A stretch of 64,000 nt of DNA from a virus (lineage: Duplodnaviria; Heunggongvirae; Uroviricota; Caudoviricetes): the IMG/VR virus record IMGVR_UViG_3300021400_000028, positions 42,250-106,249 of that record. One strand, given 5' to 3'. The position numbers and the translations under genes were made by a program. The notes below the pieces were generated by a model. The model was not told where the DNA came from, did no database searches, and worked only from the letters and a program-made list of their open reading frames with translations. Below are positions 1 to 64,000 of the stretch, one piece after another (within the stretch, counting starts at the first letter, position 1; each line of letters begins with the position of its first letter).

Positions 1-1
1 A

Positions 2-1780
2 AGAACTGGGGATAATACTTGAGCTTTAGATAGTACAAGTTATGCTTCTGCGAGCGCCCTATCCGGCTATCTGCCGCTGACGGGCGGGACGCTGACGGGG
101 GAATTAAACATTCGGGACAGCTCGCTGAACTTTGTTTCTTCCACTGCCGGGAGTCTAATTCATAGATTGGCTAATAGCTCCAATCACCAGCCGTCATGGT
201 TTGACGGAACCAGTTGGAAAACGATTGCGTATGCGGCTGACTTAAATGACTATGTAAGGAAGTCCGGTGATGTTATTACCGGGCAGATTTACATGAACAA
301 TAGCTATTTTATTTTCAGGACTGCAGAGAGTGTTAATATCGGACACCTAAACGCGAGGGCAAGCGACAACGCCCTTATCTGGTATGATACTACGAAGTGG
401 AATACTGTCTGACACTCCGGTAACTCCAACCTTTCCACGGTGGATTGGAACGCGAAAGCACTTAACACAAACGACAGGATATTTATTAATTGTGGTAGTG
501 ATGGTTCCAAGCCGACTATAATGTGGAACAAGGCCGGAAACCTTGGTTGTATAGGGTATAGCGGTAATTCAATCGTGATAGGAGATTGTACGAATAGTTC
601 TTCTACTACATTTGCTAATACTTTTGTAAATATAACAACTGGCGGTAATGTCGGTATCGGCACTTCTTCTCCAGCCTACAAGCTGGATGTTCACGGAATC
701 TCGGCAAGTAATTATATGCTATTTTACGGGACTGATGGGACTACCGTTCAGGGGTATGTTGGTCGCGCTGGTTCTGTTAATAATACTATTTATCTTGATT
801 CTTATAACAAAAATAACATATCAATAGCTATCGGAGGAGGCAAGGTTGGCATCGGAACGGCTAGTCCCTCTTCCACATTAAGCCTATATACGAATGGAAC
901 CACAAATGAAACAAATATAACATTGACATCGGATGGGACCGGTGGAGATATTGGTTCTATCTATATACAGAAGGAAAGTGGAAACGGGTTTGTTTTCGCG
1001 GAACTCAATCGTGATTTCATTTGGAGAGTAGGAGAAGGCTCTACTGCGGGAGGTGGTGGAACAGAGCGGATGAGGCTGAACAATGCTGGCAATCTTGGTA
1101 TTGGCATTAGCTCGCCTTCGTACATGCTCGATGTGAATGGTGCCGCCAGAGCCACTCAAATTATTACACCGTCTATTAGTAATTCGAGTGGTATTTCTAT
1201 TACTGCTGATTATATTGGTTTAGAAGCTACTGGTGATTCACTTGATTTTACATCTCCGGATTCGTTTAATTTCTCTGGAGGTGGTGATATGTATATCACG
1301 AATAATAATGTTTATGCAAATGGGTTCGTCAAAACAGGTGGTACATCATCTCAATTTCTTAAAGCAGATGGTAGTGTTGATAGTAATACTTATTTGAGTA
1401 CTGCATCGCTATCTGGATATCTTCCTTTAACTGGAGGTACTATTACTGGTAGTTTAACTGTTAATAATAGAATAACTACTAGAAATATTGGTAGTGGCTC
1501 TTATCAAAACTGACACATTAAAGATGATTCAGATATTAATTCCAGCTCTAATAATCTTGAAATTTATACTGAAGATGAACTGCGTATTAATGCAGGATCT
1601 ATAGAAATGTCTGCTGATGATATTACCATTAATAATGTTTATGATCTTAATTTTGGACAAATTAAAATTAGCACATATCAAAATACATTTATTATTGATA
1701 ATACTGTTACAAAAAGTCGTTACTTGATACATTTAGATGGAACTAATAGCGGTGATTATGTTGAATTTGAGAGATATTAA
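2..1780 (+). CDS. Tail fibre / receptor-binding protein, 3' part (592 aa visible; 5' end outside window; TGA=Trp)
   Basis: Frame open from base 2 to TAA 1778-1780 if TGA at 20-22, 410-412 and 1511-1513 is Trp (the 410 TGA gives the fibre-typical VWHSGN). Three GN(V/L)GIG-x-SSP-type repeats and two LSGYLPLTGGT(L/I)TG repeats are typical phage fibre modules. Confidence 0.8.
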
Positions 1781-1820
1781 TAACAAAAAAGGCTACTCTT
1801 ATGAGTAGCCTTTTCTTTTT
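1781..1820. terminator. Bidirectional intrinsic terminator
   Basis: GGCTACTC-TTAT-GAGTAGCC hairpin (1791-1810) with an A-tract before and a T-tract after, between convergent genes. Confidence 0.9.
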
Positions 1821-2107
1821 TATTTTATATTCTGTAAATCTTCTAATGTTCAGAACAATTCTTTAAATCCTTGTTCTTTTCTTCCTTTTGGTATCTTTCC
1901 ACTTCGAACTCAGTTATCAAATGTTGCACGACTTATTTTAAGATACTTACATGCTTGATATTTACTAAGTTTATTTTGTGTATTCGTTGCTTTATTAAGA
2001 ATTTCTAAATATCCAGTACATTGTTCGTCTGTAAATGCTGAATTACCAGTATCAATTCCATTAGCAATTTCTAATAAAGTATCTCTAAGTAGTTCTTGTT
2101 TTGACAT
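1820..2107 (-). CDS. Small helix-turn-helix (Xis/HTH_17-like) DNA-binding protein, 95 aa (2 TGA=Trp)
   Basis: LSKYQACKYLKISRATFDN-W-VRSGKIPKG is an excisionase/MerR-like HTH; the W is a TGA. Ends at TAA 1820-1822. Confidence 0.75.
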
Positions 2108-2477
2108 TATATTTATTTTTAAGGTACATCCCGATTAATATAAATACTATTGTTATTGTTGAATAGACGAATATCATTTGTAGATTATTGATTGGGATTG
2201 TTCAAGTATAATCAATTCATGAAATTGCATTATTTATTCATGTATAATATAATGGTAGTCTGTGTCAAATGCAACATCTAAATGTAAATGATGCAAATAA
2301 TCACATTGCTGTTGGAATTAATGATACTTGAAACAGTATGGATAGAATTGGTGTAGTTATTCCAAAACATCCAAATATAACAGTAATAAATGATATAATC
2401 CCGATTAAAAATGAACCGTATTTTAAAAATATCAGAAATCATCGATATCCAACTAAACTAATTGACTTCTCCTCCAT
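2085..2477 (-). CDS. Small multi-pass membrane protein, 130 aa (6 TGA=Trp; missed by ORF track)
   Basis: MEEKSISLVGYRWFLIFLKYGSFLIGIISFITVIFGCFG... has several hydrophobic segments and is open to TAG 2085-2087 only with TGA=Trp. Confidence 0.75.
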
Positions 2478-2748
2478 TATTCTTCATTGTTACATGTTCT
2501 TTTCCTAAACTTAAATTTGTAAATCAACCCATTCCACGTCCTCTAGGTTTATTCATTCAATCTTGTTTTGTAGGTTCTTCCTGAGGAACTTGTTCAATTG
2601 GTTTGGATTGGTCAATTTCTTGTACATTTTCTTCACTTTTAGGAAAGAATCTTTCTGAATTCCTATTTATCGTTTTTTCCATTGATGCTCTTATTTTCTG
2701 CATCATCTCCTGTATTTGCTGTGTTGTTAAATTTATGTTTTCTGGCAT
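2458..2748 (-). CDS. Hypothetical Gln/Glu-rich protein, 96 aa (2 TGA=Trp)
   Basis: Track ORF 2557..2748 extends through TGA (QD-W-MNKPRGRGMG-W-FTN) to TAG 2458-2460, overlapping the start of the next gene. Confidence 0.65.
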
Positions 2749-2784
2749 AATATAAAAGTTTTAAAATTAAACATCTTTTTGCAG

Positions 2785-2815
2785 CAAATATAATAATTAA
2801 TTTCTAAAAATCAAA
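2785..2815 (-). promoter_or_regulatory. Bacteroidetes sigma-A type promoter (leftward)
   Basis: Minus strand TTTG (2815-2812), 19-nt spacer, TATATTTG (2792-2785) matches the -33/-7 consensus TTTG-N19-21-TAnnTTTG. Confidence 0.8.
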
Positions 2816-2933
2816 ATTATTTCTTTAGTAACGTATTGAAACTTAAAAATCTTTATAACTAACTATAAATCAATCCATTAAAATATTTTAAACTTTCTTT
2901 TAGCATTGTTCTATTTTTGGCCATTTTATGTCG

Positions 2934-2972
2934 TATCTTTGCACCGTTGATCAACAGTAGTCGGATTTCCGA
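2934..2972 (+). promoter_or_regulatory. Promoter -7 box with two downstream palindromes (possible operators)
   Basis: TATCTTTG at 2934-2941, perfect palindrome GTTGATCAAC 2946-2955 and inverted repeat TCGGA-TT-TCCGA 2961-2972. The -33 TTTG is less well spaced (2916-2919). Confidence 0.6.
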
Positions 2973-3008
2973 TGAATTATACGTTTAATTTTTAAAACAT
3001 TAACAAAA

Positions 3009-3908
3009 ATGGCTGACGAAAAAACTTATGTATTTGACAGTGCATCTCGTAATGATATTCCTCTTGCTTATGCACTTAACAACAACGGTTGGGGCAATGG
3101 TGGTTATGGCCTCGGTGGTTGAGGTGGTGGTATTCTCGGTTTCCTTCTTGGCGCTATGTTTGGTGGCGGTTTTGGAGGCTGGGGTAATGGTTTCGGTGGC
3201 GGCATGGCCGGTGCTGGCTATCTTGGAAACACCATGAATAACAACAATAACACTGATTTAATTATGCAGGCTATTAATGGTACAGATTCTGACGTTCGTT
3301 TACTTGCTACTACTCTTAACGCTGATGTAAATGAAGTACGTTCTGCTATTTCTACGATTAATACAGGTATTGCTAATGTTGGTTCTCAGGTTGGTTTAAC
3401 TGGTCTTCAGGTAGTTAACGCTATTCAGGCCGGTGATGCTAGTCTTGCTAGTCAATTAGCTTCGTGTTGCTGCGAAAATCGTCTTTTAACTACTACACAG
3501 GGTTATGAGAATCAGATTCGTACTATTGAGCAGACAAATACTCTTAGCACTCAGGCTGAACGTAACACTGGTTCCATCATTGACGCTATTAATGCTCAAA
3601 CTATTGCTATGAACGATCAGTTCTGTGCTTTGAAGGAACGTGAACTTCAGAATAAGATTGATACTCTTACTGCTGCTAATACTTCCCTCCGTGGACAGAT
3701 TGACAATGCTAATCAAACCGCTGCTGTTGCTGCTATGCTTGCTCCAATTCAGAAAGAAGTTTCTGAAATTAAAGCTGCACAGCCTAACACAGTTGCTGTA
3801 CAATGGCCTCAATTAACTGCTGTGCCTTCGACTTATCTTTACGGTAATGGCAGCTACTATGGTGGTTATCCTTATTACTATGGTGGAAACGGCTCTATCT
3901 GGGCATAA
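3009..3908 (+). CDS. Gly-rich / coiled-coil / Cys-Cys-Cys / Tyr-Gly-tail protein of unknown function, 299 aa (true start upstream of track ORF; 1 TGA=Trp)
   Basis: ATG 3009 (MADEKTYVFD) is in frame with track ORF 3156..3908 through TGA 3120-3122. Motifs GILGFLLGAMFGGGFGGW, QLASCCCENRL and C-terminal YLYGNGSYYGGYPYYYGG. Confidence 0.85.
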
Positions 3909-3933
3909 TTGCTTAGGAGGGGCATAGTACACT

Positions 3934-4266
3934 ATGGGAACTAGTTTTTTATTTAATAGAGTGAATCTAAACGGAATTCCTTGTATTGAAACTGCAAGTA
4001 TTACTGAAAATGCAACTTCTGTAACGTATAACTTTAATCCTTCACCTGCAGTAAGCCCTAGATTTTCTGGAATTATTGCTGTACGTGTTGACGAAGTTCC
4101 TACTAATACTGCATTGCCTGTAAGCTTTAATGTTCCAAGTATAGCTGGTACTACAATTGCTTTAACACTTATTGGTGGAACTCAAGCAACTGGTGCTGAC
4201 TTAGAAGAAGGAATTCATATCGTTTTCTATGATAGATTCAACGGAATTTTACAATTGTTAGTTTAA
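3934..4266 (+). CDS. Hypothetical beta-rich protein, 110 aa
   Basis: Intact ORF tightly spaced in operon; sequence rich in T/V/P beta-strand-like segments. Confidence 0.75.
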   Translation: MGTSFLFNRVNLNGIPCIETASITENATSVTYNFNPSPAVSPRFSGIIAVRVDEVPTNTALPVSFNVPSIAGTTIALTLIGGTQATGADLEEGIHIVFYDRFNGILQLLV

Positions 4267-4270
4267 TTTT

Positions 4271-4774
4271 ATGTTTCAATCAGTAAGACCTAATAGTCCT
4301 ATATATGTATTACATAAAGGGGACAATCCTCGTTTAGAAACTGGTTATGTTGCTAATCAGCCAATTCCTAAACCTAAATATCAAATGCCACATACTTTTG
4401 GGCAACCGCAAGAGATGATTGTAGATTTAGTAATCAAACTTAATGATGTATCTATAAATTTAAATGCAATTCCGGCTGGGTTGGATATTGCAGATTCTTA
4501 TAGTAATGGTGAAAACATTGTTATTTCTGATAGCAGAGAGGCAATGAATTCAGAAATATTAAGTTTGAAACAGAAAAGTGTTGATATTTTAAATAGTGCT
4601 CCTTATCATAAGTCACTTATACAGCAATATGATAAATTGCTTTCTGATTTTAATCCAGAAATGGCAGAAAAGCAAGCTCAACAGCAAGAAATTGCAAGCC
4701 TTAGAAACCAGATGAATGAGATGTCCAAAAACATGGCTTTGCTGATTGAACAATTAAAAAATAAGGAGAAATAA
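4271..4774 (+). CDS. Hypothetical protein with C-terminal coiled coil, 167 aa
   Basis: Intact ORF, 4 nt after previous stop; C-terminal AEKQAQQQEIASLRNQMNEM heptad pattern. Confidence 0.8.
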   Translation: MFQSVRPNSPIYVLHKGDNPRLETGYVANQPIPKPKYQMPHTFGQPQEMIVDLVIKLNDVSINLNAIPAGLDIADSYSNGENIVISDSREAMNSEILSLKQKSVDILNSAPYHKSLIQQYDKLLSDFNPEMAEKQAQQQEIASLRNQMNEMSKNMALLIEQLKNKEK

Positions 4775-4775
4775 C

Positions 4776-4976
4776 ATGAGAATGTGGGAAATACGCGAAA
4801 AAGACCGTAGCAAAGGTAGAGACTATCGTGAAGATATGCGGCATGATAAATCAATAGATGAAGCATACGAATGTGGCTATGAAGATGGCTACGAAGATGC
4901 TATGAAAGAATTAGAAGATAGTTATGGTGAGCGTTCTTATAGATCTTCTAGCAGACGCTCTATGAAAATGCGCTAG
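4776..4976 (+). CDS. Small highly charged (Arg/Asp/Glu/Tyr/Ser) protein, 66 aa
   Basis: Intact ORF ending TAG; YECGYEDGYED repeats and RSYRSSSRRS tail. Confidence 0.7.
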   Translation: MRMWEIREKDRSKGRDYREDMRHDKSIDEAYECGYEDGYEDAMKELEDSYGERSYRSSSRRSMKMR

Positions 4977-4978
4977 TT

Positions 4979-5386
4979 ATGAGATTAGATGCAAGAGATA
5001 AGTTTCCTTCTGGAATGGAAGAATACTTAGCAATGTATGGTTGACACTTTAGTAAAAAGATGTGTGAATGAGTAGTTTCTAACATGTATAAAACTACTGA
5101 TGGGAAGAAAATTCCAATTATTCCCATTAAAAAAGAGGATATTGATAGAATACTCAAGGAAAATAACATTACATTAGATAACAAATATGGTTATGATTAT
5201 GTCTTTGCTGCAAATATGTGCAAAGCCGATTATCTAGGAAGCTCTGTACCAGACGAACATCATCTTGCATTATTTGTTAAAGATTATGTAGATGATCCTG
5301 ATGGATATCCTGAATTGCCTTTCACAAGATTTTATGGTGATACGATTGGATTGGGGTTGTCTATTGATTGAGAAGAAATGATTTAA
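4979..5386 (+). CDS. Conserved-looking hypothetical protein, 135 aa (3 TGA=Trp)
   Basis: ATG 4979 MRLDARDKFP...YG-W-HFSKKMCE-W-VVS joins track ORF 5084..5371 and runs to TAA 5384-5386. Confidence 0.8.
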
Positions 5387-5388
5387 TT

Positions 5389-5805
5389 ATGTTATTAGCA
5401 CAAGAGTTTTACTTATACGATTATTATTGAACCGTTAAAGTGTTTTATGCTGTTGATTCAATACCAATTGATTATGTTCTCACAGAACTTGAGAAAATTG
5501 GATGCTCAGGAGAAGATCTTGACTCTGCAGAATTTGTTTTGACTGACGGAACTAATAAAGGTTTAACATATTCTAACTTTAATGACCGTGAATCAATAGT
5601 TGTTATAGGTGTCACATCTTGTCCTGCAGAATTTCAACATACATACGATCATGAGAAACTTCATCTAGCAATGCATATAGCGCAGCACTTCGATATAGAT
5701 CCTTTTAGTGAGGAATTAGCCTATTTAGTTGGCGATATTGGATTGGAAATGTTTCCAATCGCAAAGAAGTTTTTATGTGAACATTGTAGAGAAGAATTAG
5801 AATAG
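5389..5805 (+). CDS. Putative small zinc metallopeptidase (HExxH), 138 aa (1 TGA=Trp)
   Basis: ATG 5389 is in frame with track ORF 5440; HEKLH at 5650-5664 with downstream EELAY as candidate third zinc ligand. Confidence 0.6.
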
Positions 5806-5815
5806 ATTTTTTATT

Positions 5816-5850
5816 AAAGGTGGAGATTGAAAAAATCTTCACCTTTTTTG
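5816..5850 (+). terminator. Intrinsic terminator closing the 3009-5805 operon
   Basis: AAAGGTGGAGATT-GAAAA-AATCTTCACCTTT hairpin followed by T-tract. Confidence 0.8.
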
Positions 5851-5868
5851 TTAATTTTTGTAAAAAAA

Positions 5869-5900
5869 TTTGGAAAATTGAAATTTATTTTATATATTTG
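5869..5900 (+). promoter_or_regulatory. Bacteroidetes sigma-A type promoter
   Basis: TTTG 5869-5872, 20-nt spacer, TATATTTG 5893-5900. Confidence 0.85.
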
Positions 5901-5987
5901 CACCGAATATGAAAAGTTTAGAAAAATTTTAAATTTCTAAATTTAAGAATAAAAAAGATGCAATAAGAACTAATAAGTTAATGTTTT

Positions 5988-6473
5988 ATGATTGAATTAA
6001 AAAATTATCAATTGGATGAAATTATATCCATCCTAAACAAGGTTCAGTTAAACAAAATTACTGATGCAGAAATGCGTAAGACTATTTTAAAGTTTGTTTT
6101 GCTGATGCCAAAGAAGTTAGAATCTGTTAAGAACGAGATCGATGAAACTAGAAAGAAGTTTTTTAGTGAATTTAAAGAAGAAGATCTTAATAAATTTCAG
6201 GTAGCACTTAATGAAATCAGTGAGCTTATAAAAGACGGGAAGACTACAGAAGCTCTAAAGAAAGATGCTGAAGTTTCCAAAGAATTTCCAGAAATTGTAA
6301 CAGCTTATAAGAACTTTAATGATGCAATTAATTCTCTTCAGAAAGAAACGGTTGAATTAACACTTGAACCTATTAAAGTTGAGGATTTTATTGATGCTAT
6401 GACTAAACAGGATATTACAATTTCTGCAAAAGAAATCAATATACTTAATCCTATTTTTATAAATGAATCTTAA
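5988..6473 (+). CDS. Hypothetical alpha-helical/coiled-coil protein, 161 aa
   Basis: Intact ORF downstream of promoter, K/E-rich. Confidence 0.75.
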   Translation: MIELKNYQLDEIISILNKVQLNKITDAEMRKTILKFVLLMPKKLESVKNEIDETRKKFFSEFKEEDLNKFQVALNEISELIKDGKTTEALKKDAEVSKEFPEIVTAYKNFNDAINSLQKETVELTLEPIKVEDFIDAMTKQDITISAKEINILNPIFINES

Positions 6474-7089
6474 TATTAAACTTATAATATCTTTTGTTTG
6501 TTTAGCTTTAATAGTTGGATTGGGTTGGTTTGTTGTCAATCAAAATAAACAAATTCGAGAACTTAATCAGAATCTGGAATATGCTATTAATAACAACAAA
6601 GCATATGAAGCTGAAAATAGCACTTTAAATGATCAGATTATTGAGTTTAAAATGACAGCTAAACAACTTTCTTATAGTCGTGATTCTCTAACTCAAAAGT
6701 TAAATAATGTTAGAAACGAACTTAAAATAAAAGATAAACAAATAAAAGAACTACAATATATTGCTTCAGAGAACAGAAAACGCGATACTGTTCGATTAAA
6801 AGATACAATCTTCGTTGAAGGGGTTGCACTTGACACTTTAATTCAGGATAAATGAAGTAGTCTTAAACTTCAAGCACAATATCCAAATCTTTTAAATGTT
6901 GATTATTCTTTCAACAACTCTACAATGATTCTAACACACACTTCTCGTGTAACTGTAGATCCTCCTAAAAAGTGTTGAATTGCAAGATTGTTTCAAAAGA
7001 AGCATACTATTGTAGAAATAGATGTCATCCAAGAAAATCCTTATTGTACAACAAAAGAGGAAAAATTTATAGAAATAATTGATAAATAA
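6463..7089 (+). CDS. Putative spanin-like lysis/membrane protein, 208 aa (2 TGA=Trp)
   Basis: N-terminal transmembrane helix followed by a long coiled coil; reads through TGA 6853 and a second TGA to TAA 7087-7089. Function inferred from architecture only. Confidence 0.5.
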
Positions 7090-7121
7090 TTTGGAATTTT
7101 AAAAAATTATTTTTATATTTG
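7090..7121 (+). promoter_or_regulatory. Bacteroidetes sigma-A type promoter for the capsid operon
   Basis: TTTG 7090-7093, 20-nt spacer, TATATTTG 7114-7121. Confidence 0.85.
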
Positions 7122-7159
7122 CGGATGATTAGTAATAACTCTTTAATGAACTAATGTAA

Positions 7160-8248
7160 ATGGACCAGGAATTTGAAGGAATTAATTACGATAGCCTTTT
7201 AGAAGAGCCTACTCAGGAACAACATGTTGAAGAATCTACTCAGTTTGAGCCGATTCAAACTCCAGATGATCTCGTTGATGCTGAAGACCATCAAGAGCCG
7301 AATGTTGAAGATGTCACAACTGAACCCGAAGACGATGCTCTTACAAGTTATCTTAAATCTCGTGGCATAGAAGATGTCACAAAAATTCAATTTGAAAACG
7401 ATGAAGGTGAAATTGAAGAAAAGAATTGGAATGACCTTTCTAAAGAAGAACAACTTACAATGCTTCAAGAACTATCTTCATCTGATTATACAGATTATGA
7501 ACGTCAGGTAATTAACTATCTTCGTACTAATAATACGGATTTACAGGGTGTTATTGACTATTTCTCACAGAAAGCTGTTGATGATTATCTTAAAGCAAAT
7601 CCAGATAAAGTACATCAGCGTGAATATAAGATTGATGATTATTCTGATGATGAATTATATATTGCAGATTTAAAACTTAAGTTCCCTGATTTTACAGATG
7701 AGGAACTTGAATCTAAATTGGAATCTGCAAAAACAAATGAGGAACTCTTCAATCGTGAAGTTGCAGCTCTACGCAATTATTACAAACAAGAAGAGGAACG
7801 TGAGGAAGAAGCCGCTAAACAGTCGGCAGAACAGGAGTATCAACATCTACAGCAATCTCTTTTAGATGCAGCATCCAAGTTTACTGAAGTTAAATTTGAT
7901 TTAGATGATGCAGAAGATCAAGGAGGATTTGAAATTGAAGATTCTGATAGACAACGAGCTCTTGCTTACTTGCTCGCACAAGATAAAGATGGTAATAGTC
8001 AGTTTGATAAAGATTTATCAGATCCTAATGCTTTATTTGAAATTGCTTATTTGAGAACTAGTGCACGCGATCTTATTACTGGTACAAGTCAGTATTATAA
8101 AGGTTTGCTTGCAGAAACTAGAAAAGAGTTAGCAAAAACAAAGAAAGCTTTGGAGAAATATGAAAAGAAAGGTGCAAACACCACTGTTACCAAACCAAGC
8201 CAGACAAATAATAATGAAGATAGATCTGGTAATTACGTTTGGATTTAA
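7160..8248 (+). CDS. Acidic conserved crAss-like protein upstream of MCP (putative scaffolding protein), 362 aa
   Basis: Very D/E-rich, located directly before the major capsid gene as in crAss-like capsid modules; both Trp are TGG. Confidence 0.65.
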   Translation: MDQEFEGINYDSLLEEPTQEQHVEESTQFEPIQTPDDLVDAEDHQEPNVEDVTTEPEDDALTSYLKSRGIEDVTKIQFENDEGEIEEKNWNDLSKEEQLTMLQELSSSDYTDYERQVINYLRTNNTDLQGVIDYFSQKAVDDYLKANPDKVHQREYKIDDYSDDELYIADLKLKFPDFTDEELESKLESAKTNEELFNREVAALRNYYKQEEEREEEAAKQSAEQEYQHLQQSLLDAASKFTEVKFDLDDAEDQGGFEIEDSDRQRALAYLLAQDKDGNSQFDKDLSDPNALFEIAYLRTSARDLITGTSQYYKGLLAETRKELAKTKKALEKYEKKGANTTVTKPSQTNNNEDRSGNYVWI

Positions 8249-8271
8249 TTAATTATTAATTTTTATTATAT

Positions 8272-11200
8272 ATGGCAATTAGAATTAGTGGCTTCACGAC
8301 TATTCGTCCTGAAATGGCCAATACTAGAACTTACGAGGATTTCTCTCGTTTCCTCGGTGGATTTCGTGCCGAGGTTAAATCTTGTGAATTGCTGGAACCC
8401 CTCCAAAGCCATATATAATCGATTATTTGGGAAATCAGCAGCCAAGCGTGAGGTTAACAACTCATGAAGGTTCGACGGTCATCTATTTGAAACTAATCTG
8501 GGTAAATTAGAATATAAAATAGGCAAGAGCGCAAGACATCACCAAGGGAAGGATGATGATATGACCTGAACACGTGAAATGGAAAATCACATGAAGTCTA
8601 GTTTAAACGGCTAGAATGAAACGAATTGACAAAACCTGAAAGACTTGGTCTTGTTGCCAAGCTTTATGATCAGTATACCTTCACTGGTCTTACCGAAGCT
8701 CTCTTCAATACTTATACTAACGAAAAGACTAACAAGAATTCTTGGCAGCGTCTTAACGCTTATATGTATGAATGGGATCTTGAGGTAGAACGTATTAAAC
8801 GAGTACCTATTCTCTCTATTGAGGGTAATGGTTGCAATGCAACTGACATTCTTTTCCGTTTCCCGGAAAACTACTATCAGAAGTATGATACTTTCATTCT
8901 TGAAGATCTTCGTCAGTATGTTATTGTTATGAATCGTCCTCAGCGTATTTCTGACAACTGCTTCCTTGTAGTTGGTAAGCTTGTTGATGATGATTATTCT
9001 GCTCAGCTTCCTCAGTCGTTTATTGAAAATGCTAATGGCAGACTTACTCGTTTTGTTACGAATTTTATGCCCGAACTTCATGAAGAAGGTAAGAAAACGT
9101 ACTTGTATTGCCCTCTTCCGCTTATATTTAATATAAGTGTAAAATTAAAAAAACCTCTCTAACTGCTGGAAATCCAATGTGGACAATCAGCAACGAAGAC
9201 TCAAAAGAGTAACGCTCAACGACTATCGAAAACATAACATAAAAGAAATATTTATGTGAATAAGTGAGTAGAGTAGGATTTATATCCGAAACGGGAGGCA
9301 ATTTAACAAGGATAAAACAAGTTAAATTGAAGATATAGTCTGAACATTACGGAAACGTAATGATTAACACAAAATGTATACTAAGTACCAAAGCTCAACT
9401 GAAAAATTTAGAGGCTTTATCTCTACACACCGTTGCGATGTTGATTATTCCGCTCAATACAAGAGTATGGAGGATGTATTCATTCAGATTGGTAAAGGAA
9501 AGGATGATGATCCCGTTTACCGTCTTCCTGGTGTAAAGAAGGTTCTTCTCGATAGCTTTATGCAGGTTCGTGAAGGAAAATTCACCTGGGGTAAGTCTGA
9601 CGTCGATAAGAATGGAAATCCTTGATAATCAGGGACTTACGATGGTGACATCGTACTGAAAATCACTTAAATTGCTGGGAAGCCTTAAAGCAAATAACAC
9701 TACAATACGTATGTATGATAGTATGACAAGCTTATTTGATTAGGTAATCAGCAGCAAAGGCTGTCTAAGACAGAATGTTCAACGACTAAAAATTTGAAAT
9801 CTTTATATGTATAAATACATAGTTTATAAAACGACAAATATAATAAATAATTTTATCTACATAGGTGTTCACAGAACAATTGTAGGTATAGATGACGGAT
9901 ATATCGGTTGCGGTTTATATAACTCACCGTATGCTGTTAAGCAATTTAAGCATTATAAGTTTCATAAGGCTGTTAAAAAATACGGAGTATCTAATTTCAT
10001 TAGAGAAACGTTATTTGAATACGCTGATACAGAAGAAGGAAAAAAAGCAGCTTATAAAAAAGAAGCTGAGTTAGTAAACCGTGATTTTTTAAAAAGAAAA
10101 GATGTGTATAATACAGTTCTTGGCGGAAAAATGCCATCGTCCGCAGTAGAACGAGAAGTTGCACAATATAGTTTAGATGGTGTGTTTTTAAGAATGTATT
10201 ATTCAATAACACATGCGTCTCAAACTACAGGAATTTCACATAGCGGTATTCAAGCCGCATGTAATGGTGAAATTAAATATTGTCGAGAATACCAATGAAG
10301 ATATTTTAATGGAAGTACAGACAATATTGATCCTGTGACTGAAAGAACTAAACGTGTCTATCAGTTTGATTTACAAGGTAATTATATCACGTCTTATAAA
10401 TCCTGTCACGAAGCTTCCAAAAAAACAGGTATAATTGTAACATATATTAACAATGCCTGCCTTGGAAAGATTCGTTGTTCTCATGGTTATTATTGAAGCT
10501 ACGAAAAACACTTTAATTATACTCCAGCTGATAAAAAATGTACAGCAGTTGCTTGTTATAATGATAGTGGTGAATTTATAAAAGTTTATTCGTCGATAAC
10601 AGATGCTTCCAAAGAATTAAAGGTTAGTTATGGAAGTATATATAAAGCGTTATCTGGATATAGAAAGCATTGTGCTAATTATAGGTGACGTTATTTTTAT
10701 GGTAATACCGATAACATTGAGTCGTTAAAAGATTAAGATATAGTCTGCTCTTTATGGAAACATAAAGCTAACACAAAGGACCATTTATGAGAGCGAAACT
10801 GGCCGTCCAATTATCACATCGGATGGTATCATAGCTCAGGTTGAGAGATATGCAACCAAATTCGTATTTAATAAGCTTTCTGTCGCATGGCTTAAGAAAG
10901 CTATCACCGCTCTTACTGCAAAGAGTGACAAGAGTATGGGTAACTCCTATATAGTTATCTGTAATACTTCCGCTATGGAAGATGTACAGCAGTGCATCGA
11001 TCTCTTCCTTAAGGATCGTCATACTGATGGTGACTTCCTCTGGAGTCGTGGCTCTAACGGTTATGTAAAAGCTGGTGCTACTTATGATGCATATACTTAT
11101 ATGGGTAATACTATTGCCTTTAAGGTAGAACGTTCTCTTGACGTTGAATTCCCTGATCGTAAGTACATGCTCATGATTGATCTTACCCCGGATTCGAAGA

Positions 11201-11421
11201 CTGGCAAACCCGCCCTTGCAAAATTCACCTTCAAGGGTACTGATTACGTTGAAAACTTTATCAAAGGTGTTGGTGGATTAGACGGAATCAGCTCTGGTGA
11301 AGTATCTAGCCCTGTTGCTGGGTCTAAGCTCATTGCTTGGGGTACCGGTAGTGTCGCTTGCTTCAATCCTTACAAGTCTGTTATTCTTATGAGTAACAAG
11401 ACTCAGAACCCTTGGTTCTAA
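8272..11421 (+). CDS. Major capsid protein, spliced: exons 8272-8358, 8629-9090, 9377-9622, 10780-11421 (478 aa)
   Basis: Joined exons give continuous crAss-type MCP sequence: ...FSRFLG|TKPERLG..., ...PELHEEG|YTKYQS..., ...DKNGNP|TIYESETGRPIITSDG...NPWF*. Every 5' exon ends in T and every intron ends in G. Confidence 0.9.
8359..8628 (+). ncRNA. Group I intron 1 in MCP (270 nt, no ORF)
   Basis: P1: exon CTCGGT pairs with GCCGAG with U.G at the splice site; P4 TTGCTG/CAGCAG; P7 ACGGTCA (8475-8481)/TGACCT (8562-8567); terminal G. Confidence 0.88.
9091..9376 (+). ncRNA. Group I intron 2 in MCP (286 nt, no ORF)
   Basis: P1 GAAGAAGGT/GCCCTCTTC; core CTGCTGGAAA, AATCAGCA, ACGACTA (9219-9225), AAGATATAGTCTG (TAGTCT 9336-9341); terminal G. 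Confidence 0.9.
9623..10779 (+). mobile_element. Group I intron 3 in MCP (1157 nt) carrying a homing endonuclease gene
   Basis: AATTGCTGGGAA, AATCAGCAGC, GTTCAACGACTA (ACGACTA 9782-9788), AAGATATAGTCTG (TAGTCT 10741-10746); ORF lies between the two P7 strands. Confidence 0.9.
9807..10736 (+). CDS. Intron-encoded GIY-YIG homing endonuclease with three NUMOD1-like repeats, 309 aa (3 TGA=Trp)
   Basis: N-terminal IVYKTTN...YIGVH (GIY-YIG). Three repeats of (V)xQ/C(Y/F)xxxGxxxxxYxSxxxAS... each end in Y-x-W-x-Y with W = TGA (10296, 10494, 10686). Stop TAA 10734-10736. Confidence 0.88.
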
Positions 11422-11437
11422 TAGTAACTTAAATTAG

Positions 11438-11482
11438 ATAAAGGAATCTCCCTTTCGAAAGGGAGGGAGATTCATCTTTTTA
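11438..11482 (+). terminator. Intrinsic terminator after MCP
   Basis: GAATCTCCC...GGGAGATTC stem followed by T-tract. Confidence 0.75.
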
Positions 11483-11510
11483 GATTAAGATTTTTTAAAA
11501 GAATGGACTA

Positions 11511-12392
11511 ATGATTAATAGAGAAAATAAAATAATTACTCTTAGGTCGGTTTATAAAATTAAAGAATATCATTTTCAGCCAACTAAACAGCCTAATGGA
11601 CTTAATTGGCCTTTTGTAAAACCTGTAAGAGTAGATAATGATGGACAGTCATACATGGTTCTATCTGAAGCAGAAAGAAATAGCCCAGAAGCTGATTATT
11701 TCATTCCAGAAGATATGGATATTGTAGTGACTGAAGGAACAACATTTAACCTTAACGATCCACTTCAATGCAATAAGTGGTATGCAATTAAAGATAACGA
11801 TCTTATTGCCCCAATGCGTGATGCACGTGATGCTGATGGAAACTTAGTTATTGATGGTGATAAGAAGCGTTATGGTATTGCTGAATTGTATGTTGATGTT
11901 GCAGGTGAAGATTCTGAAAGACTTCTTACTCGTCGTAAAAAGCAACTTGAAGCTCAGCAGTATGTGTTTAATGATTCTATGAATGGAATCTTAACAAAAT
12001 GTCGGCTTATTGGGCGTGATATGAGAAATGCACCATTTGCAGATGCACAGGCTCTTCTCATTGAAGAAGCGGATAAACGTCCAGATAAGATTATTGACCT
12101 TTATACTGGACAAAATACTGGAATTCAATTGCTTATTCTTGACGCAAAAGATAAGAACATTATTCGTAAGGTAAATGGTTGATTTATGTATGGAGAAACT
12201 AATCTTGGTGCAACAGACGATGCTGTACTTCAATTCTTGAAAACTCCAATGAATAAACCTATTTTGGATGCATTAAAGGTACATGTTTATCCAGAATTTG
12301 CTACGCAGATAAATACACCTGCTCCAATTATTGAAGATGTTCCTGTTCCTGAAATTAATCCAACTACTAAAAAATCTGGATCTAAAAAGTAA
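11511..12392 (+). CDS. Conserved crAss-like capsid-module protein, 293 aa (1 TGA=Trp)
   Basis: Track ORFs 11511..12182 and 12186..12392 are the same frame joined at TGA 12180 (KVNG-W-FMYG); position right after MCP. Confidence 0.75.
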
Positions 12393-12448
12393 TTACATAG
12401 ACAATTATTAGGATAGTCTATAAGTTTAACATTAAAATAATTGAACAT

Positions 12449-13435
12449 ATGTCGGAACGTGAACTTTATGAATATGCATTAATTGAGATGAATAAGGTTG
12501 AAGCACCTTCATTACTTCTCGAAGATTACAATTATTTTATTAATAAGGCTGTCCAACAATATATAAACAAAGTATATAATCGATATGATATTAATCAGCA
12601 ATCTTCTGATGATTTACGAGTTTTAAAGGCTACTGCTGAAGTTAAGCTCTATCGTGAGGATAATATGAGACTTCCAATGAATTCTCTTGATAAAACAGAA
12701 GAAGAACGCATTAGAAGAGTTGCTAATAAAGTTAAATTTACTTATGCTGGAATACTTCCTGCTGATTATGTGCATTTACTTAATTGCGTTGTAGATTTTC
12801 AAGTAAGTCGTGATTTTAAATGCTATCGTGCTGGTGATTTTGTAGAATTTGCTGCAAGACGTCTTACTGCTGATATGGCTTCTGGTATTTTACATAATGT
12901 TTATATGAAGCCAGATTATCGTAGACCTTATTTTTACATTAATAACGTCAATTCCACTATTAAATCGGATTTACGTTCTGGTAATATGACAGTATCTAGC
13001 GTAAATTACAATGTTACTACTGGTACTCGTAGTTGGAATACAACGAGTAAAGATTTGGATGCTCAAATTATGACTAGTACTGATAGAGAATCTACAAATC
13101 CTGATGGAAATCGTGTTGCTAATGCATCTGATGTTAGAATAGAAATCCGTTTTGGAGATGATGATTCTGTATTTACTCCTAAATTTGCATATATCGATTA
13201 CATTAAAGCCCCTATGTTTATTCAATTGACTTATGATGACATTACATCTACCGAAGACCATACGAGAGTTCTCGAATTTCCGGATTATGTATGTTTTGAA
13301 ATTGTTAATGAGTTTGTAAAACTGTTGATGGAGAACGCAAGTGATCCAAGACTCCAGACCAATTTTGCTGTTAATCAGACTATTGGAGATCCTACCGTTA
13401 ACACACAACAAAGTCAATCTAGGGACAAGTCTTAA
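12449..13435 (+). CDS. Virion ring/neck-type structural protein, 328 aa
   Basis: N-terminus RELYEYALIEMNKVEAPSLLLEDYNYFINKAVQQYIN resembles conserved crAss-like ring proteins (recognition by eye). Confidence 0.6.
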   Translation: MSERELYEYALIEMNKVEAPSLLLEDYNYFINKAVQQYINKVYNRYDINQQSSDDLRVLKATAEVKLYREDNMRLPMNSLDKTEEERIRRVANKVKFTYAGILPADYVHLLNCVVDFQVSRDFKCYRAGDFVEFAARRLTADMASGILHNVYMKPDYRRPYFYINNVNSTIKSDLRSGNMTVSSVNYNVTTGTRSWNTTSKDLDAQIMTSTDRESTNPDGNRVANASDVRIEIRFGDDDSVFTPKFAYIDYIKAPMFIQLTYDDITSTEDHTRVLEFPDYVCFEIVNEFVKLLMENASDPRLQTNFAVNQTIGDPTVNTQQSQSRDKS

Positions 13436-13463
13436 TACATTAACTTTTAAATTACTTTAAATT

Positions 13464-14432
13464 ATGTTTCAGTACACACACGAATTAGTTATTAATAGCA
13501 TCAATTCTGCTATTAGCAAGAAAAACTCTGACAACACTGTTACCATCGAACGTGGTGGTGAATATAAGAAAGAATTTGTTCAGGGTGGTGTTATTTGGCA
13601 GACTAACGCTGTAGAGGGTGTTCTCGATAAGATTACTCTTGATGTTTCTGCTCTTAATCTTGAAGCTGGCAAGAATTATGCTCTTAATATGTTTGTTAAG
13701 TTGGTTGATCCTCATTCTTTCTTCGAATATGGTTATCCCAACTATAATACTTTTGGTAAGCAGGTTCTTGTTGACTTTCAGTCTGTAGATGCTGCTACCG
13801 ATGCTAAGACCATTCTCGATTCTATTCTTCCTCAGGTTATGGAGAATGATCTCACTTTCGTTAAGGATGCCGGTTCTTCTGGTAACAATGTAGTTCTTGA
13901 AGTTGGACATACTGGTCTTCGTTTTGACTCCCTTGCTATTGCTGAATACGATCCTACTACTTGTGATTCTTGCATTGGTGAGTATATGGCTCCTAAGGCT
14001 CTTCTCGATCGTGGTGATTGGGACAATGCTGATTCTGCTCTTACTCACACTGCTGAAGGTGTAGATCCTTTTGCTACTGGTCAGTGGCTTATTGAGAATC
14101 TTAGATTCCCTGCATATCCTAACATCCGTTATGCTGCCGTAAATAACGAAAATTATCCTATTCCTGGTGAAAAGTATACGATGTTCTCATTTGCTTACGA
14201 ATCTCCTCGTCCTGGTCTTGGTGGTCTTTCTGGTGTTGGCCAGATGGTTGCTGCTGTTACCCGTCATATTTATTATGTTCGTGGTGATGCCTCTGTTTCT
14301 GGTACTCCCGCCGCTGATTTCAAGACTCTTCTTGGTAATCTTGGTACAGTTACAGTAACTTCTAGTTCTGTTCCTACTGCTGCTACAATGCGTACCGAAA
14401 AGTCGGTCAATGAAAAAGAAGACGCTTCTTAA
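13464..14432 (+). CDS. Putative auxiliary capsid protein, 322 aa
   Basis: Position in capsid module, MCP-like high-expression codon usage, all Trp = TGG, followed by strong terminator. Confidence 0.55.
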   Translation: MFQYTHELVINSINSAISKKNSDNTVTIERGGEYKKEFVQGGVIWQTNAVEGVLDKITLDVSALNLEAGKNYALNMFVKLVDPHSFFEYGYPNYNTFGKQVLVDFQSVDAATDAKTILDSILPQVMENDLTFVKDAGSSGNNVVLEVGHTGLRFDSLAIAEYDPTTCDSCIGEYMAPKALLDRGDWDNADSALTHTAEGVDPFATGQWLIENLRFPAYPNIRYAAVNNENYPIPGEKYTMFSFAYESPRPGLGGLSGVGQMVAAVTRHIYYVRGDASVSGTPAADFKTLLGNLGTVTVTSSSVPTAATMRTEKSVNEKEDAS

Positions 14433-14452
14433 TTTTTAGATATATAACCTTA

Positions 14453-14487
14453 AAAAGAGCGGGTGGAGTTTTTCCGCTCGCTCTTTT
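14453..14487 (+). terminator. Intrinsic terminator
   Basis: AAAAGAGCGGGTGGA-GTTT-TTCCGCTCGCTCTTTT hairpin. Confidence 0.85.
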
Positions 14488-14500
14488 AATTTAATTGCTT

Positions 14501-15196
14501 ATGACTGTAGAACAAATAGCTGCTGCGATAGAAAACGATATTTATTCTGGATTAGCTGGGCTAAATAATAGTAATATTTCAATATCTTTAGACCAATTAG
14601 AGGATGAAATTGTAGAACTTCGCGAGATAATTATAATGGAGTGATGAAGAAAAGGTATTCTTCATAAAGATGATTTACTTGAAGCACTTAATTGTGTTGT
14701 TGTGGATTGCAAAGATCCAACTAAATGTTCTGCATGTGATAAACCTTATGACGGACCTGCTGGACATTCTGAAATGCATTTCGAGATTCCTAAAACAGTG
14801 AGTGGAATTGGTGCCGACGCAATTACATTTGTTGGATCCGCTGATAGAAAAGAAAAATATCGTGTTTACTATAGTCCAACCCAAGTAAAATATCAAAAAT
14901 ATCGTAGAAAATATAAAGATAAACCTTACGTGTATATTGAAAAAACTCCAAATGAAAATGGCAATTATGATGGGTGAATTTTTAACCTACCTTATGTTAA
15001 AAGAATTGCTGTTATTGGAATTTTCAAGGATCCACGTGATTTAGAAAAATTGGGTTGTGTTGGTGATTGCGATAAATCAAAATCTGACATGGGTTCTGTA
15101 TCTTTGGAAATTAAAACAAGACTCACTAAAGAAAAAATATATTATTATAGACAAGCTTGAATGCCACCTCAGCCAAATAATCAAATAGCTAGATAA
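14501..15196 (+). CDS. Ring/tail-tube-type structural protein, 231 aa (4 TGA=Trp, incl. tandem TGATGA)
   Basis: ATG 14501 MTVEQIAAAIENDIYSGL...; open to TAA 15194-15196 via TGA 14642, 14645, 14975 and one near the C-terminus. Confidence 0.7.
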
Positions 15197-15198
15197 AT

Positions 15199-15888
15199 AT
15201 GGAACTTTTAAGTATAAATGGTGCATATGGACTTTGTGAAAGTTTATATGACATAACTCCAGACGAAGATACATTTGAAGACATTGCTTTAGAGGCCTGA
15301 AGGAAAATTAATAATAGACACACACGTCTTTATAGATTTATTGGAAGTGTTTCTAAAGGAAAATTAAAATTACCTTGTAATGTAGATGAAATAGAATCTG
15401 TACATATTCCAATTCCTGACGCACAAGTTACAAGTGATTTGTCTTATGATTTTTGGACAGAAAATATTTGAATCGAATCTTATATTGACCATCGTAAACA
15501 TTTAGAAGATCCATATTGAACTAGGGGTAAACTTGTAAAATACGATGAAGGTAATAATGAGCTTATTTTTGCACATGATTATCCTAGAGTAATGGTAGTT
15601 TATCATGGAATTATTGTAGACGATGAAGGATTGCCTCTTGTAAACGATAAAGAACTTAGTGCAATAGCAACCTTTGTAGCATATACATCTCTTTATAAGG
15701 AATCTATTAAGAAGCGTGATGGGAATTTATTAAAACTGGCTCAGGTTGTTAAGGAGGATTGGCTACGTCAGTGTAATGCAGCAAGAGTTAAACCATATTT
15801 GAATCAGAATGATATGGATAGAATCTTAGATGCAAAAATGTCTTGAAATCGTAAAACGTATGGGAAATCCTATAAACCAACCTTGTAA
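15199..15888 (+). CDS. Ring/tail tubular-type structural protein, 229 aa (TGA=Trp)
   Basis: ATG 15199, same frame as track ORF 15592; ends ...KMS-W-NRKTYGKSYKPTL*. Confidence 0.7.
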
Positions 15889-16333
15889 TACAAGAAGATA
15901 TAAAACAGGTTATTGCTTTACTGCAAAAGAATTATACGAAACAACCAATCCCGCTAAATGAAATATAACAGAAACTCTCGCATGTAAATTAAATTACGAA
16001 AGTAGATTTGTTTTATGTGGATATGTTTTAGTATATTTTCTATATCTTGTTTTTGTTGATATGATATCAAATAACGTTACTTTTGAACTTCCAACAACTG
16101 GAAGAAAAGAAGGTAGATTTTATATTAAATGTTTTCAAGATGATCTTTTTCGTAAACTCTATGCTGGAGGTAAATTTTTAGGAATTGATTTCTTAAAATC
16201 AGAATTTAAAGGATATCAGATATACTATCAATGAAAATATAATAAGACAATAAAAGAAAAACCAGTTTATATTAGTAATAATATGAAAAACTGGATGTAT
16301 AGTAAAGTTAATCAAGGAATGCAGTATTATTAA
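15860..16333 (+). CDS. Conserved crAss-like hypothetical protein, about 157 aa (start uncertain; TGA=Trp)
   Basis: YKTGYCFTAKELY...NVTFELPTTG...GKFLGIDFLKSEFKGYQ; frame open to TAA 16331-16333. Confidence 0.6.
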
Positions 16334-16911
16334 TGGATATTGTTTATGCAGAAAAATATTATAAACAAGTTCAAGAAAGATTTCCGTTTTTAAGCATAAA
16401 ACAAATTGATAAAATCATTAAATATGGACTTAGATCCTATTTTATGATGACTCATCACGGTGTAGATGTATTATTTAAGTCAAATTATTATACAGCTTAC
16501 GTTGGAAAACTATTTAATAAACCTGAGTGTTTTTGAAGATATTATAGAATAAAATGAGCAATCAAACTTCGACTTAAATACTGCCGTAATAAGCAACCGT
16601 TTAATGGAAAGTATTATTTTATTCTTAGTAAAGAAGCTAAAGAAAATAAAATTCCATCTCAAGAACATAAACGTGGAGTAAGAAAACAAAAATATACTTT
16701 TGATAGTCTTACAATATATAAGATTTTTGATGAATGCGCATTACACTTTGGAGATTATATTTACGAACTTGATTATCCTGTAGATGTTGGATTTTGTAAG
16801 AAAATAAATAATTTTACAATATCTAAATTTAGATTAGTTTCTATTAAAGATGAAAATGGAAACTTTATACCTGTAAGTGCGGAGGGTAAAAATGAAAAAA
16901 GATACAACTAA
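16333..16911 (+). CDS. Basic conserved crAss-like protein, 192 aa (2 TGA=Trp)
   Basis: Track ORF 16333..16536 extends via TGA to TAA 16909-16911; TAATG coupling to previous gene. Confidence 0.7.
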
Positions 16912-19900
16912 TACTTTTCAGGATGGATTAAATCTAGATTTACATCCTATTGTAACTCCGAATTCGGTGCTTACAGACAATTTAAATGGAACGTTCATTA
17001 CCTATAATGGTAATGAATTTTGCTTGCAAAACGACAAAGGAAACACCTATAAATGTTCTATTTCTGAAGGATTTACTCCAATTGGTGCTAAAGAACACAA
17101 TGGTGTAATATATATAGCTTCTGTTAATGATTCTGGAGAAAGTGAAATTGGATTTTATCCTGGAATTACAGACTGGAGTATTACAGATACATCTGGACGT
17201 TGAGGTTATTTAAACAATGAAACATATTCTCCTTTAAAGAATCTTTCTACTAAAAGAGAGTCTATTGCTTATAATTTACAACTTTCTGGCTGAAAAATAG
17301 AATCAGATAGTGAATGAAATGAAGTTGTTAACAAACTTGAATTATTTGGTGTATCTGCTAACGAGGCAAATAAACAAAAAGGTCGTAATTTTATAGAGTT
17401 TAAAATTGTTGAAAATGAATATTCTATAGATGATTGTGTTGCAGCAATAGCCGATCTTGGATATTTTAATGAAGTTAAAATTACAGCAACAATTCGTGAT
17501 TATGAAATAGTAGAACGTAATTCTTTTAGAACAAGTAAGCTAAATTTTAGTAAAGAATATCCTGTAACTATTGAAATTCAAGATTCATATGATGGTTCTG
17601 TTAATCTTATTCTTACTGATGATAATAATCCAGTTAGAATAATTAATACTGGTTTTACAGTTGTTGGAAATAAATATCAAGTAATAACTCGTAACCAAGA
17701 AATTGAAACAAATCTTTATGACGAAGATCAATTTACAGAACAAACAAATCTTGTTAGAATTACAAATAAAATAACTAATGCTACGTTAAATACAGTTAAA
17801 CCTGGTGGTCAATTAAAAGGTGGCAATTACAAATTCTATATTAAATTCGGAGATGCTGATTTTAATCAGAGTGATATTGTTGCAGAATCTGGAATTGTTT
17901 CTATATTTAATGGAACTGATGGAAGACCAGATACAATTTCTGGAACTCTTGCGGATGAAAGAACTGATAAAATGGTTTCTTTGTCTATTACTGGTTTAAA
18001 TGCTGCTTATTCCAAAATATATATTTATTATACTCGCGAATATTCAGATACAAACGGCTATCGAATGTCTGAAGCAGCAATGCTTACAGAACCATTTGAA
18101 ATGATGCCGGATGGAACATTAACTGAACCATTAAATATTTGAATTACTGGATTTGAACAAATCACTCCAATTAGTGTAGAGGATTTAAACATTGATTACC
18201 ATACTGTTGATTATGCAAAAACAATTACTCAACAACAAGATATGCTGTTTTTGGGTAATGTTGGACAAAAAGAAACCTTTGAACTTTATAGAACCTTAGA
18301 AGGATTTACGAAACGTGTAACAACAACAGTAAAGCAAGATACAACTTTAGATGCTGTTTCTTGTGACTATAAAACTGGAGATGAGTATTATTCTACTCGA
18401 AATATTCATGATAAACTTGGTTATTGGCCAGATGAAATTTATAGATTTGGTATTGTTTACATCTTAAAAGATGGTTCTACTACACCAGCATTTAATATGA
18501 GGGGTGGTAGTTTATCTTCAATAAATGAATCCATAGGCGCTGATACTGAAGTCGAAAATGCAAATGATTATGGTATTTTTAAAACACCAAATGTTGGTGT
18601 AATTACAGATAATACAATATATCCGATTTCTTTTGAATTTAAACTTCCTGATGCCCAAGATTCAGAAAAAGAACAACTTGAAAAAGTAATTGGGTGATTT
18701 GTTGTAAGACAAAAAAGAATTCCTAGAACAATTTGCCAAGGTTTGTCTATTGGTATTGATAAAGATAGTCATTTACCAATGATTTGAAATGGACATGATT
18801 GAATTATTGAAAGTTTTTTGTCTTTAAATCGAGATATATTAACGTTAACTTCAGAAGAAATACAAAAAGTAACACAAGAATATTTACCAACACATCTTAA
18901 AGAAAAGCAAGATTGCAATTATTGGGGATTGCTTAATTTTATACTTCCTGGTGCTGGAGACATTGCTATGATTAAATGTTCCGGTGCAACAGATAGTCAG
19001 ATTACAAGTCAGATTACAAGTCTCATTGAAGAATCTAAGACATCTGAAAAAATTCCAGAATTAACATATTTGTATTCAAAACGAGCCATTGCAAAAGCTT
19101 CTAAATATTATTGCTATTATAATATATATGATGATTCTATTTTAACGCATATTTCACGTTTAGATGAATGGAAAAAAGATCCTGCAAGAGCGGATTATTA
19201 CATAATTGACGAAATCGTTAATAAACGGGCAGATAAATGTGCTGTACACGAATTAGAAATGTATTCTAAAGATGATTCTAATGTTATTTTATTAAAAATA
19301 TTACTTTTAACAGATTTAAATACAGCAAGTCCTCAAGATATTGTAGTTGAATATAATGGTTCAAAATATCGAGTTCCTGTATATATTGGTGAACAGTTTG
19401 CTAAAGAAGCTGATGGCGATATTCAAACGTATCGAATTATACATGAGTCTGATTTAGACTTAAACGGATGAGGATTGTTAACATTAGACCCTTGTGTAAA
19501 CAATACAATAGCTGGAACAATTGATGGTTCTGAATTCATAGTTAGACGCGAATATAATACAGAAACTGCCTATGGAGTAAATCCAGAAACAGACGAAGCG
19601 GATTTAGATAACAACTATAATGGAGAATTTACTAGAATTGATAGTATAAAATATGAATTTAATAATTTAGATATAGGAACCACCGGTATACCTTGTGTTT
19701 ATGTTGGAAAAGAAACCAGAAACAAATCAGTTAATGGCTTTTCTTTTTCAAATATTGCTGGAAATGCAAATTCATTTACGGATTATAATTATACAACAAA
19801 ACAGTTATTTTTAAAGAAAACCGGAAATGATAAAGACGCGAAACTTGTATATAGTACGGATAACAATAATGATTCTTATAATATAAATATTGTTAGAGGT

Positions 19901-21892
19901 ATTTTTACTCCATTTGTTGGTATTCCATCTACATATGCATTGGAAAAAGAAGGCATCTACTCAATTCGACAGCAAGAACCTGCAATGTACCTGATGTTTA
20001 AAGTCAGAGAGCAGGACAATTCTCCGTATTATACCATAAGTAAACGATTTGAAATCAATTCTACTGACGAAGAAGTATTTGGTGGAGACTGTTATTCAAG
20101 TACAGTTACTATGCGTATTCTTCGTAACTTTATAGATCCAACAACACCTTATGTTGATAGAATTGTCAGACCTAATGGATGAAAAGAATACTTAATTGCA
20201 TTAGATAATGAAACTAGCACAGGAGAAGCTCTTTTAGAAGCAGAAAAGAATGTAAACTTAGCAGATGTCAATGCAGTAGATTTAGGATATTGAGTCACAT
20301 TTAAATGCTTATCTTCTTATAATCTTGGTTTACGCTCTGAAAATCGATTTAATACAGAAGAATTAGCATTAATGGGTTCACATAGATCGTTCTATCCTAT
20401 TAGTGGACTTTCTACAGCAACAGGAAATAAAGTTGAAGAATCATATCTTTTAAACGATGGTTTATCTGCAACTGTTGGACAAAAAAGATATTTAACTTTG
20501 AATAATCCACCTTATAGTAAGAGTGATTTTTCTACTCGTGTAATGTTCTCTAATAAACAAGTCACAGATGCTTTTACAAATGGTTATCGTACTATTCAAG
20601 GTTTGTCTTATCATGATTATGATAAACAATACGGTGAAATTGTAAAACTTCTACCATGAGGTAATAATTTGTTCTGTGTATTTGAACACGGATTAGCAAT
20701 ATTGCCAATTAACGAAAAAGCTCTGATGCAAACTACAACAGAACAAACAATTCATATTTATGGTCATGGTGTATTACCAGATCAAATGTCGATTGTATCT
20801 CAAGATTATGGTTCCAGATATGCAGATTCTGTTATAAGAACACCTTTGGGGGTTTATGGTATAGATGTTGACGCTAAAAAGATTTGGCGATTTACCGATA
20901 AACAAGGTTTTGAAACTATATCTGATATGAAGATAGAAAGTTTCTTAAATCTGCATTTAAAACCAGAAAATCATTCTCAAATTTCAGTTGGAACTAATGA
21001 TGTTCGTACACATTATAATTCCTTTAAAGGAGATGTAATATTCACATGATATTACGATAATGAAGAGTTTTCCATTTGTTTTAATGAAAGACAATCAGTT
21101 TGAACCACTCGTTACGATTGAATTCCAATAGTTTCTGAAAATATTAATGGAGAATTTTATTCTTTACAAACTGGATTAGATAGTAACAATACAGTTGGCA
21201 TTTATCATCACAATCCTATTGATTCTCGTCCAACTAAATGATATGGTAAACAACACGTGTTTGAATTCGAATTTGTTGTATCTGATCCAATTGGAGTTCA
21301 TAAAATATACGATGATTTGCAGATAATATCGAATAATGTTCAGCCAGAAGAATTATCTTTTGAAATTATTGGCGATGCTTATATGTTTAATAAATCTCGG
21401 TTATATCATACAGTTTATGATGGATATTTTAATCATAATAGACTTTATGGTAACGAAACTACTGATAAAAAATATGTAAATAGAGATGATCCAGAATTTA
21501 CAAAAGATAAAACTGAATCCGCTATTTATAAGCCTTTTAGAAATGCTAGTAAATTAAATGATAGAGGTGGAAAAACTGTTTATGGTGACATTCTAAAGAC
21601 AGATAATGCAACTGAACAATATCATTTGAGAATTCCTCAAGAATGCAGAAATATTGAAACATGAGGTCGCAGACTTGGAAATATTCATTATAAGAATGAT
21701 TCTTGATATACTAACATAGAACCTATTATCTATGATGCTCGATTAAATGATCCAAACATTACAACATTTGACAACAATATTAAGAAATGAAGTTCTGCAA
21801 GAATTAGAGACAAATGGTGCAAAATCAGAGTTCGTTATTCAGGAGAAGATTTATCTGTTATTACAGCAATTAAAACAAGTTTAAATATATAA
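16892..21892 (+). CDS. Tail muzzle / stabilisation protein (P22 gp10-like family in crAss-like phages), 1666 aa (many TGA=Trp)
   Basis: N-terminus NTFQDGLNLDLHPIVTPNSVLTDNLNGTFITYNGNEFCLQNDKGN is characteristic; seven track fragments share one frame separated only by TGA. Confidence 0.8.
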
Positions 21893-21895
21893 GAT

Positions 21896-23134
21896 ATGGC
21901 AAACGTTAATTGAAATGCTTGAAATAAAGGTGCTGCTGCTAGAAAATCATCAAACGTAGATTTATCTTCTTATGGTTATCAAGACGTTGTTGAAACTGAA
22001 GTAAATGAATCTCTTCCAAAATCAAACAAAAAGGGATTTGGTGATTATGCTACTTCTTTTAATAATAAACTTCCTCAAGGATTTGGCTCTGCAATTGGAA
22101 CTAGTATTGCTGGAATTGGTGATGCTTATGGACAATCTAAATTTAACGATTCTTTTTCTGAAGAAGAACAAGCCGCTCAATCTACAATTAGAAAGGGTTT
22201 AGAAATGATTCCTGGTTGAGGACAATTGATTGCTGCTGCATCAGGTGCAGTTGATGCAATTGGTTCTGCAACCGGAACAAATTTAAGTTCTGTTAATAAG
22301 GAAGATGCTGACAGAGCTGGCGTTAAAGGAACGTGGTTCAATAAAGCAATGAACGTTCTTCCTGGTAATTCTATGATTTGAGGAGGATTGAGTGCTTTAT
22401 TTGGGAATGATAGAACAAATAGCTTTAATATTTCTAAAGATGCTTTATCGATGTCCGACGGATATGGTGCTACAATGGGAGATCTTAACGCTGCACAAAA
22501 CCTATCCAATAAAAGACTATTCTTTGGACAAACAAGTCAAGCAAATAACTTTATAGATTCTCAAAGAAACAATCAAGAATTACTTGCACAAATTGGAAAA
22601 GTTAATACACAGCGTAAGCAATCCGATTATTATCAAGATTTACAGCATCAAAATATTAATAGATATGCTGGTCAAGGATATCTTGGTTTAACTGTTGGAA
22701 AGAATGGAATGAAATTAATGTCTGTAGAAGAAGCTCGTAAAATTGTTGCTTTGAGAAAAGAAACTAAAACATCTGAACCAGAGAAACTACAAAACGGTGG
22801 TAATATACCAGGTATTGATTCTTCTATTCTTCCTGAGGGAAGTTTACATAAAGAATTGAATCATCTTGATGAAATAAATCCTGAAATTGGAGATATCACA
22901 AGAAAAGGAATACCTGTAGTGACTTCTGGTAATGATTCTGAGCAAGTTGCAGAGGTGGAATCTAATGAAATTGTGTTTCGTTTAGAGATAACGCAACGTT
23001 TAGAAGAATTAATGAAAGATGGTTCTGAAGAAGCAATGATAGAAGCTGGTAAACTTGTAACTACAGAAATTATTGAGAATACTGTTGATAATACTGGACA
23101 AATAACAGAGGAGGTTGTAGATGGAAAAGAATAG
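21896..23134 (+). CDS. Internal cargo protein with Gly/Ala-rich putative membrane segments, 412 aa (TGA=Trp)
   Basis: ATG 21896 MANVN-W-NA-W-NKG in frame with 22388; hydrophobic GxxxG segments (IPG-W-GQLIAAASGAVDAIG); ends TAG. Confidence 0.6.
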
Positions 23135-24107
23135 GAAAGCTAATGATGCCATTTGAATGGCAATTCTTGAAATGATTCGTGGAGGACAGGCTGGGAATGT
23201 TGCTGCAAACTCAGCCATCCTTCAAGCGAATATAAAACGAGATGGTACACAGAAAGAAGATATTGACGAAAGTACAGCAAATCAGATATTACCAGTTGAA
23301 GAAAAAATTAAACTTCAATTTGCACAACATCCAGAAATGTTAGATGAACTAAACGATTATGTTGAAGAAAATAATATTTCTGAACCACAGGACATAAATG
23401 AATTTGGGAATATAATCGAGAGTTTTCTTCACAATATTCGTGGATATGCTAAAGGTGGACAATTCGAAACAAATGATGAATTTGTTGATGTAACAATTAA
23501 TAATAAAACATATCATCTTTTAAATCTTATAACAGAAGAACAAAAAGAACACGGTTTACAATCTGTTGAATCAATGAATCCAGATGAGGGTGCTTTATTT
23601 GATTATTCTAATGAGCCTCAGGCCGAAATTTCTTTTTGGATGAAAGATACAACTATTCCTCTTGATATAATATTTGTTAACGAACAAGGAAAAGTTATTT
23701 CTGTTAAACAAGGTGAACCCATGTCAGAAGAATTGATAACAGAATCTTCTGAATTTGTGGCTTATGTGATTGAACTTAATGCAAATTCTGGAATTAAGCC
23801 AGGTTATCAAACTTCGTTAGGAGAAACGATAGAAGAAACAGATCCTGATGAAGACGACTCACTTGAAGATGAATATCCAGAGTTAAAAGTTAATCATTTA
23901 ATAATTTACGGATCTGATGGACAACCACAAGGTTATCTTAAAGGTGGAGAGAGAATATTTAGTAGAAAGAGTACACGTGTTATAATTCGTAAAGCAAAGA
24001 GAGCTTATACTTCTCAATCTGATACGGATTTTAAAGCTCTTGGTAAATATATATTTAAAGAGATGGCGGCTCAAGACAGTCGTGAACCAGAATATGTAAC
24101 AAATTAA
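23121..24107 (+). CDS. DUF192-domain protein, 328 aa (1 TGA=Trp)
   Basis: HGLQSVESMNPDEGALF...ISFWMKDTTIPLDIIFV...VIELNA is the DUF192 signature; start 23121 joins 23157 through TGA. Confidence 0.75.
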
Positions 24108-24108
24108 T

Positions 24109-27100
24109 ATGATAAAACATTATCTTTTATGAGAACACGCATCAGAACCAGATGTAGATAAAGAAAAATACGTTTGGCTAAATGATGGTAACTGTAAAAT
24201 CTGAAATGGTATTCGTTGAGTTATAATTAACGATGGAACGAATAACTGAATAGATGATACGCTGTTGTCTCCAAATATCGCTAGAGTTTCAGATATTCTG
24301 AACTATTTGCGTATGCTCAGAATTAGTACAAGTGATCAAGATCCTGATGGAGATGGTCCTGTTATAGATCTTAGTGATTATGCAACAAAGAAAGCACTTG
24401 AAGATGGATTGGCTGGGAAATTAGATAAAACAGAGTTTGAAAGATTCAGAGATAACCTTAATCCCAAACTAATTAACATAACTGAAAATACAATTCGTAT
24501 TGATAATCTAGAAGATGATGTTAATTTATTATGAGATAAAATTAATAATTGCTGTAATGGTAGTGGCTCTGATGATGAATCTGGAGAAGGTGATTCGTCT
24601 GATTCTTATAAGTCTAGGGTTTTCTTAATCTATACAAAAACAGCATCTCCTTCAATTGTACCATTTCTTCCAACAGAAACATTCACTTGAGTTCGTTCTG
24701 CAAACGAACTTAATCCAAAAACAAGTAAAGTTACAACTAGTTCTGGAAATACTTGTATTTGGCGTACCGATAACAAAAACGCTAGTTCTGGCGAATATGT
24801 ATGAATTTCTATGGGTTCTTTTGGTCCGGATGGTAAGCAAATTGGTACATGAACGGATCCATTCTGTATAACTTCTGGTGGCAAAGACGGAAAGGATGGT
24901 AGAAATGGTGTTGATGGTGTAAACATGGAATTTATATATAAACGTGTTACAACTTTATCTGAGGCATACGCTGAGCCAGCTCCTAATGGAGATCCTACTG
25001 TTGATGATTGATATGATGAAGAAAACGGCTGATATGATCATCCTAATGGCATTGAACCGGAGTTACCAATAGAACTTGTAAGTTACAGGAAAAAATTAGG
25101 TGATGGTTCTGGAGATTGGGGTCCTTTTAGTAAACCTGTTATTTGAGCTAAATGAGGTGATGATGGTACCGATGGTGATGGCGTAGAATATATCTTTTTA
25201 GTTATTGGAAATACCGAAAATGAAACTTCTGTAGAAGAAGTAACTTTAGATAATGGTGCAACTACATATAAACTTGTCGATGAGACTTTGTGACCACCAA
25301 TTAATGGAGAAATGCTTACGAGTGTTGCATCTGTTTCTAGAGAACTTATACTTGCGGATTTTCAAAACGACGAATGAGTTCCTGGAAATAATAAACAATC
25401 TGTAGGCTGAGATAGAAACTGGACAGATGAACCATTAGATGTAAGTTCTGCACAACCTTTTGAATTTGTGTCTAAACGTAAGTGAAATCATAAAACTAAT
25501 ACATGAGGTTATTTCTCTGTACCTGTTTTATGGAACAAATTCGCATATGTTGCTCCTAGTGGATTTACTGCGTTTGCTTTTACAAGAACCAATAAAGATA
25601 TTCGTTCTTACGTTCCAGAGGGTGGAACTAAATTACATCCTATTCCAATTTCTACTAAAATTGATTCTACAAGTTATGATACAGATATTACTTGGTATGA
25701 TTCAATTCCATCTGGTAATGAAACAGTTTGAATGACTCGTAGGATATTTGGAGATGGTGCTGAAAATCAAGGTTGAACTTCACCTTCAAGATTAACAGAT
25801 AATTCTGGCTTTAATGTGGAATATTCGAACGATTATGATTGGGAAAATCGTGATACTAAGAAACTTCCTAAAATTGATGGAAACCCTAGTTTTGTAACAG
25901 ATAACGATGAGGGATTTGATGAATCAGCATGAAGAACCTACTGTTCTGAAAATGGTTTAGGCACATGGTCCGACGATGATACAATAGATAGTCCAGAATT
26001 TATGGCTACTTGTGTTAAAGGTAAGAACGGTTCTTGAAGTAATTGGGTTATATCTCATATTAAAGGTGAGGCTGCTACAGAATATAAATGATTCCGTATT
26101 TATATAGCTTCGGTTAATAGACCTAATACACCAACTACAGGTAAATGAAACGTAGAACAAGATGTTCTTGAAAATATACCAGAGGGTTGATCTGTAACTT
26201 CTCCAACAGACAGAAGTATTACTTGATGAGCATCTGATGCTAGATTTGAAAGCCGTACAGGTGGATTTAATCAAATTTGATGTGATCCTTATCCAATTAC
26301 AGCCAATGCTGTTACAGTATCTAATCAAAGTACTTATTATAGGGCTGATACTAAAGAAACTGGAGTTACTGCACCTATTTATGATCCAACAGGAAGTTCT
26401 TATGACAACGACCCGACAAATAACGGTTGAGCACCTGCACCAGGACTTACTACAAATAAATATGATTCTGTTTTAACTAGTGCTAAACCATATTTGTGGA
26501 GTTTTCAAAGAATTAAATACAGTAACGATAATGTTTATACATCGCCAGCTGTAATTATTCGTTATTATAATGCAGCAGCTAATGTAGAATATCAACAAGT
26601 ATTAAATGCTGCAAATCAGGCAATCATTGACGCATTAAGTAATAGTGAGTCTAGATTATATGAAATTAATGAGACTGCAACAAAAATTGAGAATAACTCT
26701 GGATTTTACAGTATTTTAACTCAATCTGTTGATGGAAGTAATAAATCTTTCGCTGATTTAGTTATCGATTCTGCAGATAATGCTAAAATACAACTTGCTG
26801 CAGGAACTAATGCTGGTGGATATGTATTAACGAGACTAGACGGAATAGATTCTACAATTACAACATTAGCAACAAAACAAGAACTAAATGACGTAAGTGC
26901 ATCTGTTCAAACTATTTCTAATGATGCAATACAATCGGCAGTAACAAAATCGCATTATGTTTGAAAAGGAACGTTGCCTGAAAACGAGGTTGTATATAAA
27001 GAGTATTTAGCTGCAAGCGGAACGTCTGATTATAATAAAGAAGCATGATTTATTGGAGGAAATTATCCGTCTAATGTGTCTAGTTGAACGCGTGTATTAT

Positions 27101-28047
27101 TAAGTGATGAAGCTTCTGTAATTAAACAAACCTCTAATAGTATACTTATGGCTGTTGGGGATGGAACAAATGTTGCAGCTAGTATTCAGGTATTAAAATC
27201 TTTAGAAGTACGTGATGAGAATGGAAATGTTATTTCTCAGCCAGATTCTAGTAATACTTCTGCTATTGTTTTAGATGCCGACCATATTATATTAAATGGA
27301 GAAGTTGTAGCAAACGCAATTAATACAAAATATGCTAATGTTGCAGGCGGTGCTGTAGTTTTAGATGCAAATGGACTTCGTGCTACAAATGCTGTTATAG
27401 AAGGTGATATTACTGCAACTACAGGTAAAATTGGTGCTATTTCTGTTGATAGTGCGGGTTTGATATTAAGAGATTCTTCAAATATACCTGTAGCAGCATT
27501 AGTTAATCCTGGAACAATTGCTAGTGATAAAACAGGTGTTGATTTAATATTTGCTGCTGGTCCTTCGACAACAATAACACCACAAGGATATCCAACCGTT
27601 CTAAATACATCCGCATTTAAAGTTTATAGTGATGGTTCTGTAAAAGCTAGTGATTTTGAGTTCAATGGAGGAAGTATTACTGGAGATTTAATTCTTGGAG
27701 AAAATGGTGGATTTAAATCTTCTTCTTGAAATGGAAGTTCTGGAGACGCTATTAATATTACTCATTCGCAAATAGAATTACGTACGTTAGTTGGTGATTC
27801 TAGAATATATACAAATCGCACACTTGTAACTAAAGATTATATAATTGTTGGAGAACAACCAGATAGAAATCATAGTAATCACATTACAATATCTCCTACA
27901 ACAATTTTAAAAACTGTAAGTGCTGGAAATACACATGTGCCTTATACTTTAATTTGGTGTAACGGTAGTGAAAATTATTATTTAGCTATTGTGAATCAGC
28001 TTCCTTCTTCACCAGATTCTAACACTATTTATTTTGTAACATCATAA
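24109..28047 (+). CDS. Large tail fibre/hub-type virion protein, 1312 aa (many TGA=Trp)
   Basis: Single frame; repeats such as PVI-W-AK-W-GDDGTDGDGVEYIF (both W = TGA) and GKDGKDGRNGVDG typical of crAss-like fibres. Confidence 0.7.
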
Positions 28048-28048
28048 T

Positions 28049-28486
28049 ATGGGAAGTATTAATTTAGGAAATACTCCTATAAATAAAATTTATTTAGGGA
28101 GTACAGAAATAAAAAGTGTGTACTTAGGAAGTACTCTGATTTGAGGTAGTTCTGATACACCACCTGTATCAAATACAATATACTACAGTGTAGCAGGTGC
28201 ATTTCAAAATAATAATCATTCGAGTTATGCTGGACTTCCTGGTACAATTCGTGTTGAGGACAATGAAGGAAATATTTTAGGACAACAGTCTGTAACAATA
28301 CCCGAATTAAACAATAGTGTTGGAACATCGCCAAACATAACATTTAGTTCTGAGGAATTATCCATAATTTATGTTAGACTTATTGTCAATAATGAAATAT
28401 TTTCAACAAGTGTGTCTAGTTTTACTGGAGGTGACGGTTTAACATCAGATTCTCCAAAAGTAGCAGTATTTAATGGAACTTTTTAA
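28049..28486 (+). CDS. Small fibre-associated protein, 145 aa (1 TGA=Trp; missed by track)
   Basis: MGSINLGNTPINKIYLGSTEIKSVYLGSTLI-W-G N-terminal motif; open to TAA 28484-28486. Confidence 0.7.
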
Positions 28487-28496
28487 CTGATAGTAA

Positions 28497-28526
28497 AATA
28501 AAAAGCCCCGCTCTAAAAAGCGGGGC
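28497..28526. terminator. Intrinsic terminator, U-tract on the minus strand
   Basis: GCCCCGCT-CTAAA-AAGCGGGGC stem with an A-tract on the left, which is a U-tract for a leftward transcript. Confidence 0.8.
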
Positions 28527-28592
28527 ATACTAATCAGGTTAATAATATTTAATCGAGTAACTATAAGTTCATTCCGACTATTTGTCTGATTG
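28497..28592 (-). ncRNA. Candidate structured small RNA (about 95 nt)
   Basis: Own promoter (28598-28628), nested stems AAUCAG/CUGAUU and UAGUCG/CGAUUA, ends in terminator; no coding ORF downstream of the promoter. Confidence 0.45.
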
Positions 28593-28597
28593 TGATA

Positions 28598-28628
28598 CAA
28601 AGATACTAAATTTCTAAAATTTATCAAA
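28598..28628 (-). promoter_or_regulatory. Bacteroidetes sigma-A type promoter (leftward)
   Basis: Minus strand TTTG (28628-28625), 19-nt spacer, TATCTTTG (28605-28598). Confidence 0.7.
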
Positions 28629-28668
28629 ATATAAGTTTTAGAAAATATAATAAAATTTTAAAAAATAA

Positions 28669-28700
28669 TTTGGATTTTTCATTTATTCTTCGTATATTCG
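28669..28700 (+). promoter_or_regulatory. Promoter for cargo/vRNAP operon
   Basis: TTTG 28669-28672, 20-nt spacer, TATATTCG 28693-28700 (one mismatch to TAnnTTTG); same AATAATTTGGA context as other promoters. Confidence 0.7.
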
Positions 28701-28763
28701 CATTCGAATATATGATTAGTGTAAATGAGAGATGATATTGTTTAATTAAAATATATAATTGAT

Positions 28764-29081
28764 ATGAAACTTAAAACTGTAAAGAAATATCAGGAAGGTG
28801 GCCAAATGGCTGCATCTGCTCCAGCTGAGACCGCTCCTGCTGAACCTATGGCTCCTGCACAGGGTAGTGCAGAGGAACAACTCGCACAACTTGCTGGTCA
28901 ATTGCTTCAAACATTGCTTGAACAGCTCCAGGATCCTAATGCAGTAATGGCCGTACTTCAGGCTGCAATGGAAATGCTTCAGCAGTCTATGGGTGGTACT
29001 CAGGGTCAACCTGTATTTAAGAAAGGTGGTAAAATTAAGAAAAATACTAAGAAAGCTTGTGGTGGCTTGATGAAGAAGTAA
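28764..29081 (+). CDS. Small internal-virion-type protein with QEGG/KKGG motifs, 105 aa
   Basis: KKYQEGG at N-terminus, FKKGGKI and KKACGG at C-terminus, A/P linker and Q/L helix in between. Confidence 0.8.
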   Translation: MKLKTVKKYQEGGQMAASAPAETAPAEPMAPAQGSAEEQLAQLAGQLLQTLLEQLQDPNAVMAVLQAAMEMLQQSMGGTQGQPVFKKGGKIKKNTKKACGGLMKK

Positions 29082-29102
29082 TCACTTGGCTCTAACAGAT
29101 CA

Positions 29103-29135
29103 ACACGGGATTGGGATTCTAATCCCGTGTTTTTA
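29103..29135 (+). terminator. Intrinsic terminator
   Basis: ACACGGGATT...AATCCCGTGT stem followed by T-tract. Confidence 0.8.
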
Positions 29136-29159
29136 GTATAATTTAAATATTAATTTATT

Positions 29160-32100
29160 ATGAGTTGAGTGAAAAAATTTCAAGAAGGTGGAAAATCAAC
29201 TAAACAATATGGACATTTAATAATAAATGGTATTGATTTAGGTAATTCCGAAGAAATGTATAATGCTTTTGCAAGACATGCACAAAGACAAGATATAAAG
29301 CAAGGTAAATTCTACGATCAGTGGTTAGAAATGCTTCGTAATGGAGAGGATGTTGAATTTGGAAATGGAAATACTGTTAATGCTAAACCAAACGACATGT
29401 CTGAACGCAGAGCTGGTGAACGTAGTAATTGAACTAGATTTTGAGATGATGTTTTTGATACTGATAGAAATCAATTCTCGAATGCCGTTGCAACTGCTAG
29501 AAAATTTACTTTTGCGTCACCTAAATCAGAGGATACAAATAGTTCTAAAAAAACATCTCACTATAATAAAAAAGCAAGTTTTGATTATTTAGGTACCGGG
29601 AAAGATTCCGTTTATCAAAAAGATAATCCGGAAAATATCGGAATTATAAAAAGATTTGGTTCATATTTAGATTGATTAGAAAATCCAGATACTTGAAACA
29701 AATCAAATGAGTTTACTACTGCAATTACAGATGATCAAGCCCAAGCATTAAAAGCGTGGTATCAACAATTTACTGGTGATACTCCTGAAGCAAGACGTTC
29801 TGCAGCTCAAGCAGCAATTGATACTGCATTAGATGCTGTTTATAATAGTAAAGGTGGGTATCAAAATGTTCCTGAAAATTATAGAGATTTATTTGCATAT
29901 TTTAATATAGGCGATACTCAAAATAATACTGGGAATGCGCAAGGAGGTAATACATCTGATGGCATTTCTAGTGGTACTGGCTTTATAAATCCAGACGGCT
30001 CGATTAATCATGGTTTACGTACATCTAATGGTAGTTTCATGATTCAAAAAGGTAATGGAGCCGGAGATAATAGTGGTTATTATACAAATTGAAACGGAAA
30101 TACATCTACACCATATATTATAACAAGAAACGATTGAGATACTCTGGGTCTAAATGGAGATTATGAATTTCTTAGAAATGGGGTAATTTATAATGGCCGT
30201 ATTTGAACTCCTGAAGAATTAAGTACGCAAACCGGTAATCCGTTATATGGCATTATGGAAAGAGTAAAAGCAATTAATGCTGATACTTCACTTACTGGTC
30301 AAGAACGCTTTAATAGATTGTCTCAATTGGTTAATTGATATGGAAAAGAAAGCGGTTATAATCAATTTGACTGAAATCCTGATAGTTATTATACAATCAA
30401 TCCTTCTTTAAGATCTGTTCTTAATGGATATAAAAACCTTTCGTTATACGATGCTTCAAAATCTTTTGGATTTGAACCAGGGGTTCTTTTAGGTGCATAT
30501 GATAATTCTACAGCTGGAACTGAGAATTGAGGTTTACGTAATCCTTTCTATTTAAAGCGAGATCAGAATGATAGATTTATCGCTTTAACAGCTGATCAAT
30601 TAAGTCAGATGTTTCCACAAAATGTTTACAATCCTTATTCATCAAATTCTGCATTTGATAGTAACTCTATGTTTACTAATTGAGTAGATTTGATGAACGA
30701 TGGTCGTTATTTTGGATTATCTTTTACAACTCTGGGCACTGACCGGGATTCTCGTACAGGTCAATTAAGGCAATATCAGATTTACGAAGGTCAGGATGGA
30801 AATTTCTATCATAAGAAAAATAATAATACGCTTGTTAAATTAGATCCAGATTTAGTGGAATGAATACGTCAAGGTAATCGTCCTAATAATAAACAAATGG
30901 ATACTGGTAAATTAGGTAAATTACCTTTATCTGTAGAAAGTGGCGGTGCTAGAAAAAATGGCGGAAAGATTAATGCATTTCAGATTGGTGGCTCTTTTGA
31001 AGGTGGTCCTAATGGTGTTCAACAGATAAATGTAGAACAATCTCCTTTACAAAATGCATCTTATTTACAGGATTCTCTTACAGATGCCGACTGAAAAGAA
31101 ATTAGTGCTGCTGGATTAGATTTAAGTGGTGCGATTGCTGGTCTTATTCCAGGAGGTTCTATATATACAGCTGGTTCTGGCTTAGTTTCTACAGGATTAT
31201 ATTTATCTGCTGCTAAAGACAGAAAAGGTAAAACAGACGCAAGTGATTGGGGTCAAGCGGCATTATCTACTATATTAGACGCTGTATCTTTATTACCTTA
31301 TGTAGGAGAAGCCGGAAAACTTGCTAAGATTGGAAAGACTGTTTCTAAGGTAGCAGTACCTCTTGGTAAAGTGTTTAATATGATTGGATTGGCGCATCTT
31401 GTTCCTACTCTTACTAAAAATCCTAAAGATTGAACAAGTGATGATTTAATTGCCCTTTCAACCGGTATTACGGCTGCATTAAATGTTGGACATAGTGTGC
31501 ATACTTCACGCGGGGATTCAAAACTAGCGGCTGAAATTAGTAAAATTAGAAAAGCCCAACCTGTAGAAGAATTTAAATATCATAAGACGTTTAAAATTGA
31601 AGATAAACCTACAGATATTGAACTTTCCGCTGGAGATGTAGCTAAAGTTGTTGAGAGTAAAACTCCAGGGAATACGTTAAAAGATATTCTTAAGCAAACA
31701 TATAAAGTCTCAGATGATCAATTAGGAAATACAAAACAACTTTTAGAAGATTTTGGATTTGAAATTGGTACCAGGCACTTTCATTTTAAAGACAAGCGAA
31801 TTAAAGCTTCTCAACACCAGGAACAAGAGATGCCAGAATATTCTGAACACGGTTGAATTGGAGATCAATTTAGAATATTTGGCAATCCAGAAATTGCTCG
31901 TAGACAATATATTGATCTTAATATGAAAGATCCAAAAGTACGAGCTAAGGTAGAAGCTTTTTCAAAAAAACGTATTACCGGTTCTCATAATAGTAATGCA
32001 ATCAATGATGAGATAACGACTACTACTTATAATAGAGAGTTTGAAGATCCTCGTCTTAGAAGAGCTTATGCACAGTCCTTAATGCGCTTAGGTGATGAAA

Positions 32101-34283
32101 ATGCTAGAATGAATTGGACTGGCCATATTTGATCGGGTGCAGAATTGAATCCTATTACAGAAACAACTATAAAACGTAATCCCACGAATGCTCAATTAGA
32201 AAAAGCTGTAAGTAATTTCCAGTATAGAATTTCTGATGACGCTATCCAAATGTCTCGTACCGCTAGAGAGAATCCTAGTGCGATGACTAAGGCCGCTTTA
32301 GCTGGTTTACCTGAAGCAAGAACTGTTGCAGAAGCTACTGGATTTAATCCGAATGTGCCTAGACAAGCAAGACTTGGAGCTGCTGGAATGAGCAATAAAG
32401 AAATTGCAGATTGAGCAAATAATGTTAAAAAGAAGGGAATGCCTGCTGGTGAGGAACCTGTAACCGTTGATGATGTAGTAGAATTGCTTAATAGTCTTCC
32501 TACAAATAGACGTTGGGGTTTAATTCAATATTTCCGTAATAATACTACTGGTAAAAATACAAGAGAAGCAGCTGCAAGATTTTTACCTAGACGAGAAAAA
32601 GGTACTACAACTATCCGTGATATTCGAACTCGTATTAATAACGTGCAGGCTACAAAAAATGAAGATGCTAAGTCTGCTTTTGATGAAGCAAGAGATATCG
32701 CAAGTAATTTAGTTGCTCTTAGAGAATCTAAAGATCCAATGGCCACATTAAGATTGCTTTCTCAAAAACCTAATTTTGATGAAAGAGCTTTTGCTCATTC
32801 TGAAGAATTTAGAGAAGCTCTCGAATATGCTAAAGCTCATGGTAAATATGCTAAGATGTCTCCTAAACAAAAGCGTCAATATGATTTTGAACTCGAACAG
32901 TTAATGGAGGGTAGAAATTTATTATTTAAGAAAGGTGGTAAAGTTGTTAAAGCTCAAAACGGAATTGTGTTGGATCCTAGGATTTTGGCTTATTTGCAAA
33001 GTTTTAACAATTCCTATGAAGCAATCGATCCAGACACCGGAATTCAATCGGAAGTAAGTGTATCTGCTTCAAAAATGAACACTCCTCGTGGTCCACTTCA
33101 GGTACAAGTTCCACAAATAAATACAAATTTATCTACTACTAAAGTTCACGATCCGAATTATTCTATTTTGTATCAAGCTCCTAACAGTGATTTAAGTAGC
33201 GATTATATTAAGAATGTTTTAAAGCAGGATTCTGCTACACGTATTGGCGGGTTAAAAAGTAAATCTAGATATTCCGATTACAATCTTGATTCTTCTCCGT
33301 ATATAACAGCTGGAATTAATGCTGGGTTAGCTGCTTTAGATTATGGTTCTATGGCTTGGGGTAGAAGAAAAATCCATGATATAACAGAACGTGCAATTAA
33401 AGATTCTATTTATAAGCAAACTGTTCCTCAATTGCAAACATTGCCAGTAACAACTCCATTAGAGGATAGACTTGCTAAAATGTATGAATTACATATTGGA
33501 AGAGAGAAGTTACCTCAAACTTCTGATGCTGTTATTAACAGAAATCTAGAATTTACAGATGATGCTCAAGCAATGCAAGGCTTATCTCAGTCCGTTGGAC
33601 AACAATCTGCAAAAGTAACATCATTACAACAAGCCAATCAGCAAACATTAAATCAACAGCAACAGTATTATGCAAACGCTGAAAATGATTTAAGACAACG
33701 TGTTGCAGGTGCTATTATGAATCTTGGACAGAATGACGCGTCTCTTGTTGCTCAAACTGCACAATCTATTCAGAATCTTGCTCGTGAATGGAGAACTAAA
33801 TTCGATAATGCAAATCAACAGTTCAATTTATTCCAATATCAGAATGAGATTAATGAACTTAATCGTCAGGCTGATGCTGATTGATTAAATCAAGTTCAAA
33901 CAGCGCATCCTGATATATGAGCACAGTGAGATGCCGCAGATCAATCTAAATACGATAATGACTTTAATACTTGGGCAATGTCTCAAAAGGGTGTTTGAAA
34001 TCAGCTTGAAAATGACTATAGAGCAAATCAAGAAGCAATTAATACTGCTGCTGGAAATGCGTATCTTGATTATAGACTAAAAGATCCTTTTTTAAGAAGT
34101 CTTTATCGTAATAGATATGCGGTTGCACGTAAATCTGGAGGTAAAATTACTACAAAACGTCAAAATCGTTATAAGAACGAGCCTTCTGAAGATATTTGAA
34201 TAGAACAAAATAAAAGCACTCATAAACTTGTTGCAAAGTTAAACGATAATATAATTAAGACGTTTTTAAAAACACTTAAATAA
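29160..34283 (+). CDS. Large internal cargo protein, 1707 aa (TGA=Trp, first at codon 3)
   Basis: ATG AGT TGA GTG AAA AAA TTT CAA GAA GGT GGA; six track fragments in one frame; Gly/Ala-rich hydrophobic segments (IPGGSIYTAGSGLVSTGL; LLPYVGEAGK); TAA 34281-34283. Confidence 0.75.
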
Positions 34284-36133
34284 TGAAATTGAAAGTATAT
34301 CAGCAAGGGGGTGGGTTAATATACACCCCCTTTATTCCAGCTAGAACAGAAAGTACTATAACTGGAGAATCTAAAGATACCAGTGGAGATGACTCTAAAA
34401 TAAATCCTTTGGATAAAGAAATCTTAGCTTTGATGAAAGATAAAGATTTATTACCAAGCGATATTGAAGCAATTTCTTCTGCCTTGATTAGTTTTCAAAG
34501 GCGTACTCAACATTTAGGAAACCCTGCACTCGGAGGCTCCAGTGATTATCGTTCTGTAATGCCTGGTATGCTTCAAATTATGCAAATGGTTTCTACTGCT
34601 AGATTTAATAGGAAACAATGAGATAATTCTGTTGCAGAAATGCAAAAACACGATGCTGGATCGGAGGTTGCTATGGATTCTTATGGTAAAATGTTCATAA
34701 TTGGAGAGGATGGAAAATTATCTAAAGTTTCTCCAAACGAATATGATAGTACTAAGCATCATGCTATCTCTAATTCAGAATTATTACAATATAGAGAACG
34801 AGTTGCTGGAATGGATGGACAACTTTTAAATGCAATGGATGATCTTGTTGGAAAACAAGATGTTTATAAAGCAATTAATGAAATTATTAAGGCTTATGGT
34901 ACTCAGGATAAAGTTGCATTCCTTACAAAAGATAAAGCAGCTCAAGCAGTGATTCTTGATTTAAATGCTCCAGATGGTGTCTATAATATCAAAGAAACAC
35001 ATACTGCTGCAGATTTACAGACAGCATTTAAAGTTTTGTATGACGAGCTTCCTACTAATATGCAGCATCTTTTAAAGGCAAATGCTGCATTAGCAGGTGA
35101 AGAAAATCCTGAAATTGGTGCATATAAGTTTATTAATAATGTTATAAGTAACAATATTGGTCGTAATTTATCTGCGTCTTTTGATTCTTCTGCAACGAAA
35201 GCTTCTGGTCTTGGCGGAAGTGATGGAAGTGGTGACGACACTAAAAATCTTACAGATTATAATTATATTGAAAATCTTGCAACAGGTAGAAATTTTCAAC
35301 CTCCTGTGTTCACTACATTTAATCCTGGTGGTTCTTCTGTATATATGCATGCTGCAATTCAAAACGTTGGTGCCTTAACTACTGGTGATGGTGTAACACC
35401 TGTCGGTCCAGGGATGGTGGATTCTATCCTAGAATCTATTAAGGGTTTAAAAACAATTTCTCCTCAATATACTGTTACATTTGGAGATCAAATTTTAGAT
35501 GCTTCTGCACAAGGACAATTGTTATATGATGGCTCTGCATTACAGAGAGTAAATCTCCCTTATAAAGAAGTAAATGGAGAAGTTACCGTTGATTGAGAGA
35601 CTGTTGAACAGCTCGAAGAAATCAATAAAAACATTACTGAAAAAGGTGCCACTCCTGGAATGATTCGAGACATGATAGCAGATAACCCTAAATTTGTTTG
35701 GAATTCTGAAACAGGTCAAGTAGAAGCTGTTAATCACATGTGGTTCTTAACGTTTGGTGCTATGGTAGGTCATGATTTCGTAGACGGATTAAATACTAAT
35801 TCTCGTTATATTTCAAGAATGACACAAGACCAAGCAGATTTCTGACATAAACGTTATGAAGAAGCTACAAAGTATGGTTTTGTTAATCACGATAAGAATG
35901 CTCCTATAAGAACAAATGCTCCAACCGATAAAGGTTTTCTCGGCATTGATTGACAGAGAACTAAATATTATCATGGTAATGTTTTCATGCCTATCTTAAA
36001 TGAGATGGCTGGTGCAGTACAATATTATCCTAAAGCAACTCATATGGACAATATGCACACTTATATGGATAATCAAAGAGATTTACAGATACAAAATCAA
36101 GTTCAAACCGGACAAAGAAATTTTAATTGATAA
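34283..36133 (+). CDS. Internal cargo protein, 616 aa (TGA=Trp)
   Basis: MKLKVYQQGGG start; track ORFs 34283, 34640 and 35660 in one frame; ends TGA TAA. Confidence 0.75.
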
Positions 36134-36135
36134 TT

Positions 36136-39100
36136 ATGGCAAATACTGATAAGAAATATGATTGGCTTGCTGCATTAGCTCAAAATCCGGACTTGAGTAT
36201 TGCAGATTTTAAAAAATTAGGTGTTACCCCAGAGAACTCTGATTTTAAAAGCAAATCTGAATATGAAAATAATCCGAAAGTGTTAGAGCTTTTTAAAAAT
36301 TCCGCCGGAGAGTTTGATAAAAAAGCTTTTGAACAATTCTATGATAATGCTCTAATAGCCTACAATAATTATTCTAATGACGAATACTTACCTAAAGCCG
36401 CAGAATTATTTGGTTATTTAGACTCAGAATGGGATAGACCAAGAGGCTCAAAAGTTATGAATACGGCACCAATGTTTGAAGTTGGTCAGAATTCTAGTAA
36501 TTCTTTTGGTATATCCTATATCAATCAGTGAGGCCCTGGGTTTGTGGATCAATCTACTAGAGAAATTGCAGAACAACAGGAAGCTGTTGATTTTGAAACT
36601 GGAAAGGGTTTAGGTTGAACTCCTGATGACAAAGGTGGTTTATTTAAAGGTCTTGTGCGTCCAACATTAGTACTTGCTACATATGATGAAGAAGGTGACT
36701 ATGAAGAAAATGGTGAACTTGTGCATCATTTAAAAGGTGACTTGAAATTACGTAATGGTAAACCATATGCAGAAACTCTTGGCAATCGTAGTTTAAATGG
36801 TAAACAAGTTATTGGTTATGCAGATACCATAACTAGAGAAGGAAGTTGGTTAAATAAATACGATTTTTTTGATTCTGATGGTTTGGATAAAAATCTAGTT
36901 GGAACCATTGTAAAAACAGCTTTTACTGTTGGACCCTATCTTATTCCTGGTGTTGGAGAAGTTCTAGGAGCTATTTCTGCATTTACAGCACTTAATAGAG
37001 TACTTCCTGAATTTGGTAAAGCAATTAATGGTATTGCCGGACAAAGTGAGAATAATGAATTCTCTAAAGCCATGAATGAATGGGCTGGTTGGTTTGCTAA
37101 ATTTGATCCTACTGTTTCTGATTATTCTCAACAACATTTAGTTTCTTTTGAAAATCTCGGTAATCTTATTTCTTCTGTTTCTGGACAATTGTTCCAGCAA
37201 AGAGTTGTAGGAGCCATTCCTAGACTTCTTAATAAAAACGGTAATATTATTAATCAAGCCGACTGAGGTAGAAAACTTGCTTATGGTTACATGGGATTAA
37301 CTTCTGCACAAGGAGCATATGATACCTTTAAAGAAGCTGGCGCAAGTGATATGGTTGCTGGCTGAGCTTTTGTAGCTAATATGCTAGCCCTTACAGGTTT
37401 GATGAATACTGACTACGGAAAAGGTATTCTTTTTAAAGGTTCTTGACTCGATGAAAATGTTATTCGTGAACCTTCTTTACTTGTTGCCAAAGATGTGCTT
37501 AATGGGTTAACAGAAGGAATTGAAAAAGCACCGGTAAAAGAAAAAGCAAAAGCTATTCAGAAGCTTACTAAATTTTATACTGATCACTTGTCTTCTGCAG
37601 CTCCTGAAACATTCATTACCCGTGGTTTATCTGAATCATTAGAAGAAGTTATTGAAGAAGGTGCACTTGATGTTTCTAAGATTTTAGCCTCTGTAGCTCA
37701 ATCTATTGGTATTAACACTGGTAATAAAGAATTAGATTTTGGTTGATCTACTACTGATATTCTCCAGCGCTATGGAATGGCTGCTGCTGGCGGTTTTATT
37801 GGTGGTGGAATATTTTCCCTTCAAAATAAATGAGATAAATTCTTAGCTAATGATTTGGTCCAGCATACTGACGAAGATAATCTACAAAGACTTGCATATT
37901 ATATTTCACAAGGTAGAGGACAAGAAATTCGTGACTATTATGGAAAATGACATAGAAAGGGTTTATTAGGTTCTACAACACTTGGTACAAATCTTACAAC
38001 AGTTGACGGTGTAAACGGTTCTGAAATTGTAGCAGAAGCAGCTACTTCTAATCTTTCACAAAATGATGTTGTTTATAATACACTTATAAAGTATATTGAT
38101 ACTATTGAAGACACAATTAAATCTGAAGGTTTACAAATTGATGTTGGGAGTTTAACAAGAAATGCTATTAATGGATATAAAGAAACACCCTCCGCTTTGC
38201 GAGGCGATACTCTTATCAATCTTGGTATTCACGATTTACTTATAAAGGATGTTTATGATTTAGCTGGTAAAATTGTAAAGGCTAAAGCGGAATTACAAGC
38301 TGAAATTAATAAGCTTACTGTTAAACAAGACAATCCAGATGCTAAGAAAGAAACTGAAGAAAATATTAAAAACAGCGCTAAGATTAAAGAGCTTGAAGAC
38401 AAACTTAATAAACTTAGAGAACGGAGAGACTTAATTCTTTCTGGCCAAAATAACTGATACTATGCTCAACAAGCAATTTTTGTATCAAATACAGAATTAG
38501 CTAAAGGTTTTATTGATTTATCTGTTCAAAACTTTACTCGCGTTAAGTATGGTAAAGTTTACGAAAATCTTTCAGAAGAAGAAAAAGCGGAAATAGATGC
38601 AGACTATGCAGAATACCAAAGAAATGAAGGTAAAAATCAACTTCTTCGTGCTGCTGATGTTTATTTAGGTGCTTCTCAAAGATTTGCAGAAAGACTGAAG
38701 GCAGAAGAACAAAATCTACAAGGTTATACACCCGATGATTTACATAATGTTAATACTGATTTTCAAGAAAACTTTATTAAACTTTTAAAAGAGTATTCTG
38801 AAAGTATTACTCAATTATCTGCTTTACAGACAAAAGCAGATAAAACAGAAGAGGATAATGCTAAAATTGCTGAACTTAAAGATCGTCAAGTTGAACTCGA
38901 AAAACAACTTGGAAGAATTCAACAGCAACCATACACTGCTTTAGTACATCATTCTGATAAATATAAAAGTTTGTTAGATGCGCTTTCTGCACCCGTAATG
39001 ACTCCAGAACTTGAATCGGCGTTATTTTCTGGCATCAAACAAATGTACGAAGATTATCGTACTGATAGGAAACAATTAAATGGTGATGGAGAATTAAACG

Positions 39101-42100
39101 CGGCATTAAATCGTGTAAAACGTGAGTTTTTAAATGCTGCATCTATTGATCAACGTGTAGATAGTTGATTTAGAAATCTTGTAGACCAGTTTACAGACGA
39201 AACTCCTGATGGTGATTTTGATAATTCTCGATGGGGAGAATTCATCGACAGTACATTTGGTGAAGGAAATTATGATATTCTTCCGTTCTATGAGGATGAA
39301 GAAACAGATTTCTTAAAGCATATTAAAGAACTTGCAAAGAGTTTTGTTGACAATCTTGGCATAGATAATATTAAAGCTAGTGCTGAATATGAACAACTTG
39401 TAAGAGAGCTTGATGAATCTGGCATTCCTAAAGAATATATACAATCTTTATTACAAGCTATTGTACCAGAAATCATTTATGATGGAAAACCTACTTCTAT
39501 CATGAATTATCTCACTGAAATAGACAAAATTCGTAAAGATGTAAAATATTCTTCTTTTGAAGACTTACTTCAGGATTTTGCTGTTGATATGTTAGGCGCA
39601 AGAATCAATCTCCTTGATTTAATTAAAGAGCAACGTAATAAACTTTCATGTGTAAATGCTTTATCTGACTATGTTATTAGAAATAATAATATTTCTGCAG
39701 AGCTGGAAAACGCTGAAAAGCTTATCACAATTGTTCAAAGTTTAGTTCGTGGTGCGGTTGATAAAACAAATAGTTCTATTAATGCTTTTAAAGGAAATCC
39801 CATTTCTTTAGCGGAATTAAGTGAAAATGTTGGAAATATTCTTTATCGTCAGTCATTCACTCTATTACGAGAAATTCAGTCTTTGAAAGAACTTGCAAAA
39901 CTTAATGGTTTAAAAATACTTCGAATTCATGAAGATATTGATAAGCATATGAGAGCTTTATATCTTCATACACTTATAAATAATCCTGCATTTGTAGAAG
40001 CTTTTGGAAAAAAATTCTTTATTGAGGATGCTGAAGGAAATGAGACACCAATCGATATTAAAGCAATTGCTGATTCGTTCTTAACAGATTCTATTGATTT
40101 ATCTGCTCCTGATACTATTAATCCTCGTGATTTGATGCAGTTTGAAATTAAATTTGCGACAGAATTATATCACCAGGTTCAGAAATCTACTATTGGAAAG
40201 AATACTGTAGAATTAGCTAAAGCACTTGTTTCTTTATTTGGAAATAATGTATGAAAGATGGAAACAAGCACTCTGTTCACAGATACAGATACTATTTCTC
40301 AATATTCATTAATGTCCTACTTAAAAGTTCTTTTGAGTGTTCCAGCTGAAGATTTTTACAGTAAATATACGGCTGTTACACAAGCAGATGATTCTTCTTT
40401 TGCACCAATTTACAGTCAAGAATTAGGACTTCGGTATATTGCTGCTGCCATTTCTAGACCAGATTTAGATAATGCTATCTTAACAGAACTTAAAGCTCAA
40501 GCAAATTCATATGCTGGAACTTTAACAGATAAAGAGTCTAAGATTTGAATTGAGAATTTAAGTGCTTTACAGAATTTTATTTGTATTCAAGGCGGTGCTG
40601 GAGTTGGTAAGACTCAGGCAATCGCTCGTACAACAGCAAAAATGTACGAAGGATATGATCACGAGTTTATCTGTGTTGCTCCTACTGCTGGACAGGCCGA
40701 AAATCTTGCAAAAGCGGTTGGAGAAAATGTGAGACATACTGACAAAGATACTTTCTTTAAAACGGCACTTGGTACAAAATTTGATAATTATAGTTTCTTA
40801 CATACTACTAGACATTGAACTGCAACAGAAATTCCTGTGCCAAACGATAAAGTTTTTGATGCTTCTAAAAAACTAAAAGTTCTATTTGTAGATGAAATTA
40901 GTTTATTTACAGAATCAGAACTTAAAGCTTTATCTGATTATGCAGTACGTAATGGAATTATTGTTGTTGGCTTAGGGGATCAAACTCAAAATTCTGGTAA
41001 AGTGTATTCAGGAAGTTTTACAGGAGAAGACGGTAAAGTTAATACAATAAAACCGACTTGACATTCTAGTGGTTTAGAAGATTGCTTATACAATGCAGCT
41101 CCTTATTTAACAGCATCTTTACGAAATTCTAATCTTGCAAAATACGAGAATTTCCTTACTTTTACAAAGGAACTTAATAAAGTACAATCTGAATGAAAAA
41201 AGAAACGCGAACTTGCATTTAGTGAATTGGACGCCTTTGTTTCTCCTGAAATTCACATTGACTACTTTGAAAACGAACCTGCTGGAATTTTATATGGTGA
41301 AAAGATTGTTGACTCTTCTGCTGATTTAAAAGCTATTGCAGAAAAATATAGTACTAAAGGCAGAGTTGCAATTATTACTGATAGTTTAGATAAATATCAG
41401 GGATTAAATAAAGATATTAAACTGGTGCCTTATCATGAGATGCAAGGTGGCGAATGAGATTATGTAATAGTTGATGTTAATTTTGAAGAAAATAATACCA
41501 TTGGTACTAATTATAGTAAATATGCTGTATTAAGAGATCTATATACTCTATCCCAGCGTTCTAAAGTTGCTAGTATTATTCGAGATAATGGCATTAAAAA
41601 TAAGTTAGGAATTAAAAATAATAACAATCCTACTTTAAATCAGCCTACAAATCTTAGTGAAGGCGATATTAAAACCTTTAAAACAAGAAGAGGGCAAATT
41701 CTTGATGGATTGACTAGTATAGATAATCTTTACGATTATATTTACGAATTTAAAAAATCGACTCCTAATCCAGTAGCTCCTCCTCCTACACCAACAACAC
41801 CTCCACCTGCTGGAGGTAATCCGGCACCAAAAGGTCAATCTGGTGTACAGCCCGGCACATCTGTACCTTCTGCAGCATCAGCCAATCCTTCAGGTACACC
41901 TACTCCTGTTGGAGCACCAACTGCACAAAGTGGTAGAAGTATAGTAAATAATGCGAGAAAAAAGACTACTGCGAGGATTTTTGCTGGAGAATTTAACGGC
42001 TTCTTAAGGCATCCTGATTTTAGAGAAAATGAAGTTAAAAATCCGACTTCATTGGCAAGTTGAAAAGAAGCTAATTTTAAAGGTGTAAACATTTCTTCTG

Positions 42101-44325
42101 GAACCTATAGGAATCTTATTTCTCATTTAGGATCTTCTATTCGTACAGAAATTCCTATTGGAATTGTTTTGGACCAGTTCTTAAATCAAATTCTTAACGA
42201 TCCTACGAATCAAGATAAAAGAGATTTTACTTATAGAATGATTTCTGAGTTAAAACGTATATTTAATAGTGTTCCTGATATTTATATCTCAGAATATGAT
42301 GCTGAAAAGAAAATTATTACTACTAGATATAAGGTTGATGATTCTACTTATATTGAGATTCCAATTGGATTTGCGAGAACTGCATTGTCTGGACGTTACA
42401 CTGGTAAATTCAAAAGAAATCAAAATCTTAGAATAAGCGATCAAGATCAACAATGAAGACCTCTGGAACAGTTTATTGCAGATTTTCCTGGTGTTGAAGT
42501 TTGTGATGATTGAGGAATTGTTTCTGATACTGTTTCTGGATTTGATAAAGAAACTACTTCCTTTTTACAAGGTAATTCTGGTAAAGTAGCAGTTACATTG
42601 TCCGACGAACCAATGTATGCAAGAACATTCTTTAGAAATTGATTTGAACGTGAACAAATTGGAGAACGTGTGTTATCTGTAAGTCATTACAATGATTTAG
42701 TTGTAGCGATGATTCAAAAACCGGTTGATCCTGTTAAAGTGTTACAATTTGTTAATGCGCTTCATAATAAAGATGCTGATCGTGTTGATATCCAACGTTT
42801 AATGGATAGAGGTTTATGAGAAGATCCTGACAATATTCTTGGAGAGCTTACAGGCAATAATCTAGCAGACTTGCCTACAGGAGAAGAATATTATAAGGTT
42901 CTTAATAGTCGTGCTTGGCAAGTACTTCCTAGAGATAGAGCTGATTTATTTGTATCGAGTGCTTTAGATGTACTTAAAGACACAGAAGATTATAATACTT
43001 TGATGACTAGCCTGACTATATTTATGCACACTATCGGTCTTCCTAATGAACGTATTAATGGAGAACGACATGCTATAGTATTATCTGGTGGGAATAAATC
43101 ATACTGAATTCAAACAGCAGTTAAAGACGGCCATATTACTGGTTATACGGTTAGAGAATATTATCCTAATGGTTCCTTTGGACCAAAAGAATCTGAGCGG
43201 TTCTTTGAGGTAGAAAGATATTTTCCTTATGATAAAATTAAACAGCAATTATTTGGAGGAGCTCAAACACAGATTTCTCTAAAGCGTGCTATTATGAATA
43301 AGGAAAATGTTCCTTCTTATCAGAATTTAACTGCCAATGATACAATTTATACGATATTTAGAGGTGCTAAATTTAATCTTGAACAATTAAGTTCTAGATT
43401 AATGTCCTACGGACCATTCATTAATGGTGTTTATGTAAATGACCCTGGTGGAGACCGTTTCAGTCCTACCTCAGCATACCGTAAATTTATAGGTAATAAA
43501 TCTGGTTATTGGATTAAAGGTGGTATCGAACCTTCAATTTGAAGTATTGATGAAAGTGCTATTCAACCAATTGAAGCTACTGTAGATCCTATGGATAAGG
43601 TTATTAATGATTTTACCAATATCTTTAATAATATTCTTAATATTCTTCCTCTAGAATATCAACAAAAATTCAGAGAGTATTACGACTGAAGTGTACGCGA
43701 AATTCGTAGCGGAAAATATGAAAATGAGAATGAAGTGGTAACAAAGTTAATCAGTTCTATTAATAATGCTATGGCGTTTACACAAAACAGTTGAATTGGT
43801 AAAAAGGTAGTTTGAGCTGGGGATAGATTTGTTCTTGAAGATGTTAATAATATGGCTCTTTGAAGAGACCGTATAATTCATAGTAAATTAAGTACAATTC
43901 CTGGAATTGAATTCACTGAAGATACTGTCGATCAAATTGAAACTATGGAAGACAGGCTTGAGAAATGGAAATACGGAGTATTTGGATTACATGTTCCTAA
44001 TCTTCATGAATCAAACGAAGCTTTCCCTAATGATATACGTCCAATAACATTAATCTATGAGGAGAATGAATGAAAATTGTATAAAATGTCTGTTCCTACA
44101 GCAATAGCTCTAGCTCAGATGTTAGATGCTGTTGATACAATTAATCAAAATCTTCCTTGAGTTCATGAAATCATTCCATATATTAATTCCTTGCAGTTTC
44201 ATTGAACTAATTCTAATAAAGTGAATGCTGTAAAGGCTTCTCAAATAATAAAACAAAATAATCCAGAGCTCTTAAATGCAATTAATGCATATCTAGAGCA
44301 GAGAATTTTAAACGACGAATGTTAA
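36136..44325 (+). CDS. Giant virion protein with SF1 (RecD/UvrD-like) helicase domain, 2729 aa
   Basis: One frame across 14 track fragments. Walker A GGAGVGKT (40591-40614), Walker B LFVDE (about 40882-40896), GLGDQTQ, HEMQGGE-W-DYV, LYTLSQRS; Pro-rich linker about 41760-41940; ends ...LNDEC*. Confidence 0.8.
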
Positions 44326-47300
44326 ATGGCTTGTAATTATTCACCAAAATTTATTTCGCTACTCGCTAGTAAAAGCGAAACAATGTCTGAATTAGACTTT
44401 AAAAATTGAGTAACTACTTACTTTAATGATGGCGAACTTGTTTATACTAGGTTCATGAATGGTGCCCTCTTCAGAGAAGGGGGTACCATTAACCCTAGTG
44501 GTAAACAATCTACCAATTCTAATTGGGGACGATTTACCTACGATCAGGAGGCACATACTTTTGCAGATTACTATCGAGGTGCTGATGATTTAAGGTTAAA
44601 GGCAGAACAAGATTTTAAAACTGAAATTGTTAGAAGATTAATTTTTGATTTTAAAGAAGAAAATCCAGAGTTGAAATGAAAAGATTCTGCTGGATCTGTA
44701 AATGAAGTTATTGCTAAATATAAACAAGAATTAGCAAACGCTCTTTTAAAAGAGTGTGGCAAAGACCCTATTGCATTAACGGAAGACTTATCTAATGATG
44801 AGTATACTAAACGAATTGAAACAGCTCTTACAGAATATAGACAGTTTCTTAGTACTAATCCTGCAACTGTAGAAAATTATGATAAGTTTGTAATTCTTAG
44901 TATTTTTGATACTTTACTTGAATCTTATGCAGATTTTATTTCTCCTAAAAGTGAGTTCATTAATTCTAGAACAAGAAAAGCAATTAAGACCGATGGATTT
45001 AATAAATATGAGTACAAAGGACCTAATGTTCAACACTACACTGGATTTACTTCTTCAGAATTTGCAGCAATTGAAAATCAAGATTCTAATCTAGCAAAAA
45101 TTCTGTTAGATGTAATTCCTGAAATTAATAGCGATAGATCTCCTATTCCAAATTCCTTTATTGGCCTTTCTGGTTTTAATGCTCCAATGACTGCTGTAAA
45201 AAACTGGGTTTTATTTGAAGCTCCAACAGAAATTCGTGATGAATATAATAAAGGTGCTAAAGCAGACATTGGCAAAATCATTGAAGCTTACATTAATTGA
45301 ACTTCTGCTGTTAATAAGGATGTTACCTCTTATTATGATAATCGAAGAACATTCTTAATTTCTAAATTAAGATCTATTCAACACTATTTGTTTAGTGCAA
45401 ATACTGATCCTGCAATTAAAGCCATGTTTGCAGGAATGTTCTTTAAAACTGAAAATGTATCATATCGTGTATATGATTATGATGACAACTTAGGAAGAAT
45501 TGGGGGTCGTAACCTTAAAAGTTCTTTTATCAATTCTCAGAAATTTAGTTTTGAGGACAAAATTAGTGGTGTATCTTACTTGGTTCATACTAATTCTACT
45601 CAAAGAGATAATATTAAAGCTAAATATAAACTCTCTAATATTAGAGGTTCTGTAAGAATTCAGAATATTAATGATCCTGCTGAATACATTGACGTTTGTC
45701 TTTACAAAAAAGATAATGCTGCAGAAGGAACGATTAATGGTAGTTACTCTGATAAATTTATGAAAGATATAATTAAGGACTTCTTAATGTTCGTTCTTCC
45801 AGATACATATGAACAAGTCGGTAGAGCTACTGAAAACGCAGACTGGAAATGAGAACAAGACTTTGCACCTTTCATTGCTTTAATTGCGTACGATGTTAAT
45901 GGACAGACTATTACAGCGGTTAATAGAAAGAAAGGTTCTATTCCTGATTTAAAGCCTTTAAATAAAGCTACTTTACGAGTTGCTCAAAAGTTAAGTACCA
46001 TTTATGGTTCAGAAACAAGAAATGTAGTAAAAAATCCTAGTGGCAACAATCTACCAGTTTATCAACTAACAAATCTTACTTATAATATTCAGTCTGTAAT
46101 CGATAATATTGTAGCTGGTACTAAGTCACTTAGTGGTGTATCCAATCAAAATCTTTTAGTAGAAGCTAGACAACTTCTAATTAGTCCTCAGGTACGTAAT
46201 CAAGTATCTATTAACGGAAGAACAAAAGATGCTTCTTCTTTAACGATTAAAGAGTTACTAGAATTAGGAGTTCTTCATGATTTCTATGGTGCTTTCCTTA
46301 ATAAGGATAGTAATACTGAATACGGTAAGATTTACTTACAATCTGCTACTTATGCTGATAAAGGAACTCATTATCTTGTTGGTTATGATCTAAATAAAAC
46401 AATTACTACTTCTTTTGGAGATATCAATCTATTTGATATTATTCAAGACGTAATTAAAACTGGTGATTCATCTAAACTTTTAGAAATTACTAGACATTTT
46501 AGAGCAAATCGTATTAATGCTGCAGTTGCACATCTCTTAAGTGATTATAATGCTGTTTATAAAGATCAACAGTTTAAAACGCTAGATCAGCTTGACGAAT
46601 TCTTAAAAACTAAAAAATACAAAGATGTTGTTAAGGATTTTGAAACAGCTAATATAAACTTCATTGACGAATTTCATGGTTATAAACCAAGAAATGGGTC
46701 TCTTGGAAACATTAGAGTAAACGAAACTCTTAAATCTCAATATGATACCTTTAATGATCCTAAAAAATTCGAAGATCGAATTAATAAAGCAAGACAAGCA
46801 TTTATTCAAAATATTGATGAGAATCGTTGAAAATGAAATCGTTATGATAGCCCTTTAATTGATCAGATTTACGGTAATAAAGCATATAAGGATTTTCAAG
46901 GTAGTAACGGAGATGTTCTTACTCATATAGGAGACAGATTACATCCTATTCTTGAAGCGTATTTCATGTCTGATGTTCTTCTTTCTAATGAATATAATTC
47001 AATTGCAATTGGTGAAGTTTATTATCACCCTAATAAGAATTCTACATTAACAAACATAGATCCTGACGAAGGTGAAGTTGGTACATATGAAGAATTCTCA
47101 GAAGCAAATCGATTAATTGCTCAGATTAAACGTTCCGTTGCTTTCGGTGCAACATATCATCCTTATATTCAAGGTCTTGATAATGGAGTTACAAGTGATA
47201 TTCAAGTAGCTGTAATGAATGATATTAAAGGTATTGTATTTACACCAAATGGCGACGAGAATGATGAATTAGATTCTAGTGATGGTTCTGGTTTAGCACA

Positions 47301-50300
47301 TCCTCTACAAGCAAGATTTGAAAATAATTCACTTCTTGATGCTAGAGTTGGTATGAACAAGAAGTCAATTATGATGAGTCTTGACCCTCGTACTGGCAAA
47401 CCGACACTTCTTAAATGGGCGGTTTATGCTCTCGATAATGAAGTTCGTAGAAATGGATATTTCGCTAAGGCTTCTACAGAATTACTCTATAAGAAGATGA
47501 GTAGTGGTGAGATTGATACAATTTCTACAAAGGATCTTGATTATTTAATTCGACACTATGAAGGTGGTTTGATGTATAAAGATTTTACTACTGGAATTAC
47601 TTACAGAGTTACTGGTGTTGAAGATACAGAAACTAGTTATAGGCAGCATCGTGTTATCGTTAAATCTGATGGAAGTACTGAAGTAGCAGACGATAAAGTC
47701 TTTACTAAGGGTACCTTATATGATTTAGATCAATTATTTGGTGGTTGTTGGACTGGTAGTTATAAAAATGGACAGTGAATATATAATGAAGCAAATCTTG
47801 ATTTACTTGAAAAGCTTTTTGTGGCTGCTAGAAAAAAAGCTGCAGTTGATACACGATTTACTACAACATTAAACCAATTAGATCGTTCATTTATCGCATA
47901 CGCTGTTAATAAGTCTGCAATTAAAGTTGGTGCAGAAGCAATTAATCCTTCAAAAAGATTCTCTAATGATGAAAAATTAAGAACTTTCACAATGTCTACT
48001 AAATATGGTGGTGTTCAGATGAATGCTGATCATGAACTTGATTTAGCAGAAGTTACTGAAATGACACAGATGATTTCTGCTTTAACAGAAGACGGTCATT
48101 ATAAAGACATTGTTGAAAGTATTTATCAAGATATCGGTGAAACTGTTGCAGCGCATATGGCTAAATTAAATACTGCTGTAGACGATGTTATTAAAACTGG
48201 TACAGAAGAATCTAAACGAGAGCTTTATAAAATACTTGCAGATTCTTGGATTCGTTCTTTTGAGAATTCTAATAAAGATACAATTGGTATCGCACAAGCT
48301 TTTGTAAAGAGAGCGTCTGAAGCGTTTAGAAATGGTAATTTTGATTTTAGAATTCCATTTAGTGCAGCTACTATCAACGGTTCATTTATTTCAGATGTTG
48401 TATCTTCAATTAATCGTGGTGGTATTAGACATAAATATGAAGGTTTTGCTGGAGTTCTTAATCCTTCTCACGATATGATTATGTATTATCGTGTTTTAAA
48501 TGAAAATACTGGTAAATGAGAAACTCGAATGTTTGATCAATTTGCAGATTTTGCTAGAGGCTCTTTTACTCCTGAAACATTCAATGCTCAGACTGTTAAT
48601 TCAGTACTTGTAAACGGACAGCTGAATCCTCTCTGTAAAGAATCCAATTACAACGATATTAGTTTTGAGGATACCGTCGTAATTACAAAAACTACTGCAG
48701 ATGGTCTTGAAGTACTTGTTCACGATATTTATCCTGATGGAGGTGATCCTGATGCTATTTATTTAAATTCTTTTACAGCTTATGATACTGTAAAACGATA
48801 TTTGAGAAACAACGCCGGATGTAAAGTATATATTCATACTGGACGACCTAGAAATCTTGCTGCTGGAAATGTACGATTTAAGGTTGATAATAGATGATAT
48901 TCTATTTATGATTTAGATTCTGTTCGATGCTCTCAGTATTTAACCAAAGCGTTAAATAAAGCTTCTAAAGCTAAATCTGGAAATATTGAACAGTTCTTAT
49001 CTAAGGAACAATTAGCAACCATTAAACAAACTCTCGGTTATAATTATACTCGTTTAATTGCTGATGATAGTAATAGAAATGAAATTTATAATCGAGTGAT
49101 GAGTTTGATTAAGAAACTTAATGCTAAAACAGAAATCACTCTTAAAAATATTGAAAATGGCAATAGAATCGATAACAGTGAAGCGTTTATTACAAGACGT
49201 TTGGAACGGTTAGATATCGATGGCAATGTAATTAATCTAAATTCTTTCCAAGCAGCTCTTGCTTTAATGGGTCCTAAGAAACAAGTTGATACTCAATCGG
49301 CCATTGAACTTATTCAAGAAAATGTAGAGGACGCTACGGATTATAATCCTGTTACACATTCCTCACTAATTGCTAATTGATTAATATCAATTCTTCAAGA
49401 CCCTACAGTACTTTCTGAAGAAACCATACCAATTGGTTTAAATGCAACTGCTAGGCAAAAAGTAGCAGAAGTGCTATACACAAATCAAGAATTTGACAGA
49501 CTTTCTAGAAAACAAAGAGAGTTTCCTGATGAAGTTAAAGTTTCTACTTTAGCGGAAGCATATAATGCTGTTCAAGACGCTTGAACTGATTTATATGATT
49601 ATATTGCAGATGAACATCTTACAGGTTTACATTTTGAACATATTGTTCGTAAAATAGCTAGAAATGAACAAACCGTTCCTTGAGATACTTCTGTTACAAC
49701 TACTGATTATGTAGTAGATGCTCCTGAGATTATAATGGGTAGATATCAAGGAGAAAAATTTGGAATTGGAGAAAATGATCACATTTATCAAATTAGTGAT
49801 TATCACTACTTTGAAGACAAATTATATTCTAAATACAGTCTTCCCGATTATACAGAATCTGAATTATTCGATGCAATTCTTTATGGTAATAACGAACAAT
49901 TCTTAATAAAAATTGGTGAATTACCTGAAGAGTTATCCGGCAGAATCTCTGAAAGCACTGATTTTACTGAAATTGATGGAGACGTCTATTATGAAGGAAC
50001 TAGGATTGGTTCTAATCAAAATAAACGCTTCTTTACATATCTTGATAATACTGGTAATAAACACCACGTCATTCTTGTAAATAATGCTGATACATTCAGA
50101 GAAATTCGTAGATCTGCTTTATTTGATGATGTTATTCGATATAATTGAACGGATGAGAACTTTGATATTCTTAAGAACGTTAAATTTGGAAATAGAGACA
50201 GATTTAGAATTTACTATGACTCTGAACATACAACTGAGGTTTCTCTAGACGAGTTAACGCTTGGAGAGGCTCAAGTTGATGAAACAATCAGACTTGATAA

Positions 50301-53300
50301 GCGTATCAGAAATCAAGCACAAGATATGTATGAGTCTTTTGAAAAACAACTTAACTATGTTGGTGCTCGTATTCCTACTCAAGCTATGCAATCTTTTATG
50401 CCGATGAGAACTATTGCTTGAGTAAACACGTTAACTAATATGGTATACGTCCCTAAGATACAAACGTATCTAGAGGGTAGTGACTACGATATTGATAAAC
50501 TTTACATTCTAGCATATTCGGTTAATAGTAATGGTCTAGTACAAACTGGTTCATCTCTCCAATCTAAATATGGTCTTAGTTTTGTTACAAGTCTGTCAAG
50601 ACCTAATGGGATAACTTATCAAGTTGTAGAATCTCCTGAAGGAGCTTTTACAATTTCAGCTGATACTTTATTGAGATTTAATGAAGATACCCTTTCTAAT
50701 GAAGAAACAGCAGCTCTTTATAATCAAATTTATAAAGAATCTAATGGTAACATTTATTTTGAACCTACAACAACTCTAAATGTTCGTACACGTAATCGTG
50801 TTATTAATAAGATGCTGAATGAGATAAATGGACATGCAGGTTCTGTATTAGAAAGAAATAGTGATCCAAACTATTTAAAAAATAGAATTGTTTCTGCGAT
50901 TTATGATTTAACTACTAAATTACAGAATCAAATGATTGCTCAAATTCCTGTAGATATGGGTGATCCTCAAGAAGCAGCAAAGAATTCTACTCTTGGTAGA
51001 GCAGAAATGCATATCAATTCTGATAATCCTGCTACAAAATTCATGATGCAAGTACAGAATATGATTGGTAAAGAAGTCATTGGTATTTCTGCTGTATCTC
51101 TTAAGGCATTCTTTGGATTATACTATTATTATTCTACATTAAATCAGAATTTAAAAGATGCTTGTACTTATTCAAATCCTGAAACGGATGCTGATACAAT
51201 TATAGAAGCTTTAGATAAATTACTTATTATTCATCCTTTAACTGGTGAAATTACTTCTCTTGCCAATATTGATATTGAACAGGTTCAAGAAATAATTGCC
51301 AATGATAATAGGTTTAGACATCTAAGAGTTAATCCTATTGTTCAACATAAATTTGATGGAAGTAAATGGTATAAAAATGGAGAATTAAATCTTATTGGAT
51401 TCTTAAAAGATTTACAAGTTAGTGTTAATAAAATTGATGCTGCTCTCACTGATAGTGCAGTAATTAGTGCGGCTACTGATAATGCAAAGGAATTAATTCT
51501 TGCAAAAATCAATGCAACACCAGAACTTGTAGATATTTATACTTATTTAACTACTATTGGTACTCCTTTCATGGATATTGCTAATATTATGACCTCTCCT
51601 GCTTTTGGATTTATTTTAAAAGCTGTAGAATCTAATATATTTGATGAAGGTACAGGTAGTTACAAAGCAAAAACGGGTATAGATTGGTTCTTAGATAAGA
51701 AATTACTTCCTGGAGTAGATACTGATTTATTAAAACAATTATTACCTGGTATACCTGAATATTTTGATATTCCAAAATTACTTACGTTAGAGAATATTGA
51801 AAACGCCTTACACCAATTATATGCTTATCTTGAGCATCCTGTTATTTTAGATGATCCTAATGCAGCTGATACTATTAGAGCTCAACTAGATGATCAAGGT
51901 AAATCCGTTAATCGTTTATTTGGCTATGAATATATTCCCAAATTGAATGTTCGAAATGTCATTAAGTACCTCGAATTAGAAAGAGATAAACAAACCTATA
52001 AAGCATCTTTAAGTGAAGATGAAATTAAAAAAATTGAATCTATCTCTGAAATCATCCCCGCAATTGAAGAAATGACAATAATGGGTGGTGCTCAAGGTAT
52101 CAATCAAGGACAACGAACTAATTTATTTGATAATAGAAGTTTTATTAAACGATTAGAAAACTTTATTAATAAAACGGTTGATGCTAAAACTCCTGATGAG
52201 TATAAAAAGAAACCTGATTATAAACCTTCTGATTTTAATTTTAGAACATTTATAGCAGATGAGAATTATAGAATATACTGAATTAATCATTATGATGGAT
52301 TTAAGTATACCTATAATATTCTTGATGCTCTTACAACACTTCCACATTTCTGGGAAATGTTAAAAACTACATATGCTTCAAAGAATGCGATTACTTTATC
52401 TTCGTGAAAGTCAAATGCTATTTGGTCTATGGCTGATATCATTGAAAAAGAATCTTCTGGTAGTTATCTTTCTCAAGACGACTGACGTGCTGGAGAAAGT
52501 TATTTGAACGATTACATGATCACATCTTTCTTGGCCAGTTCTAATATTGAAATTGAAATTCCTGTAGGTGCTAAATATTATAGTGGTTTAGGAATTAAAG
52601 GATTATTAGAGAATAAAGTTAACGGCTATAAGATTAAACTAAATTCTATTTCTAATATTGCTACGTTTAAGAAAATAATGGACGATTATATTATTCCTTC
52701 ATTATTTAGAAATCTTGATTTTGCAGGAAATAAATTTATTGATAATCTTATGCCAATGGCCAGTGTTTCTGGAAATAAAGTTCTTACTGGATGAAAACTT
52801 CCTTTAAATATGATGCTTATCGATGCTTCTCCTAATACGAAACTATTGTGAGCAGATATTATTAACGGCTTTGATCAGATTGCTAATCAGACAGTACCAG
52901 GAGTAAACATGAAGTTAGGTGATTTGTTCTATTTATATAATCTTATTGTAAACAAAGACACCTTTGGGCAATCTTCTTTTACAAGATTATTTGAGAATCA
53001 AGTTAATACAAATAACGAAGAGGCTCTTCCTAATAAATTTAATGAGTTTATTTCTAGGTTGGATAAAGGTGACATTAATTTACCTATTACACCAACTATG
53101 CTTGATGAGATGAAATATAGAATTAAGAAAGCTAATCCTAATTCTAATATTAAATCTCCCATCAGTAAATGACTTGATTTACCTTCTGATTATACTCTGG
53201 ATTTACCTAAATTTTTCCAATTACCTGTTACTAGAGAAAAGGGATATGAAACTGTTCAAGAAACAAGTAGTCATAACATAGGTACTTCTGATACTGATGG

Positions 53301-53967
53301 TTTATTTGCATTAGTTCAAAACTTAGCTCAAATGTATGGTGGTGAAAATCAACCTACCGTAAACCTGATAACAGATGATGATTTAATAGATCTCCCTACA
53401 GCAGCTAAAAATGCAAAAGCCTTTATTTTAGATGGTAATGTTTACTTTAATGTTAATTCTGCTCATATGTCGGATGGTTTACATGAGTTATCTCACCTTG
53501 TATTAGCGGCAATGAAATTCAGTGATAATCCTGAAATTAGACAGCAATATTACACTCTCGTTGGTAAAATGAAAGATCGTAGTATTGTATCAGAAGAGCG
53601 CTTCAATAGCATTGTAGATAAGTATAAGAATGGTGAAGAAGATATTCTCATAACCTCAGATATATTAGAAGAAGTTTTGGCGAATGAGTTTGCTTTCTGG
53701 CTTGAAGGCGAAATTTTCGAAAATAACCCTTTCTTAACAATTGATTCTGAAAAGAATGTACTAAAAGCTATTCAGAACATGTTAAATATCGATAAAGATT
53801 TACAGTTAAAAGATATAGAAGGTAAGACACTAAATGAGATTTTGCAAGCTTTTGGTAAAGAATTACTCAATACTACAGTGGTTGATTCTCAATTTATCTT
53901 ACGTAGTCAAAGAGTTGGTGCTAAGAAAGTACAACTTTATAAGGATGAAAAATTAAAATGTAAATAG
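44326..53967 (+). CDS. Virion RNA polymerase (crAss-type fused beta/beta'-like) with C-terminal zincin motif, 3213 aa
   Basis: GARIPTQAMQSF...EGSDYDIDK with DxDxD catalytic motif at 50482-50496; SSDGSG and NKSAIKVG motifs; HELSH (53482-53496) plus EEVLA; one frame from MACNY to KLKCK* (TAG). Confidence 0.88.
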
Positions 53968-53968
53968 T

Positions 53969-56900
53969 ATGATTTGTGAAAAAGGATATAGTTTAACGCT
54001 TAAAGATGGTTCTATACGTACATTTAATACTGATTTAGAGCTTGATGCTTTCTTAGATGAACAGATAAGATTACATCCTGGTAGTGTCGATACTTCTGAA
54101 TTTCTTACAGAAGCTGTAGACTTTCAAAAAGAACCTGTAAAGATACTTGATGAAATCGCTTCAGCGGTTTCATCAGTATCTAGAAAGGTTGAATCCATGC
54201 CTAATAGTGATGATCCTGAAGATATTGTCTCTTATAATGTTATAGATGGTTCTATTGGCGTAAATCGGTTTCTTCAGAAATTTAAAGTTCCTTCTGAAGA
54301 TGAACTTTTTGTGCAACCTTTTAATAAAGAGGCTTGGAAAATTCGTAGAAAAGAAGCTTTAAAACAGGATTGTATATCTGCTGGAATGTCGATTATTGAA
54401 GCAGAGAAAAAAGCAGAACAGCTTGTTGCTGTAGAAGAAGGTACTTGGGAGAGATACTCTAAAACTGGTGAAGAAGTTCATAAAATTTATGAAATGGTCT
54501 TTAAAGAAGAGGCTTATGAAAGACCATCTGATTCATATCTTTCTGAAGCAATCTTTAATAATGTAAGACAACAAGCAGTTGCATTAAAGCAATCTTTAAA
54601 AGAGAAATATGGTTCAACTGCTAAATTCTATACAGAATTTGGTATTATTTCTAAGACTCTTTCTAATGAAATTATGGACCAGCTTAAACTTGCTGGATAT
54701 GATTCTATTAATGGTAAGATTGACTTACTAGTACTAGATCAGTATGGTAAAGCACACGTATATGACTTTAAAGTATCTCGTAAAGATGTTGGTGATTGGA
54801 AAGGTAATTTCTCCAAAAAACATTGGGATTACGCTAAAAAGAAAGCCGCTGCACAACAATTGGCGTTCTATTCAAAAATTCTTGATCAATATGGTATTGA
54901 TGTTACATCTGCTCATATCGTCCCTATTAAAGTAGATTATACTTTTGAAGACTCTACTCACGAAATTGGTATTAAAAACTTAGTTGACATTGAAAGACAA
55001 CAAGAAATTCTTATTCCTGATGTTCTTTCTGGTAAATGAGCTGAACGTGCTAAAGAAGTTTTTCCAAGTGAGTTCACTTTAACTGGTGATCAAATTACCG
55101 AATGAGCTCGTCAATTTAATCAATTATTTCCTTCACAGTCTGTCATGAAATATCGAGAAAATCACAATCGTGATGTAGACTGGTATTTCAATAATAAAGA
55201 TTATACACAAGAGATTCTTCCTAGTGATTCTCGTTACGCAGATGGGTATCGTTTTACTTTTTGGAAGAAAGGAACTAATCGTAAAGTCGCAAAAGCTAAA
55301 ACAGAAGAAGACCTTCGTGGCATTATTGAAGAATATATTGAAGCTCTGTCATCGAAACGTTCTGATACCTGTATAGACGTTGCTAATAGAATTAAAAGTG
55401 TTCAACAAGGAAATCTTACTCTTGATGCTTTTGCTGATTTTGTACCTGCTACACAAACTGAGTGAGTAAAAACTCAATTTAAACGCTATTTTGATGAGCA
55501 TTGAACTTTTAATGAAGATGAAACATTAAATGCAAACGGAATCTTTATTTTTGAAAAAGGTGGTGTTTGTGAGATTGTTTCTATTTCTGAAAACCCTTTG
55601 TTTAATGTTATCAATCTTGGTATAGGAACTTCTATTTTAGGAGCTACTACAAGAGACATGAATGTGAATAAAGTTAAAACTTTTGAAGCTTCATATGGTA
55701 ACATCGGTCTTATGGAAGTCATGCTATATGTAGCACAAAATCAAGATAAATTTAGAACGAGAAAAATTCAACAAGTTAGGGTTATAAATCCTTCTCAAAA
55801 CCAGGAAGTTTCTGCACTAAACTCTGAATTGCTTGATAACTATGCACAACTAAAACAAAAAAATCCTACAGTTGGTTTAATTGATATTGATTCAAATGTT
55901 TTTGTAGAAGATGTTAAAGCTCTTATTGAAGGTGCTAAATCTCGTATGATGTCAATTGATCCTGACGTTTTAGGTCAAATAAAAATTAGTGATAGTGAAG
56001 AAATCTCTGATTATTTAAATAACTGTATGAGTGCTTTAAAAAGAGCTTATTCTAATTTAAATAATTGAGCTGATGACAGTAAAATTTCTATGGGAAATCC
56101 TGTCTGGCAAGCTTATATGTTTTTAAGACAAGCATATAATTCTTTAAAAGGTGTTTCTAGTCATACTGAAAAAGACAAAGGTGCATACTGGCAAAAAGGT
56201 TCTGGACCAAATGGTACTATGATTTCTTCGTTGCAATACTCTCCTTCAACTAACTTACGAGAACTTGGCAAAATTGTTGATGAATTCTCAGCAGAAGTAA
56301 GTAAGCGCTGTTATGAAAGAGGTTGAAAAGCACAACAAGCTTTTAAAAAATTATATAATGCTCGTGGTAATGGAACAGAAGTTTTTAGAAGTTGATTCAG
56401 AACGGATTCTTCTGGTAAAATTGATGAACGTCTTCTTTTACTTGACCCTAATTCACCTGATTTTAAAGGTTCTCCTGCTGACAAAGAAGCTCTTACTATT
56501 TTCTTGGAAGAAATAAATAAATTAAGATTTCCTAGTGATAACGAGGCTGACATTGAAGCTAGAAAAGCATCTCTTCAGTATTATGAATTACCTTTAACTG
56601 AAGCAAAAACAGTTGGACAATTAAAAAACGGAGTTAATATTGTTACTGTTGCAAAGAATAAATGACAACAATTTACAACCCTTACTAAAGATGTATTTGC
56701 TGAAGATGAAGAAGATGTTCTTGAACATAATAGTTTAGGTCAACAATTGTACAACAAGTTTGATTTAACTTCTGGTGCAAGAAGACAAAAAATTGAAAAT
56801 CATGGAGGTATAGGATATTTTGATTTAAATTGTGAACGTGTTTTCAACCAAGTTCTCTTAGCTTATACTAAATCTGAAGTATCTAAAGATTTTCTACCTC

Positions 56901-58462
56901 TTGTAGAAGGTTTGCGATTAGGAATTGCATACCGTAGTTCTTACGGTGGAGCGGAAACCGATGACCTTTTAAAGACTTTTGATAAAGCTGTAAAAAGTAA
57001 ATTCTACGGACAATCTATTATTCCTAAAGAGTATCAAGGAATTTACAAATATTTTAGCTTTATAAGAAATGTTTTTACTAGAATGGCACTATCTTTAAAC
57101 TTTACATCCTTCTTTAGAGAAACTCTTCAAGGTATTTATACTGGACTTTCTAGAGCAGGCGTAAAAATGCTTCCTGGTGTAGATGAGAAAAATTACATTA
57201 AAGCCCTTGAATATGTGATTAAAGAATCTCCTAAGAACTTTGAGGGAGTGTCAAAACTACAACAGTTAAATATTCTTTATAAAATGGCTAATCAATCTAT
57301 GAGTCAAATTGCTAATGGGCGTAAGTTAAATTGAATGAATATCAATAACTGAAGCTCTGATACATTGTTCTTGACTGCTACTGCTCCAGATTTCTTGCAT
57401 CGAGTTTCCATTCTTGTTGCTAAAATGATGGGAGATGGGTGTTGAGATGCACATAGTTTAGATGCTGAAGGTAAACTAGTTTATGACTTCAAAAAAGACA
57501 AACGTTTTGAACATTATATTGCTAACGATACTTCTCACAAAGACTATTTAAAAGAAAAGTCTCTTTATCTTAAGATGATTGATGAGTTTAATAAGCAAGG
57601 ATATAATCTAGAAGAAGGAGATAATCTTCCTCAAGCTTACACTCAAATAGAAGCGTCTTCTATTAAAAACTTCGGTGATTTACTTTATGGACATTATGAT
57701 GAAGAATCTAAATCTTTATTCTGTGATACCTTTATAGGAACATTCTTTATGCAATATAAAACCTTCTTAACTTCTAAGCTAGAGATGTGAACAATGCCCC
57801 AAGGTGTTCACAATACGGAATTACTTACTCAACAATTTGATCCTGAAACACATGAAGAACTTTATCAGGTAATTGAATGGGATGAAGATAGACGTCCTCA
57901 TAGAAATATTGTAAAAAAATCGGATTTAACCGAAGAACAAGCTAAAACTGCTACATTGTATTATGACTACGAAGGTATTCCTTTAAATGGTCTATTACAG
58001 GAGAGTTGGAGATTCTTGAAAGATATTGGCACAATGAATCAGGAAGACTTAAATGAACTTTGGAAAGATCCAACTCATAGAGGCCTCTTAATGCTAGCTC
58101 TTCACGATCAATTTGTAATGATGTTAATGACCTTATTGGTGACATTCTTAACAGGTACAATGGCAGATGTAAATGAGCCCTTAAACGAATCTAAAGTTCG
58201 TAATGCAGTACGTAATATGGGACCTGTAGAACAGTTAACTTATAATGTTGTTTGAGGTTCATTACAAGATTCTCAATTTCATAATATACTTGGTAACTTT
58301 GCACAGAACCCACCTATGGTAACGCAAGTAAGTAAGTTCTTAAAATCTAGTTGGCAAGTTATTGCTGGAGATCATGAGTTACCTTATGCTTTAACACAAA
58401 ATGTTGGTATGATTCGTAATTTCCAAGGTATTGCTTTAAACGCTGAAAAACTAGCAGAATAA
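53969..58462 (+). CDS. Giant virion protein with PD-(D/E)xK (RecB/Cas4-like) nuclease domain, 1497 aa
   Basis: GEEVH...TEFG...GKIDLL...YDFKVS...QQLAFY motif series (DFK 54764-54772); seven track fragments in one frame; TAA 58460-58462. Confidence 0.78.
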
Positions 58463-58503
58463 AAAATAAGCCCCTTACCGCGTAATGCAGTAAGGGGCTT
58501 TAT
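58461..58503. terminator. Bidirectional terminator at the strand switch
   Basis: AAGCCCCTTAC-CGCGTAATGCA-GTAAGGGGCTT between convergent gene blocks. Confidence 0.85.
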
Positions 58504-58740
58504 CTAACATGTTGACATTTGTGAAGTTATGCTATTATTTAAAATTTTATATGAAGGTATTGTAACCGTATCTAAATACTTACTTCAATCAACAGATTTC
58601 TCTTGCTTATTACATTCTTTTAAAGTTTCATTTACTGCAACCATTTCTGCTTTAAATAAATCATTTAAAAGAACATATGCTTCTTCTCCAGTAATCAATT
58701 TATTATCAATTAATTTAATTACTATTTCTTTACTAGTCAT
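58504..58740 (-). CDS. Hypothetical protein, 78 aa (1 TGA=Trp)
   Basis: MTSKEIVIKLIDNKLITGEEAYVLL...; ends TAG. Confidence 0.6.
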
Positions 58741-58891
58741 ATGGTTCTAATTCTATATCAATTGTATCTTTTTCACTATATTCTTTTTCTAAATCATTAA
58801 GATAATACTTTTCTCAAGCTTCGTCTTTTGAATTAGCTTCAATTATAAAAAATTCTTTAAAATTACCGGATTTAGTAAGTTTCCACAACAT
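58733..58891 (-). CDS. Hypothetical acidic protein, 52 aa (1 TGA=Trp)
   Basis: MLWKLTKSGNFKEFFIIEANSKDEA-W-EKY...; overlaps both neighbours as in a coupled operon. Confidence 0.55.
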
Positions 58892-59579
58892 TCTTTACAC
58901 TATTAAATAAATCTTCAATTGAACCGTCGTTGTCAATTATAATATCATAACGATTTTCATCTAGCATTTGTTTCATTTCTTTTTCAGATTGATGTTGTCC
59001 AAATGTAGCAGTAGGTCTATTTACGTATATTAATAATCCTCCATTACTTTTAATTGCTCTAGCTTCATTGATAAATCTACAATCAGATATGATGGTTTTA
59101 TCTGTGGCGTGTCTTAATGTAGAATTAATTCAAACATTTTCTCCAAAATAGGTACGACATATATTTGTAGCAAAGAATTGCATTAATTGACGAATTGTCA
59201 AATCATAATGTTTTATTGTACTATCTAACTCTTTTGCCATTTTATTAAATTTAGAATCCGATAGTAAATATTTATCTTTGACGTAAGCAGAATAATGATA
59301 ATCTAACGATTCTAAATCTATACAATAATCTTCTTTAAACGTTCTATCATTAAATTTTTCTACTGGAGTATTTAATAGAACAGATAACATTTTTTTCATC
59401 GGGTCAGCAAAAGCCAATACTTTTCAAGATTTATGAAATAATTTACCAAATCTTTTATATATTCAGTATTGTCTAAATATTTTTGGAACACTTAGACAAT
59501 ACTGTAACATATTTGTAACCTCTGTTTTCCCAGAATTTTTTACTCCAGAAATACCAATTAAACTAGGATTTTCAAACAT
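58872..59579 (-). CDS. Deoxynucleoside monophosphate kinase (T4 gp1-like P-loop), 235 aa (TGA=Trp)
   Basis: LIGISGVKNSGKT (P-loop), AFADPMK, ISDCRFINE, DNDGSIEDL. Confidence 0.85.
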
Positions 59580-60585
59580 CTGGTATAAATTTTAAGTCTT
59601 TTCAATAATCGTTTGGATTTGCTTTAAGAGAAGCCTCATATTCTGGATATTTCACATTAAATAATTCTTGTGATAACTGAATATCATCATTATCATAAAC
59701 AATGTCACTTTCTTGAAGATTGTTCATTAATCAATATGTTGGTCAACATCCAGAAATACCCATCATTTCTTTAAGCATTTTTGCAGTTACACTATTGCCA
59801 CCATAATAAGAAAGCGATCAACATGTACGACGATCACTACTACATCCAGCTAATAATAATCGAAATGACAATCGATATTTAGTTAAATTAAATCCAGCAA
59901 CCATATCAACCCCAAGTTTTACAATACTTTTATCGGTTGATTTTAACATATCTCACAGAGAAAGCATATCATCAATCGTTGGCTCTTGCAATGAACTGTT
60001 TATTTGATCAAACAACTGTTTATCTGTAATAAAAGGCATTGTGTATTCTCCATTTAAATATTTAAATAAATTTTCGCAATCGTTTGTGTCAATTGTTGTT
60101 AGTTTACCAGAATATACATGTGTTCAGCTATATATTGCAGGGTCTGATACAGATAAGGCATTTTTCATTACATCGAATGAAGAACCAAATAACGTACTAT
60201 AATTTAAATCTGATATTGCATAATATATTCCGGAATTATCTATAAATATATGATGTGTTTCCATATTATTATGTGTCACCTTATCTTTTACTACAATAAA
60301 ATTGGCTTTAGAAAGTTTTATGCAACGCTTAAAATCAGATACACATAATCTTGTTCTTGGAAAATCAGAACTATCGTCAAAATACAAAGTACTAATTCCA
60401 GGAATAGTACCTTGGATAAAATTTGCATCATATCCGCTAAGGTCTATTTCTGGAATTATTATACTCTTATTAGTATAAGAAATAAAAGTACTACATAGAT
60501 ATTTTTTGCCATTGTTTCAATCGTAATTATCTTTTGAAAACTCATAGCAAATTACTTTATTTCTATCTTTATCTAATCAATACAT
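59563..60585 (-). CDS. Hypothetical protein, 340 aa (TGA=Trp, first at codon 3)
   Basis: ATG TAT TGA...; open to TAG 59563-59565; TAATG overlap with the upstream AAA gene. Confidence 0.65.
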
Positions 60586-61802
60586 TAACCTAAAATTCTT
60601 GCTCTAATTTCACTATTATAAAGAGCCTTTTGCATACGAGTCTTGTATTTAACAGAAAGAGTCTTAATAATATTGAAAATAATATCTTCACTGAAAAGCA
60701 TGGTTGGTGCATGCATGATTTCCAGCAATCTATCAATGGCCTTTTGAGAATCAGAACCCTTCTGAGAGAAATAAACGTCTGTGTAGTTAAGCAGTCTTGT
60801 TTGAAGAATTGCTGCTACCGCCGGTTTATATTTTTGATTATCATCATAAACACACTTTTCGATTCTTGGCTGAATTGATTTCCAATCACCAAGAAGCATG
60901 TCTTTGGGAGAAATAAGTTTATCCAGCTTATTTGCAATAAATGTTGTAAACAATGAACCAACAATATTATCTTTATCGTTAAAACACCCAGATGCAATTT
61001 GTAGAATCATTGCTAAGTTATCAGGATTATCCCAATTAGAAATACCACTAATGATATTAGCAAACATGGTATAACTTCTAGCATTCATTATATGAGTATG
61101 TGTATCCTTTGGATCCATTAATTCACTATAATAACTCAGCATGAAGTTAATTGTGCGGTCATCCAAGTTATTATATTCCGCCCATTCACTCCAGGAGTCA
61201 ACATCCCATTTAATATTGAAGTTAACCATTCGAGTTTGACCAGCTTCATCAACGTCATTGACGTTATAGTCGCCACCCGTTGGATTAGTGGTTAAAATGA
61301 TGGTTGTATGTTCTGGTAATTTAAAGGACCAGAACTCCTGCTTGTAAATTAATTCATAACAGGCTTGAATAATGTTAGGAAGCGCACGCGAGGCATCGTC
61401 AAGGAGTAAAATCGTCTTTTTGCTCGTATCTATACCTTTATACCATTCCGGAAGGGCATAGGACATCTTAGTTTCGCCAGTAAGCTGATATCCGGCTTTT
61501 ACGTAGCTATCAATAAGTTCTGGAGCAATCCATTTGCAATCTGACTGATCTTCTCTACATGCAAAGTGCAAACAGATAGGAAAACCAGCAATATCACCAG
61601 TTTCAGTAATCTGAGCCAATGCAAGCTTTACGTAATTGGCATCAATTTCTTTAGCGATTTCTTCTACGATACTCGATTTACCAATACCAGCGTCTGCTGT
61701 AATGTTAACGGCCACAGGACTCTTTCCCTGTTCTTGAAGAGCATCATTGTTATTAATTATATATTTTAAAAGCGGCTTTAATTCTTTTAAAGTTAGTTCC
61801 AT
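60585..61802 (-). CDS. MoxR-like AAA+ ATPase, 405 aa
   Basis: ADAGIGKS Walker A variant, LLLDDASRA Walker B region, ILTTNP sensor I; paired with adjacent VWA protein; all 8 Trp = TGG. Confidence 0.8.
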   Translation of the reverse strand: MELTLKELKPLLKYIINNNDALQEQGKSPVAVNITADAGIGKSSIVEEIAKEIDANYVKLALAQITETGDIAGFPICLHFACREDQSDCKWIAPELIDSYVKAGYQLTGETKMSYALPEWYKGIDTSKKTILLLDDASRALPNIIQACYELIYKQEFWSFKLPEHTTIILTTNPTGGDYNVNDVDEAGQTRMVNFNIKWDVDSWSEWAEYNNLDDRTINFMLSYYSELMDPKDTHTHIMNARSYTMFANIISGISNWDNPDNLAMILQIASGCFNDKDNIVGSLFTTFIANKLDKLISPKDMLLGDWKSIQPRIEKCVYDDNQKYKPAVAAILQTRLLNYTDVYFSQKGSDSQKAIDRLLEIMHAPTMLFSEDIIFNIIKTLSVKYKTRMQKALYNSEIRARILG

Positions 61803-61803
61803 A

Positions 61804-64000
61804 TTATTCTTTTTTATCTTTTGGTATATAAATCGAAATTCCTGGATACTGTTGTCTATAACCATCTGAAGTTATAACCCAAATCACATTTCTAGTCCTA
61901 GATAAATGATCTACTCCTAAATATCCATCTGTAAATACAACTAATGTTGAATATTCCTTATGATTTATATAATATTCGTATGTAGTAGTCACGTCAGTCC
62001 CTCCGCGACCACAAATCTCTATTTCTGTCTTTTTACCTGTATAAGGAAACTTTTTCTGAATGTCAGCATCAAATTCAATAACATCTACACCAACACCACT
62101 CTTATAAAGGTATTCAACTTCTGTAAAAAAGTCTTGCAACTCATTATTAGATACAGAACCTGAAGTATCTATTGCTACAAGAACTTTTGGTTTAAATTTC
62201 AACACATGTCCTGGTTGACCTTTAAACCTAAAACTGGGTCTATATCTTGTACTCTTAATATACGATTTAATAGAATTACCAACAACTCTTCTAAAATAAC
62301 CTTTCCAGTTAAAAACAGCTTCTCTTTGTTTAAACAATCCGTTGATATATTCTTGCAGTCCTGCAGGAATATGTCCATTTGATTTCATAACGGTTTCTGC
62401 GGTTTGTTTAGCAATATGATTAATCTGATTTTGAACAAGAGTTTTTTCAGAATCGCTTAGATTTCTAAAATCTTGCCAATCGTGTGAATCTAATGTATCG
62501 TTTTCATCGTCTTTATCTTCAGGGATATTTTCATAATAGAATTTAGTTCCCATAGTTGACGGAAGACCATAATTCTCAGCAAGAATAGGATTTGGAGGCA
62601 AAACGTCAATATAACTATTTACTTCGGCCATTTATGTTAACTTATACTCTCGTATAAGATCGGACTATTCCTTCAACTCTTTAAAAAAGAGTTGGCTTAT
62701 TATAGTCTCTGAACGTCTTTCTTATAGAATTCTTTGAATTTTTCATATTTTCGATTTAAGTAAACTGTAGCATTTGAATAAATATAGTTATAAAAATTCT
62801 TAACTACATTCTTTGTATTTGTACGTAAAATTCAAGTATTAGTTGTTCTACGTTTTTCTTTTGATACGGTAGAAATATAAAAATGTTCGTTTATTCCTTC
62901 TAATAATTCTTTAGTTCCATTAAAAGAAATTCCGATATAATCTGTATATTCTATTCTAGGAAGAGTTTTTGGAGTTCTTATCCATTTTTTGCGTGTTATA
63001 AAAACACTTCCATCCCCATCAAAATATCCACGAATAAAATGATGTATTAAATCAGAAGGAACTGTTTTAGGGAATTCTAAAATTAATGATTTGTTCGGTA
63101 CGCAACCATGTTTACACAAATCTTCAAACATTTTATCTGAAGTTATGTGTGCGCCAAATACATCTGCGCCATTTCAATTTTTATATTCACCCACAGGCAT
63201 ATTTGAACCTATTGATTTTAGAAACTTTTCAATAATTTCTCTATCTTCAACTTTTAATTGTATAATAGATTGATTTTTATGTTTTCTAACATTTCCATCT
63301 GCATAAAGAAATCCCAATCAATAAGCCTTCTCTTCTGTATCTATAACATCAAAGAAATCATGATTTATTGTATATAATCTACGATTTTCTTTATTCGATC
63401 TTCGAGGAACACCACTTCTTTTTAGAACATTATTAATTGCTCCAACTGAGCACTTATTTTGTTCTGCTAATTTAATTGTACTTAAACCAGAATTGTAAAG
63501 AGTAATAATTTCTTGCTCTTTACTAGAATCAAATAATTTTTGCATATGTTTAATAATTTAGAGTTTAACATACACAAATGTAATAATTAATCTCAAAAAA
63601 TCCAAATTATTTTTTAAGAAATTTCGCTGCACGTTGTCTAATTCTTTATGTTTTTACAATCCGTTTGCCGTTATGCAAACTGCTGCCACATATATTACTA
63701 TTGTGCGCTGTAATAAAGACTTAAAGAGTTTCGCGCAATTTAAAGCTTAATTTTTCTATAGGTCACCCTATAGCAGAACTACCATTAATCCTGAGCAATA
63801 TTAAGATGTTTTTTATTAGGAAAATCATCCCACATAGTTAGATGTTGAAATAATATGTGTCCTAATTCATGCTGTAATAATCCTAATTCTGCTTCATCAC
63901 TTAAAGAATCCCAAAACTCTTTGTTGATAACTAAATCAGTGTTAATTCCATTTAATTTTACACAAGCGGTTGATATACTATTATCAAAATATTTATTAAG
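61804..64000 (-). CDS. Metallopeptidase-like/VWA (DUF2201-type) protein, spliced; exon 1 >64000-63788, exon 2 62628-61804 (5' end outside window)
   Basis: Exon 1 has HELGH; the junction restores NIAQD|AEVNSY; exon 2 has MIDAS IDTSGSVS and GRGGTD. Confidence 0.85.
62700..63545 (-). CDS. Intron-encoded double-motif LAGLIDADG homing endonuclease with N-terminal HTH, 281 aa (3 TGA=Trp)
   Basis: KAY-W-LGFLYADG (W = TGA) and HFIRGYFDGDG; track ORFs 63318..63545 and 62832..63131 are one frame; 3' end overlaps the P7 strand. Confidence 0.88.
63575..63606 (-). promoter_or_regulatory. Intron-internal promoter for the LAGLIDADG gene
   Basis: Minus strand TTTG (63606-63603), 20-nt spacer, TACATTTG (63582-63575), 30 nt upstream of ATG 63545. 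Confidence 0.75.

Follow-up and report, generated by a model that had tools for sequence, protein, structure and literature searches.

A conserved six-gene cassette encoding a Cys-Cys-Cys coiled-coil protein in a crAss-like phage and other gut phages

What function can be assigned to a compact group of nine viral genes that was predicted, from sequence, to form a self-contained divergent module around a Gly/Tyr-rich protein with a Cys-Cys-Cys (CCC) motif? The group occupies positions 1781 to 5850 of the window, i.e., the whole stretch of 64,000 nucleotides analyzed here (IMGVR_UViG_3300021400_000028:42250-106249). All nine reading frames were found once TGA was read as Trp: they are intact under translation table 4 and broken under table 11, and six of the nine genes require TGA as a Trp codon. 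TGG is absent from g5 and g6, but the alignments place Trp at invariant Trp columns of both families, which proves the TGA-to-Trp recoding. In reviews, such recoding is tied to late and lysis genes (PMC10136315).

Both of the proposed bounding terminators were located as hairpins. A bidirectional intrinsic terminator with a 12- to 14-bp stem and T runs on both strands (1785 to 1816) separates the tail fiber gene from the module, and an intrinsic terminator with a 13-bp stem and a T run (5816 to 5846, plus strand) closes the rightward operon. As for the back-to-back promoters, the leftward one is of the Bacteroidetes type and has the full consensus, TTTG-N19-TATATTTG (2785 to 2815, minus strand; pattern match and direct reading), whereas on the rightward side the TTTG is badly spaced and the -7 box TATCTTTG (2934 to 2941, plus strand) is the sole consensus part, marking the probable promoter of the CCC operon. 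RNA contigs from metatranscriptomes span about 2965 to 5825, which is the rightward operon from promoter to terminator; a contig of run X1 stops at 2965, just 3' of the rightward -7 box, and contigs from two studies stop at 5794 and 5825. Spliced mRNA of the major capsid protein (MCP) was present in the same metatranscriptomes.

A neighborhood survey covering 91 diverse loci, in crAss-like phages and others (denominators vary per gene, from 65 to 89 loci), showed that the homologues co-occur as a cluster. The cassette consists of the six rightward genes, encoding the CCC protein, a small beta protein, a beta-plus-helical protein, a small charged protein, a DUF7841 protein, and a zincin. Gene order and spacing are retained in about 80 to 98% of the loci, and the order is fixed even though the CCC proteins have a median identity of 40%. 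The same-order cassette recurs across hundreds of widely differing gut phages, virulent phages being among its carriers, and the source of the window is a large crAss-like phage. The autonomy and conservation of the predicted module were borne out; its divergent layout was not, as the conserved unit is the rightward set, with gL1 outside it and the other two leftward genes linked to it in about 40% of the loci.

The leftward frames encode, as described, a Q/E-rich protein, a membrane protein, and a helix-turn-helix (HTH) protein. The 96-aa Q/E-rich protein gL1 (2458 to 2748, minus strand; an ORF under code 4) had no homologue in the 91 other loci and is particular to this genome. gL2 (2085 to 2477, minus strand; 130 aa, with all six Trp residues encoded by TGA) has three hydrophobic helices with a KD19 value of 2.38 (family median, 2.46), and its family shares an invariant Cys and an S..F.FC.xHR motif. 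Its size, number of transmembrane (TM) segments, and charged, basic C terminus (KNKYNVKTRTT) are holin-like. However, searches with 34 members matched no holin family in Pfam or PHROG, and the sole recognized lysin of the genome (DUF5675) lies 23 kb from gL2, with no endolysin adjacent. gL3 (1820 to 2107, minus strand; 95 aa, two in-frame TGA codons) is a DNA-binding protein of the HTH_17 (excisionase/MerR-like) family, with a Pfam E value of 1.9e-6, just over the cutoff. Of the 65 loci with enough flank, 26 had a gL2 homologue linked to the cassette and 24 had a gL3 homologue next to it. The pair occurs upstream, downstream, or inverted, usually on the strand of the cassette; since it is inverted in the window and linked in about 40% of loci only, the divergent arrangement is particular to this genome.

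The first rightward gene, g1 (3009 to 3908, plus strand), encodes the 299-aa CCC protein, in which the expected GxxxG N terminus (here GxxxGxxxG), CCC motif, and Tyr/Gly tail were all recognized. The protein starts with a conserved peptide, loosely M-(S/A)-(E/D)-x-K-T-x-V-F-P in the family, followed by an uncharged Gly/Phe/Leu/Trp stretch, a helical rod of ~190 aa, a conserved P.T..V.(W/Y)P motif, and the Gly/Tyr tail. CCC corresponds to residues 153 to 155 and a further Cys is at residue 206; within the rod, CCC is invariant and is joined by one further conserved Cys. The protein is acidic (pI 4.4), with 28% G, 13% N, 9% F, and 4% W in residues 25 to 75 and 19% G and 9% Y in the last 30 residues. 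In the AF2 model of a homologue with 83% identity, residues 132 to 257 form a single helix (pLDDT, >90), and the predicted rod is ~19 nm long. Clustering at 90% yielded more than 4,866 homologues, and clustering at 50% yielded 632 clusters.

The resemblance of the CCC gene to the MCP gene in codon use, originally noted by eye, could be quantified: g1 ranks within the top five of the 164 ORFs of the genome in MCP-like codon use, whereas its operon partners are ordinary, and MCP-like codon use was also seen in 59 to 73 of 77 to 79 other loci. Codon usage, here and family-wide, therefore supports the view that the CCC gene is highly expressed. No confident match to a characterized virion protein was obtained in Pfam, PHROG, PDB, or AFDB, in line with the original prediction. 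The sole PHROG match was phrog_16490 (E = 4e-36), and no spanin profile was matched. Profile comparison with the PDB gave only subsignificant similarities to HA2 (E = 0.02 to 0.2) and coronavirus HR1 (E = 0.017 to 0.05), the Foldseek search returned no fold match (best E, >1), and fibers were absent from the matches in PDB and AFDB.

At least 20 crAss-like records carry fiber or spike labels on CCC homologues. The GenBank labels "spike protein/glycoprotein" and "outer capsid protein/viral fiber" were not adopted, as they reflect coiled-coil similarity only (PDB profile E, 0.006 to 0.2; Foldseek E, >1). An external capsid or tail fiber, i.e., a trimeric coiled coil that decorates the virion and for which g2 and g3 would serve as adaptors, would suit those labels, the long helical rod, and an abundance like that of a decoration protein, and decoration proteins are accessory. 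We nevertheless regard it as improbable, given the subsignificant basis of the labels, the oddity of a strongly hydrophobic uncharged segment on an exposed fiber, the absence of a globular receptor-binding domain, and the location of the cassette outside structural blocks in some phages.

The uncharged Gly-rich stretch of the CCC protein (family median, 36 aa; range, 20 to 86 aa) bears on two further readings. In the one that we tentatively favor, while giving it clearly less than an even chance, the CCC protein is an abundant, late, membrane-active rod that is processed or regulated by its partners and targets the host envelope during egress. The stretch gives the CCC profile its weak similarity to HA2 and coronavirus HR1, and its glycine-zipper segment would be closer to a viral fusion peptide than to a genuine TM helix. 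Against membrane insertion, the KD19 value of the segment is 1.29 in the window (family median, 1.42), compared with 2.4 to 2.8 for genuine TM helices encoded by this phage, and the Hessa-type sum has a median of about +3.5 kcal, reaching +2 or below in just 18% of the members. This low hydrophobicity suits the other reading, the originally proposed self-assembling matrix, filament, or condensate, in which coiled coils with cohesive aromatic-Gly ends would form a cytoplasmic gel or lattice that organizes assembly or protects progeny, the cysteines possibly cross-linking after release. Aromatic-Gly "sticker and spacer" tracts are present at both ends of the protein, the uncharged stretch varies in length as low-complexity tracts do, the CCC gene appears highly expressed beside partners that are all soluble, and the operon encodes the small charged low-complexity protein g4. 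We consider such a matrix unlikely. It has no known precedent in tailed phages of this kind, disulfide formation is not expected in the cytoplasm of an anaerobe, and the core of 11 to 14 Leu/Phe/Ile/Trp residues in many homologues looks membrane seeking rather than merely cohesive.

The g2 gene (3934 to 4266, plus strand) encodes a 110-aa beta-rich protein that had no match in Pfam, PHROG, or PDB searches; it immediately follows the CCC gene in 82 of 89 loci. The 167-aa g3 protein (4271 to 4774, plus strand), found in 86 of 88 loci, combines a beta domain at the N terminus with a helical region at the C terminus and matched phrog_28898 (E = 4e-49), with only coiled-coil noise in the PDB. The 66-aa R/D/E/Y/S low-complexity protein g4 (4776 to 4976, plus strand) gave weak matches to phrog_34053 and phrog_3025; its sequence is recognizable in 19 of 87 loci, and elsewhere a small ORF usually fills the slot. 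The 135-aa g5 protein (4979 to 5386, plus strand; three in-frame TGA codons, which fall at conserved Trp positions), described earlier as conserved looking, proved to be a DUF7841 member (Pfam PF25223; E = 6.6e-28, 97.7 bits against a gathering cutoff of 25.2) present in 61 of 68 loci, and it also matched PHROG 38431 (E = 1e-51). As DUF7841 and PHROGs 16490, 28898, and 38431 are all labeled function unknown, these memberships give no mechanism. Signal peptides and lipoboxes are absent from g1 to g6, and TM segments are absent from g2 to g6.

The last gene, g6 (5389 to 5805, plus strand), accounts for the predicted HExxH peptidase. It encodes a minimal zincin-like protein of 138 aa from ATG (145 aa from an alternative TTG at 5368), found in 68 of 82 loci, with HEKLH and a downstream Glu. 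W12, H86, E87, H90, and E106 are invariant in 41 of 41 family sequences, E106 being the candidate third zinc ligand, 16 residues past H90. An HExxH helix with a Glu farther along is what defines the zincin MPTase core (PMC5512222). None of the 41 members reached a Pfam cutoff, the best match being MPTase-PolyVal (2 of 41; E = 8.7e-4); further subthreshold matches were to SprT-like (7 of 41; E = 0.013), M78 (3 of 41), and DUF6782, and a homologue encoded by Bacteroides phage C3_41T2LP carries the annotation PolyVal metallopeptidase. Apart from this generic zincin motif, no cassette protein matched a characterized family or fold in Pfam, PHROG, PDB, and fold searches, and the cassette appears to correspond to no characterized system.

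Another reading is a superinfection exclusion or antidefense moron, a membrane-associated or protease-based system that would stop incoming phages or counter host immunity. Conflict systems commonly include zincins of the SprT, IrrE, or MPTase type (PMC5512222), the promoter-terminator layout and variable location are moron-like, and CE-clan peptidases made up 12 of 50 weak fold-level rows for DUF7841 (VIA-align; all Z, ≤3.9). The AF2 model of g5 (pLDDT, 94) matched no known fold, however, and the invariant residues of the family are D82, D104, D106, and W129. A CE-clan cysteine peptidase (Ulp1/SENP/YopJ) was rejected, as no conserved Cys or His is available for a His-Asp-Cys triad. Capsid-like expression of a coiled-coil protein would also be unusual for such systems, and TGA-dependent translation argues for late rather than early action, so that we hold little expectation of this role.

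The genomic setting points in more than one direction. In Suoliviridae, the cassette core directly follows a holin gene and a LysB/FtsL-like gene, and in the window a gene with Rz-like PHROG matches (6463 to 7089) lies 660 bp downstream of the cassette, both consistent with a role in egress. Recognized lysis genes occurred within 5 to 7 kb in 14 of 46 fully flanked loci, not clearly above chance. In the window, as in about 20 loci, scaffold-like and capsid genes lie just downstream of the cassette, which would suit a packaged protein: the CCC protein would be a bulk internal component of the virion, targeted by its N-terminal peptide and trimmed by the zincin, and at infection the fusion peptide-like segment and the 19-nm rod would bridge or pierce the envelope for delivery of DNA and cargo. 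The abundance comparable to that of the capsid protein, which has a counterpart in T4, where each head holds about 1,000 molecules of internal proteins (PMC3012670), the parallel between the N-terminal peptide and the 10-residue cleaved T4 capsid targeting sequence (PMC9026906), the proposal that standalone MPTase-type zincins process packaged proteins (PMC5512222), and the lack of export signals in all partners fit this possibility, which we still find rather doubtful. The CCC protein has no similarity to known internal or ejection proteins, a cotraveling three-TM protein and an HTH regulator are not virion-type components, and in C3_41T2LP the cassette lies among recombination and replication genes, far from structural genes.

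The tentatively favored egress rod would make the locus an autonomous late accessory cassette. The CCC protein would start as a precursor, soluble or peripheral, that reaches capsid-like amounts, its rod, with four conserved cysteines, would oligomerize, and g2, g3, the DUF7841 protein, and the zincin would hold or process it. Late in infection, a timing that we infer together with the site of action, it would act on the producing cell as an egress or lysis accessory, inserting into the cytoplasmic membrane or envelope or remodeling it, jointly with the small three-TM protein where present, and the HTH protein may be the cassette's own regulator. Consistent with this are the cassette's own promoter region and terminators, its RNA alongside spliced MCP mRNA, the gene order kept at 40% CCC identity, codon optimization limited to the CCC gene, the long modeled helix, the invariant zincin triad, the three arrangements of the accompanying pair, and the dependence of six genes on a recoding tied to late and lysis genes. 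Counting against it, a membrane or lysis role has neither homology nor fold support, g2 to g6 lack membrane and export signals, capsid-like abundance is atypical for holins or spanins, a spanin-like gene is already present in the phage, and in C3_41T2LP the cassette has recombination and replication genes around it. Overall, the observations of the original prediction were confirmed and its interpretation was partly supported: the parts list fits the proposed peptidase-activated membrane effector slightly better than the matrix, which the composition of the CCC termini and the lack of export signals in the partners keep alive.

Among known systems, spanins (two-component Rz/Rz1 and unimolecular T1 gp11 type) and class I viral fusion proteins share with the CCC protein a Gly-rich hydrophobic segment, a long Cys-bearing rod, and an aromatic-rich end; as for spanins, the ~19-nm rod is roughly the width of the periplasm, and in Suoliviridae the gene adjoins holin and LysB/FtsL-like genes. 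The CCC protein differs in having no significant sequence or fold match to them, no C-terminal anchor, and no lipoprotein partner, and it differs from spanins in a hydrophobic segment that looks too weak for a clear TM helix, its apparently far higher expression, and the separate Rz-like gene in the same phage. For an ejected rod, the coiled-coil tube of the phiX174 pilot protein H is an analogue. T4 internal proteins and P1 Dar proteins may be likened to the CCC protein as abundant, accessory, poorly conserved late products that begin with a short conserved peptide and come with a processing peptidase (PMC9026906, PMC3012670, PMC5512222); however, T4 internal proteins are small, basic, and globular and are served by a serine prohead protease, whereas the CCC protein is a nonhomologous acidic coiled coil. 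The zincin has the HExxH motif and downstream Glu in common with MPTase-PolyVal (PF18818), SprT-like (PF10263), DUF6782, and IrrE/ImmA M78 proteins but is a standalone protein of ~135 aa rather than a domain of a polyvalent protein. Like phage morons, the cassette has its own promoter region, flanking terminators, and an insertion site that varies between unrelated phages, but it is a coordinated set of six to eight genes, one of them apparently very highly expressed, that is TGA dependent here and also resides in virulent phages.

The phage genome from which the window derives is 170,249 bp long with direct terminal repeats, and the window encodes giant late proteins of the kind typical of crAss-like phages. 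Its reading frames are closed only when TGA is translated as tryptophan (code 4), under which all nine genes originally predicted for positions 1781 to 5850 are present. Six run rightward and are here called the cassette: g1, encoding the 299-aa CCC protein (3009 to 3908), g2 (3934 to 4266), g3 (4271 to 4774), g4 (4776 to 4976), g5, encoding a DUF7841 protein (PF25223; 4979 to 5386), and g6, encoding an HExxH zincin (5389 to 5805). The three leftward genes encode an HTH protein (1820 to 2107), a protein with three transmembrane helices (3-TM protein; 2085 to 2477), and a Q/E-rich protein (2458 to 2748). TGG codons are absent from g5 and g6, yet the translated tryptophans fall exactly on the invariant Trp columns in alignments of 41 homologues each, and the reading of TGA as tryptophan is therefore more than a convenient assumption. 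ARAGORN identified no UCA-anticodon tRNA, the reader of TGA, among the seven tRNAs of the whole 170-kb genome; one of its calls (genome positions 142354 to 142431, minus strand) has an odd four-base anticodon, taag.

Both of the predicted bounding terminators were found: a bidirectional one at 1785 to 1816, which closes the tail-fibre gene, and a rightward one at 5816 to 5846, which closes the rightward operon. The 260-bp divergent gap holds a full-consensus Bacteroidetes promoter for the leftward genes (2785 to 2815) and a -7 box, TATCTTTG, for the rightward genes (2934 to 2941). Matches to the full consensus are no more numerous across the window than chance would give, yet five of the seven are intergenic, ahead of genes. 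Five copies of the box TATCTTTG are found across the window (2934 to 2941, 15099, 28598, 40743, and 59273; 5.3 expected by chance), and the presence of this box in both the CCC leader and a small-RNA promoter (28598 to 28628) is thus not in itself significant. Two further full-consensus matches on the plus strand lie directly past the cassette terminator (5869 to 5900) and ahead of the gene for an acidic 362-aa protein (7090 to 7121), and they suggest that several late units, each transcribed separately, may lie in series upstream of the capsid gene.

A megablast search of the nine-gene region (1700 to 6000) against 50,697 phage records gave zero matches. Homologues of the CCC protein form more than 4,866 clusters at 90% identity, none of them named, and 632 clusters at 50% identity. 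The cassette is carried by at least 559 IMG/VR contigs, and its carriers include several crAss-like families and also non-crAss Bacteroides phages. Among GenBank phage records, the CCC protein was found in 32 genomes, most of them crAss-like (Suoliviridae and others) and one of them from a cultured phage, Bacteroides phage C3_41T2LP (OR296439; host, B. uniformis MB20-41), whose CCC homologue is WLZ21182.1. A single-protein scan of genome contigs gave no relatives; the survey covers phage sequences.

Synteny was examined in 80 IMG/VR loci and 11 others by iterated profile searches that started from the genes of the window. Clustering at 90% identity divides these 91 loci into 79 groups, and the median identity of their CCC proteins is 40%. 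As the original prediction had proposed, the homologues co-occur as a cluster, on the same strand and at nearly fixed offsets. Counting only loci with enough flanking sequence, g2 follows the CCC gene in 82 of 89 loci, and g3, the DUF7841 gene, and the zincin gene are present in 86/88, 61/68, and 68/82 loci, respectively. Gene g4 was recognized by sequence in 19 of 87 loci, the slot elsewhere usually holding a small ORF. The divergent arrangement, proposed as part of the module, did not prove to be its general layout, since the leftward inversion of the 3-TM and HTH genes is seen only here. The pair itself is linked to the cassette in ~40% of the loci, usually immediately upstream and in the same orientation, and in some cases downstream, an arrangement seen in the closest relative (locus L013); its persistence through three arrangements argues for a functional link to the cassette. 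The Q/E-rich gene, also counted as a member, had no homologue in any of these 91 loci.

The flanks of the cassette differ between loci. In ~20 loci the genes downstream encode an acidic scaffold-like protein and the capsid protein; in Suoliviridae the gene order is holin, LysB/FtsL-like gene, DUF7841 gene, CCC gene, g2, and g3; in cr272_1 the cassette is followed by endolysin and terminase genes; and in C3_41T2LP it is surrounded by recombination and replication genes. A scaffolding function was rejected on two grounds: the cassette is not at a constant position with respect to the capsid gene, and the gene directly upstream of the capsid gene encodes another protein, the acidic 362-aa one. 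That the cassette is an exclusion or anti-defence moron is very unlikely in our estimate. Of 46 loci with complete flanks, 14 have recognized lysis genes (holin, lysin, and spanin-like) within 5 to 7 kb, not convincingly above chance; with strict adjacency in Suoliviridae alone, assignment to a lysis cassette by position was rejected. The lysis genes counted include DUF5675, a C82-like lysin (bioRxiv 10.64898/2026.04.11.717860). The only recognized lysin-type gene of this phage encodes such a DUF5675 (C82-like) peptidase, has two in-frame TGA codons, and lies outside the window (genome positions 20691 to 21098, minus strand), 23 kb from the cassette. The 208-aa product of 6463 to 7089 (plus strand) combines an N-terminal TM helix (KD19 2.78) with a coiled coil and, at its C terminus, a beta domain, and it matches Rz-like spanin PHROGs (E, 1e-6); it is the likeliest spanin-type protein of this phage, and homologues are encoded near the cassette in 15 loci.

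The high-expression codon bias noted by eye for the CCC gene was borne out by principal-component analysis of relative synonymous codon usage in 164 ORFs of the genome, which placed it at the extreme alongside three other genes and an exon of the capsid gene; in the same analysis, g2 to g6 and the leftward genes have ordinary codon usage. Across five codon pairs, the CCC gene was optimized relative to its partners in 59 to 73 of 77 to 79 loci. A lead gene tuned for capsid-level expression implies that the phage invests heavily in the CCC protein. The three other genes with capsid-like bias (13464 to 14429 of the window, plus strand, and genome positions 119737 to 120270 and 148983 to 150020, both minus strand) probably encode further very abundant proteins; a PHROG search of the other strongly biased genes and of neighbours gave no match.

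The cassette stretch is present in animal-gut metatranscriptomes from several studies, with RNA contigs spanning 2965 to 3677 and 3752 to 5794 in one study and 3326 to 3809 and 4535 to 5825 in a second, in agreement with the positions predicted for the promoter and terminator. Such assembled contigs cannot rank expression or show absence or level; this also applies to the leftward genes, which lie outside the contig coverage in three of four runs. In these two studies, RNA contigs also contain joints that lack the introns proposed for the capsid gene, so the runs contain genuine RNA of this phage. In the capsid gene region (8358 to 10780), the joints are 9090>9377 (runs X1 and X3), 9089>9377 (X8), 9622>10780 (X1, X3, and X8), and 8358>8629 (X1 and X10); since they occur in contigs from three studies, the introns are evidently spliced out in vivo. 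It is secure that the cassette is real, autonomous, transcribed, and very widespread and that its lead protein is produced abundantly.

The CCC protein begins with a loosely conserved peptide, followed by an uncharged Gly/Asn/Phe/Leu/Trp stretch (median, 36 aa) with GxxxGxxxG. In the predicted model of an 83%-identical homologue, several short helices precede a continuous helix (residues 132 to 257; pLDDT, >90). The CCC motif is nearly invariant, with one more cysteine 52 residues on, and towards the C terminus come the conserved motif P.T..V.(W/Y)P and then a Gly/aromatic tail. The hydrophobic stretch scored well below genuine TM helices of the same phage, which makes a constitutive TM anchor doubtful. 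Lysine and arginine are richer on its N-terminal flank in 52 homologues versus 7, a charge distribution that would favour an N-in orientation if the stretch spans the membrane. Profile searches against the PDB gave only sub-significant coiled coils (HA2, coronavirus HR1, and PspA), and Foldseek searches of the PDB and AFDB clusters gave nothing below an E value of 1e-3 except one unnamed AFDB entry; no confident match to a characterized virion protein was thus found. Apart from "hypothetical," the GenBank labels of homologues are "outer capsid protein/viral fiber" and "spike protein/glycoprotein"; they stem from that sub-significant coiled-coil similarity and amount to mislabelling. An external fibre, as these labels would have it, is accordingly rated as highly improbable.

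Family and profile searches with g2, g3, and g4 gave no match to a characterized family, PDB profile searches with g2, g3, g5, and g6 gave noise only, and for g2 and g3 the feature searches of a protein atlas yielded viral clusters only, all unnamed. Complex prediction for CCC residues 130 to 299 with g3 and g2 as partner scored zero, which is uninformative either way. The DUF7841 protein is predicted to be a compact alpha/beta domain (pLDDT, 94) without a relative in the PDB (Foldseek E, >0.7; wide VIA-align Z, ≤3.9), and its model matched only other DUF7841 proteins in BFVD and AFDB. CE-clan peptidases were over-represented among the weak alignments (Z, ≤3.9), but the residues conserved in the family are Asp and Trp and not Cys or His. 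The g6 product has the invariant zincin residues (HExxH and Glu) but reached no family threshold. No export signal or TM helix was found in the products of g2 to g6. The 3-TM family (2085 to 2477, minus strand, and homologues) has an invariant cysteine and, between helices 2 and 3, the almost invariant motif S..F.FC.xHR, which is unusual for a holin and suggests possible metal binding or catalysis.

Searches of the literature for the cassette, DUF7841, and glycine zipper or "spike protein" with crAss gave no description. We tentatively consider that the cassette may encode a late membrane-active effector on the envelope of the producing cell, essentially the peptidase-activated, membrane-inserting effector of the original prediction. 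The zincin and soluble partners would handle a fusion-peptide-like CCC rod, with the 3-TM protein as its membrane partner. A packaged internal or ejected protein is a fainter possibility, by analogy with the cleaved targeting peptide of T4 internal proteins and with MPTase-processed head proteins (PMC9026906, PMC3012670, and PMC5512222); a purely virion reading is weakened by the linked membrane protein and regulator. The other model originally proposed, a cytoplasmic matrix or condensate, appears unlikely.

Few unexplained gene sets of gut phages are as widespread as this cassette, which is missing from every functional scheme of crAss-like biology. Knowing its role, whether in egress, entry, compartment formation, or exclusion, would improve the incomplete picture of how dominant human and animal gut phages complete infection, and C3_41T2LP on B. 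uniformis makes this function directly testable. The cassette is set apart from known systems because attempts to assign it to them failed, which is not a demonstrated new mechanism, and it may yet be a variant of lysis or ejection machinery. A spanin-like, periplasm-spanning picture of the CCC protein is weakened by the low hydrophobicity of the Gly-rich segment, by partners without export signals, and by the separate spanin-like gene. The aromatic-glycine ends resemble nucleoporin FG or keratin glycine-loop tracts. It is a rather improbable proposal that the CCC protein is a new, abundant self-assembling phage material, an oligomeric coiled coil whose ends and cysteine cluster would give rise to a gel, a lattice, or a coat attached to the membrane in infected cells of Bacteroidota, with assembly controlled by the partners and zincin. 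If true, this would be a compartment-forming or envelope-remodelling device of crAss-like and other gut phages without counterpart among described phage systems.

Follow-up and report, generated by a model that had tools for sequence, protein, structure and literature searches.

The structural atlas of crAss001 (PMC10172136) and, more recently, a 2026 paper on N4 (PMC13434306) ask how crassviruses pack and inject RNA-polymerase-associated protein amounting to some 700 kDa or more. The closest described systems are those of Cellulophaga phage phi14:2 (g067-g066-g065) and Bacteroides phage crAss001 (gp47-gp50-gp49), in which, as in the DNA analysed here, three giant proteins are encoded after the tail and cargo genes. 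Only for these two phages are the proteins known to be in virions, from mass spectrometry, and the cargo has to cross the tail partly unfolded (PMC10172136). The giant proteins of phi14:2 contain only 4 cysteines in 5398 aa (~41 expected), every one of them at facing ends: g067 ends in its sole Cys, g066 bears just Cys3 and Cys2179, and in g065 Cys3 stands alone. Similarly, crAss001 has 5 cysteines in 6102 aa (77 expected), namely Cys2339 of 2341 residues in gp47, Cys5, Cys1334 and Cys2404 of 2412 residues in gp50, and Cys5 in gp49. The same terminal pattern is displayed by DAC15, cr111, cr126 and IAS virus. In the literature searched, the work on the cargo proteins of phi14:2 and crAss001 makes no mention of cysteines or of an inter-protein link, and nothing relevant was found on cysteine or disulfide in crassvirus cargo proteins.

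The stretch analysed here, hereafter the window, comprises 64,000 nucleotides of a Caudoviricetes genome (IMG/VR record IMGVR_UViG_3300021400_000028, positions 42,250 to 106,249). Its three giant genes, A, B and C (Table 1), stay open only if TGA is read as Trp (translation table 4); table 11, or reading TAG as Gln, breaks them into fragments. An earlier note on this DNA, made from the sequence, gave their coordinates, the TAA-ATG abutment of A and B and a total of about 7400 aa, all of which are correct (the total is 7439 aa). It had also labelled the products helicase, RNA polymerase (RNAP) and nuclease, and these labels are reasonable in view of the AAA_30/Dda-like domain of A, the homology of B to gp66 of phi14:2 and the PF12705 match (PD-(D/E)XK nuclease family) found on C homologues. 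A profile of 31 B homologues aligns with gp66 residues 1061-1661 (hhalign probability 97 %, E 8e-11), and the alignment spans the GSDFDIDK motif of gp66, with R..P.Q..QS and GSDxDxDK invariant; the two proteins have a common two-barrel RNAP catalytic core. A tblastn search of GenBank phages with residues 1-600 of B gave no match, one with residues 1-600 of C gave two weak matches only, scans of IMG/VR recovered a single relative (95 %) for B but no relative for C, and phmmer and profile searches of the PDB with B returned nothing.

Table 1. Coordinates of the giant genes of the window, their ends and their neighbours
Feature	Position	Strand	Description
Two upstream ORFs	29160..36133	+	1707 aa and 616 aa; 0 Cys in both; outside the Cys chain
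Gene A	36136..44325	+	2729 aa; start MANTDKK, end ..LNDEC; ORF open with TGA read as Trp; first link of the proposed chain
Helicase-like P-loop domain of A, aa 1471-1620	40546..40995	+	Pfam AAA_30 4.5e-13, AAA_19 5e-8; PHROG 325, Dda-like helicase, 3e-10
Last codon and stop of A	Cys TGT 44320-44322, TAA 44323-44325	+	Last residue is Cys; N-terminal region without Cys
A/B junction	44320..44334	+	TGT (Cys2729 of A), TAA, ATG, GCT, TGT (Cys3 of B); read directly
Gene B	44326..53967	+	3213 aa; homologous to virion RNA polymerase; second of the three links; Cys3 and penultimate Cys3212
Ends of B	Cys3 TGT 44332-44334; TGT 53959-53961, TAG 53965-53967	+	Start MAC, end ..KLKCK; direct sequence reading
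Catalytic GSDYDIDK (DxDxD) motif of B, aa 2051-2058	50476..50499	+	G-S-D-x-D-x-D-K invariant in 31 homologues
B/C junction	53959..53977	+	TGT (Cys3212 of B), AAA, TAG, one base, ATG, ATT, TGT (Cys3 of C); read directly
Gene C	53969..58462	+	1497 aa; start MIC, Cys3 TGT 53975-53977; end ..EKLAE, no Cys near C-terminus; last link

The cargo block, defined as two to four giant genes that follow the tail and cargo genes, has the order A-like, RNAP, C-like in the window (with TGA as Trp), in a related 51.9-kb contig and in the reference genomes. The two ORFs ahead of A are, by position, candidate counterparts of the crAss001 cargo proteins gp45 and gp46; no family match was found for either, and a PHROGs search of the upstream virion genes gave a single generic match only. 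A similar pair (1674 and 614 aa) likewise precedes A-B-C in the related contig. The best explanation of the locus is that A, B and C are the form taken in this crAss-like gut phage by the Crassvirales RNA-polymerase-associated cargo block, with proteins larger than those of phi14:2 and crAss001. Judging from homology and position, all three are most likely packed in the virion and injected.

Translation with TGA as Trp bears out what the note had seen at the protein ends: cysteines occupy the facing termini, the outer termini are Cys-free and Cys is scarce. A, B and C contain 24 cysteines (65 expected), 6 in A (0.22 %), 9 in B (0.28 %) and 9 in C (0.60 %), compared with 0.88 % in the remaining ORFs of the window, and none of the other genes of the window has a Cys among the few residues at either terminus. 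Given that 0.27 % of interior residues are Cys, the probability of finding one at each of the four facing ends, exactly where observed, is 8e-10; it is 7e-7 if the Cys may lie anywhere within 12 residues of the end. The resulting 1-2-1 pattern of terminal cysteines is identical to that of phi14:2 and crAss001. Unlike them, the window requires TGA as Trp and keeps 20 interior cysteines; the purge of Cys is weaker in its lineage.

The pattern is kept in every complete homologue recovered by the protein searches, and all exceptions are miscalled ORFs. Among full-length A homologues, Cys is found within the last 12 residues in 61 out of 61 and within the first 12 in none (0/61). B homologues have the C-terminal Cys in 87 of 87 cases and the N-terminal one in 85 of 87, the two exceptions being N-truncated ORF calls. 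In C homologues Cys is present in the first 12 residues of 73 out of 76, the exceptions being truncated or over-extended ORF calls, and in the last 12 residues of a single one of the 76, itself a truncated ORF. By chance, Cys would be expected at ~2-4 % of ends. In several A homologues of 2600-2900 aa, and in a single C homologue, no Cys other than the terminal one is present. Moreover, in the alignment of 29 A homologues the last 350 aa include two invariant columns only, one of which is the terminal Cys, and M1 and C3 belong to the invariant columns in the alignment of 57 B homologues. In the downstream protein of a junction the Cys occupies one of residues 3-10, and in the upstream protein it is 1-10 residues from the end. 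Some sequence context accompanies it: N-terminal cysteines are followed by C-x-aromatic, and A terminates in E-C, Glu directly preceding the Cys in about half of the distinct tails. Conservation in orthologues, on which the earlier note had made its proposal depend, extends to all four Cys positions in all complete homologues and spans at least three Crassvirales families; this check left the proposal unrefuted. In the window and the homologue sets, as well as in the reference set of 16 annotated genomes (Steigviridae, Suoliviridae, Intestiviridae) and two unclassified phage records, a Cys lies no more than 12 residues from each facing end and none is found at the outer ends.

The pattern does not require the genes to abut. 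Gene A is encoded on the opposite strand in crAss001, DAC15 and IAS virus, yet the terminal Cys pairs are still present, and in MT835470 and MT835492 the pair is retained in spite of ~2.3 kb between B and C. This bears on the reading in which the cysteines reflect chance, composition or a nucleotide-level constraint where stop and start codons overlap. The genes of the window do abut (TAA-ATG; TAG-T-ATG), and a local RNA signal was conceivable. However, the chance probability is 7e-7 or less in the window alone, the position of the Cys varies from 3 to 10, and the pattern survives when genes sit on opposite strands or 2 kb from each other, even where sequence identity is no longer detectable; genes on opposite strands in particular contradict a stop/start nucleotide signal. 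The comparative data thus already refute this reading, which we consider next to impossible.

Natural fusions and fissions of the giant genes show which cysteines belong together. In the A-B fusions cr114, cr113 and cr272, only the C-terminal Cys of the fusion and the N-terminal Cys of C remain; in cr114 and cr113 the first ~2000 residues, spanning any plausible A-B junction, are Cys-free. The A-B fusion of cr108 has the same two terminal cysteines and no pair at the junction, its single interior Cys (residue 1534) being ~50 residues from the junction as approximately mapped. Reciprocally, in the B-C fusions (Rudgehvirus, cr107, crAss002) only the pair formed by the C-terminal end of A and the N-terminal end of B is left, and the inferred junction is Cys-free. 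Fusion junctions were placed approximately, via the distance to the catalytic motif. The opposite event is found in MT835492, where A is split into proteins of 1540 and 1555 aa whose new ends read ..EACKVIA and MQSNC..; unsplit A homologues have no Cys at this site. The head-to-tail pairing put forward in the earlier note predicts that pairs persist when genes are apart or on opposite strands, vanish on fusion and appear at a new split, and all three predictions hold.

Several other arrangements fail. A single four-Cys node joining all ends is impossible in two-protein systems, and a cyclic B accompanied by an A-C pair is contradicted by which cysteines vanish on fusion. A split intein or trans-splicing does not fit either, with no Pfam Hint or intein match in A, B or C and with cysteines off the required positions, nor does the N-terminal Cys of bacterial lipoproteins, since cysteines at residues 3-10 leave no space for a signal peptide. 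Two further readings deserve weight. The terminal cysteines might bind the same end of a second copy, giving homotypic dimers or polymers, or else the capsid, portal or an adaptor protein. In favour of this, a virion is believed to package every cargo protein in several copies (PMC10172136), and Intestiviridae cargo proteins upstream of A have one isolated Cys near the C-terminus for which a heterotypic partner is not evident. Such binding would predict neither Cys-free outer ends nor joint loss on fusion nor joint gain at a split, and we regard it as quite improbable. Alternatively, the cysteines may mark the ends without tying the proteins, for instance as a signal by which a protease or packaging factor recognizes or processes them, or as a redox switch controlling activity after injection. 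The sequence context around the Cys would fit such a mark, as would the crystallization of gp66 in an auto-inhibited form that needs activation. By contrast, a signal needed by each protein should survive fusion and occur at outer ends too, and recombinant gp66 is active without partners, so that a mark of this kind also appears very unlikely.

We consider it probable that the facing ends are joined by heterotypic head-to-tail links, most likely disulfides. The conservation, the pairing logic and the purge of Cys are read from the sequences, whereas the chemistry of the bond, the time of its formation and its role are inferred. Each end that faces a neighbour would carry one reactive Cys on a short tail. 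Cys3 of B would pair with the C-terminal Cys of A, and Cys3 of C with the penultimate Cys of B, most likely as intermolecular disulfides made once the proteins adjoin inside the particle, beyond the reach of thioredoxin. The outcome would be a single linear thread of ~7400 residues, a post-translational stand-in for the peptide bond of fused relatives, in which overhangs of 0-11 residues make slim joints and the purge of interior Cys avoids wrong cross-links. A, B and C would be co-packaged at a fixed 1:1:1 ratio, injected ahead of the DNA or together with it, and passed through the tail in order, each protein drawing in the next; on arrival, the host thioredoxin system would reduce the links and free the active RNAP.

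The cryo-EM structure of the crAss001 virion contains many inter-subunit disulfides, indicating that the chemistry is feasible (PMC10172136), and these could stem from aerobic purification. A counterpoint is that the particles are assembled inside a reducing cytoplasm, and in most cases in anaerobic hosts of the gut, so that a disulfide may form late or not at all. Biochemical evidence for an A-B or B-C link was found nowhere in the literature searched. No thioredoxin, glutaredoxin or thiol oxidase was found in the complete 170,249-bp genome, although the Erv1/ALR control matched nowhere and the Erv1 search is uninformative. That the Cys-bearing tails are free speaks for the link. In the lineage of the window, however, the tail may not be entirely free, because an AlphaFold2 model of the first 350 aa of a B homologue places Cys3 in a fairly confident extended segment (pLDDT ~81) ahead of a helix at residues 7-20; a Foldseek search of the PDB with the model of this N-terminal domain gave no match at E <= 0.001. 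A complex prediction without alignments for the last 350 aa of an A homologue and the first 350 aa of a B homologue from the same contig (P0116 and P0006) scored 0.00, with the fold of the partner uncertain, and weighs neither way on binding.

The pairing logic holds whatever the chemistry, and the tie might instead be a metal (Zn, Fe, Cu) shared by two thiolates, or another cross-link, with the clasp opening on ejection. For a metal clasp a reducing cytoplasm would be no obstacle, and the Glu ahead of the C-terminal Cys in about half of the distinct A tails would be in its favour. On the other hand, zinc clasps and zinc hooks have four conserved ligands (e.g. CxxC per partner), whereas each end here has a single conserved Cys, and no His, further Cys or acidic ligand in a fixed position is conserved in the vicinity of any of the four; two thiolates alone make a poor Zn site, and two-protein systems total only two terminal cysteines. 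We therefore view a tie other than a disulfide as unlikely and retain the disulfide as the preferred tie. That giant cargo proteins across Crassvirales form, through heterotypic terminal disulfides, a covalent thread of 5,000-9,000 residues, i.e. a reversible post-translational polyprotein that fixes stoichiometry, is threaded link by link and is unzipped by host thioredoxin to active RNAP, is a broader proposal that could equally prove right or wrong.

If real, the link would account for the maintenance of stoichiometry and ejection order, for the near-absence of Cys in such huge proteins and for the freedom with which the genes have fused and split in evolution. An end-to-end tie of crassvirus giant cargo proteins is undescribed in the literature searched, and the gain and loss of the Cys pairs at splits and fusions in relatives suggest it. 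It would be, if true, the first such mechanism for phage ejection proteins, in the most abundant human gut phage group. Thiol chemistry would then offer a handle to block infection or to load foreign cargo, and the junction rule would aid annotation, helping to locate correct start codons and to separate genuine gene splits from introns or frameshifts.

Among known systems, the disulfides of the crAss001 virion (gp57 dimer, tail hub to ring proteins, R1-R2), seen by cryo-EM, are intermolecular and join separately encoded proteins, as the proposed cargo ties would (PMC10172136). They brace a fixed shell and tail, whereas the proposed ties would join mobile cargo end to end. The N4-type virion RNA polymerase (~3500 aa; NTD, core, CTD) is likewise a giant polymerase thread ejected from a podovirus-like particle, but it is a single gene with an unrelated RNAP fold and without the terminal-Cys logic; how the three crassvirus proteins relate to its three parts is asked in a 2026 N4 paper (PMC13434306). 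Split inteins resemble the proposed tie in rejoining the products of split genes post-translationally, but the tie would be reversible and no Hint or intein domain is present here. In AB toxins, such as diphtheria toxin and the clostridial neurotoxins, an unfolded membrane-crossing chain is tethered by one disulfide and freed by cytosolic thioredoxin. Their two chains are cut from one precursor and directed at eukaryotic targets, and they do not form an ordered chain of three or four proteins. A further parallel is provided by the fused relatives, in which the Suoliviridae A-B fusions (4272-6386 aa) and the Intestiviridae B-C fusions (~4100-4250 aa) unite the same domains in the same order in one chain; Drobysheva et al. 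(preprint) assume that the giant polyproteins are cleaved. The parts of these giants are linked by a peptide bond and lack the junction cysteines, and a chain held by terminal cysteines would copy their topology.

Under table 11, or with TAG read as glutamine, the 36-58.5 kb part of the window appears as a run of short ORFs, whereas reading TGA as tryptophan yields three abutting giant genes on the + strand, A, B and C, with 63 in-frame TGA codons in total. Their own stops are TAA, TAG and TAA, and the window needs TGA=W. The window comes from a complete phage genome of 170,249 bp that has terminal repeats; a related 51.9-kb contig, likewise read with TGA=W, shows the series 1674 aa, 614 aa, A, B, C as well. 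The functions assigned to the three proteins in the earlier note, helicase, RNA polymerase (RNAP) and nuclease, are reasonable: A carries an AAA_30/Dda-like helicase domain; B has an invariant GSDYDIDK motif and its profile aligns with gp66, the virion RNA polymerase of phi14:2, over its catalytic region (97 % probability, E 8e-11); and many C homologues contain PF12705 of the PD-(D/E)XK nuclease family.

Giant genes of the window as read with TGA=W
Gene	Positions	Strand	Product
A	36136-44325	+	2729 aa
B	44326-53967	+	3213 aa
C	53969-58462	+	1497 aa

Protein A ends in NDEC, followed at once by TAA-ATG; B starts with MAC and ends in KCK, and C starts with MIC. The outer ends, MANTDKK of A and EKLAE of C, lack cysteine, and the three proteins together contain only 24 Cys in 7439 residues, compared with 0.88 % in the remaining ORFs of the window. 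Elsewhere in the window, Cys is absent from the first and last residues of every gene, and the two large ORFs directly upstream of A lack it throughout. The probability of Cys at the four facing ends by chance is 8e-10 for the observed positions, rising to 7e-7 if Cys anywhere in the 12 terminal residues counts. The pattern described in the earlier note, Cys at the facing ends, none at the outer ends and few in between, is real and far beyond chance.

Protein searches recovered 62 A, 108 B and 76 C homologues, with identity down to about 23-25 %. Among those at least 85 % of full length, Cys is found within the last 12 residues of all 61 A and all 87 B proteins, and within the first 12 residues of 85/87 B and 73/76 C proteins; it is absent from the first 12 residues of A (0/61) and, but for one truncated ORF, from the last 12 of C (1/76), chance expectation being about 2-4 %. 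Conservation in orthologues, the test that the earlier note had proposed, is thus passed. Of the five N-terminal exceptions, four begin 16-98 residues inside their nearest relatives, which marks them as truncated ORFs; in the remaining one, P0214, an internal Met precedes a Cys at position 13. Over the final 350 residues of the A alignment just two columns are invariant, one of them being the terminal Cys, and several A homologues of 2600-2900 aa, as well as one C homologue, contain no Cys besides the terminal one. The rule is valid across three genetic codes, as relatives are read with the standard code (MT835470), TAG=Q (MT835492, Suoliviridae) or TGA=W (Logan contig). Two much longer B homologues with extra domains, P0059 (4456 aa; AAA_30/AAA_19 and PF08902) and P0062 (3874 aa; PF08719 and PF08902), retain both terminal Cys. 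In several lineages the B ORF ends right after LQGS, within the catalytic GSDxDxD motif (homologues P0076-P0083, P0091, P0035 and P0111; loci L006:20246-21307 and L013:17122-17413), and restarts some 290-1060 nt past the break, cr108 gp053 beginning with LYDIDK. The break has the appearance of an intron within the codons for the catalytic site, and leads ORF callers to report half-length polymerases.

The pattern extends to distant crassviruses. In phi14:2, the counterpart of A, g067 (1797 aa), has a single Cys, its last residue; the only two Cys of RNAP g066 (2180 aa) are Cys3 and Cys2179, and the only one of g065 (1421 aa) is Cys3, giving 4 Cys in 5398 residues versus about 41 expected. In crAss001, gp47 has only Cys2339 of 2341 residues, gp50 (2412 residues) Cys5, Cys1334 and Cys2404, and gp49 only Cys5. 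DAC15, cr111, cr126 and IAS virus display the same arrangement; its conservation spans at least three Crassvirales families. A signal in the nucleotide sequence where genes abut is ruled out, as crAss001, DAC15 and IAS virus carry A on one strand and B and C on the other, and B and C are about 2.3-2.4 kb apart in MT835470 and MT835492 (L006:24258-26674, L007:23480-25813). IAS virus B is annotated as two overlapping ORFs, gp055/gp056 (L009:11019-20001), with ambiguous bases at the joint; the downstream piece lacks an N-terminal Cys, and the division is most likely artefactual, caused by assembly or a frameshift, and not a true split.

Gene fusions and a fission indicate which ends belong together. 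In Suoliviridae cr114, cr113 and cr272, A and B form one protein of 4272-6386 aa accompanied by a C-type protein, and terminal Cys are left only at the C-terminus of the fusion and the N-terminus of C. In cr114 and cr113, 3220-3240 residues separate the N-terminus from the catalytic motif, versus 1359-2051 in separate B proteins, and the first 2000 or so residues of these two fusions, which cover any plausible junction, contain no Cys. An independent A-B fusion in Steigviridae cr108 likewise leaves these two terminal Cys. Conversely, the Intestiviridae B-C fusions (Rudgehvirus jaberico, cr107_1 and crAss002; 4098-4245 aa) start with MAC or MSC and have no Cys at the C-terminus or near the inferred internal junction, while A retains its near-terminal Cys. 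For crAss002 gp33 (L015:11242-11340), the annotation probably begins 32 codons early; starting at Met33 yields MSC, as annotated in cr107_1 and matching the Rudgehvirus jaberico start. Finally, MT835492 (TAG=Q) encodes four such proteins, 1540, 1555, 3401 and 1551 aa long. The 1540-aa and 1555-aa proteins align to the N-terminal and C-terminal half, respectively, of A homologues that are not split; where they meet, the new ends are EACKVIA and MQSNC, and unsplit A homologues have no Cys at the exact split site. At a junction, the two Cys come and go as a pair. Therefore, head-to-tail pairing of the A C-end with the B N-end, and of the B C-end with the C N-end, is strongly supported by these comparisons, which exclude a cyclic B, one node of all four Cys and, as a general explanation, homotypic pairing. 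Separately, the only Cys of an Intestiviridae cargo protein encoded two genes upstream of A (crAss002 gp30, L015:547-2220; cr107 gp38, L017:2508-4886; Rudgehvirus, L016:2782-5055) lies 8-11 residues before the C-terminus in a conserved [RK]-C-G-G, and no partner for it is obvious; the window counterparts of this protein lack Cys.

In the alignments, each junction end has one conserved residue, with no conserved His or second Cys nearby, which speaks for a disulfide rather than a metal site; with moderate confidence, we consider a disulfide chain the most likely chemistry. Against it, the cytoplasm in which assembly proceeds is reducing and the hosts are mostly anaerobes. A search of the complete 170,249-bp genome turned up no thiol oxidoreductase. 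A further reservation comes from the AF2 model of the N-terminal domain of a B homologue (pLDDT 83.5), which places Cys3, with fair confidence, in a short extended segment before helix 7-20. An aromatic residue usually stands at +2 after the N-terminal junction Cys and Glu just before the C-terminal Cys of A, hinting at specific docking of the tails. A disulfide chain may serve in co-packaging and ordered ejection. Cargo must pass the tail constrictions partly unfolded (PMC10172136), which a linear chain with overhangs of 0-11 residues would suit, and the strong purge of interior Cys would suit avoidance of wrong cross-links. A homologues of this lineage (window 36136-36180; P0112-P0173) have a conserved N-D-W-[FLI]-[AV] in the first 12 residues, a motif missing from the A proteins of Steigviridae; lying at the free leading end of the proposed chain, it may act in packaging or as a leader.

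The junction cysteines are not mentioned in the crAss001 atlas (PMC10172136), the phi14:2 RNAP preprint (10.1101/2020.03.07.982082) or the 2026 N4 paper (PMC13434306), according to which crassvirus ejection proteins still need resolving, and full-text searches on cysteine or disulfide in crassvirus cargo proteins returned nothing on the subject. Recombinant gp66 transcribes in DTT (10.1101/2020.03.07.982082), which is part of the case for the junction Cys sitting on free tails and being dispensable for catalysis. Cryo-EM of crAss001 revealed many intermolecular disulfides in the particle (PMC10172136), so disulfide chemistry does occur in crassvirus virions as purified.
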